Source: Hymenobacter sublimis (lineage in GTDB: Bacteria; Bacteroidota; Bacteroidia; Cytophagales; Hymenobacteraceae). From it: a DNA stretch of 64,000 nt. Of the stretch, positions 1 to 64,000 are shown piece after piece. The position numbers were made by a program, and so were the translations under genes. The stretch lies in the NCBI RefSeq assembly GCF_023101345.1, contig NZ_CP095848.1:2485297-2549296 (forward strand). Direction: 5' to 3'. The number at the start of each line of letters is the position of its first letter. Within the stretch, counting starts at the first letter, position 1. The notes under the pieces are model-generated. The model saw only the letters and a list, made by a program, of their open reading frames with translations. It made no database searches and had not been told where the DNA came from.

Positions 1-22
1 CCTGCGCGACATTGCGGCCTAC

Positions 23-3000
23 GTGAACCCAACGGTGCAGGCCGCTACCGGCCTCAAGGACTCCGTAGTTTCGCAGCTGGCCGACTTTTCTCGCGGCCAG
101 TTTCGGGACGTGCTCAGCCGGGCCGGCATGTGCTATTTGCTGCTCGATAAAGAAGCCCGCATCCAGGACGTTAACGAGTATTTCTGCGAGCTGACGGGCC
201 GCCCGGCCCCTACCCTCTACGGCAAGGACTACTTTACTTTGTTTGCGCCGGTGGCCGAACAGGCCCCGCGCCGCTACGCCTTCCACCGGGCCATTGATGA
301 AGAGGAGCTGCAGGATTTCACGGAACGCTCCTTGCTGACGATTTCCGGCCAGGGCCGCACCTTTTTCTGGCACTCTGAATTTGAGCGGGACGAACAGGGC
401 GTTATTACCGGAATTCTGTTTGTAGGGCGGGATATTACCGACAAGCAGGTGGCCGTGCGCGCCCTCACCGACAACCGCAACCGCCTCCAGGACTTCCTCG
501 ACAATGCCCACGACCTGATTCAGAACCTGAGCATCGACAACCGGTTTCTGTTCGTGAATAAGGCCTGGAAGGAAAAGCTGGGCTACGAAGACGAGGACCT
601 ACCCCACCTGACCCTCTCGGATGTGGTGCACCCCTACTACAAGGCCAAGCTGCTTTACCAGCTGCGCAACCTGTACAAGGGCGAAAAGGTGAACAAGCTC
701 GAAACGGTGTTCCTGACCAAATCGGGCAAGCCGATTCACCTGATCGGCTCCATCAGCTGCTCCTGGCAGGACAACGAGCCGGTAAGCACCCGCGCCATTC
801 TGCACGACATCACGGACCGCATCAAGGCCGAGCGCCTGCAGAAGGTGTACTATAGCATTGCTAATCTGGCCATTAGCTCCAAGGATCTGCACTCTCTTTA
901 CGGGGCCATTCACCGGGAGCTAAGCAAGATCATTGAAACCAATAACTTCTACATTGCCCTCTGCGACGAGGCCCGCACCCAGCTGCAGTTCGCCTATTTC
1001 GTGGATCAGAACGCCCAGGGCGGCGACCAAAGCATGATGGCCCGGCCCTTCTCCTCGGGCGTGTCGGAGTACATCATCCGGACGGGGCGGCCCCAGTACC
1101 TGCTGCGCCAGGAGCTGCAGGACCTAATTCAGACCGGCACCATTACGGCCTACGGACTGATGCCCGAGGTCATGCTCTGCTCCCCCCTAAGCATTGGGGA
1201 GCGAATCATTGGCGTCATCGCCGTGCAGGACTACCAGAAGGCCGATGCCTACGCGGCGGCCGATATTGAGATTCTGCACTTTATTTCCAACCAGGTGGCC
1301 CTGGCCATTGAACGCAAGCGCAATGAGGTTCAGATTCAGAAGCAGAACGCCCGCCTGAACGCCATTTTTGAGAGCGGTTCCCACCTGATGTGGTCCGTGG
1401 ATACGCACTCCCGCCTGGCTTCCTTTAACCGCAACTACGCCGCCTACTTCTTGCGCCGCAACGGCGTGTACCCGGCCCTGAACGTGAACCTCTGGCAGGC
1501 CGATGTGGCCCTGATGGAGGAAGACGCTCGCAAGGCCTTCATTGAGAATTACCGCAAGGCCTTCCAGGGTCATCCGCAGCGGTTTGAGGTACGCCTGCGC
1601 GATGCCCGGGGCCACGACACTTGGCGCGAAATCTACCTCAACCCTATCTACCTCGACGACGGCTCCTTTGAGGAAATATCGGGCATTGCCCACGACATTA
1701 CCGAGACGAAACGCTCCCAGCTGGAGCTGGCCGCGCAAGAAGAGAAGTTCCGGGCCATTTTCGAGTCGTTCCAGGACGTGTACTACCGCACGGATGCCGA
1801 CGGCATGCTCACGCTGCTCAGCCCCTCGGTGATGGACATGCTGGGCTATACCCCGGAGGAGGCCCTGGGTCACTACATCGGCGACTATTACACGTATCCG
1901 CAGCAGCGCGCTTCCCTGCTGGAAAGCGTGCGCCAGAATGGCGAGGCCCGCAACTTCGAAATTGCCATGCGCCACAAAGATGGCCATGCAGTGAGCGTGC
2001 TGGTAAATGCCCGTCAGGTAGGCAACGGAGAAGCAGCCGGCACGGAAGGCATTGCCCGCGACATCACGGAGATGAAGCAGATGCAGGACGACTTGCGCCG
2101 TGCCAAGGAGGCCGCCGAGCAGGCCCTGGAGGCCAAAACGCTGTTCCTGGCCAACATGAGCCACGAGCTACGCACGCCCATGAACGGCATCATTGGCATG
2201 ATTGATTTGCTCCACCAGACCGTGTCATCGGAGGAGCAGGAGGAGTACGTGGATACCCTGCGTAAATCCTCCGATGCCCTGCTGGCTATTCTGAATGATA
2301 TTCTGGACTTGTCGAAAATTCAGGCGGGCAAGCTGCAACTCAGCGAGTCCGGCATCGACTTGCACTACACCCTGGATAAGATTCACTCCTTGTTTGCCAA
2401 CCGGGCCAACCAAAAGAATCTGAATTTCACGTACCACATCACGCCGCACACGCCGCGCTTTATTATCACGGACGAAACGCGGCTGCTGCAAATCCTGAGC
2501 AACCTTACCTCCAACGCCATCAAGTTTACGGCCGCCGGTACGGTGAGCATTATCGTGTCCTCGACCGTGACGGATGGGGAGGAGCATACCCTGCGCTTTG
2601 CCGTGCAGGACTCGGGCATTGGCATTTCGGAGGAAAACGAGAAGCTGCTGTTTACCAACTTCACCCAGCTCGACACGACCCCGACCAAAGCCTTTGGCGG
2701 CACGGGGCTGGGCCTGGCCATCAGCAAGCAGCTCGCCAGCCTGCTGGGCGGCGAAATCGGCATTTACTCCAATGTGGGCGACGGCTCGACTTTCTGGTTC
2801 ACAATTCGCTGCCAGGTAGCCCACAACGAGGAGGAAATTGTGCAGGAGCGGCTCACGGCGCGGGAACGGCCCCAGGAAGTGGTGCGCTTTGAATCAGCCC
2901 CGCGGGTGCTGCTAGTCGATGATAACCCCATCAACCAGAAGGTAGCCACGCGCCTACTCGACAAGCTGGGCTGCGACATTGTGGTGGCCTCCGACGGTTT

Positions 3001-3673
3001 CGAGGCCATCAGTCAGGCCACGGCGCCTAAGGCTACCTACGATTTAATTTTCATGGACATCCAGATGCCGGAAATGGATGGGGTTACTGCCATGCAGGAA
3101 ATCCGGCAGCGCCTGGGCAGTGCCTGCCCGCCCATTGTGGCCATGACGGCCTACTCCATGAAGGAAGACGCTGAGCGGTTTGTGCAGCAGGGCATGGACG
3201 ACTACGTCTCGAAGCCAGTGAAAAGCCAGGACCTGTACGCCGTGTTGCGGCGCTGGACCACGGGCCGCGCCACGGCTACGGCCGTGCTGCCAGCCGAGGC
3301 GGACGCAACGACCACCGAGCCAGCCACTATTCCACCCATCGACCTGGAAATTGTGGAGCAGTTGCGGCAATTGGGCGGCGGCGAGTTTGCGGCTGAGCTC
3401 TACCAAGACTTCGAGCAGGAAGCCGAGCAGGTGCTCAGCGAAGCGGCTGAATTAGTAGGTGCCGGGCAGTACGAGCAGATTTTGCCACATTTGCACCAAT
3501 TAAAAGGCACGGGTTTCACGTTGGGTATTCAGGAGATGGCAGAATGTGCCAAAGCATTAGAACATGAGTTGAAAAATGGCCGTACGGAAAATACACCGGC
3601 GGATTTTCAACGTCTGCTTGATTACTTTGCACAATTCAAGGCCGCCTACCCTGCACTTACCCGGGCCTTGTAG
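23..3673 (+). CDS. Hybrid sensor histidine kinase/response regulator with PAS/GAF sensor modules, HisKA, HATPase, receiver and C-terminal Hpt domain. The reading frame is open upstream to the window edge, so the gene is probably 5'-truncated.
   Basis: The translation contains the H-box 'SHELRTPMNGIIGM', the ATPase G-boxes 'DSGIGISEE...GGTGLGLAISKQL', the receiver motifs 'LLVDDNPINQKV...IFMDIQMPEMDG...KP', and the Hpt motif 'HQLKGTGFTLG'. The frame containing nt 23 has no stop back to nt 2. Confidence 0.85.
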   Translation: MNPTVQAATGLKDSVVSQLADFSRGQFRDVLSRAGMCYLLLDKEARIQDVNEYFCELTGRPAPTLYGKDYFTLFAPVAEQAPRRYAFHRAIDEEELQDFTERSLLTISGQGRTFFWHSEFERDEQGVITGILFVGRDITDKQVAVRALTDNRNRLQDFLDNAHDLIQNLSIDNRFLFVNKAWKEKLGYEDEDLPHLTLSDVVHPYYKAKLLYQLRNLYKGEKVNKLETVFLTKSGKPIHLIGSISCSWQDNEPVSTRAILHDITDRIKAERLQKVYYSIANLAISSKDLHSLYGAIHRELSKIIETNNFYIALCDEARTQLQFAYFVDQNAQGGDQSMMARPFSSGVSEYIIRTGRPQYLLRQELQDLIQTGTITAYGLMPEVMLCSPLSIGERIIGVIAVQDYQKADAYAAADIEILHFISNQVALAIERKRNEVQIQKQNARLNAIFESGSHLMWSVDTHSRLASFNRNYAAYFLRRNGVYPALNVNLWQADVALMEEDARKAFIENYRKAFQGHPQRFEVRLRDARGHDTWREIYLNPIYLDDGSFEEISGIAHDITETKRSQLELAAQEEKFRAIFESFQDVYYRTDADGMLTLLSPSVMDMLGYTPEEALGHYIGDYYTYPQQRASLLESVRQNGEARNFEIAMRHKDGHAVSVLVNARQVGNGEAAGTEGIARDITEMKQMQDDLRRAKEAAEQALEAKTLFLANMSHELRTPMNGIIGMIDLLHQTVSSEEQEEYVDTLRKSSDALLAILNDILDLSKIQAGKLQLSESGIDLHYTLDKIHSLFANRANQKNLNFTYHITPHTPRFIITDETRLLQILSNLTSNAIKFTAAGTVSIIVSSTVTDGEEHTLRFAVQDSGIGISEENEKLLFTNFTQLDTTPTKAFGGTGLGLAISKQLASLLGGEIGIYSNVGDGSTFWFTIRCQVAHNEEEIVQERLTARERPQEVVRFESAPRVLLVDDNPINQKVATRLLDKLGCDIVVASDGFEAISQATAPKATYDLIFMDIQMPEMDGVTAMQEIRQRLGSACPPIVAMTAYSMKEDAERFVQQGMDDYVSKPVKSQDLYAVLRRWTTGRATATAVLPAEADATTTEPATIPPIDLEIVEQLRQLGGGEFAAELYQDFEQEAEQVLSEAAELVGAGQYEQILPHLHQLKGTGFTLGIQEMAECAKALEHELKNGRTENTPADFQRLLDYFAQFKAAYPALTRAL

Positions 3674-3754
3674 CCAGCCACCTCGCTTTTCGCGCCTGGC
3701 GTTTGACAACATCCTCACAACCCCTCACCGAAGTATCCACTCTTTCTCCCTCTC

Positions 3755-4132
3755 ATGGCCGACTCTAAAACTATCTTGATTGCCGAGGACAGTTCCGTTA
3801 TCCTGAACCTGACCAAGAAAATTCTGGAACTCCAGAAGTATCGCATTGTCTCGGCCAAAAATGGCGGCGAAGTCATTAAGCAGGTGGAAAGTCAGCCCAT
3901 TGACTGCGTGCTGATGGACATCAACATTCCCGTGAAGGACGGCATGGAATGCACCCGCGAAATCCGCCGCCACTCCGACCCGCGCATTGCCAAAATTCCG
4001 GTTATTGCCATTACCGGCAACGCCAACAACTACTCTATGGAGCAGTTCCGGGAAGCCGGTGTCACCGACTACCTGCCTAAGCCCCTGGACTTTGATGCCC
4101 TCGTGCGTGTGGTGAAGCAGTACATCGGTTAA
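3755..4132 (+). CDS. Single-domain response regulator (CheY-like receiver)
   Basis: Motifs 'ILIAEDSSVI...DCVLMDINIPVKDG...IPVIAITGNA...YLPKP'. The gene sits directly downstream of the hybrid kinase. Confidence 0.8.
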   Translation: MADSKTILIAEDSSVILNLTKKILELQKYRIVSAKNGGEVIKQVESQPIDCVLMDINIPVKDGMECTREIRRHSDPRIAKIPVIAITGNANNYSMEQFREAGVTDYLPKPLDFDALVRVVKQYIG

Positions 4133-4135
4133 TTA

Positions 4136-4247
4136 GTTGGGTCTTGGGGTCCTGGGGTCTTAGGGTCTTGGATGGCGGTTTTACTTACACTCACTTCTGT
4201 GTAGTGGCACATCATCCAAGACCCTAAGACCCCAGGACCCCAAGACC
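4136..4247. repeat. Long inverted repeat: ~36-bp arms (GGGTCTTGGGGTCCTGGGGTCTTAGGGTCTTGGATG and its reverse complement) around a ~37-bp loop. Probably a bidirectional terminator or MITE-like element.
   Basis: Seen directly in the sequence. The arms also contain an internal GGGTC(T/C)T(G/A)GGG sub-repeat. Confidence 0.6.
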
Positions 4248-4256
4248 CTATTTCTC

Positions 4257-5030
4257 ATGGAAATCACCTTCCTTGGTACGGGCACGTCGCAGGGCGTGCC
4301 CGTCATTGGCTGCTCCTGCCTAGTGTGCCGATCTGTGGACTACCGCGACAAGCGGCTGCGGGTGTCGGTGCATCTGCAGGTACAAGGCAAAAGCATCATC
4401 ATCGATTCGGGCCCTGATTTCCGGCAGCAGGCCCTGCGGGAGCACATCAACCACCTGGATGCGCTGGTGTTCACCCATGAGCACAAGGACCACACGGGCG
4501 GCCTCGACGATATCCGGGCCTATAATTTCCGCCAGCAGCAGGACATGCCCCTGCACGCCGAGCCGCGGGTACTGGACCAGCTCCGGCGCGAGTATGCCTA
4601 CATCTTCTCCGAGCACAAGTACCCCGGTATTCCGCAGGTCCAGATGCACCCCATCCTCAGCGACACGGAAAGCTTCTGGGTAGAAGGCGTAGAATTTCAA
4701 CCAATTCGGGCGTTGCACTATAAGCTACCGGTGCTAGGGTTCCGGGTAGGCAGTTTCACCTACGTCACCGACGCCAACCACCTCGGGCCGGAGGCCCTGG
4801 AACGCATGCGTGGCTCCGAAGTCATTGTGCTGAATGCCCTGCGCCACGAGCAGCACATATCCCACTTCACCCTGCGGGAAGCCGTGGCTATTCTGGAAGA
4901 CTTGGCTCCCAGCCGCGCCTACCTCACCCACATTAGCCACCAGTTGGGTCGTCACCGCGAAATTGAGGCCGAATTACCCAGCTTCATCAAGCTGGCGTAT
5001 GATGGCCTGCGCGTGACAGTGCAGGTTTAG
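4257..5030 (+). CDS. MBL-fold metallo-hydrolase
   Basis: HxHxDH motif 'THEHKDHTGG' and an N-terminal 'FLGTGTSQGVP' beta-lactamase-fold start. Confidence 0.75.
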   Translation: MEITFLGTGTSQGVPVIGCSCLVCRSVDYRDKRLRVSVHLQVQGKSIIIDSGPDFRQQALREHINHLDALVFTHEHKDHTGGLDDIRAYNFRQQQDMPLHAEPRVLDQLRREYAYIFSEHKYPGIPQVQMHPILSDTESFWVEGVEFQPIRALHYKLPVLGFRVGSFTYVTDANHLGPEALERMRGSEVIVLNALRHEQHISHFTLREAVAILEDLAPSRAYLTHISHQLGRHREIEAELPSFIKLAYDGLRVTVQV

Positions 5031-5036
5031 TTTATT

Positions 5037-5519
5037 ATGTGGTGGATACCATCAACAGAAGACATCCTCGTATCGAAACTCGCGCCTGAGGATGTGCTAC
5101 GCATTGTCGAAGCAAACACAGCCTGCTCTTCTACTTTTATCCCTCAAAAAGAGCTTTTTCGAGGTACAATTCAGGCCAATAGGTTTGCTATCTGGCGGCT
5201 CTCTATGTTCACTAATTGGGCAACGTGGCCGCAAGTTACCGGCTGGATCGAACCGAATCCATATGGTTCTGGCACTGTGTTACTGCTTCGGCAGCGCGCA
5301 AGTCTGATAGCTTTTGGGTTTGGTAGTATTTCTTCCTTTCTGATAGCAATGGGCGTTTCTGCCTTGTTATGGGAGCCAATGCTTGACGGTAAACTTCACT
5401 TACCACAGCTATTACTTCCGTTTCTATTTCCACTCTGCATCATCCTGTTTACACTGCTGCCGTTCCGGCTTGCGGCAGCTGAAAATAGGCGTATTCTCAC
5501 TCGCTTACTTTTTCTGTAG
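5037..5519 (+). CDS. Hypothetical membrane protein
   Basis: Hydrophobic segments in the C-terminal half. Compact spacing after the MBL gene. Confidence 0.4.
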   Translation: MWWIPSTEDILVSKLAPEDVLRIVEANTACSSTFIPQKELFRGTIQANRFAIWRLSMFTNWATWPQVTGWIEPNPYGSGTVLLLRQRASLIAFGFGSISSFLIAMGVSALLWEPMLDGKLHLPQLLLPFLFPLCIILFTLLPFRLAAAENRRILTRLLFL

Positions 5520-5552
5520 CAAGTGGTTGAATCGTAGCTTCCTACCTATTTC

Positions 5553-7136
5553 ATGCACACCAACTATTACTTTCTGCGCCAACTTGCGCCGGCTCTTGCT
5601 CAACAATTGGCCGGTTACACGGTAGCAACGTGCTTTTCGCAGGAGAAGGATGAATTGGTGATTGGCCTGACAAATGGTGCGCAGGAATTCTGGCTAAAGG
5701 CACACCTGGCCGCGGCTGGCCCCATGCTGGCGATGCCCGAATCGTTTCACCGGGCCCGGCAGAACTCTGTGGACCTGCTACCAGAACTGCTAGGCCAGCA
5801 AGTAGCAGCGGTGGCCGCTTGGCCTAACGACCGGGTGCTACAGCTAAGCTTTCAGAGTGGGGCCACTCTTTTGTTCAAGTTATACAGCACCCGACCCAAC
5901 GCGGTATTCCGCCCTACCCCCGAGGCGCCCGCCGAATTATTTCATCAGCGTTACACCGCCGATGCGGAGTTACTACCGGTGGTCGATGCTGCGGCCCCTA
6001 CCCCTCTCAGGCCTACTGAGCTGCCCGCCAATCCGCTTAAGGCCTACCCCAGCCTCAACGATGTGGCTTTGGCTTACTTGCGCACTCGCGGCTATGACCC
6101 CGCCCCGCTAGAAACCAAGTGGCAGCTTGTACGCGAAACCGTGCTGGAGCTGGAAAACCCGGCGGCTTTCTACATCATTCGCCTGGACGGCCGCACGCGC
6201 CTGAGTTTGTTGCCCGTGGGCGAGGTAGAGTACACCCTGCCAGCAACTGACCCCATTGGGGCGCTGCGTCGCTTCGTGCCGCTGCTGCTCAACCGCCGCG
6301 CCTACGAAGCCGAGTTACGGCAGTTGCGCCAGCAACTAGAAAAGCGCGCCGATGAAGCCGCTACCAGCGCCCAGCACGCCCGACGCCGCCTACACGCCCT
6401 GGAAAATACCGTGGGCTACCGCCAAACCGCCGACCTGATTATGGCCCACCTCACCCAGATTCCGGCCGGCGCCAAGCAGGTAGAAGTCGTTGATTTCTAC
6501 CAGGATAACCAGCCGCGCACGATCAAGCTTAAGCCTACCGAAACGCCCCAGCGCACGGCCCAGAACCTCTACCGCAAAGCCAAAAATCAGCAGCTGGAAA
6601 CCCGGGAGCTCAACGCCCGCGCCGAGCGCCGTGAAACGGAAGCCTTCTGGTGCTTGGAGCGTCTGGAAGAGTTAGCAGCCCTACCCGCTGGCGAGCTACG
6701 CACCTTGCGGCAGTGGCGCAAACAGCACGGCCTCGATCCAGCTTCGGCGGCCAAAGCAGCTCAAGAGCTGCCGTTTAAGGTATTCGAAGACAGCGGCTTT
6801 ACCATTCTGGTAGGCCGCAATGCGCAAAACAATGACCTACTCACTCAGCGCTACGCCCACAAAGACGACCTATGGCTGCACGCCAAGGACGTCACGGGTT
6901 CCCACGTGGTAGTGCGGCAGCGGCCTGGCCACGCGGTGCCGGCGCCGGTGCTGGAACGTGCCGCTCAGCTGGCTGCCTGGTACTCGCGCCGCAAAAACGA
7001 CTCCCTCTGCCCGGTCACGTACACGCCCAAGAAATTTGTACGCAAGCCCAAGGGCGCCATTGCCGGCCAAGTAGTAGTGGAACGCGAAAACGTACTGCTA
7101 GTAGTACCCGCCAATCCGTTTGAACGGGCAGAGTAA
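5553..7136 (+). CDS. NFACT/DUF814 family protein (RqcH/FbpA-like ribosome quality control homolog)
   Basis: C-terminal NFACT-R/DUF814 signature 'ILVGRNAQNNDLLTQRYAHKDDLWLHAKDVTGSHVVV', a coiled-coil middle region, and a size of ~530 aa. Confidence 0.7.
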   Translation: MHTNYYFLRQLAPALAQQLAGYTVATCFSQEKDELVIGLTNGAQEFWLKAHLAAAGPMLAMPESFHRARQNSVDLLPELLGQQVAAVAAWPNDRVLQLSFQSGATLLFKLYSTRPNAVFRPTPEAPAELFHQRYTADAELLPVVDAAAPTPLRPTELPANPLKAYPSLNDVALAYLRTRGYDPAPLETKWQLVRETVLELENPAAFYIIRLDGRTRLSLLPVGEVEYTLPATDPIGALRRFVPLLLNRRAYEAELRQLRQQLEKRADEAATSAQHARRRLHALENTVGYRQTADLIMAHLTQIPAGAKQVEVVDFYQDNQPRTIKLKPTETPQRTAQNLYRKAKNQQLETRELNARAERRETEAFWCLERLEELAALPAGELRTLRQWRKQHGLDPASAAKAAQELPFKVFEDSGFTILVGRNAQNNDLLTQRYAHKDDLWLHAKDVTGSHVVVRQRPGHAVPAPVLERAAQLAAWYSRRKNDSLCPVTYTPKKFVRKPKGAIAGQVVVERENVLLVVPANPFERAE

Positions 7137-7295
7137 GTATGCAGGCAGATTTTTGGGTAGCAGCTTTTATGTATGCCAGCAACTGAAAGTACCTGACCTA
7201 TTGCTAGGGTAGCGCGGGGTGGCAAGCAGGAAGATCATTTCAAGTCAAGGGTTCTACGGGACCTATCAGTAGTAAAACTCTCGGCTACGATGGCC

Positions 7296-7346
7296 GCCGC
7301 GTAAAAACCAACAGCCCCACTCCGGAAACCGAAGCGGGGCTGTTGT
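7296..7346 (-). terminator. Rho-independent terminator for tRNA-Leu
   Basis: On the minus strand: hairpin CAACAGCCCCGCTTCGGTTTCCGGAGTGGGGCTGTTG followed by TTTTT. Confidence 0.5.
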
Positions 7347-7350
7347 AGAG

Positions 7351-7433
7351 TGCGCGCGGGGAGATTCGAACTCCCACACCCGAAGGCACCACCCCCTCAA
7401 GATGGCGTGTCTACCAGTTTCACCACGTGCGCA
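7351..7433 (-). tRNA. tRNA-Leu (anticodon GAG), class II with long variable arm; no encoded CCA
   Basis: The reverse complement reads GCGCACG-TG-GTGAAACTGGTAGAC...CTTGAGG (anticodon loop with GAG)...GGGAGTTCGAATCTCCC-CGCGCGC-A. Canonical D-arm and T-arm are present. Confidence 0.75.
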
Positions 7434-7729
7434 GATAATGGTAAGTACTCTTTCACTGGCAAAAGCCGAGGCTTTCGGATTCACTGAGGCGGCGAATCGA
7501 GGACAAAAGTAGAGGGCTGAAGGCTAGGCTCCAAATCCGGTAGGCTATTTTTTCGGAAGCAAGCCTTGATTTAGCTTCTATTCTAAGGTTTCAGCCTCAG
7601 CGTCAGCCGGAAACAATTGCTATGTTTTTCCAACTGATTTCAGCTGTTCCGTTTCACAGCTTGCTTCAACTCCCTACTCCTACTATTGCGTCTATCTTCA
7701 CAGTGCATAAGCCTTCCCAGGCTATAGTG

Positions 7730-7765
7730 CGCAAAAAAGGCTCCCGCGCGGGAGCCTTTTTTGGT
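7730..7765. terminator. Hairpin terminator downstream of dps (AAAAAAGGCTCCCGCGCGGGAGCCTTTTTT)
   Basis: Perfect GC stem flanked by A and T runs. Potentially bidirectional. Confidence 0.55.
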
Positions 7766-7785
7766 GCAATAGGAAGTGTAAGCAG

Positions 7786-8469
7786 CTACTCAGCGCGGGC
7801 CAGGGGCGTGTCTACTACGTGCTCCGAGACGAACCATACCTGCATTTCATTGGTGCGCATCACATTGCTCACAATCAGGTCGTTGGTGCCGTCGTCGCCA
7901 GATTCGTCGGCGCGCTTAGCGAAGTCATGGCAGTTCTTGAGAATAATTTGGTGAGCCTCCAGCAGGCGCGAAACCTGCACGGGAGCTTCTTCCCGGTCGC
8001 GCGGGGGGCGCGGGATGCTCGTCACCTCGGCAATGTCAGCGGCCATGGCCACGGCTACGCCACCCAGAATCTGGATGCGCTCGGCAATCATGTCAATTAG
8101 AGCGTCTTGCTCCTCGTAATGCTTGTCAAACAGCAGGTGCAACTGGTAGAAAGTAGGGCCTACTACCTGCCAATGGTGCTTTTTGTACATGTCGCGGATG
8201 CTGCAAGTGTCGGCTAGCATCTGGTTCAGCATCTCCACGCTCTCCTGGCGAATGTTGGCATCCAGGCCAATAGGTAGGCGCTGCGACACCGTGCCATACT
8301 TCTGCAGAGGAGCAGGCGCGTTGAACTGCTGGTTCAGGATGGGCTGCACACTTGGGCCAGTCTGGCCGTTGGCAGCGCCATTATCTTTCGAGGAAGCAGC
8401 CTTTTTAGTAGCCGAAGCAGTAGGGGCAGCCGATGCGGCCGCAGCATTTTTGGCGGTGGTTTTGGCCAT
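7786..8469 (-). CDS. dps: Dps family DNA-binding ferritin-like protein with an Ala/Lys-rich N-terminal tail. Start chosen at the internal ATG at 8469 rather than the upstream ORF start at 8541.
   Basis: Ferritin-like core 'HWQVVGPTFYQLHLLFDKHYEEQ...DMIAERI' and C-terminal 'EHVVD'. The N-terminal ~70 aa are low-complexity A/K/S rich. Confidence 0.85.
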   Translation of the reverse strand: MAKTTAKNAAAASAAPTASATKKAASSKDNGAANGQTGPSVQPILNQQFNAPAPLQKYGTVSQRLPIGLDANIRQESVEMLNQMLADTCSIRDMYKKHHWQVVGPTFYQLHLLFDKHYEEQDALIDMIAERIQILGGVAVAMAADIAEVTSIPRPPRDREEAPVQVSRLLEAHQIILKNCHDFAKRADESGDDGTNDLIVSNVMRTNEMQVWFVSEHVVDTPLARAE

Positions 8470-8816
8470 GATAGTTGCAGGAAAATAAAGTACGGAGAAG
8501 GGCGGGCAGCCAGTAGCGCACCGCCGTGTTACCATACGCATAAGTGCGGCGCAGGTTAGCGCGGCGGCTATATTTACCCCGAAGGCAGCACGTTTCTTAC
8601 CCCGGGCTAGCTAGGCTCAGCGGTCAGCCCTCGGGCCTAGTTGATCGAGTGGGCGGACGGTTGCGGTTGCCAGCGCCGGCGCAGAGAGTAACTTCGTAGT
8701 TGCGCTGAGCCCCGCCCGGCCCGTCCTTTCCAGGTAGGCTTCCGCTACCGTGTTCCATTAACGGCAACATGACCTGATGGGCCGTTCTTGACTGCTACTT
8801 GTAAACTAGCCTTGTT

Positions 8817-9356
8817 ATGCCTTTTCCTTTTTTCGGCGACGATAAATCAACAATTGCGCAGATGCTGAACACCTTACCCCAAGTTGGGCGTCTGGAGTGG
8901 ATTGGACTGCGGCCCGTGCGGCGCGAGCCAATGCTAGCGGTGGCCGAAGCTACGGCCGAAACCGACCGCCATTTGCACGGCGACCATGCCCGCCCCAAGC
9001 CCGGCGGCAAGCGCCAGGTAACCCTGATTCAGCATGAGCACCTAGCGGCGGTAGCGGGCTACCTGAGTCTGCCTGAGCCTGTTGACCCGGGCCGCCTGCG
9101 GCGCAACCTGGCCGTGAGCGGGCTGAACCTGCTGGCCCTGAAAAACCGGCGAATCCGCATCGGAGAAGAGGTAGTGCTGGAAATTACGGGCGAGTGTCAC
9201 CCTTGCTCCCGCATGGAGGAAGAACTGGGTCCGGGCGGCTATAATGCCATGCGCGGCCACGGTGGTCTTACGGCCCGCATTGTGCAGGGAGGCCTCATGC
9301 GCGCCGGCGACTTAGTGCGGATAGAGCCCACACCGCCAGCGGAGCCAGGCAGCTAA
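8817..9356 (+). CDS. MOSC domain-containing protein
   Basis: 'ITGECHPCSRMEE...GGLTARIVQGGLMRAGDLV' matches the MOSC beta-barrel family (YiiM-like). Confidence 0.75.
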   Translation: MPFPFFGDDKSTIAQMLNTLPQVGRLEWIGLRPVRREPMLAVAEATAETDRHLHGDHARPKPGGKRQVTLIQHEHLAAVAGYLSLPEPVDPGRLRRNLAVSGLNLLALKNRRIRIGEEVVLEITGECHPCSRMEEELGPGGYNAMRGHGGLTARIVQGGLMRAGDLVRIEPTPPAEPGS

Positions 9357-9374
9357 TGGCATAGCTTCCTGGCG

Positions 9375-9824
9375 CTAACTGGTGGTTGTCTGCTGCACCT
9401 CGCGCAGCTGAGCGGTGCAGCGGGTATCAACGCGCAGCACCTGCGAAACTGGGCAGTTTTGCCGGGCATCGTCCACTAGTTCTTGAAACCGGGCGGCAGG
9501 TAGGCGCGGCACCGATGCCTCTACCGTTATGTTCGATTCGCGGATGCACCCCTCTTGCAGCACTATTTCGCAGCGGGCATCAATGTATTCGACGCTAAAG
9601 CCGGCCGCTTGCAAGCCGAAAGCCAGCTTCATGGCGAAGCAGCCCGCATGAGCCGCAGCAATCAACTCCTCCGGGTTCGTGCCAATGCCCTCTTCAAAAC
9701 GAGTATGGTAGCTGTAGCGACAGTTGTCAAGAATAGTGCTGCCGGTGGTAAGATGGCCCGTGCCATCGGTACCACGGCCGTGCCAGCGAGCAGTAGCTGT
9801 ACGCTTAATGGGGGAAACAGCCAT
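9375..9824 (-). CDS. OsmC family peroxiredoxin
   Basis: 'GTNPEELIAAAHAGCFAMKLAF...' with the two conserved Cys of the OsmC/Ohr fold; ~149 aa. Confidence 0.8.
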   Translation of the reverse strand: MAVSPIKRTATARWHGRGTDGTGHLTTGSTILDNCRYSYHTRFEEGIGTNPEELIAAAHAGCFAMKLAFGLQAAGFSVEYIDARCEIVLQEGCIRESNITVEASVPRLPAARFQELVDDARQNCPVSQVLRVDTRCTAQLREVQQTTTS

Positions 9825-10150
9825 GATTATCTACTGAAAAAGCTAACTAATCAAATAATAATTGTGGGAACCTGACTTCGCTGCCATAGCGAATTGCAAC
9901 AAGCAAAACAGTTGTCCGCTAATATAAATCCAAAATTCCCGGCATAATCTAAAAAAGGTAGCCCATTGCTCCCGAGTGCCTACCCTTGGTTGTTTAGGCC
10001 AACAAGCACACCAGCCGGAACCAATGGATACCCCTGAGCTGCCCTAGATGCCTAGCTTTTTACTTCAAGCAAATCCTGACAAGAAAATTCTTTACCAGAC
10101 AGCTGCTTTACTATTTTTGCACGTTTTTCAGTAGTAAAGCAATCCTTGTT

Positions 10151-10723
10151 ATGCGTGATGAACCGATTAGCCCGTTGCCGCGGCTACGGGCGTGGTTTGG
10201 TCTGAGCCAAGCTGGTTTGGGCCGGTGTATGGAACTCAGCAAAGCCATGGTGTCGCAGGTGGAGCGCGGGGTGCGGAAGCTGCCCATGGCCGCCTCGTTG
10301 CCCCAGGCCGCGCTTACGCTGGCCCAGCAGGCCACTCCCGCCGAGCCAACGCCCGAGGCGGCTGATACCGTAGCTCTGCGCGAACACCTGCGCGCCTGTC
10401 AGCACCGCGCCGAGCAGATGGCTTTGGAACTGAGCCGGATGCCAGAACGCGCCGCCTGGGCCCGCCGCCGACTAGCCTCTCTACCAACCCTGACGGCCGT
10501 ACTAGCTCCTGGTCGGGCCACTCCCCCGGTGTGGCTCAGCGAGTTTGCCGAGGAGGCCCGCATGGAGTTGGTCCGGAGCGGCAGCACGGCCCAGGCGTTG
10601 TTACAGGCCCGGCATGCGGCCTTTACGGCCGAGGCGGCTGAGGTAGCCCGGCTGCTTACTGCTCTTGAATCGAGCCAGCCAGCCAAAAGCACGTCGGCCC
10701 GGGGAAACTCCGCGGCTAGCTAA
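10151..10723 (+). CDS. XRE-family HTH protein with Ala-rich C-terminal region
   Basis: HTH 'LSQAGLGRCMELSKAMVSQVERGVRKLP'. Confidence 0.5.
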   Translation: MRDEPISPLPRLRAWFGLSQAGLGRCMELSKAMVSQVERGVRKLPMAASLPQAALTLAQQATPAEPTPEAADTVALREHLRACQHRAEQMALELSRMPERAAWARRRLASLPTLTAVLAPGRATPPVWLSEFAEEARMELVRSGSTAQALLQARHAAFTAEAAEVARLLTALESSQPAKSTSARGNSAAS

Positions 10724-11290
10724 TACGGACCATAAGTTCTTACTAACTCAGCAACGGGTCAACATACCCCTGCCCCACCACGGGCAAGCTGCTGACGTCT
10801 TTCTGGCTTAACAAGTGTCGCATTACATAGCCAGGCGCGTATAAATTTGTGTTCTTTTTAGAAGGCTGTATTATTGATTTATAGGCCATAAAGCCTAGTT
10901 CGTCGAGCATACACCCAGTTTAAACCCGGAAAATCCGCTGATTAGTAAATCCACTTCTATCTTTGTCAACGTATATAGGGCAGCCTTATGTTCTCTGGCT
11001 TTCTAAGCCAGGTACTGTTCGGCGTCCGTCCTATACTTTAGTGCCTTGCGCCCACACATCGGTAGCAGGCCATTTCCAGTGTTGCGTATGTCTTACTTCA
11101 TTGAGCATGAACTCGTGTGCCTCCACTCCCAACCTGGCGGCTACTGCTGTAGCGCTGTTATTGCTAGCTGATTTGCTACCAGCTCTGCCGGTTCGATCCC
11201 ACGGCCCGGGCGTATTTTCCACTTCTACCTACCATGTCACGGCGGTGTACCGTCACCGGCGTCACCGACCTTAGCTGCATCGAAATAGAA

Positions 11291-11325
11291 AAAGGCCCCG
11301 ATGATAATGCATCGGGGCCTTTTTC
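11291..11325. terminator. Hairpin terminator downstream of rtcB (AAAAAGGCCCCGATG...CATCGGGGCCTTTTT)
   Basis: GC-rich stem flanked by A and T runs, 16 bp past the rtcB stop. Confidence 0.55.
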
Positions 11326-11340
11326 ATGTGTAACAAAACC

Positions 11341-12744
11341 CTACACCCCGCCTTCCATGCGCACGATGCGCGGGCTAAAGGAGCCCAGCACATCCACCAG
11401 CTCAGTCTGGCTTTGCATCACGGCGTGAATGTCTTTGTAGGCCTGGGGCGCCTCATCGACGCCCCCGCCCAGCAGCTCAATACCGTGCTGTTGGAGGTAG
11501 CGGCGCACTTCGGCCTCGCCCAGCTCCTGCTTGGCCCGGGTGCGCGACATTTGCCGACCCGCGCCGTGGGAAGCCGACGACAAGGACGCCGCCTCGCCCC
11601 GCCCCCGCACGATAAAGCCGGGGGCCGTCATGGAGCCCGGAATGATGCCGAGCACCCCTTTGCCGGCCGGCGTGGCTCCTTTGCGGTGGACCACTACCTC
11701 CCGGCCGTCCATCAGGCGCTCTTTCCAGGCGAAGTTGTGGTGGTTTTCCACTTTGGCCAGGGGCCGCTCGCCGAGGGCTTTGGCCAGGCGCTGGTGAATC
11801 TGGTGGTGACAGGCCGAGGCGTAGTCGCCGGCTAAGTTCATGGCCGCCCAATACTCCTGTCCGGCTTCCGTGTCGAGGCCGAGCCAGGCGAGGTGGCGGG
11901 CTTCGGCGGGTAGCTGGCAGGTATCCTGGGCCAGTTTGGTGTAGTGGTTGGCGATGCTGGCCCCTAGCCCCCGGGAGCCGGAGTGCGAAAGCAACCCCAG
12001 GTACTGACCTACCGGCACGCCCAGCTCATTGGCGGGGTCGGTGATGTCGACCACGCCCCACTCCACGAAGTGGTTGCCGCCCCCGGAGGAGCCGATTTGC
12101 GCGGCGGCCGTGTCGAGCTTGTTGCGCAGAAAGGGAATTTCCTGGAACTCCGGGCGGTCGAGGACGGCGTGCCCCAGCTTCTGGCCGTGGCGGAATACGT
12201 CGCGGTTGCCGAATTTGGTGTGGTCCAGCAGCAGCTTACGCAGCTCCTGTACCCGTTGCTCCAGAAACTTAGGCGGCAAGGCAAACACCGACAGGGCCAT
12301 CCGGCAGCCAATGTCCACACCCACGGCGTAGGGAATTACGGCGTTATCCGTAGCCAGCACCCCGCCAATGGGCAGACCGTAGCCGTGGTGAGCGTCGGGC
12401 ATGAGGGCCCCAGCCACGGTTACGGGCAGCTTCATGGCCGTTTCCATCTGATGGATGGCACCCTGCTCAATGTACTCGGCGCCAAATACAGCGTATTCCT
12501 TGCGCTCCGTAAGGGCAATGTGCCGGCTGGGCGGGGGTAGCAAAGCGGCGGCCGTGTGGCTCCAGTCGAGGTGGGTGAGGTAGGTAGAAGGGTCAGCCAG
12601 CAGGCTTTTGAGCAGGGTTAGCTGGTCGGTTTGGGAAAGTTTTTTGAGGTGCTTGCGCTGCAGTTGAGCCAGCGCGAGTCCAATGGCCCGACCTTCCGGG
12701 AAGCCAAGCTGCCGAAGGTCGTTGCCGCGTAGTTGTGAGGCCAT
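11341..12744 (-). CDS. rtcB: RtcB family RNA 3'-phosphate/5'-OH ligase
   Basis: Hallmarks 'MPDAHHGYGLPIGGV', 'GSRGLG', 'HNFAWKE' and 'SHGAGR'; 467 aa. Confidence 0.9.
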   Translation of the reverse strand: MASQLRGNDLRQLGFPEGRAIGLALAQLQRKHLKKLSQTDQLTLLKSLLADPSTYLTHLDWSHTAAALLPPPSRHIALTERKEYAVFGAEYIEQGAIHQMETAMKLPVTVAGALMPDAHHGYGLPIGGVLATDNAVIPYAVGVDIGCRMALSVFALPPKFLEQRVQELRKLLLDHTKFGNRDVFRHGQKLGHAVLDRPEFQEIPFLRNKLDTAAAQIGSSGGGNHFVEWGVVDITDPANELGVPVGQYLGLLSHSGSRGLGASIANHYTKLAQDTCQLPAEARHLAWLGLDTEAGQEYWAAMNLAGDYASACHHQIHQRLAKALGERPLAKVENHHNFAWKERLMDGREVVVHRKGATPAGKGVLGIIPGSMTAPGFIVRGRGEAASLSSASHGAGRQMSRTRAKQELGEAEVRRYLQQHGIELLGGGVDEAPQAYKDIHAVMQSQTELVDVLGSFSPRIVRMEGGV

Positions 12745-12778
12745 GCGAATAAGAATGTACTAGAAGAAATTTTCGGCT

Positions 12779-12869
12779 GCGGAGCAACGGGCGAGTCGCG
12801 TATCCTGAGGGGTGGGTGTGCACCCGCAGTCAGGCCGAAGTAACGCGACCCTACGGCATCCGAAAGCCA
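12779..12869 (-). ncRNA. Short Y-RNA-like unit (YrlB-like: closing stem only, no tRNA-like module), 35 bp upstream of rtcB
   Basis: The minus strand has the 5' box GGATGCCGTAGGGTCGCG-TTACTTCG and the 3' side CGCGACTC...GTTGCTCC, which pairs with the 5' box. It shares the boxes of the longer units. Confidence 0.4.
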
Positions 12870-12979
12870 GAGAAAAAGAGCGGTTAGAAGGGTAATAAGG
12901 CGGACAGGCCCTTAGGTTTTCAGACGAAGTATGCCTGCTCCACGACACCTTCCGGCCGCTCAAGAGTATTCAAAAAAAT

Positions 12980-13127
12980 CTGTTCGGGGCAACAGGTGGG
13001 CGGCCCCTATATCCTGCTCTACCTTCTGAGCTACAGCCACCACCCAAGGGTAGCAACTGGTGGGACTCGAACCCACGACCCGGGCAACCACAGTGCGAAG
13101 TATGGTCGCCCTACGGCACCCGAACAG
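12980..13127 (-). ncRNA. Y-RNA-like (YrlA-like) unit 1 with tRNA-like module
   Basis: The minus strand reads, in order: 5' box GGGTGCCGTAGGGCGACCATACTTCG; T-arm GTGGG-TTCGAGT-CCCAC; acceptor-like 3' strand; linker; 5' strand with D-arm GCTC-AGAAGGTA-GAGC; hairpin GGGGC...GCCCC; 3' box CTGTTGCCCC. Confidence 0.5.
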
Positions 13128-13149
13128 ATAGTACCAGCGGTGAGGTAAT

Positions 13150-13275
13150 CAGCGAAAAGCGTTCTGTAAACTGGGTGCTTTTGACCACTCAGCCACTTGC
13201 CCGCAGTCGGACAAGACGGGATTCGAACCCGCGGGCTACAGAAGGCCAACCAACGAAGTAGCGCTTTCTTCCGAC
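13150..13275 (-). ncRNA. Y-RNA-like unit 2 (variant closing stem GAAAGCGC/GCGCTTTTC) with tRNA-like module
   Basis: T-arm GCGGG-TTCGAAT-CCCGT; a 7-bp acceptor-like hairpin CTTGTCC-G-ACTGC-GGGCAAG; a class-II-type D-arm GCT-GAGTGGTCAAA-AGC. Confidence 0.45.
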
Positions 13276-13299
13276 ACTCACCTTTTTATTTTCCGTGGG

Positions 13300-13441
13300 G
13301 GTGGGGCTAACAAGCACCAGGCCTTTTATCCTGCTCTACCTGACTGAGCTACAGCGGCCACCGAAGCAGCCACCAGCGGGATTCGAACCCGCGACCTGGG
13401 CGTTAAGAGCGCGAAGTATGGCCTGGCTACGGCACCCACTC
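13300..13441 (-). ncRNA. Y-RNA-like unit 3 with tRNA-like module
   Basis: 5' box GGGTGCCGTAGCCAGGCCATACTTCG; T-arm GCGGG-TTCGAAT-CCCGC; D-arm GCTC-AGTCAGGTA-GAGC; 3' box GCTTGTTAGCCCC. Confidence 0.5.
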
Positions 13442-13462
13442 CCGCGGAAAAAACAAAACCTA

Positions 13463-13610
13463 CCGGGGCAACAAACGAGCAGCGAAATGACCGGCCCGAA
13501 GGCCGTTCTGCTCTACCTAGCTGAGCTACAGTCCAAGAGAAACAACCTGATTGGACTGGCCCGAATCGAACGGGCGACCCGAAGTAACGCTGCCCTACGA
13601 CACCCGGCAG
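13463..13610 (-). ncRNA. Y-RNA-like unit 4 with tRNA-like module
   Basis: 5' box GGGTGTCGTAGGGCAGCGTTACTTCG; T-arm GCCCG-TTCGATT-CGGGC; perfect 7-bp acceptor-like stem CAGTCCA/TGGACTG closed by a 15-nt loop; D-arm GCTC-AGCTAGGTA-GAGC; UUCG-capped hairpin CGGCC-TTCG-GGCCG; 3' box TTTGTTGCCCC. Confidence 0.5.
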
Positions 13611-13636
13611 GGTGATAATGCGGCTGACCCTCTGCG

Positions 13637-13762
13637 TTGGGGCAACAAGCGGCTGGCGAGTACCCCGCAGCCGGAACTGCGGGATGGGAATCGAACCCTA
13701 CACCGGGGATGCCGGTGTATTCAACCAAGACGAAGTAACGCCTGCCTACGGCACCCAAACGG
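13637..13762 (-). ncRNA. Y-RNA-like unit 5 (degenerate tRNA-like module)
   Basis: 5' box GGGTGCCGTAGGCAGGCGTTACTTCG; a T-loop-like GGGTTCGATTCCC with a weak stem; a 7-bp hairpin CCCGCAG-TTCCGG-CTGCGGG; 3' box GCTTGTTGCCCC; no D-arm. Confidence 0.4.
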
Positions 13763-14375
13763 GCGGAAGTCAGCCGGTTTGGAGCGGGCCGCCGAAGCAC
13801 AGCGCTTCGGCGGTAAGCCGCCCCGGCCGGCGGCAGCCATCAGGTGGTCAGCCGCCGTCCCAAGCAGTAGAAGCCATAGCTTCTGGGAGTACTTATGTTA
13901 CCATACGAGGAGTTTGGTAAGAGAACTTCATGGCTATGAACGTTACAAAAGATGATTATGATATACTGAAAAACGTAAAAAACTACGCTCCAGCTATATT
14001 TTAGCCATTTTACGGGGTAACGGCGTTTCGAACTTCTGGCACGGTTCTGTTTGGACTTCTACCAGTTTGCCGTTTTTCAGCGGGCCACCGGGTTTTCGTA
14101 GTTGCCTCGTGCCAGGGCGTCGAGGGTGCTATGGGCTATTTATTGTTGTAGTTCTCGGTTCATTAGAGTAGGTATTGTCGGGCCGTAACCCGGGAGTGGC
14201 ACCGCTTTTCGGGTTGCCGCAAGCCACTCCCGGGGCCGCGTGGTTTAGGTAGAAATAATGGGATAGGAATGCTGGAGAACTATGCAACACGGAGGATAAT
14301 TAGTTGACAGACATGTTTCTATGATGCCTGATTACTTGATCTGATGTCAGTACTACCGCAGCATCTGGCGCTTCT

Positions 14376-14490
14376 TTGCCCGGCTGTAGAGACGCGACAC
14401 TTCGCGTCTTGTCATTGCTGACGTTATTTAGACTGCGCGGTTCCTGGTCGTTCTGACGCCGAGACGCGAAGTGTCACGTCTCTACAGCTG
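14376..14490. repeat. Pair of inverted hairpin repeats (GAGACGCGA-AGTGT-CGCGTCTC family) between the Y-RNA array and the rsr stop
   Basis: GTAGAGACGCGACACTTCGCGTCT at ~14385 and AGACGCGAAGTGTCACGTCTCTAC at ~14465, in opposite orientation. Related copies lie at 16951-16982 and 17028-17050. Confidence 0.55.
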
Positions 14491-14562
14491 TTCTATTGTT
14501 AGCCGGGCGAGATGCTTCGCAGGGCGCCGTGTGACAGTTAAATGGGATATTCTAGTTGCCCA

Positions 14563-16134
14563 TTACAACACTATCTGTTCGATTTCGGTAAGAGCGAATC
14601 CGCCATTGTCGAGGGCGGCCAGCACGTCGAAAATCTTATCCGACCAGCCGGCAATCAGGGCTGCACCTTGTTCGGGGTGTACTTGCAGGGGCGCGGTGCC
14701 ATGACCGGCTAGGTCGAAGAGGTATAGCTGGGCCTGTGGAGCAACGGTGCGCCGGTACTCCGCCCATTCTTTGGCCATGTTGGTGCCGTTGAAGTGAGAG
14801 TTCCAGAGCTGGCAGTCGGTGAAGAGCATTACCTTATCTACTACCTCCCGGCGGCGGCGCAAGTCCTCGATAACCAGGTAGCCGTTAGTGCTGTAGCCTA
14901 CCTCGCCTTCGCGGCGGTAAAACTCCTGCACGTTGCGCAAAATGGGGCCACGGGGCAGCGTCAGCCGCTTCCAGGTGTCGCCGAACATGCCGGTTACCAC
15001 GTTCTGGCAGCGGCTCTGCAGGAGCATGCCCAGCACCAGGCCCACGTCGTAGTACAGCACTTTGCTGCGCTGAGAAATAGGCTGTTGCATGGAGCCCGAC
15101 ACGTCACAAGCTACCACTACCCGAGTTTCCGAGCCGAAGCCGCGCAGGTTGGCGGCGCTGTGGCCGATGGCCGCTTCCAGGGCTTCCAGCACCTGCGGCA
15201 CCGGGCTCTGGCGCAACCCCACTGCCATCAGCACCGACTGCAGCGTGCCTGCTTCCAAAGCCTTTACCTCACGGTAAGCGGCCAGAAAGCGGAAGGGCAG
15301 CTGCTTGCTGCGGGCTACGGCCCGCGCATCGGCGAGGGTGGCACACACTTGCGCTACTGCCTCGGCTGGTACACCAGCCTGCAGGATGTTGCGCAGGTTG
15401 CGTAGCAGGGCCATGTAGCCCAACTTGCCGCTACCAATTAGCTCCGTCCACTTCTGGCGGAAAGCGGCCGCCCGCTCTGCCTCCGACGTAAATCCTACCT
15501 GTCCCAGAGCCGACAATTCAGTCTCCCAGGTGTAGGGCGTAGGGAGGGTGCCGGCCACCAGCTGGTTAAATAAGGCTTGCTGGCCTTCGTCGGCGGGGCG
15601 CGGGTGCACCAGGAACAGGGCGTCGCGGAGGCGCACGGTGCCGGCCCGGTCGTACTTGGCCAGTTGGTAGCCGTCGAAGCGGTTGAAGGCTTGGGCCAAC
15701 CCTTTCTGCACCTGCTTGGAGAGACGGTTGAGGGTTTTGAGGCCGGTGCGGCCGTTGGCTTGGGCGTAATAGGCCAGCAGCTCCGTGATTTCGTCGGGGC
15801 GCTGTACCACACGAGCTACCAGGCGGCTGACCAGGTTGGTACCCTGGTGCAAGCGGGCCAGCTCTACGGCCAATACCAGCGGCACGGAGCGCAAATACAG
15901 CCTTTCGCGGGCATACACAGCTAGGCGGGCCACGAACTCCGCATCGTTGCGAGCCACTAATTCGCGCAGACGCACTAAGCGGGTATCGGCGGTTTCGTAG
16001 AACTGGTCGCTGAGGGCGGCAGTAGCCACGGCGGCGTACAGCTCCAGCGCGGGAGTGAGCATAGTAGCCGGTGCACCCTCGTGGTTGAGCACCGGAGCCG
16101 GAGTAGGCGGGCGGAAGGGGAAGTTGAAACGCAT
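14563..16134 (-). CDS. rsr: Ro60-related protein Rsr (TROVE domain + C-terminal vWA domain)
   Basis: N-terminal TROVE-like region 'YARERLYLRSVPLVLAVELAR'; C-terminal vWA with MIDAS 'VVVACDVSGSM'; ~523 aa; sits next to rtcB with structured ncRNA units between them. Confidence 0.75.
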   Translation of the reverse strand: MRFNFPFRPPTPAPVLNHEGAPATMLTPALELYAAVATAALSDQFYETADTRLVRLRELVARNDAEFVARLAVYARERLYLRSVPLVLAVELARLHQGTNLVSRLVARVVQRPDEITELLAYYAQANGRTGLKTLNRLSKQVQKGLAQAFNRFDGYQLAKYDRAGTVRLRDALFLVHPRPADEGQQALFNQLVAGTLPTPYTWETELSALGQVGFTSEAERAAAFRQKWTELIGSGKLGYMALLRNLRNILQAGVPAEAVAQVCATLADARAVARSKQLPFRFLAAYREVKALEAGTLQSVLMAVGLRQSPVPQVLEALEAAIGHSAANLRGFGSETRVVVACDVSGSMQQPISQRSKVLYYDVGLVLGMLLQSRCQNVVTGMFGDTWKRLTLPRGPILRNVQEFYRREGEVGYSTNGYLVIEDLRRRREVVDKVMLFTDCQLWNSHFNGTNMAKEWAEYRRTVAPQAQLYLFDLAGHGTAPLQVHPEQGAALIAGWSDKIFDVLAALDNGGFALTEIEQIVL

Positions 16135-16949
16135 CGGATAGAAAAATCAGGCAGTGAGTACTAATGAATGACGGCTATAACCAGAATAAATAACTCGTAC
16201 TTTTTACCTAGGAAAGCACACACTTTTTCCAGCATAATTCACGCACGAATTATTAAATAAAACTTTAGAAAATCAAAGACAATACTTTCCCTTTACACCC
16301 CAAAAATAGGATGATCTTATTTTAAATAACCAGATAAATTAATTTGACTAAGCCAAGTTTACACCGTGTTTGCTTACGCAGAGGTGCTAGCCTTTAGCCA
16401 TTGCTGCTACTCCGGTTTACTACCGTTTTGCCAAGTCGCAACGACTGATAGTCGCGGGCAATTGAGGGTAATACGGATGGAGTGCGAGGGGTAAAGAGAA
16501 TAACATCATGGGAAGTAGGATAGATAGAAGATGAAAACAAAAACGCCCGAATCTGATATGATTCGGGCGTTTGCGGAGGATGGTTCTAGAGTAGAAACCT
16601 TACCTGTCTGCTGGCGCGCCGAACCCCGGCTGAATCTCCCGATCCAGCTTGCTGAGTGATGGCATATCTTGATTAAAGTGGCGGCACATGACAGGAAAGG
16701 TGTAAAAGTCGTTAGCGTTTGGGCTGTTGAACGCGACAAAGGTAGAAAAGTTATTTTCTTACCAACAAGTTTGGTTCATAAATTTTTAAAATATTTTTCA
16801 CACATAAATTAAATGCCCTTTCAAAGGTTTATTTCAAGGTTTTTATTAATTATTTAGAAAGAATAAAACTAAATTTTTACCCTTTTGCTTTACCAGACAA
16901 ACGATATTTCATTCTGATTAAGGAGTTTTTGCATAGTGTGTAACGGTGT

Positions 16950-17060
16950 AGCAGCAGACGCGCATTTCGCGTCTGCTACCAGAACAACCTGCTTAGCGCC
17001 ACATGCGGTACAGACCGTTCAACGAAGAGACGCGAAGTGTCGCGTCTCTGCATATCAGTC
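16950..17060. repeat. Two hairpin repeats of the GACGCG...CGCGTC family, located past the 5' end of rsr
   Basis: GTAGCAGCAGACGCGCATTTCGCGTCTGCTAC and GAGACGCGAAGTGTCGCGTCTCT. Confidence 0.5.
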
Positions 17061-17238
17061 CTGTTCACCTCAGCTCTAACCTTGTGCAGCTGCTGTTGCA
17101 GCTAAAGCGGGGGTAGCGTCGAGGAAATGACGGGGTTAGTAGATGTTTTTAGCGCCCCGGAAAGGCCAGGAGTAGGTTTGAGCACTGATCTACTAAACCA
17201 GGTCAGCGTTTACTTCTTCTTTCTTCCTTTACTACCCT

Positions 17239-17715
17239 ATGAAAAAGTTTCTGGCAACTTCCCTCCTGCTCGGTCTGCTGGCCGGCGCTACCGCTCCCGC
17301 CGCTCTGGCCCAGACCACTCCCGCTAAAACCAAAGTCAAAGCCAAGAAAGACAAGGTGAAAGCCAAAGGCACTGCCACTGACGCCACGGCTCCCACAGAA
17401 GGCCGTGGTGGTGCGGGTGGCCGGGGCGGACGCGGCAACATGCTGGCGGAAATGACCAAGGAGCTCAACCTCACGGCCGACCAGCAAACTAAGGTGGCCG
17501 CTATTCAGCAAGAGCAAATGCAACAGATGCAGACCCTGCGCGCCAGCGGCGAAACTACCGACCGTCAGGCTCGCATGCAGCAAATGCGCAGCCTCGATGA
17601 AAGCACCAATGCTAAATTGCAAGGAGTGCTCACGCCCGAGCAATTTCAGCAGTACCAGGCCAAAAAGCAGGAGCGGATGCGCCGCCCCGGCCCGCCAGCC
17701 GGCGGCACCCGCTAA
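17239..17715 (+). CDS. Periplasmic LTXXQ-motif protein (Spy/CpxP-like) with signal peptide
   Basis: N-terminal signal 'MKKFLATSLLLGLLAGATAPAALA'; two LTxxQ motifs ('LNLTADQQTKV', 'LTPEQFQQY'); Gln/Met-rich helical repeats. Confidence 0.55.
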   Translation: MKKFLATSLLLGLLAGATAPAALAQTTPAKTKVKAKKDKVKAKGTATDATAPTEGRGGAGGRGGRGNMLAEMTKELNLTADQQTKVAAIQQEQMQQMQTLRASGETTDRQARMQQMRSLDESTNAKLQGVLTPEQFQQYQAKKQERMRRPGPPAGGTR

Positions 17716-17829
17716 GCGGCGCAACCAGATAGTGTCTGAAAAATGCTAGACCATCGTGCTTGATCCGGCGGCCGAATAGTCGAAGCAGGACATGTTCATG
17801 AGAGGCGCTGCTTAATTCCTGACCCGTAC

Positions 17830-17930
17830 CCGTGCTGCTGAGCCGCACGAAAGACCTGCTCCAGTTTAAACGGCCCGCTACTGGGGGCCTACTCTGACGG
17901 AAGTAGGTCCTTCGTGCGGCTCAGCGGCAC
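17830..17930. repeat. Inverted repeat with ~28-bp arms (CCGTGCTGCTGAGCCGCACGAAAGACCT / AGGTCCTTCGTGCGGCTCAGCGGCACGG). Terminator or MITE-like.
   Basis: Seen directly in the sequence, downstream of the LTXXQ protein gene. Confidence 0.5.
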
Positions 17931-17981
17931 GGGTTTCCAAGGCCCTTCGTATTCTTACCGATTGTAAGCACAGCCAGCCAC

Positions 17982-19040
17982 TTGATGTTAAGCAAGAACA
18001 AAACCACTCGTCAGCGGGTGCTGCGCGTGGTTGTGCACGTCGCGGCCTGGGTGGGGGTAGCCTTTATTCCGCGTCTGCTGTCGGATAACCCGCCGCCATT
18101 TCAGCTACGACACCTGACGCTGCCGCTGCAGCTGGCGGGCTACTTCTACCTGAATTACTACGTGCTGATTCCGCGCCTTTTTGCCCGGAAGAAGTTTGCG
18201 CTTTATTTCCTGGTAGCCTTGGGTTTGCTGGGGTTGATGTACATGCCCATGCTACTGCGGATGGCGGGCATTATCCAGCCCATGCACCACCGGCCGCCGG
18301 GCGCCATGCACTACTCGCGGCCGCCCCAGGGTCTGTGGGTGATGGGCATTCTGGTCTGGATTATTAGTAGCGGCCTGCGCATTACCAGCGAATGGTTTGA
18401 CGCCGATAGCGCCCGGCGCGACCTGGAAAACAAGCAACTCACGGCCGAGCTGGCCTTTCTTAAGTCGCAGGTAAGCCCGCACTTCCTGTTCAACACGCTC
18501 AACAACATCTACTCCCTGGCTCAGTTGAAATCAGACGACACGCCGGAGGCCATCATGCAACTGTCCCAACTCATGCGCTACATGCTATATGAGTCGGCCG
18601 CCGCTAGGGTGCCGCTGGCCCGCGAGACGGAGTACCTGCGCACCTACATTGACTTGCAGCGCCTGCGCCTCGACCCCGAGGAAGTAGACATTCGGTTTAC
18701 CGTGGATGGGCCTCTGGATGGGCATTTAATTGAGCCTATGCTGTTGATTCCGTTCGTGGAAAATGCCTTTAAGCACGGCATCAGCGCCCAGAACTTTTCG
18801 CGCATTGCCGTGAATTTGATTGTGCGCGAAGACCAATTGCTATTCACGGTGCAGAACTCGCGCTTTCCCCGCACCGGCGGCCACGACCCCAACTCCGGCA
18901 TCGGGCTACCCAACGTGCGCCAGCGCCTGCACCTGCTCTACCCCGACGGCCGCCACCAGCTGCACGTAGAGGAAACCGACGATGAATTTATGGTAGAACT
19001 CACTCTGACTTTAGCGTATGCTCCGGTGCCTGCTCGTTGA
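17982..19040 (+). CDS. LytS/YehU-type sensor histidine kinase (membrane N-terminus + His_kinase domain)
   Basis: 'FLKSQVSPHFLFNTLNNIYSLAQL' H-box region typical of LytS-family kinases. Hydrophobic N-terminus. Confidence 0.8.
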   Translation: MMLSKNKTTRQRVLRVVVHVAAWVGVAFIPRLLSDNPPPFQLRHLTLPLQLAGYFYLNYYVLIPRLFARKKFALYFLVALGLLGLMYMPMLLRMAGIIQPMHHRPPGAMHYSRPPQGLWVMGILVWIISSGLRITSEWFDADSARRDLENKQLTAELAFLKSQVSPHFLFNTLNNIYSLAQLKSDDTPEAIMQLSQLMRYMLYESAAARVPLARETEYLRTYIDLQRLRLDPEEVDIRFTVDGPLDGHLIEPMLLIPFVENAFKHGISAQNFSRIAVNLIVREDQLLFTVQNSRFPRTGGHDPNSGIGLPNVRQRLHLLYPDGRHQLHVEETDDEFMVELTLTLAYAPVPAR

Positions 19041-19761
19041 TGATGAACCCCTGGCCCTGCGCCTGCTCACCAGCTACGTGGAGCGCGTACCGTTTCTGGA
19101 GCTGGTGGGCACCTGCCGCAGCGCCCTCGAAGCCATGACGGTGCTCCAACAGGAACAAGTAGATGTGCTGTTTCTCGATATTCAAATGCCCGACCTCACG
19201 GGCATCGAGTTTGTGCGCAGCATGCAGCCCCAGGCCCTCGTAATTTTCACCACCGCCTACGAGGGCTTTGCCCTGGAAGGCTTCAACCTGAATGCCCTAG
19301 ACTACCTGGTCAAGCCCATTGCCTTTGAGCGGTTCGTGAAAGCCGCCCAGAAAGCCCAAGAACGCCTGGCGCCCCACCAGCCCGAGCCGGCTGCCGCCCC
19401 GGCCCCTACCCCGCCGGCCGCGCCCAGTGCTACCCCCCACGACGACTACATCTTCGTGAAGGCCGACTACCACACCCAGCGCCTCAACCTGCGCGACATC
19501 CGCTACCTGGAGGGCCTGAAGGACTACATCAAGATTTACGCCGGGGCCAAACCCATTCTTACTCTCAACTCCCTGAAGGCCTTCGAGGACCGCCTGCCGC
19601 CCCAGGATTTCGTGCGCGTGCACCGCTCCTACATCGTGGCCGTGGCCCACATTGACTCCATCCGCAAAAACCGCATCTATATGGGCGAGGCCATTATCCC
19701 CATCGGCGAATCATACGCGGAGGCCTTCTTCAAACTGATTGAGGAGCGCAACATGCACTAG
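19018..19761 (+). CDS. LytTR-family response regulator
   Basis: Receiver 'LLVDDEPLAL...VLFLDIQMPDLTG...KP' plus C-terminal LytTR 'RLNLRDIRYLEGLKDYIKIY...FVRVHRSYIV'. Overlaps the kinase by 23 bp, consistent with an operon. Confidence 0.85.
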   Translation: MLRCLLVDDEPLALRLLTSYVERVPFLELVGTCRSALEAMTVLQQEQVDVLFLDIQMPDLTGIEFVRSMQPQALVIFTTAYEGFALEGFNLNALDYLVKPIAFERFVKAAQKAQERLAPHQPEPAAAPAPTPPAAPSATPHDDYIFVKADYHTQRLNLRDIRYLEGLKDYIKIYAGAKPILTLNSLKAFEDRLPPQDFVRVHRSYIVAVAHIDSIRKNRIYMGEAIIPIGESYAEAFFKLIEERNMH

Positions 19762-20068
19762 GGGGTGAAATGGTGACATGGTGAAATGGTGATTGAGCGA
19801 ATAAAAAGGCCCGTCGTCCTTCGTCGCCGCTTGATGCACGGAATGCCCAGGATGACGGGCTTATAGGAAAGGCGTAAGCAGAAAAGCCAGCCCCACGATG
19901 ACGGGCGGATAGTGCCAGAAACGCTACTCCGTTTCTGGTAAGCGCAGAACCGAAAGTCAGCGGAACCAGGAGAAACGTACGTAGCGCTGAGTTACGCGGC
20001 TTTCGTCCGACGCCACAGCTTTTCCGCTCGTCAGCCGTACAAATCGGCACCCCGATTCCTCTCGCCTA

Positions 20069-20971
20069 ATGCCCTGCCTTGCAACCTCCGACCGTTACAG
20101 CATTCAACTGCCCGCCGGCCACCGCTTCCCTATTGCCAAATATGCCCTGATTCGGGAGCAGTTGCTGTGGCAGGGCATTGCCCCACCGGAAGATTTCTAC
20201 GACCCGGGGTTGTGCGCCGAGGAGGATATTTTGCGGGTACATTCCATGGAGTACTGGCAGCGCGTGCGGGACTTGCAGCTCTCGGCGGCGGAGGTGCGGC
20301 GGCTGGGGTTGCCCCAGAGTCCGGAGCTGGTGCGCCGCTCCCTGAGCAGCTCGGCCGGCACGGTGCAGTCGGCGCGCAAGGCCCTGGAGCACGGCATTGG
20401 CCTGAGTCTGGCCGGGGGCACCCACCACGCGTTCCGCGACCGGGGCGAGGGGTTTTGCGTGCTCAACGACATAGCCATTGCCGCCGCCCACCTGCTCCAC
20501 CACGGCTTGGTGCGCCAAGTGCTGGTAGTGGACCTAGATGTGCACCAGGGCGACGGCACGGCCAGCATTTTCCGGGAGGAGCCGCGCGTATTTACCTTTT
20601 CCATGCACGCCGGCGCCAATTACCCCCTGCGCAAGGAGCAGTCGGACCTGGACGTGGCCCTGGACCTGGGCACCGACGACGAAACTTACCTCCGCATGCT
20701 GCACGACACCCTACCTCGCCTACTCGCCCAAGTTCAGCCCGATTTCATCTTCTTTCAAGCCGGCGTTGATGTGCTGGCTACCGACAAGCTCGGCAAGCTG
20801 GCCCTAACCCAAGCCGGTTGCCGCCGCCGCGACGAATACGTTTTGCGCCTCTGCCAGCAGCACCAGCTGCCCGTAGCCGTGAGCATGGGCGGCGGCTACT
20901 CTGAGCAGCTCCGCGACATTGTGGATGCCCACTGTACCACCTTCCGGGTGGCCTACGAAGTGTTTGGGTAG
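20069..20971 (+). CDS. Histone deacetylase-family amidohydrolase (AcuC/HDAC-like)
   Basis: 'GGTHHAFRDRGEGFCVLNDIAIAA' and 'VVDLDVHQGDGT' active-site motifs. Confidence 0.8.
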   Translation: MPCLATSDRYSIQLPAGHRFPIAKYALIREQLLWQGIAPPEDFYDPGLCAEEDILRVHSMEYWQRVRDLQLSAAEVRRLGLPQSPELVRRSLSSSAGTVQSARKALEHGIGLSLAGGTHHAFRDRGEGFCVLNDIAIAAAHLLHHGLVRQVLVVDLDVHQGDGTASIFREEPRVFTFSMHAGANYPLRKEQSDLDVALDLGTDDETYLRMLHDTLPRLLAQVQPDFIFFQAGVDVLATDKLGKLALTQAGCRRRDEYVLRLCQQHQLPVAVSMGGGYSEQLRDIVDAHCTTFRVAYEVFG

Positions 20972-21026
20972 CCTACTCCGGGCGCAGGCTCGCCAGCGTA
21001 AAAATGAACAAAGGAGGCGGCCGGAG

Positions 21027-23441
21027 TTACACCGGAAACGAAACCGTAAAGGTTGAGCCTACCCCTACCTCGCTCTGCACCCTGATAGTGCCGCCCCCAT
21101 TTTCTATCAAGCGCTTCACAATATAGAGGCCTACACCCGTACCCTCCACGTGGGTGTGCAGGCGCTGAAACAGGCCAAACAGCTGGCGTTGTTGCAGTTC
21201 GTTCAGCCCCAAGCCATTGTCCTGCACGGTAAGTAGCACGTATTGCGGTGTGCTTTCGGCGCGCAGCTGCACCCTGGACGAACGGTTCGGGTCGCGGTAC
21301 TTCACGGCGTTGCTGAGCAGGTTGTACACGATACTGCGCAGGTTTTGCGGGGCAAAGGAAATCAGCAAATCCGGGGCTACTTCCACCATGAGCTGGGTAG
21401 CGGCGGCCTGCAGGTCGGGGGCCAGGTCCAGGCGTACATCTTCCACCACCGCCGCGAGTAGCACCGGCTCGGCAGGGGCGGCGTGGGCCAATTGCAGCTT
21501 GGAGAGGTCGGTAAGCTGGGCAATGGTAGTTTGAAAGCGCGCCACCGTGTGGTCGAGCAGGTCCAGCAAATGACTAATCAGCTCGTGCTGCTGAACTTCC
21601 CTGGGCAGATGCTCCCGCAAGGCCAGCATGATGCTTTCGATGTTGGTGATGGGCGCCTTGAGGTCGTGGGAGGCCGTGTACACGAAGGTGTCCAGGTCGA
21701 TGTTGGTGCGCGTGAGCTGGGCGTTGGTTTTGCTGAGCTCGTCGTTGGAAGCCGCCAGTTCCTGGTTTAGGTCCTGCACGCGTTGGCGGGCCAGCACCTG
21801 CTCGGTTACCTCGGTAGCCACCACCGTCACGGCCGTAATTTGGTCGCCCCCATCATGCAAGGGCTGGTACACAAAGTTCCAGTACACCAAGTCGCGGCGG
21901 CCGTGCCGATCAATGTGGGAAGGCAGCTCGTTGGCGACGTAGGGCACGCCGGTAGCCATTACCCCATCGAGCAACTGCTCGAAGCCTTGGCCCGCCGCTT
22001 CGGGCAGCAGCTCGAATAAGGGAGTGCCCAGGGCCTGCTCCGGCGTGCGGCCCCAAATGGCGCACACGGCCGGGTTGGCCAGCTCAATGACGTATTGCGG
22101 CCCCCGGAAAATAGCAATGGCTACTGGCGCCTGCTCAAACAGTTCATGTAACCGGCGTTGCTGAACCTCGTGCTGCTGCCGGGCCAGCACCTGATCCGCT
22201 ACGTTGTAGGCAAAGGTGGAAATACCCACAATCTCCCCGTTTTCGTGGAAGGCTTGGTAGGTGAAGGTGAAGTACATCAGCTTCGGCGGGCCCTCAGGCT
22301 GAGCAATCAGCAGGGGCAGCTCCTCGCCGTAGTACGTTTCGCCGGTTTGATACACGTGGTCGAGCAGGGCTAGCACTCCGCTGTCCACGGTTTCGGGAAT
22401 GGCCTCCGCAACGGTGTTGCCCAGAATCTGGCGTCCCGGAAAAAACTGCAGGTACGCGGCGTTAGCGTATTCGTACCGGTGGTCTGGGCCGCGCTGTATG
22501 CAGATGGCGGCCGGCGTTTGCGCGAATACCTGAAACAAGGTGTTGCGTTCCTGCACCTGGTGCCGGGTAGCTGCCACCAAATCGGCCTGTAGCGCCTCCG
22601 CCTGCTGCCGAGCCTTTACCTGCTGGGTTATGTCGGTAGCCACCACAATGACGCCCGATACGGTGCCCTGCTCAGTTCGCCACGGCAGGTACACAAAATC
22701 AAAATACACCAGCTCCTGCTGGCCGTGGCGCTTCAGGTTGGCCGACAGCTCTTTGGCGACAAAGGGCTTTTCGGTTTCCATGACTCCGGCCAGCAACTCC
22801 TCGTAGCCCGCTCCCTTTGCTTCGGGAATGGCTTCAAACAAGGGCTTATGCAATACTTCCGCGGCCGTTTTTCCCCAAAGCTCCAGGTGGGCCGCGTTTA
22901 CCAGTTTGATGACATGGTCGGGCCCCTCGAAGATGGCAATAGCCACGGGCGCCTGCTCAAATATGTTCGTCAGCTCTGCTCGTTGCCGCTCGGCTTCCGC
23001 CCGGGCGGCCTGCTCGCGGGCCTGGCTCTGGCGGAGGGCCTGTTCAGCGGCGCGCTCGTTGTGCTCCTGGCTAAAGGAAAAACTCACCAGCAGGTGCTGG
23101 CCCAGGCGGCGGCCCACTACCCGGCAGTAGGTGTCATACTGTTCATCCTGGTAGAGCTCCTCATAGTGCCGGGGCTCATCGGAGCCGAATGCCGCGACGT
23201 GGAAGGCAAAGGCCCCGCTGCTCCTCGCCTGCGGAAACTGCTGCAGATACGTAGTGGTAGGCTGCGCCGGCATCCCCAGCAGGCGTTGAGCCGCTGGATT
23301 GACGTAGGAAAAGACGAAGTCCAGTATTTGCCCCGTGGCATCCAGCACTGGCGTGTAACACACGATGCCACTAATTGATAGATCCAGCAATGCGGGCAAC
23401 AACTCGTCGGCAGGAGCCAGACTCAGCGGAAGTGAAAGCAC
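21027..23441 (-). CDS. Multi-PAS sensor histidine kinase
   Basis: Repeated PAS modules with coiled linkers; HisKA 'FVYTASHDLKAPITNIES'; HATPase 'NLLSNAVKY...DNGLGL...GTGVGLYIVKRLIE'. Confidence 0.85.
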   Translation of the reverse strand: MLSLPLSLAPADELLPALLDLSISGIVCYTPVLDATGQILDFVFSYVNPAAQRLLGMPAQPTTTYLQQFPQARSSGAFAFHVAAFGSDEPRHYEELYQDEQYDTYCRVVGRRLGQHLLVSFSFSQEHNERAAEQALRQSQAREQAARAEAERQRAELTNIFEQAPVAIAIFEGPDHVIKLVNAAHLELWGKTAAEVLHKPLFEAIPEAKGAGYEELLAGVMETEKPFVAKELSANLKRHGQQELVYFDFVYLPWRTEQGTVSGVIVVATDITQQVKARQQAEALQADLVAATRHQVQERNTLFQVFAQTPAAICIQRGPDHRYEYANAAYLQFFPGRQILGNTVAEAIPETVDSGVLALLDHVYQTGETYYGEELPLLIAQPEGPPKLMYFTFTYQAFHENGEIVGISTFAYNVADQVLARQQHEVQQRRLHELFEQAPVAIAIFRGPQYVIELANPAVCAIWGRTPEQALGTPLFELLPEAAGQGFEQLLDGVMATGVPYVANELPSHIDRHGRRDLVYWNFVYQPLHDGGDQITAVTVVATEVTEQVLARQRVQDLNQELAASNDELSKTNAQLTRTNIDLDTFVYTASHDLKAPITNIESIMLALREHLPREVQQHELISHLLDLLDHTVARFQTTIAQLTDLSKLQLAHAAPAEPVLLAAVVEDVRLDLAPDLQAAATQLMVEVAPDLLISFAPQNLRSIVYNLLSNAVKYRDPNRSSRVQLRAESTPQYVLLTVQDNGLGLNELQQRQLFGLFQRLHTHVEGTGVGLYIVKRLIENGGGTIRVQSEVGVGSTFTVSFPV

Positions 23442-23720
23442 GGAGAGATAAGAGAGTTACGCGAAATCAGCAGCCTAGAAAAGCTACCATAGATACACCG
23501 TACAACAATAAGCGAAAGTAGCACACCAGCCCCAGTTGAAGCGCTACACTAACACCTGCGTCACCAAGAGGCCCTGCTCAGCACCTATAAGCGGGAAAAG
23601 TTCTAATTACCTGGGAGCTATTACCCAGAATATACGGGTACAAACGGGGCTGGTTTTAGGTAGTGGCCCTGCGCCTGCTACCCCGCCGGCTTCACGTAAC
23701 TCCTGCCTTACCTTTGCCCC

Positions 23721-24731
23721 ATGAATCTGCATAACCCCGCCACCGACCTGCCCGCCGCCAACGCCCTACCCGTTTCAGCCCCGAGAGAAGCGCCCGGCAC
23801 CCCGGCCCAGCAGGCGTTTCGGGCGGCCGTGGAGCAGGTAGAAGGCCTGCGCCAGCGCCTGCGGGAAGTGCGCCAGGAGCAGGCCGAAGCGCGCCGCCGC
23901 TATTGGCAGCAGGTGGGCCCCGCGGCGGCTACCGTGGTGGAAGCCCGCCGCGCCCTGTTCGGGCCCCTGGAAGAAGCCTTGCTGCTCGACTACTTCAGCC
24001 GCCTGGAGCACCGCCAGATTCAGGAGGTGATAGTCGGCAATGCGCGGGCCCTGCAGGATAGGTTTGGGGAAGATGCCGAGGATATTCTGCGTAAATACGC
24101 CCCGCGCCGCCGGGTGGAGGAAGCGGATGATGCTCCTGCCTCCGAGGCCCCTACCCCTACCATCGACCCCAACTTGCCGCCCCACGAGCAAGCGGCGGCC
24201 CACGCCCGCACCCGCCGCAAATCCAAGGCCCAGAAAGCCGAGGAAGCGGCCGCCCAGCAGGCCCGGGAAGAGCAGCAGCGCCTGCTGTCGAACACCAAAA
24301 CCCTTTACCGCCAGCTGGCCCGCCTGCATCACCCCGACCTGGCCCGCGACCCAGCCGCCCAGCAGCAGAAAACGGCTCTGATGCAGCGCATTACCGAGGC
24401 CTACGAAACCAACGACCTGTACACCCTGCTGCAGCTACTCTCGGAAGCCGGCCCCACCGAGGCCACCGACGACGACGTGCTGGCGCGCTACACCCAGGCC
24501 CTGCATCAACAAACAACGGAGCTTAAACAGCAGCTGAACGCCCTGAAATTCGGTGAAAACGGCTTTTTCGGGAGTACCGGCAAGAAACGGGAGCAGGAAA
24601 TCCGCCAGCTCAAGCGCCACCTGCGCGCCGAGGCGGAGTACCTAGCCCACGTTCGTCAGCGTATGCTGGAGCCGGAGGGCCTGCGCGAAGTGCTGCGCCA
24701 ACTTGCTGCCGAGGGTCACGAAACGGTGTAA
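23721..24731 (+). CDS. J-domain-containing protein
   Basis: 'LYRQLARLHHPDLARD' HPD motif in a J-domain-like helix context. The rest of the protein is low-complexity and charged. Confidence 0.55.
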   Translation: MNLHNPATDLPAANALPVSAPREAPGTPAQQAFRAAVEQVEGLRQRLREVRQEQAEARRRYWQQVGPAAATVVEARRALFGPLEEALLLDYFSRLEHRQIQEVIVGNARALQDRFGEDAEDILRKYAPRRRVEEADDAPASEAPTPTIDPNLPPHEQAAAHARTRRKSKAQKAEEAAAQQAREEQQRLLSNTKTLYRQLARLHHPDLARDPAAQQQKTALMQRITEAYETNDLYTLLQLLSEAGPTEATDDDVLARYTQALHQQTTELKQQLNALKFGENGFFGSTGKKREQEIRQLKRHLRAEAEYLAHVRQRMLEPEGLREVLRQLAAEGHETV

Positions 24732-24859
24732 ATCAACTCCTTCACTTCTTTTCCCAGCCTACATCCAGGCGTACCTCGCGCGCTGTGCTTGGTTCGCTCC
24801 CCACGCTGTCATTCCGACGCAGGAGGAATCTGGGGTGGAGCGCGTGAACAGCAATTCTC

Positions 24860-24965
24860 AGCTTGTCATGCCGAGGCATAGCCGAAGCATCTCGCGGGCT
24901 GACACTTGGTTTACTACCTCAATGTCAGCCCGCGAGATGCTTCGGCCATGCCTCGGCATGACGTT
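24860..24965. repeat. Large inverted repeat with ~40-bp arms (GTCATGCCGAGGCATAGCCGAAGCATCTCGCGGGCTGACA ... reverse complement) and ~20-bp loop
   Basis: Seen directly in the sequence. Partial relatives lie at 38775-38800, 53445-53475 and 55897-55945. Confidence 0.55.
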
Positions 24966-25068
24966 TTTTAGCTCTAAATTCGTTGCAAAACGGCTGCTCT
25001 TCGCCTCATAGCCTTCAGGAAGTGATATTTGGTTCATTCTGCGCCGGGAGGATGGCCGGAGTGCTTGC

Positions 25069-26055
25069 TTACCGTAGAAACTCGGCTACCTGTTCCAGCA
25101 CTGCAGGGTCGCGCATGATTTTGTTGTGGCCCAGGCCAGTGGTGGGCCGGAAGTCGAGGCCGGGCCAGCTGGCGGCTATTTCCTGGGCCTCGGCGAAGGG
25201 AATACTAGCATCGTCGTGGTCGTGAAAGAGCATGGCACGGCCCACGGGCAAGCGGTGGCCGGTGCGGACGAGGCTGAAGCTTTCCGCGTCGCGGCCGTGC
25301 TGCTCGCGTACGTAGCGGGCCATGCGGGCCACCACTGCCGGGGGCAGCTGGAGCAGCTCAGCGAAGCGCTGGGCCACGGCGCTGGTGCTCCCCGGAACGG
25401 CCAGCAATACCAAGCGGGGCAACTGGCCGCCCTTGGTCTGGTTAAAGCGCACGGGCACACCAGCCGTGGCAGCCCCACCCAAGGAATGCGCCACCACGGC
25501 GTACACCTCGCCCAGCTCGTCGGCTACGGCCTGCACGGCGCGGGCGTAGGCGGGCAGCGTTACGCGCGTACCGGCGGATGCCCCGTGGGCGGGCGCATCC
25601 AGGGCTACTACCCGAAAGCCCGCTGCGGCCAGGTGGCGGGCCATGGCCCCCCAGAAGCTGGCCCGATGCTCCCAGCCGTGCACCAGCAGCACCGTGCGCT
25701 GGCCCGCCGGGTTCCACTCGTAGGCGGCCACTTGGCCCCGATTGATGGTTACCTCGAAGCGGCGCGCCCCGGCCAGGGCGGCAGGCTCCCACTTCTTTTC
25801 GGGCAGCCGGCGCGGGGTAGTAAACAGCTTCCAGGCGGCACCAAAAGCCAATTCTGTAGAAAGCGCCGCTAGCAGCCGAAATTTCAACTGCAACAAACGA
25901 ATAGCGGACGGCAGGGCGGCCGGGACAGGGGCCGAAGCCGGAGAAGTAGAAGTACTCATGTGGGGGCAAATATCCGCTTCCTTCCGCACTCTGCGGGCAA
26001 GAGCTGGGGCAAGCTCAACTGTTTGCCCCATTTCCCGTATCGGCACCCAGCCCAT
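25069..26055 (-). CDS. Alpha/beta-fold hydrolase
   Basis: 'VLLVHGWEH' oxyanion region and nucleophile elbow 'AHSLGG'. Confidence 0.7.
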   Translation of the reverse strand: MGWVPIREMGQTVELAPALARRVRKEADICPHMSTSTSPASAPVPAALPSAIRLLQLKFRLLAALSTELAFGAAWKLFTTPRRLPEKKWEPAALAGARRFEVTINRGQVAAYEWNPAGQRTVLLVHGWEHRASFWGAMARHLAAAGFRVVALDAPAHGASAGTRVTLPAYARAVQAVADELGEVYAVVAHSLGGAATAGVPVRFNQTKGGQLPRLVLLAVPGSTSAVAQRFAELLQLPPAVVARMARYVREQHGRDAESFSLVRTGHRLPVGRAMLFHDHDDASIPFAEAQEIAASWPGLDFRPTTGLGHNKIMRDPAVLEQVAEFLR

Positions 26056-26098
26056 TTACCCCGCCGATTTTCGCCTGTTTTCTGCGCAGGCAGCTACG

Positions 26099-26566
26099 AT
26101 GTTATTGAATCTATCCGACTTACAAGTACAATACCGCTCTGATGTATCACTCCTGCGCGTGCAATGGCGCGCGCCCCACCAGCGCATGACCCGGTTTCAG
26201 GAAGGCATGAACGCTGTGGTCTACCTGCTGGAGCTCGGCGTAGTTCACACTGCCATTCTCGACCTGCACTACCTGCCCAATATTAGCCTCGACGATCAGT
26301 ATTGGCTGGCAACCAACTGGCTCCCCCGGATTTCAGTGCCCGCCCTGCAGCAGGTAGGCGTGGTGCTACCCTCTTCTAACCTCTATAACCAGCTGGTAGT
26401 AGAAAGCCTTATTCATATAAGCCGGCACTTCATGCACTACGATATCCAGTTCTTTGGTGCTGCCGCGGAGGCGCTGGACTGGTCCGTGGGCAGCCAGCAA
26501 CCAGACCTGCAGCTAGCCCTGGAAAGCGAATGGGCGGCCTATACGCCGGGCCCACTGCCGCACTAG
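26099..26566 (+). CDS. Hypothetical protein. Start set at the internal ATG at 26099, because the upstream part of ORF 25742..26566 overlaps the hydrolase gene antisense.
   Basis: An ATG begins at 26099. The upstream extension lies inside the opposite-strand gene. Confidence 0.4.
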   Translation: MLLNLSDLQVQYRSDVSLLRVQWRAPHQRMTRFQEGMNAVVYLLELGVVHTAILDLHYLPNISLDDQYWLATNWLPRISVPALQQVGVVLPSSNLYNQLVVESLIHISRHFMHYDIQFFGAAAEALDWSVGSQQPDLQLALESEWAAYTPGPLPH

Positions 26567-26762
26567 GTTGCGCGGGCGAAGATGGGTAGGCCAGCCGGCA
26601 TGGTGCTTTCCGTCGTCATTGCCCTGGGGGCGCAGCTTCTGATCGGCCGTTGTTTGGGTTACGGGACCTGACGGACGAGGACGACAGGCTTGCGGATGGC
26701 CGGCAAACCGGTTTTTTCTGATTCCAACTTCCCCCTATTTTCTACCTCCCCGGTTAGGTAGC

Positions 26763-27545
26763 CTAGCCTAGCCGGGCCAGCAGCTCCTCCACTTGCCGCT
26801 CCAGGCGCGTTACCCGCTCCTCTACCAAGGCCGGTGGGCGCAAGTAGGTACTGAACACACCTTGCACTTCCCATACTTCCAGGGCATCTGTAAAAGGCAC
26901 GTCCTGCACCGGATAGTCGGGGTTATCGGCCCGCAGGCGTAGCACGTTGTCGGAACGGTGCTCCAGCAGCCGGCGCACCAACAGTTGATTTTGCAGCACG
27001 AAGGCGTACAGGCGGCCCGCCCGCAGGCGCAGCGTGGCCTTGTCTACCCGGCAGGTTAGCAGCACATCCTGGTGCCGAACGGTGGGCTGCATATCCGCGC
27101 CCTGCATCTCAAAGGCCCGGGTGGCGCCCCCTAGCTCGGGCGGAAACGTTAGGGTAGCCAGGCCCTGCACAAAAGCGGCGTCGTGGTGCCGCACAATGTA
27201 CTCCATGAGCCGGGCCGTGGGCACGTAGGGAGTAGCTCCCGAAGTTCCCTCCGAAGCGGCGTCGGCCGCTGGGGTATCTGGTTGCTGGTACCGCTCAAAA
27301 CCATAGAGGTCGTTTACGGTCAGTTCTTTCGTTAGTAGCAGGTCAACGGAAAGGCCAAAATGATGAGCAATCTGAATTAGCGTCTCCATTTTGGGCTCCG
27401 AGCGGCCCTCTTCGTAAGCCCCTACGCTGGGACGGGCCAGCCCGAATAATTCGGCAAAAGCCGCCTGACTCAGCTTTTTAACCGTTCTTATCTTGCGGAT
27501 GTTCTTTCCGACGTGTGACATCGTAGCAAAAATATTTTCGCTCAA
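26763..27545 (-). CDS. XRE-family HTH transcriptional regulator with C-terminal sensor/peptidase-like domain; the true start may be the internal ATG at 27521
   Basis: HTH 'IRKIRTVKKLSQAAFAELFGLARPSVGAYEEGRSEP'. A perfect palindrome GCTCAAACTTTGAGC lies just upstream. Confidence 0.65.
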   Translation of the reverse strand: MSENIFATMSHVGKNIRKIRTVKKLSQAAFAELFGLARPSVGAYEEGRSEPKMETLIQIAHHFGLSVDLLLTKELTVNDLYGFERYQQPDTPAADAASEGTSGATPYVPTARLMEYIVRHHDAAFVQGLATLTFPPELGGATRAFEMQGADMQPTVRHQDVLLTCRVDKATLRLRAGRLYAFVLQNQLLVRRLLEHRSDNVLRLRADNPDYPVQDVPFTDALEVWEVQGVFSTYLRPPALVEERVTRLERQVEELLARLG

Positions 27546-27717
27546 ACTTTGAGCATATACTGAAACTTCAGTACCATTGCATCGTAAAACTACCAGAATA
27601 CAGTGAACTGCTTTGCTGAATTCAGCTATTTTTTTGAGCCAAACTTAGTCGCTGGCTCTACCTGGCCAAGGCAGGTAGCACTCGGTTCGCTTTTTCTTCT
27701 ACCCTTATATCCACTGT

Positions 27718-28116
27718 ATGGTCAACCGCTACTTTACAACTATCAAGGGCTTTTTGCTGGAATTGGGCTTTGATATCCGCCACGAAGAGGCGGCCGCCAA
27801 CGTTCTGGTTGTCAATAAGCTCGACCAGGGTATCCGGCATCTGGTGCTTAGCTGCGGAGAACCGCTTTTGATTCTGGAGCAGCACCTGCTGGATTTGCCG
27901 GGCCCTTCCTGCGAGGTGTACCAGCAGTTGCTCCAGAAAAACCGCGACATCATCCACGGCGCCTTCGTGCTGGATGAGTCGGGCCGCAAGGTCATCTTCC
28001 GCGACACCCTGCAGCTAGAGCACCTCGACCGGCCCGAGCTGGAAGCGGTATTCAACTCCCTGGCCCTGCTGCTCAGCGAATTCAGCGACGAGCTGATTGC
28101 CTTTTCCAAGGCTTGA
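27718..28116 (+). CDS. Hypothetical protein
   Basis: ORF only; no recognisable motif. Confidence 0.3.
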   Translation: MVNRYFTTIKGFLLELGFDIRHEEAAANVLVVNKLDQGIRHLVLSCGEPLLILEQHLLDLPGPSCEVYQQLLQKNRDIIHGAFVLDESGRKVIFRDTLQLEHLDRPELEAVFNSLALLLSEFSDELIAFSKA

Positions 28117-28244
28117 TCTTCGAGGCGGCGAAGCTCCAGCTTTGTCCGATGTGGCCCGCGCCAAGGCCCCGTACTGCCCACCGGCGTTCTACCTAGGATG
28201 CGAAGCTGGAGCTTCGCGCTACCCCTCATTCATCCTACACTGCT

Positions 28245-28946
28245 ATGAACCTTTTCACGCGTCTCTTTAAAATCGGCCAGGCCGAAGCGCATTCGGCCGT
28301 TAATCAGCTCGAAGACCCAATTAAGCTCACGGAGCAAGCCTTGCGCGACCTGCGCCAGGACCTAGACAAAGCCCTGCACGCGCTGGCCGAGGTGAAAGCA
28401 CTGGCCATCCGCAGCCGTAATGAGGCCGAAACCGGGCGGGCGCAGGCGCTCGAATACGAGGGCAAAGCAGTGCAGCTACTCCAGAAGTCGGGCCGCCAGG
28501 AGTTGGCTCCGGCCGAAGCTGACCGCCTCGCCACGGAAGCCTTAACCAAAAAGGCCCAGCACGAGGCCCACGCCATCCGCGCCGCCCAGGAGCAGGAGAA
28601 GTTCGAGGCCTCGGCCCGGCAGCTCGACGAGAATGTGCAGCAGCTTAAGCAAACCATTTCGCAGTGGGACAATGAGTTGCGCACCCTCAAAGCCCGCGTT
28701 ACGGTTAGCGCCGCCACCAAAACCATCAACCAACAGCTAGCCCAGCTCGACTCATCGGGCACGGTGGCCCTGCTGGAACGTATGAAGGAAAAGGTAGCTA
28801 CCGAGGAAGCCCTGGCCGAATCGTACGGGCAGATTGCCCAGGAAAGCAAATCCATTGACCAGGAAATTGACAGGGCGCTGGGCAAAGATGGCAGCAGCCA
28901 GGCCGCTACGGAGTTGCAAGCTCTCAAGGCGAAGCTGGGGCTGTAG
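28245..28946 (+). CDS. pspA: PspA/IM30 (Vipp1) family protein
   Basis: N-terminal 'MNLFTRLFKIGQAEAHSAVNQLEDPIKLTEQALRDLRQ' is the canonical PspA start. The rest is long coiled-coil. Confidence 0.85.
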   Translation: MNLFTRLFKIGQAEAHSAVNQLEDPIKLTEQALRDLRQDLDKALHALAEVKALAIRSRNEAETGRAQALEYEGKAVQLLQKSGRQELAPAEADRLATEALTKKAQHEAHAIRAAQEQEKFEASARQLDENVQQLKQTISQWDNELRTLKARVTVSAATKTINQQLAQLDSSGTVALLERMKEKVATEEALAESYGQIAQESKSIDQEIDRALGKDGSSQAATELQALKAKLGL

Positions 28947-28949
28947 GCA

Positions 28950-29225
28950 ATGCTGTCAATAGCTCAGATATATCATGAACCCAGGCTAGATTCAATGCAC
29001 ATGAATACCCGTGAAAAAATTCTCCTGTATGCAGGCAGCGCCACGATAGTTCTCATTGCCCTAGCCCGCATTCTGCACTATCTCGAGGCAAAAGAAATGG
29101 GTTCTATGATGGTACTTGGCTGGGTGCTCATTCTTAACGCCTACCGGAACTATGCCAAGCGCCTGCAGCGCCGCAACGCCGAGCTGGAACTCCTGGTAAC
29201 TCCGCCATCAGCCCCGGCAGCGTAA
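28950..29225 (+). CDS. Small membrane protein (possible PspA-associated)
   Basis: Two hydrophobic helices; begins 4 bp after pspA. Confidence 0.4.
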   Translation: MLSIAQIYHEPRLDSMHMNTREKILLYAGSATIVLIALARILHYLEAKEMGSMMVLGWVLILNAYRNYAKRLQRRNAELELLVTPPSAPAA

Positions 29226-29544
29226 CGTTTCCCTGGCCCTCTTCCCTACCTCAACCCATGAAACTACTCCATTGGATTGGCGTGGTTTTTTGACCACGGC
29301 CAGTCTGCTGAACCTGTTTGAGCAGCTACCACCTTCGTCGGTGGTCAGAATACCGGTTGCTGGCATTGGCCTGTACGGCGCGAGGGTAAGCCGCTACCTG
29401 TGCCGGCCGGAGCACGAAAAACGCGCGCTGCGGTAGCTGCCGGTGGGGGTAGTAACCTGCTAATATGGTGGAGCTTTGCTGGCTTTTTCGGTTCTTTCCG
29501 ACCTAGATGCGCGCTAATGCGGCGCGGCTTGCTTTTTTGGTACG

Positions 29545-30198
29545 ATGACTGACCTGTTTCACGCGGCGCTTTTGCCAGCCAATCTGCTGCCCACGGCCCT
29601 ACTGGTATTTGTGCTGCTCTACTGGCTGACCGTAATTACCGGCCTGCTCGATTTCAAGTCCCTGGATTTGGACGTGCATCATCACCCGGAGCTGCACCAC
29701 ACCCACTTTCACGCCCCTGAGGGCATGGGCGTAAGTTGGTTAAATCACGCTTTGGCTTTTTTCAACCTGGGTCGGGTGCCGCTGATGGTGTTTGTGGCTT
29801 TTGTGGCCCTACCGCTGTGGGTAGGCAGCATTCTGCTTAACTATTACCTGGGTAACAGCTCTTGGCAGCTGGGGTTGCTGCTACTGCTGCCGTTGCTGCT
29901 GGTGGCGCTGCTGGTTGCCAAGGTCCTGACCACGCCGTTCGTGCATGTGTTTGCCGCCTTCGAGAAAGACCACCACGATGGTACCCGGCCCCTGGGCAAG
30001 GTTTGCACCATTCTGCTACCCGCCAGCCAGCAGCACCTGGGCCAGGCCAGCGTGGCAGTGCCCAACGGCGCCCCCCTGATGCTCAACGTGCGAGCCGCCG
30101 ACGCCACCACGGAGCTGCGCAAGGGCGACTCGGCCCTGGTGATTGATTATGATGAGCAGCGCCGCTGCTACGTAATTGAACCCTACGAGGTGTCCTGA
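29545..30198 (+). CDS. YqiJ/NfeD-like membrane protein (OB-fold C-terminal domain); probable flotillin partner
   Basis: Multi-pass hydrophobic N-terminus and a C-terminal beta-rich 'ASVAVPNGAPLMLNVRAADATTELRKGDSALVIDYDEQRRCYVIEP' resembling NfeD OB-folds. A flotillin gene lies downstream. Confidence 0.5.
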   Translation: MTDLFHAALLPANLLPTALLVFVLLYWLTVITGLLDFKSLDLDVHHHPELHHTHFHAPEGMGVSWLNHALAFFNLGRVPLMVFVAFVALPLWVGSILLNYYLGNSSWQLGLLLLLPLLLVALLVAKVLTTPFVHVFAAFEKDHHDGTRPLGKVCTILLPASQQHLGQASVAVPNGAPLMLNVRAADATTELRKGDSALVIDYDEQRRCYVIEPYEVS

Positions 30199-30220
30199 GT
30201 GCTAAATTCTGCTACCTTTA

Positions 30221-30643
30221 GTGCACGCTTTACTCGCCATGAATCAGGTGTTTAAGTCCAATATAAGCTGGTGGCTTTTCGGGCCGATTCTGGGCGGCCT
30301 GGGCTTCTTTTTGCTGCTGGCCGTAGCCCAGCAACGCTGGGTAGCAGGCCTGGTGGTGCTCGTACCGGTCTGCTTTATTATCTATCTACTCTTGTCCACT
30401 GCCTACACCATTACGCCGCAGAAACTCATTATTACATCCGGGCCGCTGCGCCTGCGCCTGGCAGGACAGGACATTACCAGCATCTATCCTACCCATACCC
30501 CCATTAGCTCCCCGGCCCTTTCGCTCGACGACCGATTGGCAATACGCTACGGCAAGTTTGATTCCGTGCTGGTATCACCCGCCGCCAAGGCTGGTTTTCT
30601 GGCTGGGTTGTTACAGCTTAATCCTGCTATCCGTCATGATTGA
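30221..30643 (+). CDS. Hypothetical membrane protein
   Basis: Two or three transmembrane segments. Confidence 0.4.
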   Translation: MHALLAMNQVFKSNISWWLFGPILGGLGFFLLLAVAQQRWVAGLVVLVPVCFIIYLLLSTAYTITPQKLIITSGPLRLRLAGQDITSIYPTHTPISSPALSLDDRLAIRYGKFDSVLVSPAAKAGFLAGLLQLNPAIRHD

Positions 30644-30916
30644 CTTGCTGGGTACTCTAAAAACGTTCTGGCACTGGCTGGGCAGTCTGCTGCTGGATGG
30701 CCTACTGGCCGATTTCTTCGCTTGGCTGGCCGAGTGGCTGTTTCCGTGAGCTACCCGCTGGCGCTGAGCCTACCCCAACCTTTTCTTTCCTAACCTTCTG
30801 CCGGCGGCTCCTGCCCTGCGCGGACAGGAACCGGCATCCCTAGTCTCTACCAACCCGCGCCCTAGCTAGGGCGCCCTACCTCTGAATCTATTTCTTTACC
30901 CCTACCCCCTACTTCC

Positions 30917-33085
30917 ATGTTGGAACAACTCTCCCTGGCGGTGATACTCATCGTTGCCGTCCTCTTATTGGGCTTTCTAGCCATCATTGCCCGCATGTAC
31001 CAGAAGGCGGTGCAGGGCGAAGCCCTCGTCCGGACCGGCATGGGCGAAACCAAGGTTTCCTTTAGCGGCATCTTCATCGTGCCCATCCTGCACAAGATGG
31101 AGGTGATGGACATCAAGCTCAAAACCATTGTTATTGCCCGGGCTGGCTCCGAAGGGCTGGTCTGCAAAGACAATCTGCGGGCCGATGTGAAGGTGAACTT
31201 CTTCGTGCGCGTCAACAAAACCCACGATGACGTGCTGAACGTGGCTCAGAGCATCGGGGCCCACCGCGCCTCCGACCCCGCGGCCCTGGAAAACCTCTTC
31301 GACGCCAAGTTTTCAGAAGCGTTAAAGACGGTAGGCAAGCACTTCGATTTCATCGAGTTGTATAATTCCCGCGAGCAGTTTAAGCAGGAAATCCTGCGCA
31401 TTATCGGCACCGACCTGAACGGCTACGTGCTCGACGACTGCGCCATCGACTACCTGGAGCAAACCCCGCTGACCGCGCTCAACCAAGACAATATTCTGGA
31501 CGCCGAGGGCATCAAGAAAATCATTGCCCTGACCTCGGAGCAGAAGATTCAGGCCAACTCCATCCAGCGGGAGCAGCAGAAAACCATCAAGAAGCAGGAC
31601 GTTGAGGCCCAGGAAACCATCCTGCAGCTGGAAAAGCAGCTGATTGAAAACCAGGAAAAGCAGAAGCGCGAGGTAGCCAATATCAAGGCTCGTGAAGCCG
31701 CGGAGGCCGAAAAAGTACAGCAGGAAGAGCGTCTGAAATCAGAGCGGGCCCGCATTGCCACCGAAGAAGAAGTGCGCGTGGCTGAGCAGAACCGCGACCG
31801 GCAGGTGCTGGTGGCCGAGCGCAACAAGCAGCGCACCGACGCCGTGGAAACCGAGCGCGTCGCGCAGGCCCAAGCCCTGGAGGCCAACGAGCGGGAGCGG
31901 ATTGTGGCCCTGGCCCAGATTGAAAAGGAAAAGGCTCTGGAAGAAGAGAAAAAGAACATCCAAACCATCATTCGGGAGCGAATCACGGTAGAAAAAGCCA
32001 CGGTTCAGGAAGAAGAAAAGATAAAGGACACCCGCGCCCAGGCCCAGGCCGACCGCGAAAAGCTGGTGGCCCTGACCGCCGCCAAGCAGCAGGCCGAAGC
32101 CGCCACGGTGGCTCTGGTAGGCAATGCCGACATGGAAAAACAAGCCGCCGAGTTCCGCGCCAAGCAGGCCCTAATTGACGCCGAAGCCGAGAAAGCCGCC
32201 GCTGAGTTCAAGGGTCAAGCCATTCGTACCCTGGCCGAAGCCGAAGCCAGCAAAGCCACCGCCGTGGGCCTAGCCGAAGCCCAGGTGATGCAAGCCAAAG
32301 CCACCGCCCGCCAGAAAGAAGGCGAAACCGAGGCCACGGTGCTGCAGCTTACCGCCGCCGCCGAAGCCCAGGCCATTCAAGCCAAAGCCGGTGCCCAGGC
32401 CGAAGCCGACGAAAAACTAGGCCTGGTAGCCGCCAAAATCAACCGTGAAAAAGGCCTCGCCGACGCCGACATCATTCAGGCCAAAGCCGACGCCGACCAG
32501 AAGAAGGGCCTGGCCGAAGCCGCCGTATCGGAGCAGAAGTTTGCGGTGGAAGCCAAGGGCATCGAGGCCAAGGCCGACGCCATGAAAAAGCTCGATGGCG
32601 TGGGCAAAGACCACGAGGAGTTCAAACTGCGCCTCGACAAGGAAAAGTCGGTGGAGCTGGCCCAGATTAGCATTCAGAAGGACATTGCCGCCTCCCAGGC
32701 CGATGTTATCGGCGAGGCCCTCAAGGCCGCCAAAATCGACATTGTGGGCGGGGAAACGATGTTCTTCGACCAGATTATTGGCTCTATCACGAAGGGTAAG
32801 ATGGTGGACCGCGCCGTGCACAACTCCGAAGTGCTGGGCACCGTGAAAGACGCCTTCTTCTCCCTGGACGGGGGCGGCGACTTCAAAACCAACCTGCGTC
32901 GCTTTGTGGATCAGTTCGGCCTGAGCAGTGAAGACATGAAGAACCTCAGCGTCTCGGCCCTACTGCTAAAGATGATGAACCAAGCCGGCGACGACGCCAC
33001 GCGTGCCACCATCACCCAGCTGGCCAGCACCGCGCAGGTGATGGGCATCGGCGACAAGCCGGCCAAGATGCTAGAGCTGAAGTAA
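30917..33085 (+). CDS. Flotillin-like SPFH/band-7 protein with very long Ala/Glu/Lys coiled-coil repeats (YqiK/FloT-like)
   Basis: N-terminal TM and SPFH core 'VRTGMGETKVSFSGIFIVPILHKMEVMDIKLKTIVI...DNLRADVKVNFFVRV', then ~350 aa of 'EAEKAAAEFKGQA'-type repeats. Confidence 0.85.
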   Translation: MLEQLSLAVILIVAVLLLGFLAIIARMYQKAVQGEALVRTGMGETKVSFSGIFIVPILHKMEVMDIKLKTIVIARAGSEGLVCKDNLRADVKVNFFVRVNKTHDDVLNVAQSIGAHRASDPAALENLFDAKFSEALKTVGKHFDFIELYNSREQFKQEILRIIGTDLNGYVLDDCAIDYLEQTPLTALNQDNILDAEGIKKIIALTSEQKIQANSIQREQQKTIKKQDVEAQETILQLEKQLIENQEKQKREVANIKAREAAEAEKVQQEERLKSERARIATEEEVRVAEQNRDRQVLVAERNKQRTDAVETERVAQAQALEANERERIVALAQIEKEKALEEEKKNIQTIIRERITVEKATVQEEEKIKDTRAQAQADREKLVALTAAKQQAEAATVALVGNADMEKQAAEFRAKQALIDAEAEKAAAEFKGQAIRTLAEAEASKATAVGLAEAQVMQAKATARQKEGETEATVLQLTAAAEAQAIQAKAGAQAEADEKLGLVAAKINREKGLADADIIQAKADADQKKGLAEAAVSEQKFAVEAKGIEAKADAMKKLDGVGKDHEEFKLRLDKEKSVELAQISIQKDIAASQADVIGEALKAAKIDIVGGETMFFDQIIGSITKGKMVDRAVHNSEVLGTVKDAFFSLDGGGDFKTNLRRFVDQFGLSSEDMKNLSVSALLLKMMNQAGDDATRATITQLASTAQVMGIGDKPAKMLELK

Positions 33086-33099
33086 AGATTGACTACCCC

Positions 33100-33270
33100 A
33101 GCTAGAAACTAAAACTAAAAACTAGCTCCCCTCCTCAGATGAGGAGGGGTTGGGGGTGGTTGACCCGCACGTCTGAACAACCTACTAGTTTTAGTTTTCT
33201 AAATCTAGTGTTTCAACCACCCCTACCCACTCCTTGGATAAGGAGGGGAACTAGCCTCTAGACTTCTATA
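33100..33270. repeat. Nested palindromic MITE-like element: TIR-like CTAGAAACTAAAACTAAAAACTAG / CTAGTTTTAGTTTTCTAAATCTAG, plus hairpins CCCCTCCTCAGATGAGGAGGGG and CTCCTTGGATAAGGAGGGG
   Basis: Seen directly in the sequence. A related hairpin CCCCTCCTCAACTGAGGAGGGG plus AACTAG lies at 33668-33700, after the DUF559 gene. Confidence 0.55.
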
Positions 33271-33273
33271 GCT

Positions 33274-33696
33274 ATGCCTGATACAAATCACATTCATAAT
33301 CTAGGCTATCAAAAAGCTATCCGCCGCACACTTCGCAGCAACCTCACACCTGCCGAAGCTCTGCTCTGGAAAGCACTTCAGCGCAGCCAACTAGCCGGCC
33401 GCAAGTTTCGTCGCCAGCATGGCATCGGTCCGTACATCGTGGACTTCTACTGCTCAAGCAAAAAGCTGGTGGTAGAGCTGGATGGCGCCGGACATTTCAC
33501 GGCTAATGGTGAGGCGCAGGATGCCGAACGGGACGCTTATCTGGGCAGCTTAGGCCTGAAAGTGCTGCGCTTTGAGAACGAGCTATGCTTGCAACATATC
33601 GAGAGTGTATTAGCGACTATTGAGGCTGCTTTTCAGACCATCGTTCTATCATCGTCAACCACCCCTAGCCCCTCCTCAACTGAGGAGGGGAACTAG
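33274..33696 (+). CDS. DUF559 (Vsr-like endonuclease fold) domain protein
   Basis: 'LTPAEALLWKALQR...KFRRQHGIGPYIVDFYC...LVVELDGAGH...DAERDAYLGSLGLKVLRF' is typical of DUF559. Confidence 0.75.
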   Translation: MPDTNHIHNLGYQKAIRRTLRSNLTPAEALLWKALQRSQLAGRKFRRQHGIGPYIVDFYCSSKKLVVELDGAGHFTANGEAQDAERDAYLGSLGLKVLRFENELCLQHIESVLATIEAAFQTIVLSSSTTPSPSSTEEGN

Positions 33697-33735
33697 TTTC
33701 TAGTCTTAGCCCTAGCTGATGTTCGGGCTGCTTTT

Positions 33736-36700
33736 ATGGAACAAACTACCCAACTCGAAACCGGCACCTACGAAATTCTGCGCAACCGCCTGCTCAAGAG
33801 CAGCACCGACCTGCGCCAGCGCCTGGACCTGCTCAATACCGAGCGCAAGCAGGTGTTTGGGGCCGTGGATACGCGCCTGCTAGGCACCGGCCGCATTACC
33901 ACTGAAAATAACTGCGTGCCCTGGGACATGGTGCCGGTGGGGCAGCGGTTCATCTTCGGGTACAACGTGGTGCTGGGGCTGAAAGCGGAGCCGGACTTGG
34001 CCGATGTATTTGGGGTGTACGAATATGCCGAGCACGATTTCCGGCCGCTGGGCCTGGAGCTGCTGCAGAACCCGCAGTTTCTGGAGGAGTTCCGCAACCT
34101 GTACCGCTACTACAAGAACACCCAGTTCGTGAAGTTCGCGGTGATTGGGGCGCACTTGTTTATGGTGTTTCGGGTGGGCAAGAGTGCTTCCGACGTAAAG
34201 ACGTTTAAGTGGCTAATGCAGGGCGAGACGCTTACCTACCTCGACAACCGCTCCGACCACGAGTACACCTTTCCGCCCCAGCACGAGTTCCAATGGAAGC
34301 GCGCCACCCGTGACATGCAGCGCGGCGGCAAGCACCCCCACATCAGTATCGAGGACAAGGTGTTCGTGGAAACCGTGGGCGGCGACCTGACCATTAAGGT
34401 GGAGGACAACACCAGCACCGGGCAGGGCATTTTGAGCGAGCCGGTCGACGATAAGGATCAGACCCTGGACGACTCGGAAATCTACTATGCGGTAGTGGGC
34501 AATCTGATTCTGCTCAAGATCCGGCCCTACCAGGAGCAGCAGTACCGCTACTTCATCTTCAACCACAAGCTCAAAACTGCTCAGCGCCTCGATGCCCTGG
34601 CCGATGCCTGCGTGCTGCTGCCCGACGGGCAGGGCCTGATCTTTCCGCACGGCTTCTACCTGCAAACCGGCGACAACAAGCTCTTCGATAACGGCCTGCG
34701 CGAGATGCTGTTCGAGAAGCGCGTCGTGTCGCCCAACGGGGAGGATTCCCTGTATGTGTTCTTCAACAAGGACCACGGCACCTACCTGCTGCTGAGCTAC
34801 AACCGCATTGCCCAGCGCGTCGATAACCCCATCGTGTGCCACGGCTATGCTCTGTTCGAGAATGGGGAGCTGTGCTACTTCCGGGCCGACGATGAGCCCA
34901 AGAAGCACCACGCCGTGCAGATCTGGCAGACGCCCTACACCGCCCCGGATTTCCAGCTGCCCGTCACCTCCGATTCTTACCTCTACAAGCTGGGTAACAA
35001 GGAGATTGTGCGGGCCATGAGCGAGGTGCAGGAAATCCTGACGCTGACCAGTAAGGACGACTCCTACGCTGGCCTCTACCTCGACCTGATTCGCCAAACG
35101 ACCAGCCTCACCGACGCCTACCACTGGCTGCGCGAGCCCGCCGCCCAGGCCCTGGCCAAGCCCTTGGGTGAAATCCGCCAGACGGCCACGGCCGCCGTGG
35201 AGGAGTTTGAGAAGGTGCAGAGCATCCGCAAAAACGCCGCCCAGCAAACCCAAACTATTTTCCAGAAAGCCGACGAGCTAATAGGCCGCATCCGCCGCTC
35301 TGCGCCCGATACCGTCACGGAGTTTGTGCAGCTGCTGGGCGAGTTGCGCGGGGTGCGGGGCGAGGTAATTTCCCTGAAGGAGCTGCGCTACGTGGAGCTG
35401 CCGGCCGTGGAAAAGCATGCCACCGACTTGGAAGCCCTGAGCAAAGAAGTGGCCCTGCAAACTGTGGACTTTCTGCTCAAGCCCGATGCCCTGGCCCCTT
35501 ACTCCCAGCGCGTGCAGGCCATAGCTGAAGGCGTAGAGCAGGTGCAGAAAACCGTAGAGGCCGATCAGCGCGAGCAGGAAACGGCCGCCGTGGCCCAGGA
35601 GCTGGAGCTGCTGATTGAGGTAGTGAGCAACCTGCCCATCCCCGACCCGACCCAGACCACGGCCATCATCGACAACATCTCGACCGTGTACGCCCGCTTC
35701 AACCAGATTCGGGCGGCGCTGAAGCGGCGGCGGCAAGCCCTGGCCGGCACCGAGGCCCAGGCCGAGTTTACCGCCCAGCTCAAACTGCTGGAGCAGGCCC
35801 TGACCAACTACCTCGACCTGGCCGATACGCCCGCCAAGTGCGACGAGTACCTGACCAAGCTCATGGTGCAGCTCGAAGAGTTGGAAGGCAAGTTTCCCGA
35901 CTTCGACCAGTTCATTGAGCAGCTCACCACCCGGCGCGAGCAGGTAGTAGAAGCTTTCGAGTCGAAGAAAACGGCCCTGGTAGCGGCCCGCAACCAGCGC
36001 GCCACGGCTTTGCTGCAAAGCGCCGAGCGGCTGCTAAAGGCCGTGCAAAGCCGCCTCACCCGCCTGGAATCGGTGGCGGATATCAACGGGTACTTTGCTG
36101 CCGACGTGATGGTGGAAAAGGTGCGCCAAACGGCCCAGGAGCTCATCAACCTCGGCGACTCGGTGAAGTCGGACGACGTACAGAGCCGGCTGAAAACCCT
36201 GCGCGAGGATGCCGTGCGCCAGCTCCGCGACCGGGCCGACCTCTACGCCGACGGCGGCCAGACCCTTAAGTTCGGCCCCCATGCCTTTACCGTCAACACC
36301 CAGCCTCTGGAGCTGACCGTGGTGCTGCGCGACGGCGACCTGCACTACCACCTCACCGGCACCAACTTCTTCCAGAAGATAACCGACCCGACCCTGCTGG
36401 CCTCCAAGCCCGTCTGGGAACAAACCGTGCTGTCGGAAAACCAGGACGTGTACCGGGCCGAGTTCCTGGCCTGGCGCATTCTGCAGGCGGCCCAGCACCC
36501 CACGCCCGCCGATGCGGAAGCGGGCCACCCCGCTGTGCTGTCCGTACCCGAGCTAGGCCACCTCAGCGCCGCCGAGCTACTGGCCTACGTGCAGCAGTTT
36601 ATGGCCGCGCGCTACCAGGAAGGCTACCTTAAAGGCGTGCACGACCACGACGCCGCCCTGCTGCTCACGGCCCTGGTGCGCCTCACGCGCACGGCAGACT

Positions 36701-38739
36701 TACTCCGCTACCCGGCCGACACCCGCGCCGCCGCGGCCCTCTACTGGCTGCGCTTCGCCAACCCCGACCAGCGGGCCCACTGGGAGCGGCAGCTCCAGGG
36801 CATCGGGGTGCTGCTCCAGGTCTTCCCCGATTCCCAGGAGTTCGACGAGCTCAAAACCGAGCTGCAAATGGCCGTAAACCGTTTCGCGGAGCAAACCGGC
36901 CTGTTCACCCCCGCCCAGGTGGCGGATGCCGGCGACTACCTCTTCCACGAGCTGACCCACACCGGCACTTTCATCATTGCCGCCGAAGCCGCCGAGCTCT
37001 ACCAGCAGTTACAGAAGCAGCTGCAGGAGCGCCAGGCCACGGAGCTGTTTCAGCAGTCGGTGATGGGCCTCCAGGACCAGCCGGTAGCGCAGTTTAACTT
37101 GGTGCGACAGTGGGTGCAGGCGGCGCAGTTCCGTGGACCCCACCCCCCAACCCCCTCCCCGGTGGGGAGGGGGAGCCAGACGGCTATGCAAGCAAAGCAA
37201 GTGCCCTCACTCCAGAACGCACCCCTCCCCACCGGGGAGGGGCTGGGGGTGGGGTCCGCTGGGCTAGCCCTCGAAACTGCCGTGCTCCTGCTCACTGGCA
37301 CCTACGACCCGGCCCGCGTGGTGCACACCCCTACCCTCGAAATACTCGAAAACCTCCAGGGCAGCCACCCACGCATCCCCGAAAACCGGACCTACCAGCT
37401 CAACTTCCCCGATTTCCGCCGCCGACTGCTGCACTACGACCGCGCCACGGTAGTCCAGTACGAGGCGTTTCAGGAGGTGAAAAAGCAGCTGCTGGCCCGG
37501 GCCGCCGAGGACATGCGCCTGGAAGATTTCCGGCCCCGCGTGCTCACCTCCTTCGTGCGCAACCGTCTCATCGACCAGGTGTATCTGCCCATCATCGGGG
37601 CCAACTTGGCTAAGCAGATCGGGACGGCGGGGGAAGGTAAGCGCACCGACCTGATGGGCTTGCTCCTGCTCATCTCGCCGCCCGGCTACGGCAAAACCAC
37701 GCTCATGGAGTACGTGGCCAACCGGCTGGGCCTCATCTTCATGAAGATCAACGGGCCCGCAATCGGACACGCCGTGACGAGTGTAGACCCCGCCCAGGCC
37801 CCCAACGCCGGGGCGCGGCAGGAGCTGGAGAAGCTGAACCTGGCCTTCGAGATGGGCGACAACGTGATGATTTACGTGGACGACATCCAGCACTGCAACC
37901 CCGAGTTTCTGCAGAAGTTTATCTCCCTCTGCGACGCCCAGCGCAAGATTGAGGGCGTGTACCAGGGCCGCCCCCGCACCTACGACTTCCGCGGCCGCAA
38001 GGTGGCAGTGGTGATGGCCGGCAACCCCTACACCGAAAGCGGCGACGTGTTCCAGCTGCCCGACATGCTAGCCAACCGCGCCGACATCTATAACCTCGGC
38101 GACATTCTCACGGCGGGCTCTGAAGACGCCTTCCGCCTCTCCTACCTCGAAAACGCCCTCACCAGCAACGCGGCCCTGGCCCGCCTCGCCACCCAAAGCC
38201 CCCAGGACGTGCCCGCCCTCATCCGCCTGGCCGAAACCGGGCAGCAGGACGGCCTCAGCTTCGAGGGCAACCAGACGCCCGAGGAGTTGAACGAATATGT
38301 GGCGGTGCTGCAAAAGCTGCTGCGCCTGCGCGACGTGGTGGCCCGCGTGAATGTGGCCTACATTGCCAGCGCCGCCCAGGCCGACGCCTACCGCACCGAG
38401 CCGCCGTTCAAGCTCCAGGGCTCCTACCGCAACATGAACAAGCTGGCCGAGAAAGTGCGCCCCGTCATGAACGACCAGGAAATTGAGCAGCTCCTGGCCG
38501 CCCACTACGAAAGCGAAGCCCAAACCCTGACCAGCGCCACCGAAGCCAACCTGCTCAAACTGCGCGAGCTGCTCGGCTGGCTCACCCCCGAGCAAGCCGC
38601 CCGCTGGCAGCAAATCAAGCAAACCTACCTCGACAACCTGCGCAACTCCGGCGCCGGCCAACTCCTACAGATGCTCGATAAGCTGGAAAACATTGCCGGT
38701 GGCCTGAGCGGAATTCGGGAGGCGTTGAAACGGGAGTAA
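33736..38739 (+). CDS. Very large (1,667 aa) uncharacterised protein with a C-terminal P-loop (AAA+-like) ATPase domain
   Basis: Walker A 'LLLISPPGYGKTTLMEY' and Walker B 'VMIYVDDIQH' near residues 1300-1400; no other recognisable motif. It carries an in-frame palindromic insertion at 37131-37262. Confidence 0.7.
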   Translation: MEQTTQLETGTYEILRNRLLKSSTDLRQRLDLLNTERKQVFGAVDTRLLGTGRITTENNCVPWDMVPVGQRFIFGYNVVLGLKAEPDLADVFGVYEYAEHDFRPLGLELLQNPQFLEEFRNLYRYYKNTQFVKFAVIGAHLFMVFRVGKSASDVKTFKWLMQGETLTYLDNRSDHEYTFPPQHEFQWKRATRDMQRGGKHPHISIEDKVFVETVGGDLTIKVEDNTSTGQGILSEPVDDKDQTLDDSEIYYAVVGNLILLKIRPYQEQQYRYFIFNHKLKTAQRLDALADACVLLPDGQGLIFPHGFYLQTGDNKLFDNGLREMLFEKRVVSPNGEDSLYVFFNKDHGTYLLLSYNRIAQRVDNPIVCHGYALFENGELCYFRADDEPKKHHAVQIWQTPYTAPDFQLPVTSDSYLYKLGNKEIVRAMSEVQEILTLTSKDDSYAGLYLDLIRQTTSLTDAYHWLREPAAQALAKPLGEIRQTATAAVEEFEKVQSIRKNAAQQTQTIFQKADELIGRIRRSAPDTVTEFVQLLGELRGVRGEVISLKELRYVELPAVEKHATDLEALSKEVALQTVDFLLKPDALAPYSQRVQAIAEGVEQVQKTVEADQREQETAAVAQELELLIEVVSNLPIPDPTQTTAIIDNISTVYARFNQIRAALKRRRQALAGTEAQAEFTAQLKLLEQALTNYLDLADTPAKCDEYLTKLMVQLEELEGKFPDFDQFIEQLTTRREQVVEAFESKKTALVAARNQRATALLQSAERLLKAVQSRLTRLESVADINGYFAADVMVEKVRQTAQELINLGDSVKSDDVQSRLKTLREDAVRQLRDRADLYADGGQTLKFGPHAFTVNTQPLELTVVLRDGDLHYHLTGTNFFQKITDPTLLASKPVWEQTVLSENQDVYRAEFLAWRILQAAQHPTPADAEAGHPAVLSVPELGHLSAAELLAYVQQFMAARYQEGYLKGVHDHDAALLLTALVRLTRTADLLRYPADTRAAAALYWLRFANPDQRAHWERQLQGIGVLLQVFPDSQEFDELKTELQMAVNRFAEQTGLFTPAQVADAGDYLFHELTHTGTFIIAAEAAELYQQLQKQLQERQATELFQQSVMGLQDQPVAQFNLVRQWVQAAQFRGPHPPTPSPVGRGSQTAMQAKQVPSLQNAPLPTGEGLGVGSAGLALETAVLLLTGTYDPARVVHTPTLEILENLQGSHPRIPENRTYQLNFPDFRRRLLHYDRATVVQYEAFQEVKKQLLARAAEDMRLEDFRPRVLTSFVRNRLIDQVYLPIIGANLAKQIGTAGEGKRTDLMGLLLLISPPGYGKTTLMEYVANRLGLIFMKINGPAIGHAVTSVDPAQAPNAGARQELEKLNLAFEMGDNVMIYVDDIQHCNPEFLQKFISLCDAQRKIEGVYQGRPRTYDFRGRKVAVVMAGNPYTESGDVFQLPDMLANRADIYNLGDILTAGSEDAFRLSYLENALTSNAALARLATQSPQDVPALIRLAETGQQDGLSFEGNQTPEELNEYVAVLQKLLRLRDVVARVNVAYIASAAQADAYRTEPPFKLQGSYRNMNKLAEKVRPVMNDQEIEQLLAAHYESEAQTLTSATEANLLKLRELLGWLTPEQAARWQQIKQTYLDNLRNSGAGQLLQMLDKLENIAGGLSGIREALKRE
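37131..37262. mobile_element. MITE-like palindromic element inserted in-frame within the giant ORF
   Basis: TIR-like GGACCCCACCCCCCAACC ... GCTGGGGGTGGGGTCC flanks two hairpins, CCCCTCCCCGGTGGGGAGGGGG and CCCCTCCCCACCGGGGAGGGG. It encodes 'PHPPTPSPVGRGS...PLPTGEGLGVGS'. Confidence 0.5.
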
Positions 38740-38846
38740 GCATCAATCCAGAACGCCAGAGGTGCAACCGAAGCATCTCGCGTGCTGACGTTGCCAAATT
38801 AACTCAGCCTTTTCGCCTGACATTCACTGCTATTGTAAGGGCCAAG

Positions 38847-39227
38847 ATGTTCACGCACAATTCGCTTACCGAGTTCCTACTAACAATCCTTGCGGGTTGT
38901 GCCCTGCCGGTTGCTGGTCAACATAGCAGGCGACGCTTCTTGCGGCTGCATCACCGCGGACTCCGCACGCAAGGCACTGTTATCAGCTTCCGGAAAACCG
39001 ATGATGATCGGTACGCCACGATTTGCTTTCTTACTGAGGACAACCGCCAGATAATTCAGGAAGTCAATGACCACGGCTATTCCAAAGAATCCTCACTTTC
39101 TATTTGGTATGATCCTCTTTTACCAACTCATTTTGTCATTGGCTCTCCCTCGAAACTAGGCTTCTACTTAACTACCCTTCTTGGAACCGTCCTGATCGTC
39201 TATGCTGTCTGGCAGCTTATCTCCTAG
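38847..39227 (+). CDS. Hypothetical membrane protein
   Basis: N- and C-terminal hydrophobic helices. Confidence 0.35.
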   Translation: MFTHNSLTEFLLTILAGCALPVAGQHSRRRFLRLHHRGLRTQGTVISFRKTDDDRYATICFLTEDNRQIIQEVNDHGYSKESSLSIWYDPLLPTHFVIGSPSKLGFYLTTLLGTVLIVYAVWQLIS

Positions 39228-39974
39228 CAACTCCGGCATCGGTTAGCTCTTTCAGCAGATGCTGGATAGCGGGAAAGCATTGCTGGTAGATTGAGCGCGG
39301 AGGACATACAGTAAATTCTAGAAGCTACCTCTGTATGACCACTTCCCGCGCTGTGGAGAAGAGTACATTTAGATGCGGCAGGCCTGGTATAGCCAAAATC
39401 CGTTTTCGTAGGTCAGCATGAATTCTAGATGACAGGATAACAGGCTCAGCTTGTTTTATATAAGGACCACTATAATGAAGCCAGTCATATACAAACAAGC
39501 CATACCAAGCGTAGTCTTTCCAGACAGCTGAGGTACCAAGCCTCGGTAATATGAAGCCAGAAGTAATCGTATCGTAAGCCTGAAAGTTACGTCTTACTTC
39601 AAGTGGTATTTCTCCATATCCACTCGACGCAAACAAGCCTATCTCTCCTGAAGTGTCAACTGCAAACCAGTCAAAATCCATTCCATCAAAATGCTCTCCG
39701 TAACCTGATTCTTCCACATGTATCCTTTTTCATTTAGCTAACCCAGCTGGCGCCAATGTAGCACAGCGTGAAGATTGTATTCCACTGTCGCGCTAGAGTT
39801 CAGTGCCGCGTGACTTGAACCTTAGTATCTCTGATAGCCAGAGCTTTGGTACCTCCACCCATCAGCCCTCCCTTGCTACCCACTTAATTTACCTTCTTAT
39901 GGGCAAGCAATACCTCACCACCAGCGCTGACAACCAGCTCTTTATCGAGCATCAGCACATATTCTTCGTAAGTA

Positions 39975-40050
39975 CGGCGGCCGCGGTTGGCCGTCAAGCA
40001 CGCCCAAGGGCTAAGACACTCTGCGCGTGCTTGACGGCCAACCGCATGGC
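39975..40050. repeat. Inverted repeat GGTTGGCCGTCAAGCACGC ... GCGTGCTTGACGGCCAACC
   Basis: Seen directly in the sequence; 19-bp arms, ~21-bp loop. Confidence 0.5.
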
Positions 40051-40160
40051 CTAGCTGAACCTGACCAGCAGCGGCAGCGAAACCGCCGCCCACCTGCGGG
40101 AGGTAAACCAGTATCTGAATAGCGGGTTTCCTACCCATACCATGCCCAAAGCAGCTAGGG

Positions 40161-41747
40161 CTAGCTTGGGATGTAGACTGAAAATGTAGAGCCTACGCCT
40201 AGCTCACTGTGCACTTCTACGCGGCCGCCTAGGTTTTCCACTATTTTTTTAACGGTGTAGAGGCCCAGGCCAGAGCCCTCCACATGGTTATGAAAGCGGC
40301 GAAAGAGGGCAAACAGCGAAGCTTGCTGGGTGGCGGTTAGGCCCAGGCCGTTGTCCTGTACGGTCAGGTGCCAGAACCCGTGCTGGGTGCCGCAGTTCAT
40401 GCGCACATGGGGCGGCCGGTCGGGGTGGCGGTACTTAATGGCATTGCTGAGCAGGTTATACAGCAAGGAGCGCAGGCTCTTGGCCGGCATAGCCACCTGA
40501 GGGCAAGCGTCGGCATCGACCTCCAAGACACCGCCGGTTTGCTGCAGGGCTGGCAGCAAGTCCTGGCGCAGGTCGTCCACAATGGTAGCAAGCTCCACGG
40601 GGGGCGCCACGGGGTCGTGGGCTTGGTGCAGCTGCAGTACATCGCTGAGTTGCACCAGCGTCCGTTGGAAGCGTAGCACCGCATCCTGCATCATGTTCAG
40701 CAGCATCCTTGCTTCGGCTGGGGGCGGATCGGGTAGCGTCTCACTGAGCGCCTGCACCAGCCCTTCCAGGTTGTTAATGGGGCCTCGCAGGTCGTGGGCG
40801 GCCATATACACGAAGCCGTCGAGGTCGTCATTGACGCGGGTGAGCTGCTGGTTGGCCTGGTTTAGCTCCTGATTCAGGGCCAATACCTGCTGGCGGGCCC
40901 GCACCTGCTCCGTCACCTCAAAGGCAAACACGTACACTCCATCTACCTGCTGATGCTCAGTGTAGCGGGCCTGAAACGTGTAGTTGAAATACGCATCGGC
41001 GGGCTCGGCCTGGGCGGGGCGCGTCAGCGGAATGCACACCTCATGCTCCTGCCGGCTCCGGCCGGTCCGGTACACTTCCTGCAGCTGATGCCACATAAAC
41101 GAATCCCGCAGCTCGGGCACAGCATCCAGCATAGGTTTTCCTACCAGCTCTTGGCCCGGAAACAGCTGCTGGTAGTAGGGATTAACGAATTCGTACACCA
41201 GCTCGGGTCCGTGGTGAAGGCAGATGGCGGCCGGGGCCTGCATCACCAAGTGGCTCAGGCGTAGCCGCTCCCGTTCCGCCTCAGCCAAAGCGTCGTGTTC
41301 CCGGTGCTGACTTACGCGTAGGGCCCGGCGCGAGAGTACCTCCTCCGTCACGTTGACGCTGCTGTGAATGATGTAGCGCAGCTTTCCTTGCGCGTCAAAC
41401 ACGGGGGTATTCAGCGGTTTCCAGTGACGCTCCACAAAATGGCCCGGCCGGTCAGGGTCAAGCACATCGTAGTGCTGCAAGGCCATTTGGTGGGGCTGGC
41501 CGGTGGCAATTACTCGCTCCAGCGAGGCCCGCCAGTTACGCACGGCATTGGCCTCGGGCGCGGCGGGGTTGTCGGGGAAGGCATCGAAGAGGTAGCGGCC
41601 CACCAGCTCCTCCCGCCGTTTCAGGGTGTTTAGAAGATAAGCGTTACTGGCCGTGAGAATAATCAGCTCAGGCGAGACAACTATGTACGAATCAGGTACT
41701 GTTTCCAGGGCCTGCAACTGCTGAGCAAGGGACACGCCAGAGTCCAT
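40161..41747 (-). CDS. PAS-domain sensor histidine kinase
   Basis: HisKA 'FVYMAAHDLRGPINNLEG'; HATPase 'NLLSNAIKY...DNGLGL...GSGLGLYTVKKIVE'. Confidence 0.85.
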   Translation of the reverse strand: MDSGVSLAQQLQALETVPDSYIVVSPELIILTASNAYLLNTLKRREELVGRYLFDAFPDNPAAPEANAVRNWRASLERVIATGQPHQMALQHYDVLDPDRPGHFVERHWKPLNTPVFDAQGKLRYIIHSSVNVTEEVLSRRALRVSQHREHDALAEAERERLRLSHLVMQAPAAICLHHGPELVYEFVNPYYQQLFPGQELVGKPMLDAVPELRDSFMWHQLQEVYRTGRSRQEHEVCIPLTRPAQAEPADAYFNYTFQARYTEHQQVDGVYVFAFEVTEQVRARQQVLALNQELNQANQQLTRVNDDLDGFVYMAAHDLRGPINNLEGLVQALSETLPDPPPAEARMLLNMMQDAVLRFQRTLVQLSDVLQLHQAHDPVAPPVELATIVDDLRQDLLPALQQTGGVLEVDADACPQVAMPAKSLRSLLYNLLSNAIKYRHPDRPPHVRMNCGTQHGFWHLTVQDNGLGLTATQQASLFALFRRFHNHVEGSGLGLYTVKKIVENLGGRVEVHSELGVGSTFSVYIPS

Positions 41748-41919
41748 AACAACAAAATCGAAAGCTAAAAGTGGCCTTTAACGTAGCCAACACAAAAACG
41801 AACGGCGGCGGGCGCAAGGCCTTCTCGGGCCACTCATCGGTTCCTGGTTGTGCTGAAAAAACGCCCCGGTGGCGGCCGGGGCGTGGTGCATGTTTGCGAA
41901 GGGGTACTGCGGCGGCGGG

Positions 41920-42939
41920 CTATGGCATGCCGGCACCGCCGCTGGCCCCGTACACCTGCCCGGTGGCGTAGCTTGCCTGCGGGTCAGCGAGCTGCACATA
42001 AATGGAGGCTAGCTCCACGGGCTGCCCGGGGCGCTTCATGGGGGTGTCGCCGCCGAATTTCTGGAGCTTCTCCTGGGTGGCGCCGCCGCTAACTTGCAGG
42101 GGCGTCCAGATGGGACCGGGGGCCACACCATTCACCCGGATACCTTTCGGGGCCAGCTGTTTGGCCAGGGAGCGGACGAAATTAGTGGTGGCCGCTTTGG
42201 TTTGGGCGTAGTCGTACAGGTCGGCCGAAGGGTCGGTGGCCTGCTCGGAGGTAGTACCGATAATGGCCGAGCCGGGCTTCAGGTGGGGCAAGGCCGCCTT
42301 AATAATCCAGAACGGGGCGTAGATGTTGGTTTTCATCGTCGCGTCGAAGTCCTCCGTGGTGAGGTCCATAATGGACTGGCGCTGCTGCTGCCGCGCCGCG
42401 TTGCTAACCACAATATCCAGCCCGCCCAGTTGGCGCACGGTATCCTCAACCAGCTTTTTGCAGAAGGCTTCGTCGCGCAGGTCGCCGGGAATGGCTACGG
42501 CTTTCTGACCGGCGGCCTTAATCAGGGCCACTACCTCCTTGGCGTCGGCTTCTTCGGCGGGCAGGTAGTTGATGGCTACATCGGCGCCTTCGCGGGCGTA
42601 GGCAATGGCGGCAGCCCGGCCCATGCCGGAGTCGCCGCCCGTAATCAGGGCCTTGCGCCCCTTGAGGCGGCCGGAGCCCTTGTAGCTTTTCTCGCCGTGG
42701 TCGGGCACGGGGTCCATTTTGGAGGCCAGCCCCGGCCAGGGCTGGGTCTGGCTTTTAAATGGGGGCCGGGGGTAGGCAGTGGTCGGGTCTTTCAGGGGTT
42801 CGGGGGCCGCTTCGGGCGAGAGGGCGGCTCCTTCCACGGGTAACACGGATCCTACAGTGGCAACGGCCAAGCTGGCACTTAACCCACTGATTATCTGACG
42901 GCGGCTGAGTTTGTTTTCATCTTTCATAGTTCTATGCAA
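41920..42939 (-). CDS. SDR-family oxidoreductase with Tat-like signal peptide
   Basis: 'SRRQIISGLSASLAVA' twin-Arg signal; 'ALITGGDSGMGRAAA' Rossmann motif; 'YDYAQTK' catalytic YxxxK. Confidence 0.8.
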   Translation of the reverse strand: MHRTMKDENKLSRRQIISGLSASLAVATVGSVLPVEGAALSPEAAPEPLKDPTTAYPRPPFKSQTQPWPGLASKMDPVPDHGEKSYKGSGRLKGRKALITGGDSGMGRAAAIAYAREGADVAINYLPAEEADAKEVVALIKAAGQKAVAIPGDLRDEAFCKKLVEDTVRQLGGLDIVVSNAARQQQRQSIMDLTTEDFDATMKTNIYAPFWIIKAALPHLKPGSAIIGTTSEQATDPSADLYDYAQTKAATTNFVRSLAKQLAPKGIRVNGVAPGPIWTPLQVSGGATQEKLQKFGGDTPMKRPGQPVELASIYVQLADPQASYATGQVYGASGGAGMP

Positions 42940-43149
42940 CGAGCCATTCCGAGATTAGTTATCCATTTTCTTGCCTAAAGCCCATTCTTACCTGTCGCCG
43001 GCGGGTAGTACTCCCGCTGGCGTACTAGCGCTGTTTTGCCCTTTACCTCAACGCTAGCTAACCCTGCTTCCGGTTGGTGCGGCGCAGCCTGGTCAGCCTC
43101 GCCCAACCCAATCTGGCCCCTACTACCCGGGCAAATACACGGGGCTTGG

Positions 43150-44772
43150 TTAGCGGCTGGCCCGTTCGCCCCGAATGCGCTGACCCAACCGCTGAAACCA
43201 CAGTTTCTTTCTGGCTCGGTGTTGTTTTTTGGCTCGGAGCCGGCGCAACCGGGCTGCGCGCCGGGCCCTAGCTTGCGCGCTTTTGGAAGTGTGCAGGCGT
43301 GCTGCCGCGCGGGAAGCAGCGCTCGAGCGTGGTTTGCCGGCAAGGGCCGCGCTTGCCGGGTTCCGGACGATGACGCCCGCCGGCAGGTTGCCCACGAATT
43401 GCAGGCTCAGGTAGGGGTGATAATAGTTGCCCGCCTCGTCGGTGGCCGGGGAAGCGTAGTCGTTGGGGCCGGCGCTGGCGCGCGCTTGCAGGCGGTTGGC
43501 CCCAATGCCGAACCCGCGCAGGGCGCGCACGGCTGCCCGGGCCCGTTCCTCACTCAGGGCCTGGGTTGAGTGCTGCCCATCGAGGCTGTCGCTGTAGCCG
43601 CTTACTTGAATACGGGCCCGCGGAAACGCCCGTAGGATGTTGGCCAGGTTACGCAGCTGCTGTTGCGCCGCCGCCGGCAGCGTCGTCTGCCCGGCTTGGA
43701 AATAGGCCTGATCAACTGGAATCCAGTTTGCCTCTTGGCGCAGGGGGCCGGAGGGCTGGGCGGCGCCGGCCAGCAGGCGGTACAGTTGGTATTCAGTGGA
43801 GCGGGCGGCCACGCGCTGGCTGGTACCATCCCCGAGCAGCAACAGCACCGGTTGGCCGGGGTAATCCAGGTACATTTCTGGGCCAACGGCGTAATGTGCG
43901 GGGGCCGCCTCGGGCGGAGCAGGTTCGGTCGTCGTTGTCAGGTTAGCTGCTAGGTAGGCCGCGGCATCGGGGCTAGGCTGGGCCTCAACGGGTGGGGAAG
44001 CTTCCTCGCGCGCGGATGGTGGTGAGGCCAGGGCCACCTGCTGGCGGGCAGCCGAAGAAGGAGAGTTCCAGCGCCCAATACCAAACCCAAACGCCAGGGC
44101 AGGTAGTAGCAACAGCACGGGCCAGTAGCGCCGCGGTAGCCGCACGTGCAAGAAAGTGCGCAGGGCTGTACCCAGGCGGTTGGCCTTGCGGGCGGGGCGC
44201 GTGGCAGACCGGGGAGGAGCCGGACGGGCTGCCTGGGTGGGCTCCGGGCGGGGCGGCGGAGTTGCCGCTGCTTCTGCCGGTGGCACATGGGGTAGCGCCC
44301 CGGGTTGCTGCTGCAGCCAGCGGCTAATACCGGTGGCATCTAGTTGCTGGGCGGCCGCATGGTGGCGCAGGGCCCCCAGGGTTGCGGCCACCACCACGTC
44401 CACTAGCAGGGGCATGGCCTCCGCGGGCACGCCGCCAGCCTGGCTAATCTGCCGGGTGCGGCTGGCATAAATTGGGCCCAACAGCGCCTCTAGCAAAGCT
44501 ACGCCCCGCCCGCGCCAGGAGTGAGCCTCTGTAGTGTTAAGCAGGCCCGTCCAGTCAGGAGCGGGGGCCCGTTCCATCCAGCTCCACAGGGCCTCCTCGC
44601 CGGCAGGTTGCTGGCTGCGGCTGGCAAAAGCCGGAATTACCAGCGCCAGCATGTGGCTTACTGCCTGTTGAACGGCCGGTGCCGTAGCCTGCACGGCAGC
44701 GCTCAAAGGCGCCAATGCCTCACCCGTTAGGCTGGCTTGTACCGTGTTTGCTAACGTTTGCTCCTGACTCAT
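43150..44772 (-). CDS. OmpA-family protein (C-terminal OmpA-like peptidoglycan-binding domain) with an unusual Arg/Lys-rich tail
   Basis: 'RIQVSGYSDSLDGQHSTQALSEERARAAVRAL' OmpA-C-like; the tail is 'RAARLRRLRAKKQHRARKK'. Confidence 0.5.
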   Translation of the reverse strand: MSQEQTLANTVQASLTGEALAPLSAAVQATAPAVQQAVSHMLALVIPAFASRSQQPAGEEALWSWMERAPAPDWTGLLNTTEAHSWRGRGVALLEALLGPIYASRTRQISQAGGVPAEAMPLLVDVVVAATLGALRHHAAAQQLDATGISRWLQQQPGALPHVPPAEAAATPPPRPEPTQAARPAPPRSATRPARKANRLGTALRTFLHVRLPRRYWPVLLLLPALAFGFGIGRWNSPSSAARQQVALASPPSAREEASPPVEAQPSPDAAAYLAANLTTTTEPAPPEAAPAHYAVGPEMYLDYPGQPVLLLLGDGTSQRVAARSTEYQLYRLLAGAAQPSGPLRQEANWIPVDQAYFQAGQTTLPAAAQQQLRNLANILRAFPRARIQVSGYSDSLDGQHSTQALSEERARAAVRALRGFGIGANRLQARASAGPNDYASPATDEAGNYYHPYLSLQFVGNLPAGVIVRNPASAALAGKPRSSAASRAAARLHTSKSAQARARRAARLRRLRAKKQHRARKKLWFQRLGQRIRGERASR

Positions 44773-45595
44773 ACTGGTTTGCGCAGGGAATTCGCTTAGT
44801 TACTCCAATAACTAATTTACATAAATATCATAATATAATGCCATAGAAAACATGGTAGCCAAAATCTTCACTCTTTTCGGTGCTGCCACAGGCCCTAATC
44901 TGAATGATAGGAAGAAGTAAACACAGAGACTACTTCAACGACAAAAAGCACGTTGCGTCGGGCATACAAACCAACTCGCAGGCTATTGCAGAGGTAGTAA
45001 TACCATGATGGCCAAGTAGAAGCGTCTATTCCACCGACCTATTCAGCACGTGTGGTAGCAAACCGACAAAAGAGCCTCACCTCCAGCGACATGAGGGCAA
45101 GCAGTATGCTACTGCATATGCCAACACCCCATGTGCTTCGGCGGCGCGTGGTGTAAGGTTTACCCAGTTAGCACGGTTTTCCAGCTACCTGACAATCCGG
45201 CTCTGGCTTACTGCTAACGTGCCCGCCCGGTGTTGTTGCGCAAGCTCAACCGTTGCAAGTAAGTTGCTGGTATCTCGCTCCTGCTATTACACTTTATTGT
45301 ACATGATTTTACGCTAATTATTTACTGATAAAAACATAATCCGCAGGTGTATTCAGCACCTCTTCGCCGTTTTTTCGTATGCATTCACTGCTGAGTAACT
45401 ACCGCTCAGTTAACAGATTGCGAACTTCTGTAGCCAACTAGTAGGCCGCAGGGCTTCCAACCTGAACCATACCGTCACCAAAAAATGGGGGCGTCTGCCA
45501 GCTCAACCGTACGAACGTACTGTCGACTTTCCGCGTAAAGCACAACGAGGGAAGTTTAATTTTTCCTGGCTTCTCGCCGAAAACAGACAGTACAC

Positions 45596-46288
45596 ATGGT
45601 TGATATTCAAAATAATATATACACTGACGAGTATCTTTCTTTTATACAAAAGAAAGATTTCCCGTGCGTGGCCGCCAAAACGGCCCTTACCTGGCAGCAG
45701 CTGCAGTGCTTAGTGGTTGACCACTTGGCCTGCCCCAAAGACGACGCGGCTATCCTGGAGTTTCTGTACGAGTTTGTGGACACGTACCGGCAGTCGGAGA
45801 AGCTCTACCACAGCGCCGCCATCATCTTCAAGGGCCCTGACGTACCAAACGAGGCTTTGTTTGAGGAGCTGTTCTGGCAACGCCTACAAGCGCTGTCTAA
45901 CCTGGACGCCCAGCGCTACGGCTACGACCGGCGGGTGGTGGCCGACCCTACCTCTCCTGATTTCAGCTTTAGCCTCAAGGAGGAAGCGTTTTTTGTGATT
46001 GGGTTGCACCCGGGCAGCTCCCGGCCGGCGCGGCGGTTCACCTACCCTACCCTGGTGTTCAACGCCCATGCCCAGTTCGAGCAGATCCGGGCCAACGGCC
46101 GCTACGAGAACCTGCGCGACACCATCCGTACCCGCGACGTGGCCTATTCCGGCTCCATCAACCCCATGCTCCAGGATTTTGGCACCGCCTCAGAAGCCTA
46201 CCAGTACACTGGCAAAGCCTACGACCAAGCATGGAAATGTCCTTTTTTAAGCCAACATGACTCAGTTAACCATCATTCCGCCGCGTAG
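45596..46288 (+). CDS. Hypothetical protein (possibly YqcI/YcgG-like)
   Basis: 'KDFPCVAAKTAL' resembles the FPC motif of the YqcI/YcgG family. Weak. Confidence 0.35.
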   Translation: MVDIQNNIYTDEYLSFIQKKDFPCVAAKTALTWQQLQCLVVDHLACPKDDAAILEFLYEFVDTYRQSEKLYHSAAIIFKGPDVPNEALFEELFWQRLQALSNLDAQRYGYDRRVVADPTSPDFSFSLKEEAFFVIGLHPGSSRPARRFTYPTLVFNAHAQFEQIRANGRYENLRDTIRTRDVAYSGSINPMLQDFGTASEAYQYTGKAYDQAWKCPFLSQHDSVNHHSAA

Positions 46289-46889
46289 TGGCACGGCCTT
46301 CATCCTGCGCAAAGGCCAACAGCTTAAAGTAGTTGACATTGAAGGCGAGCAGGTTTCCGACTTTATCTGCTATAACCTCGCTGACCGCGCCGAATACTTG
46401 TCCTCGGGCCGTACCATCGATTACGCCGAAACTATTTTTCTGACCAAAGGGCACCCCTTCTACTCTAACCGGAGCAACGTGATGTTTGAGCTAGTGGAAG
46501 ACACCGTGGGCCGCCACGACTTCCTGCTCACGCCCTGCAGCGCCGATACGTTTCGCATCATTTACGGGCATCAGCATCCGCACCGGGGCTGCTTTGGCAA
46601 CCTCTGCGAGGCTCTGCAGCAGTATGGCATCAGCCCCGATGCCATACCTATATGCTTCAATATCTTCATGCACGTAACCGTGGACGGCACCACGGGCAAG
46701 GTGGATGTGCTGCCTCCCAAAAGCAAAGCCGGCGACTACGTTATTCTGGAGGCCAAAACCGACCTGCTGATTGGCATGACGGCCTGCTCAGCTGAAATGT
46801 CGAATAATTACGCCTTTAAACCCATCGGTTACCAGATTCTGGATCCGGCAACTCCGGCGGCAGAAACGGCTGACCCTGCTACCGCCTAG
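46257..46889 (+). CDS. DUF1989-like (urea-carboxylase-associated family) protein
   Basis: N-terminal 'IIPPRSGTAFILRKGQQLKVVDIEGEQVSD' resembles DUF1989. Overlaps the upstream gene by 32 bp. Confidence 0.45.
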   Translation: MTQLTIIPPRSGTAFILRKGQQLKVVDIEGEQVSDFICYNLADRAEYLSSGRTIDYAETIFLTKGHPFYSNRSNVMFELVEDTVGRHDFLLTPCSADTFRIIYGHQHPHRGCFGNLCEALQQYGISPDAIPICFNIFMHVTVDGTTGKVDVLPPKSKAGDYVILEAKTDLLIGMTACSAEMSNNYAFKPIGYQILDPATPAAETADPATA

Positions 46890-46927
46890 CACAGAAAGCC
46901 AGCTAACGACCCTTTGGCGTATTGTTC

Positions 46928-48139
46928 TTAGGAGAGTTGGCAGGTAGTGTGCTGGGGCAGGTACACCCGAAAGGTGGTGCCTTGCCCCACAGTGCTGTCC
47001 ACCTCCACCCGCCCGCCGGCTTGGTGGGCTAAGCGGTTGACTAGGTAAAGCCCCATGCCGGAACCTACTACCTCGGGGTGGAAGCGACGAAACAGCTGAA
47101 ACAGCTGGCGGCCGTAGCGGGTTAGGTCGATGCCCCGGCCGTTGTCCTGGACGCTGAGCACGGTTGCGTCGTCGGAGGCTGCGGTGCTGACTCGGATGTG
47201 CGGGCGGCGGCCGGGCTCGGCGTATTTCAGGCCATTGCTGAGCAGGTTGTATAGCATGCTATGCAAGCCGGGCCGGGCCATGCACACGGTAGGAGCGGCC
47301 GCAAAGTCGAGAGTGAACGTGGCGTTCTGGCCGTTTACCTGCTGCAGGCTCCTAATAATTTCTTCCGTGAAAGGCTGCAGGACCACTAGTTCCAGGGGTA
47401 CTTGCTCCAACTGGCGCTGCAGCTGCACTACCTCCGTCAGCCCCTTGATAGTTGTGAGGATTTGTTGCAGGGCCTGGGTAAACATGCCCATCATGTCGGC
47501 CGCCTCGGGGTCGTGGAAGGTGACGGTGCGCCGTAGCTCCTGAAACAGGCCCGCCATGTTTTCAATGGGCTGCTTTAAATCGTGGGAGGCGGTGTACACG
47601 AAGCTGTCCAGATCGGAGTTGATACGGGTAAGCTGCTCGTTTTTGCTGGTGAGCAACTCATTGGCCTGAGCAAGCTGCTCGCGCTGCTCCTCGGCCTGGG
47701 CCTTGGCCCGCAACAGCTCCTGCTCGTACTTGCGGCGCTCCGTAATGTCGAACAAGGTCACGCGCACGAGCAAGGGCTGCTCGTCGGAGTCGCGCAACAA
47801 CTGGGCGTTCATTAGCACGGGCAGGGTAGAGCCGTCTTTGCGCCGGAGTGAGTAGCTCAATTCCCGCACTTGGTTGCGGACTAGCAGCAGCGGGGCGCAG
47901 TGCGTTTCGTAGTGCAGGCGGCCACCCACGGTAAACAGCTGCTGCAAACACTGGCGCGCCACCAACTCAGACCGCTCGTAGCCCAGCCAGCTCAGCAGGG
48001 TATGGTTTAGCTTTACCAGGGTGCCATCGGGGAGGCAGGAGCAGTACCCGCAGGGTGCGTGTTCGTAGAGGTCATCCAGATTTTCCTGCGTCAGGCGTAG
48101 GTCCAGCTCCGGGAGCAGCTCATCATTGGGTGTGCTCAT
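46928..48139 (-). CDS. PAS-domain sensor histidine kinase
   Basis: HisKA 'FVYTASHDLKQPIENM'; HATPase 'NLLSNGLKY...DNGRGI...GSGMGLYLVNRLA'. Confidence 0.85.
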   Translation of the reverse strand: MSTPNDELLPELDLRLTQENLDDLYEHAPCGYCSCLPDGTLVKLNHTLLSWLGYERSELVARQCLQQLFTVGGRLHYETHCAPLLLVRNQVRELSYSLRRKDGSTLPVLMNAQLLRDSDEQPLLVRVTLFDITERRKYEQELLRAKAQAEEQREQLAQANELLTSKNEQLTRINSDLDSFVYTASHDLKQPIENMAGLFQELRRTVTFHDPEAADMMGMFTQALQQILTTIKGLTEVVQLQRQLEQVPLELVVLQPFTEEIIRSLQQVNGQNATFTLDFAAAPTVCMARPGLHSMLYNLLSNGLKYAEPGRRPHIRVSTAASDDATVLSVQDNGRGIDLTRYGRQLFQLFRRFHPEVVGSGMGLYLVNRLAHQAGGRVEVDSTVGQGTTFRVYLPQHTTCQLS

Positions 48140-48951
48140 GACTCCGGTGTAGGGGTTTTCCCCAGCAAAAAGTGGTCAATGGCCCTGATTGTGGCGGCCG
48201 GGGCGCTCAGGTGCGGGCAGTGGCCGGAGGTGTCCAGGACAACCAGCTCATTCACGGGCAAGTGCTGGTGGAGGTAGGCGCCCACGGCCAGGGGCGCCAG
48301 CGCGTCGTGGGCGCACTGCAAAACCAGGGTTGGAGTTGGCACCCGGGCCAGATCCGCCCGGTTGTCTGAGAGGAAGGTGACGCGGGCGAAGTGCCGGGCA
48401 ATAGTCGGATTGGTCTGGCAGAAGCTGGCGTTCAGCTCCGCCGCCAAGTCGGGCCGGTCGGGGTGGCCCATAATCACCGGCGTAACAGCCCCCGACCACC
48501 CCAAGTAGTTGTCGTCCATGGCCTCGAGTAGCTCCTCAATGTCGGCCTGCTCGAAGCCTCCGAGGTAGTCGGTATCATTAAGAAAGCGCGGGGAAGGCGC
48601 CACCAGCACCAGCCGGCCAATGCGGGCCGGCTCCTGAATGGCGGCCAGCACCCCAATCATGGCGCTAACGGAGTGCCCCACAAACACAACCTCGTGCAGG
48701 TGCAGGGCCGCAAGCACGGCCAGCACATCCTCGGCGTGGGCCAGCAGGGTACCGTAGCGGCCCGGCTCGTAGGCGGTTAGGTCGGAGTTGCCGGCGCCCA
48801 CCAAGTCAAGCAGAACCACCCGGTAGCGCGCCTCGAAAGCTGGGGCTACCAGCCGCCACATGCGCTGGTCGCAGCCGAAGCCGTGCACCAATACCATGGC
48901 CTGCGCCCCTACCCCGGAAATGCTGACGTTGTTGCGAGTGAGAACATCCAT
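48136..48951 (-). CDS. Alpha/beta-fold hydrolase
   Basis: 'MVLVHGFG' and 'GHSVSA' nucleophile elbow; 4-bp overlap with the kinase gene. Confidence 0.75.
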   Translation of the reverse strand: MDVLTRNNVSISGVGAQAMVLVHGFGCDQRMWRLVAPAFEARYRVVLLDLVGAGNSDLTAYEPGRYGTLLAHAEDVLAVLAALHLHEVVFVGHSVSAMIGVLAAIQEPARIGRLVLVAPSPRFLNDTDYLGGFEQADIEELLEAMDDNYLGWSGAVTPVIMGHPDRPDLAAELNASFCQTNPTIARHFARVTFLSDNRADLARVPTPTLVLQCAHDALAPLAVGAYLHQHLPVNELVVLDTSGHCPHLSAPAATIRAIDHFLLGKTPTPES

Positions 48952-49225
48952 ACCGTGGAACCGACAGCCAGCGCCCGCGGTAACGCGGTTTTGCTAGGGC
49001 TACGTGCGCTGTCTTCTGCTCCTAAGGTAGTGGTTTATAAGAATTGAGGAGTATGAGCAGGCAAGTAAACTACTCTTGCTTACAGCCGCTTCACACTAGC
49101 AAACCCTACCGCACCTCAGCAAGTAGTGGAGGGCAGTAGGGTTTACCCTATTTGCGAGGGCAGAGCTGCTGACCGCCGTGGCAGAGAAAAACGGCTAAGC
49201 CATTAGCGAATCGAGCAAGGCCTGA

Positions 49226-49504
49226 TCAGGAATTATGCATGGCGGCGTAGTGCTCATCTATGGCCTGGTCCATAGCCTTCTTAAAGGTTGATAGGAGCTT
49301 AATGCGCTCCGTGTCCGGCATGTTCTGCAGCGTCTGCTCAAATGTAGTCCGGTACACGTGCGCCATAAAGTCGGCGCCGTAGGTAGTAAAGAATCCGTCG
49401 TGGATTTTACTGAAGGCTACTTTTTCGGCTGAGGAAATGGAAAGTGATAAAGCCAACCATTCTTTTGCGTTGTTAGCCAGGCTGAGTTGCAGGTCTTGGT
49501 CCAC
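49226..49504 (-). CDS. Hypothetical protein
   Basis: ORF only. Confidence 0.3.
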   Translation of the reverse strand: MDQDLQLSLANNAKEWLALSLSISSAEKVAFSKIHDGFFTTYGADFMAHVYRTTFEQTLQNMPDTERIKLLSTFKKAMDQAIDEHYAAMHNS

Positions 49505-49533
49505 GGAGTAAGGAAAAAATGAAGAAGCGGACC

Positions 49534-49875
49534 TTACTGCTGGCGGCGGTAAGGCAAGTAGGCGCTGGTAGCAACCGGCGCGGCCACGGCTCCGCGGCCC
49601 CCGTGCGCAGCATAGAAATTTTCTATGGCTGCTTCCAGGCCCGATTCATCGTGCAGGGCTACTGTGGCAAACACATCCTGCCTCGCGAGCGGGGCGGCCA
49701 AGCTGCTTAACCGGCAGCCTTCAATGCCCAGCGGATGCTCAATGAACAGACGGGCGCCGTCCTGGGTGGCGACTTCGTGCTGATAGCGCCAAGCCTGGCG
49801 AAACGTGGGTTGGTTGGCACCGCGTGTGGTGGAAACCGCGGCAAAGCCGAGGCTTCGCAAGTAAGAATCAGTCAT
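49534..49875 (-). CDS. Hypothetical protein
   Basis: ORF only. Confidence 0.3.
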   Translation of the reverse strand: MTDSYLRSLGFAAVSTTRGANQPTFRQAWRYQHEVATQDGARLFIEHPLGIEGCRLSSLAAPLARQDVFATVALHDESGLEAAIENFYAAHGGRGAVAAPVATSAYLPYRRQQ

Positions 49876-49889
49876 GCAGAATAGAAAAA

Positions 49890-50159
49890 TTATGTAACAG
49901 GGGAAAGCTCGGCGGCCCAGTTCACCTGGCGCAGTAGCACGCGAAATTCAGCCTCCGAGGCCACCCGGCCCTGAAAGTTGTAAAGCATTTGCCCATTCAC
50001 CACTTCCAGCAAGGTCAGCTCCCTATCCTCATATACTACTATAGTTTCCTGCCCGCAGGCGCTGTTGCGGCTGTAGCGCAACTGACCGGGCGGAGAAGCA
50101 AATACAACGAAGCCAAGAGCGCGCAGCAGCTCGGCGGAGGGCTGATAAAAAGCAGACAT
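49890..50159 (-). CDS. Hypothetical protein
   Basis: ORF only; tandem with the two genes above. Confidence 0.3.
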   Translation of the reverse strand: MSAFYQPSAELLRALGFVVFASPPGQLRYSRNSACGQETIVVYEDRELTLLEVVNGQMLYNFQGRVASEAEFRVLLRQVNWAAELSPVT

Positions 50160-50388
50160 GAGCAGATGGGAAAAAAGCGCGTGGCAGAAGTGCTGCGCAA
50201 GGGGCCGACAGGTGCCGAAAATGGCAAAGGCGCTGGCTAGAAGCGGTGCTTATACCGGTAGCAAGCCCGCCCGCCGCAGTTAAGTTCAGTATTCCCTAGC
50301 CAACTTCCTAGTTAGTAGCCCAAAGGAATCTTACGTAGCGCGCCACCTCTTGCCCCAGACTCGCGTTTGCGGCCCGCCCATTACGGGT

Positions 50389-50775
50389 TTACTCCGCAGC
50401 TTCAGCCTTAATAAGCTCGATTTCCGACTTATCCAAGGGCTTATGAATCAGGCGGGTAACCAGGGGATTTTGGTCGGCCCGGGCCAGGTCAGTTTGGGCC
50501 AACGACGAGGTGAGGATATAGATGCGGGTGTGGTCCAGCACGTGGGGAGCCACGGGCCGGAGCGCCTCCAGAAACTCCCAGCCGTTCATTACGGGCATGT
50601 TCAAATCCAGCAGGATAACCTGGGGCAGCTCCGGCACCGGGGCCTGCTGCAAATAGCACAGGGCCTCCTGCGCCGACTGAAAAGAGGTAATGGAATCGGC
50701 AAACTCCTCGCGCTGCAGCAGCAGCCGCATCAGGAAGATGCTCGTCATGTCGTCGTCGATTAACACGGTATGCAT
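50389..50775 (-). CDS. Single-domain response regulator receiver
   Basis: 'VLIDDDMTSIFL...ILLDLNMPVMNGWEF...KP'; 10 bp downstream of the kinase gene. Confidence 0.8.
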   Translation of the reverse strand: MHTVLIDDDMTSIFLMRLLLQREEFADSITSFQSAQEALCYLQQAPVPELPQVILLDLNMPVMNGWEFLEALRPVAPHVLDHTRIYILTSSLAQTDLARADQNPLVTRLIHKPLDKSEIELIKAEAAE

Positions 50776-50784
50776 GCTTGCTCT

Positions 50785-52221
50785 TTAGGATAAATGTACA
50801 AGGAACCGGGTGCCGACATTCACGGTGCTGTGCACCGTAATGCGTCCGCCCATTGCCTCAACATGCGTTTTTACTAGGTATAAGCCCAATCCGCGCCCCT
50901 CCGGCTGGGTATGAAATCGTTTGTAAAGCTTAAAGACATCCGCGCCGGCTTTTTGCGTGTCGAAACCCGAGCCGTTGTCGGCTACTTCTACCTGCGTGCC
51001 GGGCCCCGGCTGGCTGGGCGTGGCAGTAATGGTAATGCGCAGCGGCCTTTGCTCCGAGCGGTACTTAATGGCGTTGGAGAGCAGGTTAAAGAAAACGCTG
51101 TAGAGGTAGGCCCGGATGCCGCGCACGCACAGCTTGGCGGGTATTTCGGCGTGGATTTCGCCCCCGCACTCGTCCAAAGAATCCCGGAGGCTGTCAACTA
51201 CTTGCCGCACTACCTCGGCTAGGGGCACCTGCTCCGGCTCCGACACCCCTTGCTTGTCGCGCACCGTTAGGATGGTGTTCATGTCGTGCAGGACGGTGTC
51301 GAGCTGGCGGGTGTTGAGCAGCAAGTGGTGTAGCAGCTGCTCGTACTCCGGGGTCTGCCGCTGCTCCCGCTCCTGGCCAACCAGCAAGTCAACTAGGCCC
51401 AGCATATTGGCCAGGGGCGCGCGCAGGTTATGCGACACGATGTAGGCGAACTGCTGCAGGTCGGTGTTCTGGCGGTACAGCTCCTGGTGGGCCTTTACCT
51501 TGTCTGTTACGTCCGTGAAGTACACCGAGAGGCCTTCTTCGGAAGGAAACGCCTTTACCTCCAGCCACAGCTGCCGGGGCTCAAAGAAGGCCTGAAAGTG
51601 CACAGCGTTTCCTGAGGCCATAGCCAGCCGGCACTGCTGATAAAACTCGTCGAGATTTTGGCCCGTGAATACCTGCCAGGCCGTGTTGCCCAGGAGCTGC
51701 TGCCGGCTCATCCCCAATAGGCGCTCCACCTCACTGTTGACAAAGTTGAACGTCCAGCGCCGGTCGAGCAGGAAAAACGCATCCGTAATGCTCTCGAAGA
51801 TGGTATTGAGCCGCCGGGCCTGCTGGGCAATGATGGATCGGGAGGCTGCCTCCACGGTAATATCCTTGGCCACCATGTGCACGCCCGCTACCTTCTCCTC
51901 AACCCGTAGCGGCACCTTGGTTACGTTCAGCACCCGGGGCTCGGAGCCGTTAATCTTCACCTCCACCTCAAATTCTACCTTATGACCCCGGAAGGCTTCG
52001 GCCAGTTTCTCGGCAAACAGCGGGGCTTTGTCGGGAGGTAGGAAGTCGGAAAAGGGCCGGTGCAGCACCGCTTCCTTTGGCCGGTGTACCACCTCCAGAA
52101 AAGCCTGATTCGCATCCAGAATAACACCGGTTTGGTTCTGAAACAGCACCAGGTCGGGGTTATTTTCGAACAACGAGCGAAACCGTTGCTCATTTTCTAC
52201 CAGCTGCATGTCTATGTTCAT
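50785..52221 (-). CDS. PAS-domain sensor histidine kinase
   Basis: HisKA 'FAYIVSHNLRAPLANM'; HATPase 'NLLSNAIKY...DNGSGF...GRGLGLYLVKTHVE'. Confidence 0.85.
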   Translation of the reverse strand: MNIDMQLVENEQRFRSLFENNPDLVLFQNQTGVILDANQAFLEVVHRPKEAVLHRPFSDFLPPDKAPLFAEKLAEAFRGHKVEFEVEVKINGSEPRVLNVTKVPLRVEEKVAGVHMVAKDITVEAASRSIIAQQARRLNTIFESITDAFFLLDRRWTFNFVNSEVERLLGMSRQQLLGNTAWQVFTGQNLDEFYQQCRLAMASGNAVHFQAFFEPRQLWLEVKAFPSEEGLSVYFTDVTDKVKAHQELYRQNTDLQQFAYIVSHNLRAPLANMLGLVDLLVGQEREQRQTPEYEQLLHHLLLNTRQLDTVLHDMNTILTVRDKQGVSEPEQVPLAEVVRQVVDSLRDSLDECGGEIHAEIPAKLCVRGIRAYLYSVFFNLLSNAIKYRSEQRPLRITITATPSQPGPGTQVEVADNGSGFDTQKAGADVFKLYKRFHTQPEGRGLGLYLVKTHVEAMGGRITVHSTVNVGTRFLVHLS

Positions 52222-52400
52222 GAGCAGACGAGCATATGAGTTTAGTTATCCTATTCGGCTGAAAGGGCCCGTTAGAATAAAGTAGCAGCGCTCCGTTTTT
52301 TTGAGCTCTTAGCTGTTTGTACCTCCACAACCGATCATGCGCCACTACAGCGCTCCAGCCGAATTTACACTTTCACACGCAGCCGTATCGTCTGGCCTAG

Positions 52401-52418
52401 AAAATATTTTCTAGAAAT
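52401..52418. promoter_or_regulatory. Perfect palindrome CTAGAAAATATTTTCTAG upstream of the 50785-52221 kinase operon; candidate operator
   Basis: Seen directly in the sequence. Confidence 0.35.
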
Positions 52419-52633
52419 ATTCCCACCCCGCGCTACCCCTGCAACCGGGTGCTGCCGCTACCCAGCCAGCGCGTGGGCGGTTATTGCTCATAGGCAAGGT
52501 GTTAGAGTGGGCCTGCCGCCGCTGGCCTAGCCCCTACCTCCGGCCCTTACACCAAGGCCTCTGGTTGGAAATACTTTGCTTACGCAAGCCCGTACCAACG
52601 CGCGGTAGGCACCAGTCGCTTTCTGCAAGGCAG

Positions 52634-53206
52634 CTATTCGTCTGCCGGTTGGTACACCAGCACGTAGGCCGGCGGTAGGTTCTGCAGCACGTGGGTCTCG
52701 GTTAGGGCACGGAAAAACCGGGCAAACAGCTTCTTATTTTGGAGCGAGTATTGAAAGAGAATCAGCTTGCCGGCCGGAGCTAGCAGCTGCCGGGTATGCT
52801 CCAGAATACGCCACCCCAGCCGCCGGGGCAACGACGAAAAGGGCAAGCCGCACACCACATAGTCCGGTTGGGGTAGCCCCAGCCGGCGGAGGTAGTCCCC
52901 GGTTTGGTCGGCTGAGCCATGCAGCACGTGCACGTCGGCGTGGCTGGCGTAGCGCTGCTGCAGCAACTGGCAGAACCGCCGGTTTACCTCCACGAGCACC
53001 AGGGCAGTGCCGGCTTTGCGCCGCTTCATCAGGACCTCAGTGAAAACTCCCGTTCCGGGTCCGTACTCCACAATACAGGTAGCCGTATCGAAATCGATAG
53101 GCTCCATTACCTTGTCGGTTAGGGCTTGTGAGCTGGGTACCAAAGACCCCACCGTGGCCGGATTTCGAAAGAACTCTTCGACAAAGGAAGAAAGCATAAG
53201 CCGCAC
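52634..53206 (-). CDS. Class I SAM-dependent methyltransferase
   Basis: Motif I 'IVEYGPGTGVFT'. Confidence 0.7.
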   Translation of the reverse strand: MRLMLSSFVEEFFRNPATVGSLVPSSQALTDKVMEPIDFDTATCIVEYGPGTGVFTEVLMKRRKAGTALVLVEVNRRFCQLLQQRYASHADVHVLHGSADQTGDYLRRLGLPQPDYVVCGLPFSSLPRRLGWRILEHTRQLLAPAGKLILFQYSLQNKKLFARFFRALTETHVLQNLPPAYVLVYQPADE

Positions 53207-53727
53207 CGGCTGGAAAAGGAAATAACGCGCGAACCGGTTGCTGGTTGTACGGAGGCAACTCGATTCAGGCTACCACATAAGGCCGTTTCTCTCCGGTATA
53301 AGCAGGGCAAACAGCAAAAGCGGAAACGAGGAACTGTCATTCCCAGCGAGGCGAAGAAGCTGGGGCAAGCCCTTGCATGGCGAGGCCAGCCGCTGTTTTT
53401 AATACTGCCTCGTGAAAATACAGGCGGAACAGAGCCCTCATACCGAGAGCTGACACTTCCCCGACTGACGTTGCCAATCTACCCTCGTGGTTCAAGCGAG
53501 GCGGCTCGGTACTGCTCTATATGAGTGGGCCGTATTACGCTGGAAATCAGTTTACTTCAGTCACTTGTTTAGCCTATTGCGAAAGTACCTACCTACGGCG
53601 GTAACCCTAAGCCTGTACCATGTAAATACCCGGGAAGAACATATAGGCCTTCGGAGTTATTTATAATTATTTCACTTTTAAATATTACTTTTATAATTAC
53701 TATTTACACGACAACTCGTCCCGCCCC

Positions 53728-55827
53728 ATGCGCCACAGCCATTCTGCCTTGATTTTCTTGCTGCTTTCCTGCTGGCTTCACGCCCCCGCCTCGGCTACTA
53801 GCGGGGGCCAGCCGCCGCGCAAGGAGCCTGCCATTACGCGCATCGGCAGTATTCAGGGTAGTGCGGGGGCGGCCAAGCCGGGCAGCTACACCATTCAGGC
53901 CATCGTGACGGGGATATATCCGGGCCTGACGCCAGGAGGATTTTACGTGCAGGAAGCCGCCGCTGCTTCCGATGGCAACCCCGCCACCTCCGATGCCCTG
54001 TTTGTGGTGCAGCCGGAAACCAAAGTAGCCCTGGGCGACAAAGTGCAGCTAACCGGAACCGTGCAGGAAGCTGGGGCCGCGCCCTCCTTCGATCAGGCCG
54101 TGCTCACCGAGGCTACCGTTACGGTACTCTCCAGCGGCAATGCGCTGCCCGCCTTCACTACCCTGCCGCTGCCCCCCTACTCCGGGGCGGCCTTGGAGCG
54201 CTACGAGGGCATGCGGGTGCAGTTTCCGGTACCACTCACCGTTTCCGACGTGTACACCCTGCGCCAGCGCGGCGAGCTGACCCTCACTACCGGCGGGCCC
54301 GTGTATCAACCCACCCAGTTTATTGACCCAAACGACGACCCCGCCACCGGCACCCGGAGCACCGGCACCAGCAACCTGGCGGCCATCAATGCCTACCAAG
54401 CTGCCAACCTCGACCGCTCCATTCTGCTGGACGATGGCAGCGCGGCCACCAACCCTACCCCCGTTCCCTTCCTCGACCCCACCCTGCGCACCGTTCGGGT
54501 GGGTAGCACCGTGGCCCAGCTGCGCGGCATTCTGGGGTATGGCTTCGGGAAGTGGCGGGTGCAGCCCCTGCCCGGCCCCGACGCCCCGGCCCTGGTGGTT
54601 ACGCGCCCACCCGTGCCCGTATTTGGGCCCCTCGATGTGAAAGTAGCCAGCTACAACGTGCTCAACTACTTCAACGGCGACGGGGCCGGCGGCGGGTTCC
54701 CGACCCCACGCGGAGCCAAAACGCCCGCCGACTTCGTCCGTCAGCGCAGCAAAATCATTCAGGGGCTGGTTCAGATGAACCCGGACATCATTGGCCTCAC
54801 GGAAATTGAAAACGATGGCACGGGCCCGGCTTCCGCCATTCAGGACCTGGTGAACGGCCTCAACCAAGCCCAGGGCCCCGGCACGTACGCTTTCGTGAAC
54901 GACGGTGGAACTACCCAGCAGCCGAACAATACGGATGTCATTCGGTGCGCTATTATTTACAAGCCGGCCGTGGTGGCGCCGCTTGGGGAGGCGCGGGTAG
55001 CTACGGTAACGGGCGTATTTGAGCGGCCACCCCTGGCCCAGGTGTTTACCACCCGCCGCAAGGCCCGCCCCGATACGCTGGCCGTTGTCATCAACCATTT
55101 CAAGTCCAAGGGCAGCGGCACGGGCGTCAATGCTGACCAAAACGACGGCCAGGGCGGCTCCAACGACCGGCGCCGGAATCAGGCCAATGCCCTGGTGCAG
55201 TTCGTGAATACCACCGTGGTACCGGCCGGCACTAAGCGGGTCGTCTGCATTGGCGACTACAACGCCAACTACGAGGAAGACCCCATTGACATCATGCGGG
55301 CTGCGGGGCTGGTCGTTGTGACGCCGCCCACCAGCGCCTCCTACGTCTTCAAGGGCCTCACCGGCTCCCTCGACCACTGCATCGTTACGTCCAATATGGT
55401 GGGGTTTATCGACGTGCACAAGTGGAACATCAACTCCGGGGAGCCGCTTTTTCTGCAGTTCGATGTGGCCGGCGCGGCCACCGACGTAAGCACCCCCTTC
55501 CGCTCCTCTGACCACGACCCGGTGCTCATTGGCGTAAACTTCGCCGGCATTACCCCCGCCAATATGAACACGCCCCGTTTGTTTGTGTACCCCAAGCCCG
55601 CCGCGGGCGGCCGCACCTTTACCCTGGCTGACCTGCCTAAAAACATTGGCCCACTCACGCTGGAAGTGCTTCTGCCCCAGGGCATACCCATGCTTCGCCT
55701 GCACGGCTCCGGTAGCCTGCTTCAGGCCGAGCTCAACCGCTACACCGGCCACTTGGCCCCCGGCATTTACGAGGTGCGCCTGCAAGGCCGCAACCTCAAC
55801 CGCACCCAGCGGGTGATGAAAGAGTAA
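53728..55827 (+). CDS. ExeM/NucH-family extracellular endonuclease (N-terminal signal and OB/LTD region, C-terminal endonuclease/exonuclease/phosphatase domain)
   Basis: Signal 'MRHSHSALIFLLLSCWLHAPASA'; EEP-domain start 'VKVASYNVLNYFNGDG' and 'DIIGLTEIENDG'; C-terminal 'SDHDPVLI'. Confidence 0.75.
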   Translation: MRHSHSALIFLLLSCWLHAPASATSGGQPPRKEPAITRIGSIQGSAGAAKPGSYTIQAIVTGIYPGLTPGGFYVQEAAAASDGNPATSDALFVVQPETKVALGDKVQLTGTVQEAGAAPSFDQAVLTEATVTVLSSGNALPAFTTLPLPPYSGAALERYEGMRVQFPVPLTVSDVYTLRQRGELTLTTGGPVYQPTQFIDPNDDPATGTRSTGTSNLAAINAYQAANLDRSILLDDGSAATNPTPVPFLDPTLRTVRVGSTVAQLRGILGYGFGKWRVQPLPGPDAPALVVTRPPVPVFGPLDVKVASYNVLNYFNGDGAGGGFPTPRGAKTPADFVRQRSKIIQGLVQMNPDIIGLTEIENDGTGPASAIQDLVNGLNQAQGPGTYAFVNDGGTTQQPNNTDVIRCAIIYKPAVVAPLGEARVATVTGVFERPPLAQVFTTRRKARPDTLAVVINHFKSKGSGTGVNADQNDGQGGSNDRRRNQANALVQFVNTTVVPAGTKRVVCIGDYNANYEEDPIDIMRAAGLVVVTPPTSASYVFKGLTGSLDHCIVTSNMVGFIDVHKWNINSGEPLFLQFDVAGAATDVSTPFRSSDHDPVLIGVNFAGITPANMNTPRLFVYPKPAAGGRTFTLADLPKNIGPLTLEVLLPQGIPMLRLHGSGSLLQAELNRYTGHLAPGIYEVRLQGRNLNRTQRVMKE

Positions 55828-55896
55828 GCTGCGAGCAGGATTGTTAGTGAGCCTCTGGCTAGTGGTGATAATAACTGTCTTATCAGGCTGCGTAGA

Positions 55897-55945
55897 CAGT
55901 AACGGAAAGAACGTCATGCTTCGCTGCGCTCGGCATGACGTTCTT
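55897..55945. terminator. Hairpin AAAGAACGTCATGC...GCATGACGTTCTTT with T-run, downstream of the nuclease gene
   Basis: Seen directly in the sequence. Confidence 0.5.
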
Positions 55946-56135
55946 TTTGCCTAAACATTCTTACTATCTATACAGCCTAGGTGCATAGCAATCAGCAGGC
56001 TTCTGCCAACTTATTTAGAAAGCTGTATTATTAATGCGCAGCTTGAAATACTTATTTTTTTAGTATTCCCATTTGTTTACCTAAAATATTCTCCATCTTG
56101 GGAGCTCTTCATTCTATTATAGTTAGCGAGCTTCT

Positions 56136-56801
56136 ATGCGCTTGAGCCTATACCTCACAGCCGGTAAACCATTGCCTTTTGACCACTTGCCTACGCTTAA
56201 GGGCGCGTTTCACCGGTGGCTAGGTCATAATGACGAACTGCACAATGGCCTCTCCCTTTATTCCCTGTCGTGGCTGCGCGGTGGCCAAGCCGGGCGCAAC
56301 GGCTTACAGTATCGAAACGGTGCCCATTGGTCTATTTCCGCCCACGACCCGCAGCTGATTCATCAACTTGTCGGCGGTGTCATCCGGGAGCCGGACTTGG
56401 GCCTGGGCCTCACCGTCCGCGACGCGCGCCTCATTACGCCACCCCAGTTCCAAGATGGCGAGCAGTGGTTGCGGGTGCTGAGTCCCGTGTTTGTAAAGTG
56501 GGAGGTTGAAGCCGGCAAACCCGCTGACCACCTCACGTACGAAGACCCGCGCGCCGACGAGTTGCTCACGGCCACCCTGCGCCACAAGCTCCGTCAAGCC
56601 GGCCTCGACGACACCGGTGCCGCCGTCCGCTTCGACCGGCACTATGCTGGGGCTAAAACCAAGCTTTTCCGTTATAAGGCCGTGCAGTGCCGCGCCAGTC
56701 AGTGCCCCGTCATCGTAACCGGCACCGCTGAGCAAATCCGCTTTGCCTGGTGCGTGGGCGTAGGCCATAGCACGGGGCTGGGGTGCGGGGCGCTGGAATA
56801 G
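56136..56801 (+). CDS. cas6: Cas6-like CRISPR RNA endoribonuclease
   Basis: C-terminal glycine-rich loop 'GVGHSTGLGCG' (GxGxxxxxGxG), an N-terminal RAMP-like fold pattern, and a position at the head of the cas operon. Confidence 0.55.
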   Translation: MRLSLYLTAGKPLPFDHLPTLKGAFHRWLGHNDELHNGLSLYSLSWLRGGQAGRNGLQYRNGAHWSISAHDPQLIHQLVGGVIREPDLGLGLTVRDARLITPPQFQDGEQWLRVLSPVFVKWEVEAGKPADHLTYEDPRADELLTATLRHKLRQAGLDDTGAAVRFDRHYAGAKTKLFRYKAVQCRASQCPVIVTGTAEQIRFAWCVGVGHSTGLGCGALE

Positions 56802-56829
56802 ATTTTACACGATTTATTGATTTTGTGAT

Positions 56830-57396
56830 ATGCTTTACGCGGTAAAGTACACTGGCCCTTTTGGCTACCTCAAGCCTTGGACGGCGGTAAGAGATGGAGA
56901 GACCTATTCCCAACAGTTTCTCACCCCTTCTGTAATTGAAGGAATGCGCCAGAAGTTAGGGGTGGCGCAGATTCTACGGCACCGGCTGAGCTATGATACC
57001 TTGAGCCAACAGCAAGAGGTAGTTCATGCGCGGGCTTTCAAAGAAGAAAAGCGTACGGGTCGGATTCTGGGGCGTGACCGGGGGATCCTACTACGTAATG
57101 TGCTGCTAAATCCGGTGCTGCACCTGGCTTTCTCGACGCGAGAAGATGCTGAACGAGCAGCGCGACAACACTTGTGCCTTTGTCGTAACGAGGACCTTGT
57201 ACTGCCCACGGGGCCAATACAAGAGCTTTCCCAGGAAGGGTTTGAGGCCCTGGACGGATTCGAGCTGCACTTTACTGAAGACGGCACCAGTGAAGGAAGC
57301 TTTCTAGTTGGCTTCAACCGCTTCACTGGCAACGCGCCAATGTACGGGCAGCTTTCCATCACGGGCCGCGCGGTTCGTTATCTGCCGCAGTCATGA
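56830..57396 (+). CDS. cas5: Cas5-family protein (short, 188 aa)
   Basis: N-terminal Cas5 signature 'YTGPFGYLKPWTAVRDGETYSQQFLTPSVIEGMRQKLG'. Confidence 0.55.
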   Translation: MLYAVKYTGPFGYLKPWTAVRDGETYSQQFLTPSVIEGMRQKLGVAQILRHRLSYDTLSQQQEVVHARAFKEEKRTGRILGRDRGILLRNVLLNPVLHLAFSTREDAERAARQHLCLCRNEDLVLPTGPIQELSQEGFEALDGFELHFTEDGTSEGSFLVGFNRFTGNAPMYGQLSITGRAVRYLPQS

Positions 57397-59552
57397 GTGC
57401 ATCTGTTACTGCGCTGCGGGCTAAAAGTCCCGAAAATGGCGGTTTGCTGCTCGCCGACCATCTGCTTCACGTAGCCGAAGCCGCCGAAGCCATTGCACAT
57501 GGCCGAAATCTTAATCCGGAACTGGCTCGGCTTGGGGGCTTGCTACATGACATTGGCAAAGCTCATCCTGAGTTTCAGCGCCGCCTAACTGCTAAGCGTA
57601 CCCCGGCCGACAAACCTTTTCGGCACGAGTTGGCGTCGTTATTCTTCCTGCCCCTATTGCCTCAGATACAATGGGAGCCGCTATTTGACATGTTGGTAGC
57701 GCACCATAAATCATTGGCTCGCGACTCATCAGGCTATGGCTTGTATGATTTCGACCAGATGGGCGAGAACTTTGAGAAAACGCATCTGGACGCGCCAGCC
57801 CAGCGGTGGGAAGAATGGTCGGGGCCGGCGTTGGCGGTCCTGACGGAAGTAGGAATAGCCACAAAACCCATCAGCCGAGCAGAAGCCTTAACAGCATTTG
57901 AATGGTGTACGGAGCGCGCCTACGCGCTGATTGAAGGCCGGGTACTGGGCTGGTCGCCGTGGAAAGGACTACTGGTGGCAGCTGACCATCTGGCCTCAGC
58001 CCTGCAGCAGCGCACCACACTGGCTCTGCCACGCTTATTCCGCTCGCCCGATTTGGCGCCCTTTGCTGGGACGCATCCGCTTTATCCCTTATCAACCAAG
58101 CAAACTACCGACGAGGGCAAGCCACACACGCTGGTAACGGCGCCTACCGGCGCAGGCAAGACAAACTACCTGCTGCGCCGTTGCCGGGGACGGGTGTTTT
58201 ATACGTTGCCGTTTCAGGCTTCTATCAATGCCATGTGGCGCCGCATTGGGGAAGCGTTGCAGGAGCAGGAAGTAGATGTGCGGCTACTACACGGCTCGTC
58301 GCGGGTAGTAGCATACCAAGCTAAAGAGGAAGAAAAAGCCCTGCAGGACAAAGTAGGGGCAGCTGTGAAGGTGCTTACGCCGCACCAGCTGATGGGCATC
58401 GTGTTTGCCACGCGAGGCTATGAGAGTTTACTGCTTGACTTGCAAGGCGCTGATGTTATCCTGGACGAGATTCACACTTACGGCGCCCTTACCCAAGCCA
58501 TTCTGTTCCGGTTGGTGGAGGCGCTACACGGTATCGGCTGCCGGGTCCACGTAGGCACGGCTACCATGCCCACAGCTCTTTACGACCAGGTACTAGCGCT
58601 GCTTGGTGGGCCGGAGGCCACGCGCATCACCACCCTTACCGAAGAAGAGCTGGACACCTATGACCGCCACACTGTGCACAAGCTACCCGATTGGGACGCA
58701 ACTCGCGCCGTGCTGGCGGAGCAGTTGCAGGCCGGCGCTAAGGTGCTAATTGTGCGTAACCGGGTAAAGGACGCCCAACAGCTTTACCACGACTTGCAGG
58801 AGCTATACCCGGACACGCCCAAGATGCTGCTCCACAGTCGGTATCGTCGGATGGACCGGGCCGAGCTTGAAAATCAATTAAAAAAGGAGTTTGACGAGCA
58901 GCCGGGCCCTTGTATCGTGGTAGCCACGCAGGTAGTGGAAGTAAGCCTGGATATCAGCTTTGATTGCATGCTGACCGATACGGCCCCTGTTGATGCCTTG
59001 GTCCAGCGTTTCGGGCGCGTAAACCGCCGTCGGCTGGAGCCGGCGCAACGTAAGCTGCAACCTGTGTACGTAGTGGCCCCACCCACGACCAAAACGGCTG
59101 CCCGACCCTATGACGTGGACGTACTGCAACGCACCTACGACCTGCTACCCGACCAAGGCATTGTATTGCGCGAGCGGGACTTGGCCGGCTTGATTGATGC
59201 CGTGTACCCCACAGTAGAACTGACCTCGCTGGACGGCTTCGCCCGCTTTCGTAATGGCCAGTTTTTGTTGCCGCTGCTCACCCACGAACCGAAGTCGGTG
59301 CTGCTGGATTTGCTGGAAATTGATTCAGTTACGGGCGTGTGGCTGCGAGACTACGAAGCTTATTCACAGGCCTCGCCCGACGAGCGGCCCCGCTTTGAAA
59401 TTCCGCTGAACTACCGGGATGCTCAACGAGCCAAACTGCGCCAGCACCCGCACGGCAACAATCCCTATCTGATTGATGAGCAAGCCTACTCACCCGAAAC
59501 AGGCCTGCACATGGAGCGGCTGCTAGCCGAAACCGGCTATGAATTCCTTTAA
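57393..59552 (+). CDS. cas3: Cas3 (fused HD nuclease + DEAD/DEAH-box helicase)
   Basis: HD domain 'HLLHVAE...LLHDIGKAHPEF...VAHHK'; helicase motifs 'TAPTGAGKT', 'LDEIHTY' and C-terminal 'VATQVVEVSLD'. Confidence 0.9.
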   Translation: MSASVTALRAKSPENGGLLLADHLLHVAEAAEAIAHGRNLNPELARLGGLLHDIGKAHPEFQRRLTAKRTPADKPFRHELASLFFLPLLPQIQWEPLFDMLVAHHKSLARDSSGYGLYDFDQMGENFEKTHLDAPAQRWEEWSGPALAVLTEVGIATKPISRAEALTAFEWCTERAYALIEGRVLGWSPWKGLLVAADHLASALQQRTTLALPRLFRSPDLAPFAGTHPLYPLSTKQTTDEGKPHTLVTAPTGAGKTNYLLRRCRGRVFYTLPFQASINAMWRRIGEALQEQEVDVRLLHGSSRVVAYQAKEEEKALQDKVGAAVKVLTPHQLMGIVFATRGYESLLLDLQGADVILDEIHTYGALTQAILFRLVEALHGIGCRVHVGTATMPTALYDQVLALLGGPEATRITTLTEEELDTYDRHTVHKLPDWDATRAVLAEQLQAGAKVLIVRNRVKDAQQLYHDLQELYPDTPKMLLHSRYRRMDRAELENQLKKEFDEQPGPCIVVATQVVEVSLDISFDCMLTDTAPVDALVQRFGRVNRRRLEPAQRKLQPVYVVAPPTTKTAARPYDVDVLQRTYDLLPDQGIVLRERDLAGLIDAVYPTVELTSLDGFARFRNGQFLLPLLTHEPKSVLLDLLEIDSVTGVWLRDYEAYSQASPDERPRFEIPLNYRDAQRAKLRQHPHGNNPYLIDEQAYSPETGLHMERLLAETGYEFL

Positions 59553-59564
59553 TCCACTTCGCCG

Positions 59565-60905
59565 ATGATTACTGCCGTTATCGGCCGCCAGTTTCTGGCC
59601 GCCTACAATGCCGCCCACGGACTCAGCCTAAGTGTGGCTGAATATTTCGAGGAACGGTTTATCCCGCTGTTTTTCGACCACCCAAAGTATATCATGCATG
59701 GCGGTAATTCCCGGCTCAGTAATCCACCCTTCAAAAAAGGCCAATATCCTGATGCTACCGACCGCAACAAACGCATTGGTGAGTTGCTGAAATTTATTCG
59801 GGAAGACCCGGCAGGCTCAAGCCCGGTAGGTTTTCCGAGTACTGACGTGCTGGCTACTACATCGGGGCAAGTAAGTGGAGCCACCATGCCTATTTCGGCT
59901 GATGAGGTAATGCTTTCGTGGGTGGGAGGCGCATTAGGCGTGGGTGTACAGGGCGCTTTGTCGCTGCTGATACCCGTGCCGGAAGTGCTGCTGGCTTTGG
60001 AGCAAGGCTGGCACGTATATCGTCGCTTGCTCACGGACCGCCACGAACTGCGTCCTAACCAAGTGAACACTTGGAATGGCCAGTGGCTACGCAGTTATAA
60101 TGCAAGCTTAGGAGCCCAGAATGGAGAACTGTTGCCTGCTGATGCTTTTTCGGTTGACAAAGGCATCATGAGCGCCGAAACTGCGCCCTGGACGGATGTG
60201 CTGCTGTCCTTGGTGAAACTGCTGCCGCCCACGGCTCGCACCCAAACCGTGTACGTGTACAACCTTGGCCAAACCAACACGACCGTGGGCTTCGTGCCCG
60301 TGGATTTGATGGGCATTCGTAAGCCGTTCGACTTATACCGGAAGTTATTTGGGGAGGGTGAATACACCAGCAACCGCAGCTTTATTCAGAATCTGTTTGG
60401 GTCGGGCTTCGGCTTCCGCAAAGCCTGTCAAGCCGGCGCCATCGGTACCTACGCTCTGCTGCCGAAGGGCCTGCGCGGCTTGATGCCCGCCACCAAGCCC
60501 GGCGAAAAAACCAAACTTCCCGATTACAGCAAAAACGACAATTCGCTCTTAGTTACTTACCACGTTTACATTTCCTGGTTACTCGCCATGCTCAATGATG
60601 AAACCCTTTGGTCGCGCGCGGAAGAAGCTGCCGACCTGCTGGTGCTGCACAGAAGTGCCGGCAAAAAACTCAGCCGCGGCAATGCTAATGCGGTAGATGA
60701 CGTGTTGCAGGCGGGCAACCGCCGCAATTTCATTGCTGCCCTCACTACGGTGGTAGAAAATGCCCCAACCGACACGCTCGACAAGTTCAAGAGTCTGGCG
60801 CAGCGTGTGGATACCATGCCGCCCGACAACTTTCCCTATTTCCTGACGCTGGTGCGGTTCTGCTACGCGCTGGCTGACCGTCAACAGGCGGCTACTCCCG
60901 CGTAA
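59565..60905 (+). CDS. Candidate Cascade large subunit (Cas8-like; its 446-aa size is closer to Cas8u2 than to Cas8b/Cas8c)
   Basis: Position between cas3 and cas7; no motif I can recognise by eye. Confidence 0.4.
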   Translation: MITAVIGRQFLAAYNAAHGLSLSVAEYFEERFIPLFFDHPKYIMHGGNSRLSNPPFKKGQYPDATDRNKRIGELLKFIREDPAGSSPVGFPSTDVLATTSGQVSGATMPISADEVMLSWVGGALGVGVQGALSLLIPVPEVLLALEQGWHVYRRLLTDRHELRPNQVNTWNGQWLRSYNASLGAQNGELLPADAFSVDKGIMSAETAPWTDVLLSLVKLLPPTARTQTVYVYNLGQTNTTVGFVPVDLMGIRKPFDLYRKLFGEGEYTSNRSFIQNLFGSGFGFRKACQAGAIGTYALLPKGLRGLMPATKPGEKTKLPDYSKNDNSLLVTYHVYISWLLAMLNDETLWSRAEEAADLLVLHRSAGKKLSRGNANAVDDVLQAGNRRNFIAALTTVVENAPTDTLDKFKSLAQRVDTMPPDNFPYFLTLVRFCYALADRQQAATPA

Positions 60906-60940
60906 TCAACTCTTGGTCTTTAGTCTTTACTTTTTTCTAT

Positions 60941-62008
60941 ATGAATTCTTTTCTCTACCTCCGGGGCCTCAAGTCTGCTTCGCACACTGTGTTTGGCGTC
61001 AGCCAGGGACAGAAATATTACTACGACCCGCAATTTTCTACCCGAATGCCTTATTCCAGCGGCCAACAGGTGAAACGCTCGGTGCTGGAAGTATTTTTAG
61101 CGGAATTAGGCCTGTCGCCCGCACCCGTTACGTTCGTGTCCAACCTCGATAAGAACGGCAAGCTTGGCGAAGGTGAACCGTGGTCGGCATGCGACCCGCG
61201 GCACCCTGACCAACTCGTTGGCGGCTGGATGCGAGCCCAAAAAGGTGGTGACAACCGCACGTTGAAAAGGCGTAGCCCACTTTCTATCTCGGCCATGCGC
61301 CCCCTGCATCCTTTGCTAGCCGGCATGAGCAGCGAGAACATCACGTTTGACCGCAGCGACCGGCCTACTCTACACAAGGTCATTGTGCGGGACGCCGATA
61401 ATAAGGAGTTAAGCGAGGAAGAACTAGCTGCTTTGTTAAAAGGTACCGACCGGAGCGTGTTGCGGAAGTGGATTCCTGAAAATACCCGCGCCAGTGGCCT
61501 ATTCGTGTATGATGTAGCCGTGGACATGCGCACCCTGTTTTGCGTGTCGACCAACGACACGGAGCCGGAAGTGACGCCCGCCATTCGCGAAGCCCTGCAA
61601 GCTACTGGGTGGCAACCGGGCGTGAATTCCTTCGGACCGTGCCTAGTGTGCCCGCCGGAGCAGCGCGAGAAGCTAATTCCCGCTCTGGCTAAAGCCCTGC
61701 TCGACTGGCGCATTCTCACCAACCAAAGTCGCACGTTTGATTTGATGAAGACGTTGGCCGTTGCCGTTTCCGACAACGCCAACGCCATCGGGGCCGCCAT
61801 CCGGGCGAAGCTGGTACCCGAATCAGAAGGCAGCGAGCGGCCGAAAGCTCGCCCTGTGCTCGAACAAGTAAATGGCGTGGACTTGTTTATTACGCCTAGC
61901 GCCGCCGAATACGTCTTTACGGAAGAAGAACGCGCCGATGCGCTATCTGACGCCGAGCAAGAAATAGCACGCCGGCTGCGGGCATTCAGCTACGAGCAGC
62001 AAGTATAA
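60941..62008 (+). CDS. cas7: Candidate Cas7 backbone subunit
   Basis: 'PYSSGQQVKRSVLEVF' resembles the Cas7 'PGSSxKG' loop; operon position. Confidence 0.5.
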   Translation: MNSFLYLRGLKSASHTVFGVSQGQKYYYDPQFSTRMPYSSGQQVKRSVLEVFLAELGLSPAPVTFVSNLDKNGKLGEGEPWSACDPRHPDQLVGGWMRAQKGGDNRTLKRRSPLSISAMRPLHPLLAGMSSENITFDRSDRPTLHKVIVRDADNKELSEEELAALLKGTDRSVLRKWIPENTRASGLFVYDVAVDMRTLFCVSTNDTEPEVTPAIREALQATGWQPGVNSFGPCLVCPPEQREKLIPALAKALLDWRILTNQSRTFDLMKTLAVAVSDNANAIGAAIRAKLVPESEGSERPKARPVLEQVNGVDLFITPSAAEYVFTEEERADALSDAEQEIARRLRAFSYEQQV

Positions 62009-62038
62009 ACCCCATCAGCTATCCTGGCTCTGCTTCGC

Positions 62039-62575
62039 GTGGAGCCAGGATTCTTTTTTGCTTCTATGCGCACCATCACCGCCACCCACGTCAAGTACTA
62101 CCACGTCTGCCACCGCAAACTGTGGCTGTTCGACCGTGATTTGTGGATGGAGCATACCTCCGAGGCCGTAGCGGGCGGCGAGCTATTACACCAGACAGCT
62201 TACCCACAGCGGGCTGAGCGGTATAAGGAAGTCAGTATTGGCGGCAGCAAGATTGATTTCTATGATCCGCATCGGCGTGTTATTCACGAAATCAAAACAT
62301 CGCAGAAGCTAGAAGAATCACACATTGCTCAACTCAAGTACTATCTCTGGCTGCTGGAGGAAGCCGGCGTGGAAGGCCCTACGGCCCTATTGGAATACCC
62401 GAAGCTTCGTCAAACGCTGGCCGTTGCTCTCACCCCTGCTGACCGGGCAGATATTCCGCAATGGCTAACTCGTATTCAGCAGCTGCAATCCGATAACACG
62501 CCTTGTCCGCCTACTATCAATAAGCCTTTCTGCCGACAGTGTAGTTACTACGAGTTTTGCTATGTGGGCGAGTGA
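62039..62575 (+). CDS. cas4: Cas4 (RecB-like nuclease with Fe-S cysteine cluster)
   Basis: N-terminal Cys in 'YYHVCHRKLW'; C-terminal 'CPPTINKPFCRQCSYYEFC' four-Cys cluster; 'DPHRRVIHEIKTSQK' nuclease core. Confidence 0.8.
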   Translation: MEPGFFFASMRTITATHVKYYHVCHRKLWLFDRDLWMEHTSEAVAGGELLHQTAYPQRAERYKEVSIGGSKIDFYDPHRRVIHEIKTSQKLEESHIAQLKYYLWLLEEAGVEGPTALLEYPKLRQTLAVALTPADRADIPQWLTRIQQLQSDNTPCPPTINKPFCRQCSYYEFCYVGE

Positions 62576-62659
62576 GTGGTACAATAGGGCTAGGTGTCTG
62601 GTTTTATGTGAAATGAGATTTGTGCCGCCTTTCTAAAAGGAATCAGCTTAATTAATGAT

Positions 62660-63667
62660 ATGAGGAAGACATACTATCTGTTCAATCCTGGCCGGTTGAG
62701 CCGGAAGGACAATACTTTACAATACACCGCTTACGATGAGCAAGGCTTACCCGGACAAGTGAAGTATTTGCCCATAATGGATGTGGCAGATCTCTACGTG
62801 TTCGGTTCACTCGATGCTAACTCCAGCCTCTACAACTTCCTAGGTAAGAACGGCGTCTCAGTGCACTTTTTCGACTACTACGAGCACTATACCGGTTCGT
62901 TCATGGCCAAGGAGTACCTGCTGGCAGGCAAGCTTCAGGTGCAGCAAACTCAACATTACACGTCTAAAACCAAGCGCATTGCTCTCGCCCGCAAGTTTGT
63001 GGAGGGTTCCGCGTTCAATCTACTCAAGAACCTACGTTATTACCAGAGCCGCGGCCGGGACGTAGCCGCTCACATCGATCAGATAGAGGGCTACGTGGCT
63101 GCCCTACCGTTCGCCAATGCCGTACCTGAGCTCATGGGGCTGGAAGGCAACATTCGTCAGACCTACTACAGCGGCTTCGACCGGCTGGTACCTACCGATT
63201 ACGCTTTCGGCACGCGTACCACTCAACCGCCTCAAAACGAACTTAACGCACTTATGTCGTTTGGCAACATGCTCTGCTACTCGGCCTGTCTTTCGCAGAT
63301 CTATCATACGCAGCTCAACCCTACCATTAGCTTTTTGCACGAGCCTGGTACTCGCCGGTTCTCGCTGGCCTTAGATCTTGCTGAGATTTTCAAGCCCCTG
63401 CTAGTAGATCGTCTGATTTTCCGGGTACTCAACAAGCGAGAAATTCGCCCCAATGATTTTGTGCAGGACCTAGGCCGCTGCGTACTGAAAGAACCCGCGA
63501 AGAAAACTGTGGTACGCGTTTTTGAAGAGCGCCTGAAGGAAACAATTCAACACCGTAGCCTCAAGCGTAGCGTCAGTTACCAGCACTTAATCAAGCTTGA
63601 GTGCTACAAGCTCACTAAGCACTTAATGCAGATGGAAGAATACAAACCCTTTAAAGCGTGGTGGTAA
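62660..63667 (+). CDS. cas1: Cas1 integrase
   Basis: 'YYLFNPGRLSRKDNTLQY' N-terminus; 'SFGNMLCYSACLSQIY' and 'HEPGTRRFSLALDLAEIFKP' core; 335 aa. Confidence 0.9.
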   Translation: MRKTYYLFNPGRLSRKDNTLQYTAYDEQGLPGQVKYLPIMDVADLYVFGSLDANSSLYNFLGKNGVSVHFFDYYEHYTGSFMAKEYLLAGKLQVQQTQHYTSKTKRIALARKFVEGSAFNLLKNLRYYQSRGRDVAAHIDQIEGYVAALPFANAVPELMGLEGNIRQTYYSGFDRLVPTDYAFGTRTTQPPQNELNALMSFGNMLCYSACLSQIYHTQLNPTISFLHEPGTRRFSLALDLAEIFKPLLVDRLIFRVLNKREIRPNDFVQDLGRCVLKEPAKKTVVRVFEERLKETIQHRSLKRSVSYQHLIKLECYKLTKHLMQMEEYKPFKAWW

Positions 63668-63668
63668 G

Positions 63669-63932
63669 ATGTATGTATTGCTGGTATATGATATCCGCGA
63701 GAAGCGCGTGGGCAAAATGCTCAAACTCTGTCGTCGCTACCTAAATTGGATTCAAAACTCGGTTTTCGAGGGCGAAATAACCGAAGTAAAACTTAAGGAG
63801 TTACTGGCCAAAGCCCATAACTTCCTAGATACTGACGAAGACAGCGTATTAATTTTCAAAAGTCGTAGTCAGCAGTGGCTGGAAAAGCAGGTAGTGGGCC
63901 AGGAAAAGAACAAGTTGGACACGTTTTTATAA
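63669..63932 (+). CDS. cas2: Cas2
   Basis: 'MYVLLVYDIREKRVGKMLKLCRRYLNWIQNSVFEGEIT'; 87 aa. Confidence 0.85.
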   Translation: MYVLLVYDIREKRVGKMLKLCRRYLNWIQNSVFEGEITEVKLKELLAKAHNFLDTDEDSVLIFKSRSQQWLEKQVVGQEKNKLDTFL

Positions 63933-64000
63933 GTGAAATAGGTCGTCGGTGCACTGGTTGATCGTATTATTTGAGCATTAATCACACAGTACAAAGTATA

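Follow-up and report, generated by a model that had tools for sequence, protein, structure and literature searches.

Results

The Hymenobacter locus and its in-frame element

The 64,000-nucleotide stretch of Hymenobacter sublimis DNA that was analysed (hereafter the window) contains a DUF559 nuclease gene and, 40 nt beyond its end, the start codon of a giant ATPase gene. G/C-rich palindromic units flank the former and lie inside the latter (Table 1).

Table 1. Features of the H. sublimis locus, with positions counted from the first nucleotide of the window
Feature	Position	Strand	Description
Triplex-motif unit upstream of DUF559	33115..33163	-	CCCCTCCTC-AGAT-GAGGAGGGG-TTG-GGGGTGGTT
Degenerate unit directly upstream of DUF559 start	33213..33261	+	'Heads-in' pair with 33115-33163
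DUF559 nuclease gene	33274..33696	+	Vsr-like PD-(D/E)XK nuclease, 140 aa; Pfam PF04480, E = 5e-33; PDB 3hrl
Unit overlapping DUF559 3' end	33655..33703	+	TCAACCACCCCTAG-CCCCTCCTC-AACT-GAGGAGGGG-AACTAG
Host ATPase gene	33736..38739	+	1667 aa, DUF3686 + DUF7902 + AAA+ ATPase; 'DNA repair ATPase' in NCBI; 100% identity to H. sublimis protein
Whole element	37135..37257	.	123 nt, codons 1134-1174 of the ATPase ORF; inverted pair of triplex-motif units round a variable spacer
Left unit	37138..37173	-	C-arm, loop, G-arm, loop TTG, third G-tract GGGGGTGGGG; perfect 10-3-10-3-10 triplex pattern
Left unit, C-arm	37164-37173	-	Read from sequence (reverse complement)
Left unit, G-arm	37151-37160	-	Read from sequence (reverse complement)
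Left unit, third G-tract	37138-37147	-	Read from sequence (reverse complement)
Spacer	37174..37221	.	48 nt in H. sublimis; hypervariable between species
Right unit	37222..37254	+	CCCCTCCCC-ACC-GGGGAGGGG-CTG-GGGGTGGGG; perfect 9-3-9-3-9 pattern

The terminal 13-mer of the intragenic element, GGACCCCACCCCC, is found at both ends, at 37135-37147 (+) and at 37245-37257 (-), without a mismatch (13/13 nt), and the inverted arms reach 33 nt with 88% complementarity (37140-37172 and 37222-37254). Internal hairpins with 100% complementarity are formed by CCCCCTCCCC-GGT-GGGGAGGGGG on the left (37151-37173) and by CCCCTCCCC-ACC-GGGGAGGGG on the right (37222-37242). The terminal inverted repeats and paired hairpins that a sequence-only reading of this DNA had described are thus present, as is the intact reading frame, the element lying inside the ATPase ORF with no stop. 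Two of its figures required correction: the element spans 41 codons instead of the ~44 residues proposed, a net gain of ~34 aa over the ancestral 17-18-aa linker, and the P-loop does not follow immediately, the Walker A loop GPPGYGKTT being at about aa 1314-1322, ~140 residues downstream. The peptide encoded by codons 1134-1174 is GPHPPTPSPVGRGSQTAMQAKQVPSLQNAPLPTGEGLGVGS. In the AlphaFold model, this segment is a coil with pLDDT values of 33-40 between two helices with pLDDT above 90, which agrees with the earlier suggestion that the element creates a linker; the element-bearing loop is therefore predicted to be a disordered interdomain loop of the DUF3686/AAA+ ATPase.

The element is highly structured at the nucleic acid level. 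Its RNA folding energy is -111 kcal/mol (z = -8.4), a value equalled by 0 of 200 shuffled sequences, and the two DNA strands fold with z = -8.3 and -8.7, respectively. When the G-rich strand of the right unit was folded alone (ViennaRNA, G-quadruplex option), a 4-layer G-quadruplex was predicted. No promoter-like or terminator-like site was found inside the element.

Both arms match a known triplex motif

Judged by its sequence, the element is an inverted pair of known G/C-rich intrastrand triplex motif repeats of the boxC/PIT/TMECO class, and the 'TIR plus hairpin' anatomy assigned earlier gives way to two inverted copies of this motif. Both arms match the published pattern (PMC4666352) without mismatch, 9-3-9-3-9 on the right and 10-3-10-3-10 on the left. 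In the right unit, the third tract can be read from the sequence as 8 G.G:C triads and 1 T.A:T triad, and in the unit at 33115-33163 each of the two A positions of the G-arm faces a T in the third tract. Compatibility was scored in the antiparallel (mirror) register, with G.G:C, T.A:T or A.A:T allowed. Among all fetched loci, a perfectly triad-compatible third tract accompanied 24% of hairpin flanks and 0.5% of positions in a +60-nt control. Opposite a duplex A, the third base was T in 410 cases, A in 153 and another base in 27 (T or A, 563/590), and opposite a duplex G it was G in 2337/2392 cases (other, 55); this T/A versus G split is partly built into the selection of units, whereas the enrichment over the control is not.

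The resemblance to the boxC/PIT/TM repeats of PMC4666352 extends from the unit (C-arm, G-arm and mirror G-tract of 9 nt each, separated by loops of 3-6 nt and 3 nt, respectively, the loops being variable and the stems conserved) to its arrangement in opposite-strand inverted pairs, five of which occur in K-12, and to loci that are unusually rearranged among relatives, with copy numbers varying widely between related strains. The primary sequences differ, being CCCCTCCCC/GGGGAGGGG/GGGGTGGGG in H. sublimis and CCCTCNCCC/GGGNGAGGG in E. coli, and so do the host, a member of the Bacteroidota, and the location, given that the H. sublimis copy is intragenic and in frame whereas TMECO was reported to be always intergenic (PMC4666352). 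Triplex formation by TMECO has been demonstrated solely with single-stranded DNA in vitro, and none in vivo (PMC4666352). Holder et al. (2015) also linked TM loci to local rearrangement, and detected no connection of TMECO with mobile elements or with the function of flanking genes (PMC4666352).

The ATPase loop is polymorphic among orthologs

The element was absent from all 22 of 22 sister-genus orthologs (Pontibacter, Rufibacter, Adhaeribacter and related genera), which carry a 17-aa linker instead. About half of the Hymenobacter orthologs also lack it, and the rest carry differing variants at the same loop, in line with the protein polymorphism that had earlier been raised as a possibility. 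Short (17-18 aa) and long (25-82 aa) Hymenobacter alleles are interleaved within every clade, and the ancestral state of the loop is the 17-18-aa linker. The 25-82-aa variants, found in dozens of Hymenobacter species, are in frame and stop-free; their arms fall into at least three types, and the frame in which the arms are translated differs between species. The element is thus an in-frame, polymorphic and intragenic member of a known repeat class.

Two independently sequenced relatives, Hymenobacter sp. UYP22 and H. lapidiphilus, carry this element with identical boundaries, indicating that it is not an assembly artefact and that the insertion is old rather than recent. The length of its spacer differs among H. 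sublimis (48 nt), UYP22 (~55 nt) and H. lapidiphilus (~135 nt). Identity to the H. sublimis arms is 94-96% in UYP22 and 82-96% in H. lapidiphilus, and both the flanking coding DNA (66-87%) and the spacer core (~62%) fall below the arms. An inversion of the spacer between H. sublimis and UYP22 was considered and rejected, since the spacer ends are collinear and the centre alone differs. Comparison with the empty allele revealed that ~36 nt of the old linker had been replaced, not interrupted, and no target-site duplication was found, the flanks CAGTTCCGT and GCTGGGCTA having no common direct repeat.

Copies of the repeat family elsewhere

The unit pattern CCACCCC-N2-5-CCCCTCC-N6-9-GGAGGGG matched four times in the window against 0 expected, and within these 64 kb the family occurs at two sites only, the DUF559 locus and the ATPase gene. 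The earlier description of the family as active is not borne out by this distribution or by an insertion shared with UYP22 and H. lapidiphilus. Its description as a dispersed family of small repeats was confirmed. In H. monticola, at least five elements of one subfamily lie within 17 kb, and the right arm of the intragenic copy is a near-identical match, over ~60 nt, for a pair lying immediately before that species' own DUF559 gene. Around the DUF559 gene of UYP22, the two flanking ends align with those of the H. sublimis element at scores of 56 and 50 (shuffle maxima, 35 and 37). The exact right arm was recovered in different surroundings from ten metagenome loci, one of them a solo unit lying in frame in ispE. 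The family is dispersed over loci and phyla, with the ATPase copy of H. sublimis and the ispE copy being intragenic, and solo units and single-hairpin forms are common.

Searches for the exact right arm in viral contigs gave no matches. Most units of the family do not adjoin a DUF559 gene, and among 120 viral contigs bearing units only three DUF559 genes were found; stop-free frames are an unreliable criterion for calling units in such high-GC contigs intragenic. Rfam returned only chance microRNA hairpin matches for region 33000-37500 (E <= 1) and no match for the units of 20 DUF559 loci at gathering thresholds, and a distant search of a plasmid database with the element gave one uninformative 45-nt match. 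A word-indexed search with a 47-aa peptide matched no protein, the source protein included. An exhaustive peptide search of representatives, which is insensitive to short inserts within long proteins, retrieved only two ORFs, both from other bacteria, that run across tandemly arrayed elements of a similar kind.

DUF559 genes are flanked by the repeat in Hymenobacter

The hairpins beside the DUF559 gene, which had been proposed to be related to the element, are real and belong to the same family by the unit pattern, although the DUF559-flanking units of H. sublimis form a different subfamily from that in the ATPase gene. Hairpins of the form CCCTCCTC..GAGGAGGG are located around the DUF559 ORF at 33129-33148 and 33670-33689, and the 49-nt inverted pair 33115-33163/33213-33261 folds with z = -7.0. 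The last ~12 codons and the stop codon of DUF559 fall inside the downstream unit; the resulting tail, ..STTPSPSS.EEGN*, is common to at least 35 Hymenobacter homologs, whose proteins end within the unit. The upstream unit at 33115-33163 is retained in H. telluris, H. tenuis and H. crusticola.

In Hymenobacter, the DUF559 gene occupies a conserved syntenic site. Two DUF559 paralogs that are only 41% identical share one intergenic site in sister species, and the spacer between a 722-aa gene and the ATPase gene is a rearrangement hotspot with several alternative contents. A strict pairing of the upstream DUF559 gene with the intragenic element was rejected: in nine species, five had both, two had DUF559 only (H. 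tenuis and H. crusticola), one had the insert only (H. lapidiphilus) and one had neither.

The association extends across phyla and to E. coli

Eighty DUF559 loci from many phyla were fetched by core-only protein alignment. Perfect hairpins with pyrimidine and purine arms occurred at 5.9 per kb within 150 nt downstream of the gene (57/80 loci) and at 3.1 per kb within 290 nt upstream of it (54/80 loci), with hairpins on both sides at 49 of the 80 loci. The background beyond 1 kb of DUF559 genes was 0.04-0.09 per kb, corresponding to a ~70-100-fold enrichment beside the gene. Flanking inverted repeats exceeded the control maximum at 32/74 DUF559 loci. The units were mostly oriented 'heads-in', with UYP22 and some Pontibacter loci 'heads-out', and they were retained while the neighbouring spacer DNA diverged. 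That the same repeat flanks DUF559 genes across phyla makes the encoded nuclease a candidate partner enzyme for boxC/PIT-type repeats; this association is absent from the TMECO paper, which saw no functional correlation with flanking genes (PMC4666352).

The DUF559 gene of E. coli, ycjD, has a repeat copy 170 nt downstream. Phylogroups A, B1 and C carry it, at the site that eefRABCD occupies in the others (PMC12817139), and at least two lineages have ycjD in place of an operon at a single site; the sapF-fabI site is a rearrangement hotspot with several alternative contents. Genomes with ycjD contained a median of 18 repeat copies and those without it a median of 5, a difference confounded by phylogroup. 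In one ycjD-less strain the last remaining TM was at zntA-tusA and not at the ycjD site, and it is therefore uninformative about the empty ycjD site.

Discussion

The boxC/PIT/TM repeats, which were already known from E. coli by the early 1990s, are present in hundreds of genomes, but we know of neither a function nor a means of spreading for them. DUF559 is likewise a very common domain, and to our knowledge no cleavage activity, target or role has been assigned to its stand-alone proteins. For the H. sublimis locus, we regard as probable an account in which an inverted pair of triplex motifs arrived in the ATPase gene by a recombination-type event and has been tolerated in a disordered loop, with DUF559 as its most likely partner. 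Given the lack of a target duplication and the replacement of ~36 nt of linker, arrival would have been through break repair or recombination with another copy as the template, rather than through transposase cut-and-paste. Persistence would follow from the arms themselves: C-rich and G-rich arms are stop-free in any frame and would give Pro/Ser/Thr-rich and Gly/Glu/Arg-rich coil, so any in-frame, stop-free version may be tolerated in the loop. The arms might be kept by their structure or by conversion with other copies as donors, with slippage altering the spacer, and arm conservation could instead reflect a selected function in the mRNA or protein.

The sequence-only reading had called the element a MITE. 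An IS deletion derivative moved in trans by an IS transposase acting on its terminal repeats would accord with the perfect 13-nt TIRs, the small size, the want of an ORF of its own, the related copies nearby and a larger relative with similar ends round a gene, and bacterial MITEs are also multicopy and occasionally form in-frame fusions. This origin is very improbable, because the linker was partly replaced with no target-site duplication, because the gene between the similar ends encodes a DUF559 nuclease and no transposase, and because the supposed TIR is the third triplex tract, with a mirror covariation with the hairpin arm that is unexpected for a transposase-binding end; it is part of a structured unit that is also found singly or with one hairpin. 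Among the loci examined, no parent IS or transposase with matching ends was found, the larger relatives carrying only DUF559 between or beside their ends, and the MITE label was abandoned on these grounds. That the element arose as an assembly or sequencing artefact is scarcely conceivable: GC-rich palindromic DNA is prone to misassembly, but the independent UYP22 and H. lapidiphilus assemblies agree on the element and its boundaries, and in-frame variants are found in dozens of species and in metagenomes. A selected module, in which a flexible Pro/Gly linker or a stable mRNA hairpin or G-quadruplex benefits the ATPase (for example, through an inter-domain translational pause or a tunable linker length), is improbable, if less so than a MITE. 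In its favour, conservation of the arms exceeds that of the coding DNA beside them, the mRNA is strongly structured, one arm on its own is predicted to form a G-quadruplex, and the versions carried by about half of the Hymenobacter orthologs are all in frame and stop-free. However, the module is missing from all sister genera and from the other half of Hymenobacter although the protein is otherwise at least 90% identical, the peptide, its length and the reading frame of the arms vary by species, the same units lie in intergenic DNA, and the element has no promoter-like or terminator-like site.

A stronger competitor, which we still judge unlikely, is that errors of host replication and repair at a structure-prone sequence alone spread the repeat and turn it over, with no dedicated enzyme, and that small selfish DUF559 genes preferentially insert into, or survive at, such unstable sites. 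Such a process would accord with the link of TM loci to local rearrangement without associated mobile-element genes (Holder et al., PMC4666352), with the hotspot character of both the sapF-fabI site and the spacer before the Hymenobacter ATPase gene, and with the many units that lie away from DUF559, as in the viral contigs. It is harder to reconcile with an enrichment on both sides of DUF559 in very distant phyla, with a preferred orientation, with the conservation of flanking units amid diverging spacer DNA and with the fewer copies in ycjD-less E. coli, although this last difference is confounded by phylogroup. The DUF559 nuclease is the most likely partner of the repeat, plausible but unproven, and the association might simply arise from DUF559 genes homing into these motifs or accumulating there. 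The broader proposal, which is possible but doubtful, is that the boxC/PIT/TM repeats of many phyla have stand-alone DUF559 nucleases (YcjD among them, in E. coli) as their partner enzymes, which would recognise the C-arm/G-arm/mirror-tract unit flanking their own gene and drive spread, homogenisation and local rearrangement in a RAYT/REPIN-like or homing-like manner. Non-autonomous pairs could then colonise permissive protein loops and create length-variable linkers.

The relation between DUF559 and the repeat would resemble that between RAYTs and REPINs, or a homing-type nuclease gene lying within its own split palindromic site. REPINs are likewise non-autonomous, combining two inverted short palindromes and a spacer into one long hairpin, and the repeat also flanks their small enzyme gene, whose inheritance is mostly vertical (Bertels & Rainey 2011, PMC3116915; PMC3337134). 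The inverted-pair layout of our element resembles that of REPINs or of the inverted TMECO pairs of E. coli, but at the loci examined the flanked gene encodes a Vsr-like PD-(D/E)XK nuclease (PF04480) and not a Y1 transposase (Y1_Tnp) such as RAYT, and the units lack the REP 5' GTAG, possess a mirror third tract and, in this copy, are intragenic. I-Bth0305I is a homing endonuclease with the Vsr fold (EDxHD) and a pseudopalindromic target (PMC3239194); DUF559 shares the Vsr-like fold and is a small free-standing gene between inverted half-sites, but has no intron or intein context. The inverted half-sites and the different paralogs at one site are indirect signs of a homing cassette, and the presence of ycjD in place of an operon in E. 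coli is a further similarity. By analogy, the flanking units might, as a conjecture, constitute a split recognition site. Rickettsia palindromic elements also place a palindrome of ~100-150 bp in frame in unrelated coding genes, where the peptide is tolerated at the surface or in a loop, but they are Rickettsia-specific and encode a conserved peptide (PMC10969869). The element described here has no sequence relation to them and no Rfam match, is G/C-rich with triplex-motif arms, and varies in peptide and frame by species.

These observations have consequences for annotation, since repeats are the source of Pro/Gly-rich 'low-complexity inserts' and of the tails at the C-terminus of DUF559 proteins. 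The locus shows that boxC/PIT/TM-type repeats are able to live inside genes, and the ATPase loop illustrates, in nature and in a genus other than Rickettsia, how repeat DNA makes a protein linker polymorphic. The association across phyla gives the boxC/PIT/TM repeats and the stand-alone DUF559 proteins one concrete hypothesis, testable in K-12, which carries ycjD and 23 TMECO copies.

In-frame repeat pair in the ATPase gene

The inverted-repeat ends, internal hairpins and in-frame position that the sequence-only reading had described for this element in the large ATPase gene were all recovered at its present limits (table). The termini, GGACCCCACCCCC at each end in inverted orientation, match without mismatch, the 33-nt arms show 88% complementarity, and both internal hairpins pair perfectly over 9-10 bp. 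The predicted RNA fold (-111 kcal/mol) had a z-score of -8.4, the DNA folds of the two strands scored -8.3 and -8.7, and no promoter-like or terminator-like site was found in the element. The insert amounts to 41 codons rather than the 44 claimed, and the Walker A loop, said to follow directly, is actually about 140 residues downstream. In an AlphaFold model of residues 1001-1667 (54 aligned sequences), residues 1136-1172 formed coil (pLDDT 33-40) flanked by two helices, both with pLDDT above 90, indicating that the in-frame element sits within a predicted disordered loop. The host protein comprises DUF3686 (aa 25-463), DUF7902 and an AAA+ module (aa 1310-1437).

Gene order around the ATPase is conserved (window ~29500-39300; comparison loci L001-L003, L204-L207); the 722-aa neighbour had no Pfam match. 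The ATPase of Hymenobacter sp. DG25B is plasmid-borne. G+C is 0.49-0.50 at window 16001-18000 and 62001-64000 vs about 0.58-0.60 elsewhere.

Features of the element, its host locus and the comparison loci (L-numbers are fetched loci; other positions refer to the window)
Feature	Position	Strand	Remarks
Element	37135-37257		123 nt; codons 1134-1174 (GPHPPTPSPVGRGSQTAMQAKQVPSLQNAPLPTGEGLGVGS) of the ATPase, stop-free
DUF3686/AAA+ ATPase ORF	33736..38739	+	100% identity to H. sublimis 'DNA repair ATPase'
DUF559 ORF	33274..33696	+	upstream of the ATPase ORF
ATPase neighbourhood, part 1			HTH/peptidase S24 regulator, CesT-like chaperone, PspA/IM30, small ORFs
ATPase neighbourhood, part 2			722-aa protein, (DUF559), DUF3686-AAA+ ATPase, DUF3592
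Spacer comparison	L001 9370-10005 vs window 33080-33740; L002 9490-10005; L206 5815-6005; L207 5410-6020
Spacer content 1			DUF559 type 1, 'heads-in' units
Spacer content 2			DUF559 type 2 (41% identical), 'heads-out' units or unit pair before gene
Spacer content 3			repeat pair only
Spacer content 4			single long hairpin and DUF3592 gene
ispE solo unit	L215 2895-2926; L216 526-557		host a high-GC bacterium
Unrelated inverted-repeat elements	4139-4248; 14383-14488; 17828-17934; 24865-24962
ycjD-unit region	L218, NC_000913.3 1351186-1351760

Assignment of the arms to the triplex-motif class

Each arm is one ~35-nt unit, CCACCCC-N-CCCCTCC(YC)-loop-(GR)GGAGGGG. This pattern matched four times in the window (0 expected), twice in the element and twice beside the DUF559 ORF, and at least 120 times in viral contigs differing widely in G+C; Rfam held no family matching the unit. 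The E. coli repeat that goes by the names boxC, PIT and TMECO is, according to Holder et al. 2015 (PMC4666352), an intrastrand triplex motif of the pattern CCCTCNCCC-N3-6-GGGNGAGGG-N3-GGGNGAGGG. The right arm, CCCCTCCCC-ACC-GGGGAGGGG-CTG-GGGGTGGGG, fits this motif with 0 mismatches, as does the left arm, read on the other strand, in a 10-3-10-3-10 version. Across all fetched DNA, a fully triad-compatible third tract lay 1-6 nt away in 24% of pyrimidine/purine hairpin flanks, vs 0.5% in a control displaced by 60 nt; opposite a purine-arm A, the third tract carried T or A in 563/590 cases, and the tracts covaried as mirrors (GAGGAGGGG with GGGGTGGTT, GGAGAGGGG with GGGGTGAGG, AGGGAGGGG with GGGGTGGGT). 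In the light of the published boxC/PIT/TMECO pattern, the outer CCACCCC is read no longer as a terminal repeat but as the third tract, with which the triad test agrees. Given the fit of the arms and the triad test, the element is an inverted pair of triplex-motif units, a repeat class already known. It resembles the TMECO of K-12, where five inverted pairs occur, in this inverted pairing; however, TMECO was reported to be always intergenic (PMC4666352), whereas the Hymenobacter element is intragenic.

Further copies of the family, as the sequence-only reading had anticipated, were found in H. monticola, H. telluris and metagenome contigs; the 64-kb window holds it only at 33115-33703 and in the element. 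In H. monticola, a 17-kb stretch contains at least five elements, all from one subfamily, and the intragenic right arm matches about 60 nt of an intergenic pair just upstream of its DUF559 gene nearly perfectly. In H. telluris, a pair without DUF559 has arms matching the units that flank the DUF559 gene 9 kb off. The exact sublimis right arm occurred on ten metagenome contigs, never within an ATPase gene or adjoining a DUF559 gene; three carry intergenic pairs sharing arm and spacer-edge sequence with sublimis. Two contigs carry an in-frame solo unit (SSPLPTGEGPGVGAPP) inside an ispE-like gene, the product being confirmed as a GHMP kinase; this is a second case of the class within an essential-type gene.

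Two ORFs of other bacteria (418 and 197 aa; P0241, P0242) consist of 3-6 tandem similar repeat pairs (..PSPQPSPGGRGS..SPLPEGEGLGVRG..) and are probably spurious gene calls over repeat arrays. Four more strong inverted repeats of unrelated sequence (arms 27-40 nt, 87-100% complementarity) lie in the window, one with 36-nt perfect arms built of GGGTCTT-like heptamers, which suggests several families of small palindromic repeats in the H. sublimis genome.

Gain and variability of the element among orthologs

We aligned 116 full-length ATPase orthologs and arranged them by a tree computed after masking the insert region. The segment, suspected to be absent from some orthologs, was missing from many Hymenobacter and from all those of Pontibacter, Rufibacter, Adhaeribacter and related genera (17-aa linker in 22/22), showing that the ancestral ATPase lacked it. 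Within every Hymenobacter clade, 17-18-aa linkers are intermixed with Pro/Gly-rich inserts of 25-82 aa; H. lucidus, for example, has a short linker (YLRQAPAAATLSDFCNEC) in a protein 93% identical overall. DNA identity between H. sublimis and H. lucidus is about 92%, dropping to 74-78% only within about 37030-37425. The inserts comprise several DNA types with end sequences GGACCCCACCCC, AACCTCACCCC and CACCCCACCCC, the 25-aa ones being one long hairpin, and the reading frame of the arms varies between species. The sublimis-type insert also occurs in Hymenobacter sp. UYP22 and H. lapidiphilus, with arms 94-96% and 82-96% identical, adjoining coding DNA 66-87% identical and a spacer core about 62% identical; the spacer measures 48 nt in sublimis, about 55 in UYP22 and about 135 in H. 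lapidiphilus. The element is thus highly variable across Hymenobacter.

Compared with empty alleles, the filled ones have lost about 12 residues of the former linker and show no target-site duplication. The earlier MITE label fails on this point and on a parent IS, none having turned up among the loci compared; the element would instead have come in through templated repair or through recombination, not by transposition, and may persist because its arms lack stop codons and encode coil. REPINs and RPEs are functional analogies, to neither of which it belongs.

Association with DUF559 genes

Hairpins proposed around the DUF559 gene, which encodes a small Vsr-like nuclease, proved to be the same unit family on both sides: an inverted pair precedes the window gene, whose 3' end lies inside a third unit. 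At least 35 Hymenobacter DUF559 proteins terminate in ..STTPSPSS.EEGN*, a translated unit that supplies their last ~12 codons and stop codon (window 33274-33703; L124-L126, L204, L205); other homologs end in other frames (..QPPLAPPQLRR.., ..NHP). For an unbiased test, 80 DUF559 loci on one-genome-per-species contigs (Bacteroidota, Acidobacteriota, Nitrospirota, Patescibacteria, Proteobacteria, Spirochaetota and others) were fetched by protein-core-only alignment. Perfect 7-bp pyrimidine/purine-arm hairpins reached 5.9/kb within 150 nt downstream of the core (57/80 loci) and 3.1/kb within 290 nt upstream of it (54/80), against 0.04-0.09/kb beyond 1 kb; 49/80 loci had them on both sides. The commonest layout was hairpin-(variable small hairpin)-GGGGTGGTT ... 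ORF ... AACCACCCC-(variable hairpin)-hairpin, a minority, UYP22 included, showing the opposite unit orientation, and flanking inverted repeats exceeded the control maximum at 32/74 loci.

The UYP22 DUF559 gene occupies the same site as that of sublimis at only 41% identity, and its flanks align with the termini of the ATPase element at scores of 56 and 50 (shuffle maxima 35 and 37), showing that the element is related to DUF559-flanking units. Upstream of the ATPase, the spacer that separates it from the 722-aa gene takes at least four configurations across Hymenobacter species. An upstream DUF559 gene, tried as a simple rule for predicting the intragenic element, failed.

In E. coli K-12, a boxC/TMECO unit lies about 170 nt downstream of the DUF559 gene, ycjD; a partial duplicate of the ycjD 3' end (GGAGACGGTGCTGGAGAATATTC..) stands between them. 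The motif is a dispersed repeat (median 18 places per genome, 5426 E. coli genomes), and ycjD is present in only 3378/5426 complete genomes (62%). Among 60 evenly spaced genomes, the median was 18 places with ycjD vs 5 without (p = 2e-10), a correlation confounded by phylogroup: the sapF-fabI site holds ycjD in phylogroups A, B1 and C and eefRABCD in others (PMC12817139).

Among the papers searched, 25 mention DUF559 and 21 ycjD, and none connects either to boxC/PIT/TMECO repeats. In one survey, DUF559 is one of the gene families found enriched at predicted invertible segments (PMC9881135), consistent with the flanking inverted repeats, and a homing endonuclease that has the Vsr fold and a pseudopalindromic target offers a mechanistic precedent (PMC3239194). 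We infer that DUF559 is the most likely candidate partner of the repeat.

The element is genuine, and its novelty lies in a triplex-motif repeat pair held in frame within a gene, the class itself being known; the association with DUF559 across phyla is the side result most deserving follow-up.

What the first reader, a model, noticed from the sequence alone, without database searches (positions are those of the whole stretch)
56136..63932. Type I CRISPR-Cas gene set with non-canonical order (cas6-cas5-cas3-large subunit-cas7-cas4-cas1-cas2) and no array inside the window
The Cas3 (HD+helicase), Cas4, Cas1 and Cas2 identifications are strong. Cas6 (G-rich loop) and Cas5 (N-terminal signature) are reasonable. 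The order differs from I-B (cas6-cas8b-cas7-cas5-cas3-...) and from I-C (cas3-cas5-cas8c-cas7-..., which has no cas6). The cas3-large-cas7 core with a small (446-aa) large subunit resembles I-G/I-U, but in that subtype cas5/cas6 and cas4/cas1 are fused and located differently. This may therefore be a variant subtype or a rearranged I-G-like system. No CRISPR repeats occur in the window. An AT-rich leader-like sequence begins right after cas2 at 63933, so the array is probably just beyond the window edge.
Basis: partly seen in the sequence, partly recalled or inferred. Interest (0 to 1): 0.6.

Follow-up and report, generated by a model that had tools for sequence, protein, structure and literature searches.

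The report
Ordinary Bacteroidota-type I-B CRISPR-Cas operon
This is a complete, intact-looking type I-B CRISPR-Cas immune gene cluster of the variant common in Bacteroidota; its unusual gene order is normal for that lineage, so it is ordinary.

Summary
The eight + strand genes are present as described, and no CRISPR array lies in the window. PADLOC anti-phage defence profiles match all eight proteins full-length to subtype I-B models: Cas6b 2e-82, Cas5b 1e-79, Cas3b 3e-268, Cas8b 3e-121, Cas7b 3e-160, Cas4b 3e-63, Cas1b 5e-163, Cas2b 3e-43. Cas1 also passes NCBI's I-B-specific model. No I-G effector profile hits, and the I-G and I-C specific NCBIfam models score far below their cut-offs.

The window is Hymenobacter sublimis (the Cas8 and Cas5 proteins are 100% identical to its records). 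Relatives of the large subunit occur in 343 species genomes, nearly all Bacteroidota. In the 80 loci fetched, the order cas6-cas5-cas3-cas8-cas7-cas4-cas1-cas2 is complete in 49. The other 31 show only in-order subsets, and none shows a different order.

A 2017 paper on Bacteroides fragilis "Type IB" describes what appears to be this variant: non-canonical order, with cas5, cas7 and cas8b6 left as "hypothetical".

In 45 relatives an array of 29-30 nt repeats ending in (G/A)GAATTGAAA(C/T) (two exceptions) starts a median 216 bp after cas2. The window ends 68 bp after cas2, so an array just beyond the edge is likely but unverified.

Verdict: the gene calls are right; the "rearranged I-G-like or new subtype" reading is not supported.

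The parts
55946..56135 (+). AT-rich intergenic region upstream of cas6. It is the presumed promoter region of the cas operon. It follows the terminator-like hairpin of the upstream gene at about 55906-55948.
   Evidence: Sequence read. One sigma-70-like match lies at 56003-56031, which is weak evidence. The promoter role is inferred and was not tested.
56136..56801 (+). cas6 (221 aa), the crRNA-processing endoribonuclease.
   Evidence: PADLOC Cas6b PDLC02101 at 2.3e-82, full length. Pfam Cas_Cas6_C at 8e-08, above its cut-off. NCBIfam TIGR01877 at 1e-13, 52 bits, just below its cut-off of 58.65.
56830..57396 (+). cas5 (188 aa), the Cascade subunit expected to cap the crRNA 5' handle.
57393..59552 (+). 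cas3 (719 aa), a fused HD nuclease and SF2 helicase. It overlaps cas5 by 4 nt.
   Evidence: PADLOC Cas3b PDLC02079 at 3.5e-268. NCBIfam cas3_core at 204 bits and cas3_HD at 70 bits, both above their cut-offs. Motifs HD (52), GAGKT (253), DEIH (358) and QRFGR (538) are present.
59565..60905 (+). cas8b (446 aa), the large subunit, with a Cas11-like C-terminal helical bundle at about residues 326-443.
60941..62008 (+). cas7 (355 aa), the Cascade backbone subunit.
   Evidence: PADLOC Cas7b 'CAS-I-B effector_G7' PDLC01493 at 3.4e-160, full length. NCBIfam gives weak hits to the Cas7/DevR families at E about 0.002-0.003.
62021..62060 (+). Terminator-like element between the effector and adaptation modules: a hairpin with a 13-bp stem followed by a T-run.
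   Evidence: A hairpin with a T-run of different sequence sits at the same position in L081 and L083. A crude scan found one in only 13 of 50 related loci. Its function is inferred.
62066..62575 (+). cas4 (169 aa from the ATG at 62066; the ORF list gives GTG 62039 and 178 aa). It is a RecB-like nuclease with a Cys cluster.
   Evidence: Pfam Cas_Cas4 at 4.5e-46. NCBIfam cas4 at 79 bits against a cut-off of 65. PADLOC Cas4b at 2.9e-63. Cysteines lie at positions 15, 147, 156, 159 and 165.
62660..63667 (+). cas1 (335 aa), the spacer integrase.
   Evidence: NCBIfam TIGR03641, the type I-B Cas1b model, at 5e-132 and 440 bits against a cut-off of 304. PADLOC Cas1b at 5e-163.
63669..63932 (+). cas2 (87 aa).
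   Evidence: Pfam CRISPR_Cas2 at 2.5e-22. PADLOC Cas2b at 2.7e-43, covering residues 1-87 of 87.
63933..64000 (+). First 68 bp of the presumed CRISPR leader. The array itself would lie outside the window.
   Evidence: In 45 relatives the array begins a median 216 bp after cas2. The octamer TCGTCGGT just after the cas2 stop is shared with the leaders of L081 and L083. The assignment is by analogy and was not verified.

Best explanation
This is a complete, apparently functional type I-B CRISPR-Cas operon of the variant lineage that is widespread in Bacteroidota. That lineage carries the large-subunit family that a 2017 B. fragilis paper cites as 'cas8b6' in Makarova 2015. The order cas6-cas5-cas3-cas8b-cas7-cas4-cas1-cas2 is the normal, fixed order for the lineage.

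The mechanism below is inferred from the established type I pathway and was not tested here.
1. An array downstream of cas2, beyond the window, is transcribed from the leader.
2. Cas6 cuts each 29-30 nt repeat and leaves an 8-nt 5' handle, AUUGAAA(C/U).
3. Cas5 caps the handle, several Cas7 copies coat the spacer, and Cas8b reads the PAM.
4. The Cas11-like C-terminal bundle of Cas8b stabilises the R-loop. It may also be made as a separate small subunit from the conserved internal Met342.
5. The HD-helicase Cas3 is then recruited to nick and shred the target DNA.
6. Cas4-Cas1-Cas2 select and integrate new spacers at the leader-proximal repeat.
7. A terminator-like hairpin between cas7 and cas4 probably keeps adaptation-gene expression below effector expression.
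For: All eight proteins give full-length, very strong matches to I-B-labelled profiles. Cas1 passes the I-B-specific NCBIfam model, and Cas3 core and HD, Cas4 and Cas2 pass their curated cut-offs. The Cas3 catalytic motifs and the Cas4 Cys cluster are intact, and there are no frameshifts.

The Cas8 and Cas5 proteins are 100% identical to Hymenobacter sublimis proteins. Relatives of Cas8 occur in 343 GTDB species genomes. In the 80 fetched loci the same order on one strand is complete in 49, the other 31 show only in-order subsets, and none has a different order.

Forty-five loci have an array a median 216 bp after cas2. Repeats are 29-30 nt in 44 of the 45, and 42 of the 45 end in (G/A)GAATTGAAA(C/T). 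The closest intact relatives carry 104 and 87 repeats, starting 200 and 203 bp after cas2.

PMC5704556 describes B. fragilis 'Type IB' with an order different from the canonical C. kluyveri locus, and with cas5, cas7 and cas8b6 annotated as hypothetical. Its published leader is homologous to the leaders in two Bacteroides loci of this set.
Against: The array was not seen, because the window ends 68 bp after cas2 and the genome beyond could not be fetched. The closest named relative, H. antarcticus, has lost most of cas4, all of cas1 and cas2, and the array. Loss of the array is therefore possible in this genus.

The link to the B. fragilis system rests on three things: leader homology (73% over 95 nt), matching gene lengths, and the taxa the paper lists. 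No direct protein comparison was made, and no B. fragilis protein appeared in the top 120 hits.

Confidence: 0.9

Rival explanations
1. This is a rearranged I-G-like (I-U) system or a new type I subtype. On this reading the cas3, small large-subunit and cas7 core derives from I-G, with cas5/cas6 and cas4/cas1 unfused.
For: The cas3-cas8-cas7 adjacency and the small (446 aa) large subunit superficially resemble I-G. Cas3 gives a secondary hit to the Cas3g model at 155 bits. The Cas8 whole fold has no Foldseek match in PDB.
Against: The best profiles for all eight proteins are I-B ones, at 3e-43 to 3e-268. The Cas3b model scores 889 bits against 140 bits for Cas3g. NCBIfam Cas3g scores 155 against a cut-off of 400, and Cas4g/Cas1g scores 176 against 560. 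No I-G Cas5, Cas6, Cas7 or Cas8 profile hits. cas5 and cas6 are separate genes, as are cas4 and cas1. Cas1 passes the I-B-specific model. The order is not a local rearrangement, because it is fixed in 80 loci.
Confidence: 0.03
2. This is an orphaned or decaying cas operon. The genes are intact, but the cognate array has been lost or lies elsewhere, so the locus does not confer immunity in this strain.
For: No array is in the window. H. antarcticus, whose Cas8 is 89% identical, has a truncated cas4 and no cas1, cas2 or array. B. fragilis strains often carry truncated versions. The window tail shares only an 8-nt motif with the leaders of relatives.
Against: All eight ORFs are intact with catalytic motifs. 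In every related locus where cas2 and enough downstream DNA are present, an array was found. In 41 of the 45 it starts within about 265 bp of cas2. The window simply ends before that distance.
Confidence: 0.1
3. The Bacteroidota lineage is distinct enough to merit its own subtype rather than being a I-B variant. The grounds would be its fixed alternative operon architecture and Cas5, Cas7 and Cas8 proteins too divergent for curated Pfam or NCBIfam models to detect.
For: Pfam and NCBIfam miss Cas5 and Cas8 entirely and barely detect Cas7. PDB has no sequence relative. Foldseek finds no fold match for Cas8. The gene order is invariant and differs from model I-B loci.
Against: The current classification already files it under I-B, shown by the profile labels and by Makarova 2015 as cited in PMC5704556. 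The adaptation module and the repeat type are typical I-B. Gene order is not a subtype-defining criterion, which rests on my own knowledge of the classification scheme.
Confidence: 0.07

Closest known systems
Bacteroidota variant of type I-B CRISPR-Cas, such as Bacteroides fragilis 'Type IB' with cas8b6 (Tajkarimi & Wexler 2017, PMC5704556, citing Makarova 2015)
   Same: The eight-gene content is the same. The paper states that the order differs from the canonical I-B locus. cas5, cas7 and cas8 are invisible to standard annotation. Gene lengths match: cas5 is 564 bp in the paper, and cas1 is 1014 bp there against 1008 bp here. The repeat is 29 nt with a spacer of about 37 nt. A leader of about 200 bp lies between cas2 and the array. 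The paper's leader matches the leaders of loci L017 and L075 in this family.
   Different: The host is Hymenobacter, a high-GC aerobic member of Cytophagia rather than Bacteroidales. Proteins are only about 36-42% (Cas8) to 55-60% (Cas7, Cas1) identical to those of the Bacteroidales members. The array was not observed here. No direct protein comparison with B. fragilis was made.
Canonical type I-B (Clostridium kluyveri, Haloferax or Synechocystis type: cas6-cas8b-cas7-cas5-cas3-cas4-cas1-cas2)
   Same: The gene complement is the same. There is no separate cas11. Cas3 is a fused HD-helicase. Cas1 passes the I-B model TIGR03641. Repeats in relatives end in ATTGAAA(C/T), the usual 8-nt handle of I-B. 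That this handle is typical of I-B rests on my own knowledge.
   Different: cas5 and cas3 sit between cas6 and cas8 rather than after cas7. The Cas8, Cas5 and Cas7 sequences are too divergent for the curated Tneap/Hmari-type models. No solved structure is detectable by sequence.
Type I-G (formerly I-U)
   Same: cas3, the large subunit and cas7 are adjacent in that order, and the large subunit is small.
   Different: I-G has a Cas5-Cas6 fusion and a Cas4-Cas1 fusion, whereas here all four are separate genes. The I-G-specific models score far below their cut-offs. No I-G effector profile hits.
Type I-C
   Different: I-C lacks Cas6, but a Cas6 is present here. The Cas1c model scores 163 bits against a cut-off of 385.

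Membership tests
Type I CRISPR-Cas | Cas3 with an SF2 helicase domain and an HD nuclease domain | tested here: met
   NCBIfam cas3_core scores 204 bits against a cut-off of 102, and cas3_HD scores 70.5 against 43. Motifs HD, GAGKT, DEIH and QRFGR are present.
Type I-B | Cas8b-family large subunit, the subtype signature | tested here: met
   PADLOC Cas8b 'CAS-I-B effector_LS' PDLC01511 at 2.6e-121, residues 1-437 against 1-417 of 419 profile positions. The model shows a Cas11-like C-terminal bundle and weak Cas8a, Cas8b and Cas10d similarity. Caveat: no curated Pfam or NCBIfam model hits.
Type I-B | Separate Cas7, Cas5 and Cas6 subunits, and no stand-alone cas11 gene | tested here: met
   Cas7b at 3.4e-160, Cas5b at 1.1e-79 and Cas6b at 2.3e-82. 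Intergenic gaps are at most 84 nt, so there is no room for a cas11 ORF.
Type I-B | An adaptation module cas4-cas1-cas2 with an I-B-type Cas1 | tested here: met
   TIGR03641 (Cas1b) scores 440 bits against a cut-off of 304. cas4 scores 79 against 65, and cas2 scores 45.6 against 24.5.
Type I-B | An adjacent CRISPR array with repeats of about 30 nt that yield an 8-nt AUUGAAA(C/G/U) 5' handle | not testable with these tools
   The window ends 68 bp after cas2, and the H. sublimis DNA beyond it could not be retrieved. The feature is met in 45 related loci. The handle itself is inferred from the repeat 3' end.
Type I-B | The textbook operon order cas6-cas8b-cas7-cas5-cas3-cas4-cas1-cas2. This is typical of I-B but is not a classification criterion. 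| tested here: not met
   The order here is cas6-cas5-cas3-cas8-cas7-cas4-cas1-cas2. The same order holds in all 80 related loci, and the difference was noted for B. fragilis Type IB.
Type I-G | I-G-type Cas3 (Cas3g) and a Cas4-Cas1 fusion | tested here: not met
   TIGR02621 (Cas3g) scores 155 bits against a cut-off of 400. NF049935 (Cas4g/Cas1g) scores 176 bits with Cas1 and 30 bits with Cas4, against a cut-off of 560. cas4 and cas1 are separate ORFs 84 nt apart.
Type I-G | A Cas5-Cas6 fusion and I-G Cas7/Cas8 (Csx17-type) effector proteins | tested here: not met
   cas6 and cas5 are separate ORFs. PADLOC returns only I-B, generic, type III-A, type IV and I-D labelled profiles for proteins 1, 2, 4 and 5, and no I-G ones.
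Type I-C | No Cas6, with Cas5c doing the processing, plus Cas8c and Cas1c | tested here: not met
   A Cas6 is present. TIGR03640 (Cas1c) scores 163 bits against a cut-off of 385. No Cas8c or Cas5c profile hit was found.

The most novel reading that the evidence does not exclude
The Bacteroidota 'cas8b6-type' lineage, which includes this locus, might be a mechanistically distinct Cascade that current classification merely lumps into I-B. Three observations leave this open. Its operon architecture is fixed and different. The N-terminal two-thirds of its large subunit has no close solved structural counterpart. Its small subunit may be made by internal initiation at the conserved Met342 of cas8. 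None of these has been tested biochemically or structurally.
Probability: 0.1. Interest if true: 0.4.

Novelty: already known. Interest (0 to 1): 0.12.

Why it matters
The scientific importance is small. The locus adds a Hymenobacter example to a common, already-profiled I-B variant.

There is a practical point for annotation. NCBI names the Cas5 and Cas8 of this variant 'hypothetical protein', and curated Pfam and NCBIfam models barely detect its Cas7. Such loci therefore look incomplete or odd unless CRISPR-specific profile sets are used.

The lineage is abundant in gut Bacteroidales such as Segatella copri, Bacteroides and Porphyromonas. The PDB holds no sequence-detectable relative of its Cas7 or Cas8. 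A structure and a PAM determination would be useful for endogenous-system genome editing in those bacteria.

Tried and rejected
**Retrieving DNA beyond the window end.** Exact-protein look-ups of Cas8 and Cas2 found nothing on record. The genome-contig scan did not contain H. sublimis. An exact-match scan of metagenome contigs with the window tail found nothing. The array therefore remains unobserved.

**Curated libraries.** Pfam and NCBIfam give nothing for Cas5 and Cas8, and only E about 0.002 for Cas7. Only the PADLOC CRISPR-specific profiles identify them.

**PDB sequence searches.** The Cas8 profile and Cas7 gave no meaningful hits.

**Third protein search.** I used a Bacteroides Cas8 (L017) hoping to find a named B. 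fragilis homologue. None appeared in the top 120. The link to the published B. fragilis system stays indirect.

**Literature.** Searches for Hymenobacter with type I-B, and for Bacteroidetes I-B gene order, found nothing. The Makarova 2015 paper is not held.

**Rfam.** A scan of the whole window gave no hits.

**Readings rejected.** I rejected the I-G and I-C readings (see the membership tests). I also rejected the idea that the order is a local rearrangement, because it is lineage-wide.
Full report
**Observation**

They are packed with gaps of -4 to 84 nt, which leaves no room for another gene.

The window contains no CRISPR array. Tandem Repeats Finder found none. A search for interspaced direct repeats found only a coding repeat at 32273-32582. 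The conserved repeat end of this family, GGAATTGAAAY, occurs no more often than chance.

Only 68 bp follow the cas2 stop codon.

**Gene identities**

NCBIfam and Pfam confirm Cas3 (core helicase 204 bits, HD 70 bits), Cas4, Cas1 and Cas2 above their curated cut-offs. They identify Cas6 above the Pfam cut-off but just below the NCBIfam one. They give nothing for the 188-aa and 446-aa proteins, and only E about 0.002-0.003 (Cas7/DevR families) for the 355-aa protein.

PADLOC's CRISPR-specific profiles match all eight over their full length, and every best hit carries an I-B label:

| Protein | Best PADLOC profile | E-value |
|---|---|---|
| 221 aa | Cas6b | 2.3e-82 |
| 188 aa | Cas5b | 1.1e-79 |
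| 719 aa | Cas3b | 3.5e-268 |
| 446 aa | Cas8b 'CAS-I-B effector_LS' | 2.6e-121 |
| 355 aa | Cas7b 'CAS-I-B effector_G7' | 3.4e-160 |
| 178 aa | Cas4b | 2.9e-63 |
| 335 aa | Cas1b | 5.3e-163 |
| 87 aa | Cas2b | 2.7e-43 |

Cas1 also passes NCBI's I-B-specific model TIGR03641, at 440 bits against a cut-off of 304. The models specific to other subtypes fail:
- Cas3g scores 155 bits against 400.
- Cas4g/Cas1g scores 176 against 560.
- Cas1c scores 163 against 385.

No I-G effector profile matches any of the four effector proteins. The Cas3 motifs HD, GAGKT, DEIH and QRFGR and the Cas4 cysteine cluster are intact.

**Structure predictions**

This is the expected architecture of a I-B or I-C type large subunit with a fused Cas11-like domain. 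Foldseek against PDB found nothing. The protein is therefore a divergent Cas8, not a close copy of a solved one.

**Source organism and distribution**

The Cas8 and Cas5 proteins are 100% identical to Hymenobacter sublimis proteins that NCBI names 'hypothetical protein'. A scan of one genome per GTDB species with a Cas8 alignment found relatives in 343 species. The best 80 loci are almost all Bacteroidota: Hymenobacter antarcticus, Segatella copri, Bacteroides salyersiae and B. ilei, Porphyromonas endodontalis, Chitinophaga, Prolixibacteraceae and many Bacteroidales MAGs. A later search counted at least 2,535 protein clusters with E at or below 1e-50.

**Gene order**

I ran tblastn with the eight window proteins against the 80 loci. 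It gave cas6-cas5-cas3-cas8-cas7-cas4-cas1-cas2, all on one strand, in 49 loci. The remaining 31 show only subsets in the same order. Some of these are cut by contig ends and others lack the adaptation module. No locus has a different order.

The 'non-canonical' order is therefore the invariant order of this lineage, not a rearrangement in this genome.

**Arrays in relatives**

Forty-five loci carry an array downstream of cas2. The gap has a median of 216 bp, and 38 of the 45 fall between 205 and 238 bp. Repeats are 29-30 nt in 44 loci and 26 nt in one. In 42 of the 45 they end in (G/A)GAATTGAAA(C/T). The median array has 41 repeats.

The closest intact relative is L081, a metagenome contig whose Cas8 is 90% identical. 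It has 104 repeats of CCTTCAATCGGACCAGGTGGAATTGAAAT starting 200 bp after cas2. H. psoromatis (L083) has 87 repeats starting 203 bp after cas2.

The window tail shares only the octamer TCGTCGGT with those two leaders. The H. sublimis DNA beyond the window was not retrievable.

One caution applies. H. antarcticus, with Cas8 89% identical, has a truncated cas4 and no cas1, cas2 or array.

**Literature**

Tajkarimi & Wexler 2017 (PMC5704556) describe the B. fragilis 'Type IB' system. [quoted passage not shown] Three genes that all annotation servers call hypothetical are classified as cas5, cas7 and cas8b6 by Makarova et al. 2015. The paper also reports a 29-nt repeat, a spacer of about 37 nt, a 564-bp cas5, a 1014-bp cas1 and a 193-bp leader between cas2 and the array. 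It says the closest Cas3 relatives are in Prevotella, Porphyromonas, Chitinophaga and Spirosoma.

All of this fits the family studied here. The published leader aligns to the leader regions of two Bacteroides loci in my set: L017 at 73% over 95 nt, and L075. I did not obtain a direct protein comparison with B. fragilis. The identification with 'cas8b6' is therefore very likely but indirect.

**Mechanism**

The following is inferred from the established type I pathway.
1. Cas6 processes the repeats and leaves an 8-nt AUUGAAA(C/U) handle.
2. Cas5, a Cas7 multimer and Cas8b assemble on the crRNA.
3. Cas8b reads the PAM, and its Cas11-like C-terminal domain stabilises the R-loop.
4. Cas3 degrades the target DNA.
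5. Cas4-Cas1-Cas2 acquire new spacers.

Two further points are inferences from this work. First, Met342 of Cas8 is conserved in 87 of 92 homologues and sits near the start of the Cas11-like bundle. It could be an internal start that produces a separate small subunit of about 105 aa, as reported for other I-B, I-C and I-D systems. That report rests on my own knowledge and was not checked here.

Second, a hairpin with a 13-bp stem and a T-run lies at 62021-62060, between cas7 and cas4. It recurs with a different sequence in L081 and L083. It probably attenuates transcription into the adaptation genes. A crude scan found such an element in only 13 of 50 related loci.

**Verdict**

The gene calls and the 'no array in the window' statement are right. 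The 'variant subtype or rearranged I-G-like system' interpretation is not supported. This is an ordinary member of a known, widespread and already-profiled Bacteroidota I-B variant, so interest is low.

The residual novelty is limited. This lineage's Cascade has no sequence-detectable solved structure. In addition, general-purpose annotation still misses its Cas5 and Cas8.

Noticed in passing
window 62021-62066: A terminator-like hairpin with a 13-bp stem and a T-run lies between cas7 and cas4. It overlaps the GTG (62039) taken as the cas4 start, so the true start is more likely the ATG at 62066 (169 aa, as in the L081 and L083 gene calls). A hairpin with a T-run of different sequence lies at the same place in L081 (about 9129-9160) and L083 (about 12533-12577).
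   Followed up: partly
window 56136-63932 compared with L081 and L083: Identity is modular. Against L081, cas5, cas3, cas8 and cas7 are 85-90% identical, but cas6 is 67% and cas4, cas1 and cas2 are 74-79%. Against L083 the effector genes are 46-63%, yet cas6 (68%) and cas4, cas1 and cas2 (72-79%) are as close as to L081. This suggests that cas6 and the adaptation module have a different history from the effector core. GC also falls from 0.55-0.62 in cas6-cas7 to 0.51 in cas1 and 0.43 in cas2, against 0.59 for the rest of the window.
   Followed up: partly
L001 (Hymenobacter antarcticus) 12592-13700: This is the closest named relative. It keeps cas6 through cas7, but cas4 is truncated after about residue 74, and cas1, cas2 and any array are absent from the 8.5 kb downstream. 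The locus appears to be decaying.
   Followed up: partly
L023 12459-13249; L046 12402-13050; L061 12402-13185: In these related loci the CRISPR array starts directly after cas7, and no cas4, cas1 or cas2 was detected. They look like effector-only versions of the system.
   Followed up: no
L011 12672-15869; L044 12524-15611, and about 24 other related loci: About a third of the related loci that have both genes carry a 0.7-4 kb insertion between cas7 and cas4. In L011 and L044 the inserted same-strand ORFs include DUF6155 (PF19652, 8e-25 and 9e-28), a 458-470 aa protein with no significant Pfam match, and in L011 a PRiA4_ORF3-like protein (PF07929, 1e-56). These may be recurrent accessory genes. 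None is present in the window.
   Followed up: partly
L083 (H. psoromatis) 5223-7159: Several minus-strand genes sit between cas6 and cas5 in this locus, including a DDE_3 transposase gene and an HTH protein gene. This looks like an IS insertion splitting the operon.
   Followed up: no
window 4139-4248: There is a long, nearly perfect inverted repeat whose arms are tandem octamers. (GGGTCTTG)x4 lies at 4139-4171 and its complement (CCAAGACC)x4 at 4216-4248, separated by about 44 nt, in an intergenic region. It may be a large terminator or a REP-like element.
   Followed up: no
window 32273-32582: Four imperfect 37-nt direct repeats (68-100% identical, spacing 87-99 nt) lie inside the 722-aa ORF at 30917-33085. 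They are a protein-coding repeat, not a CRISPR.
   Followed up: no
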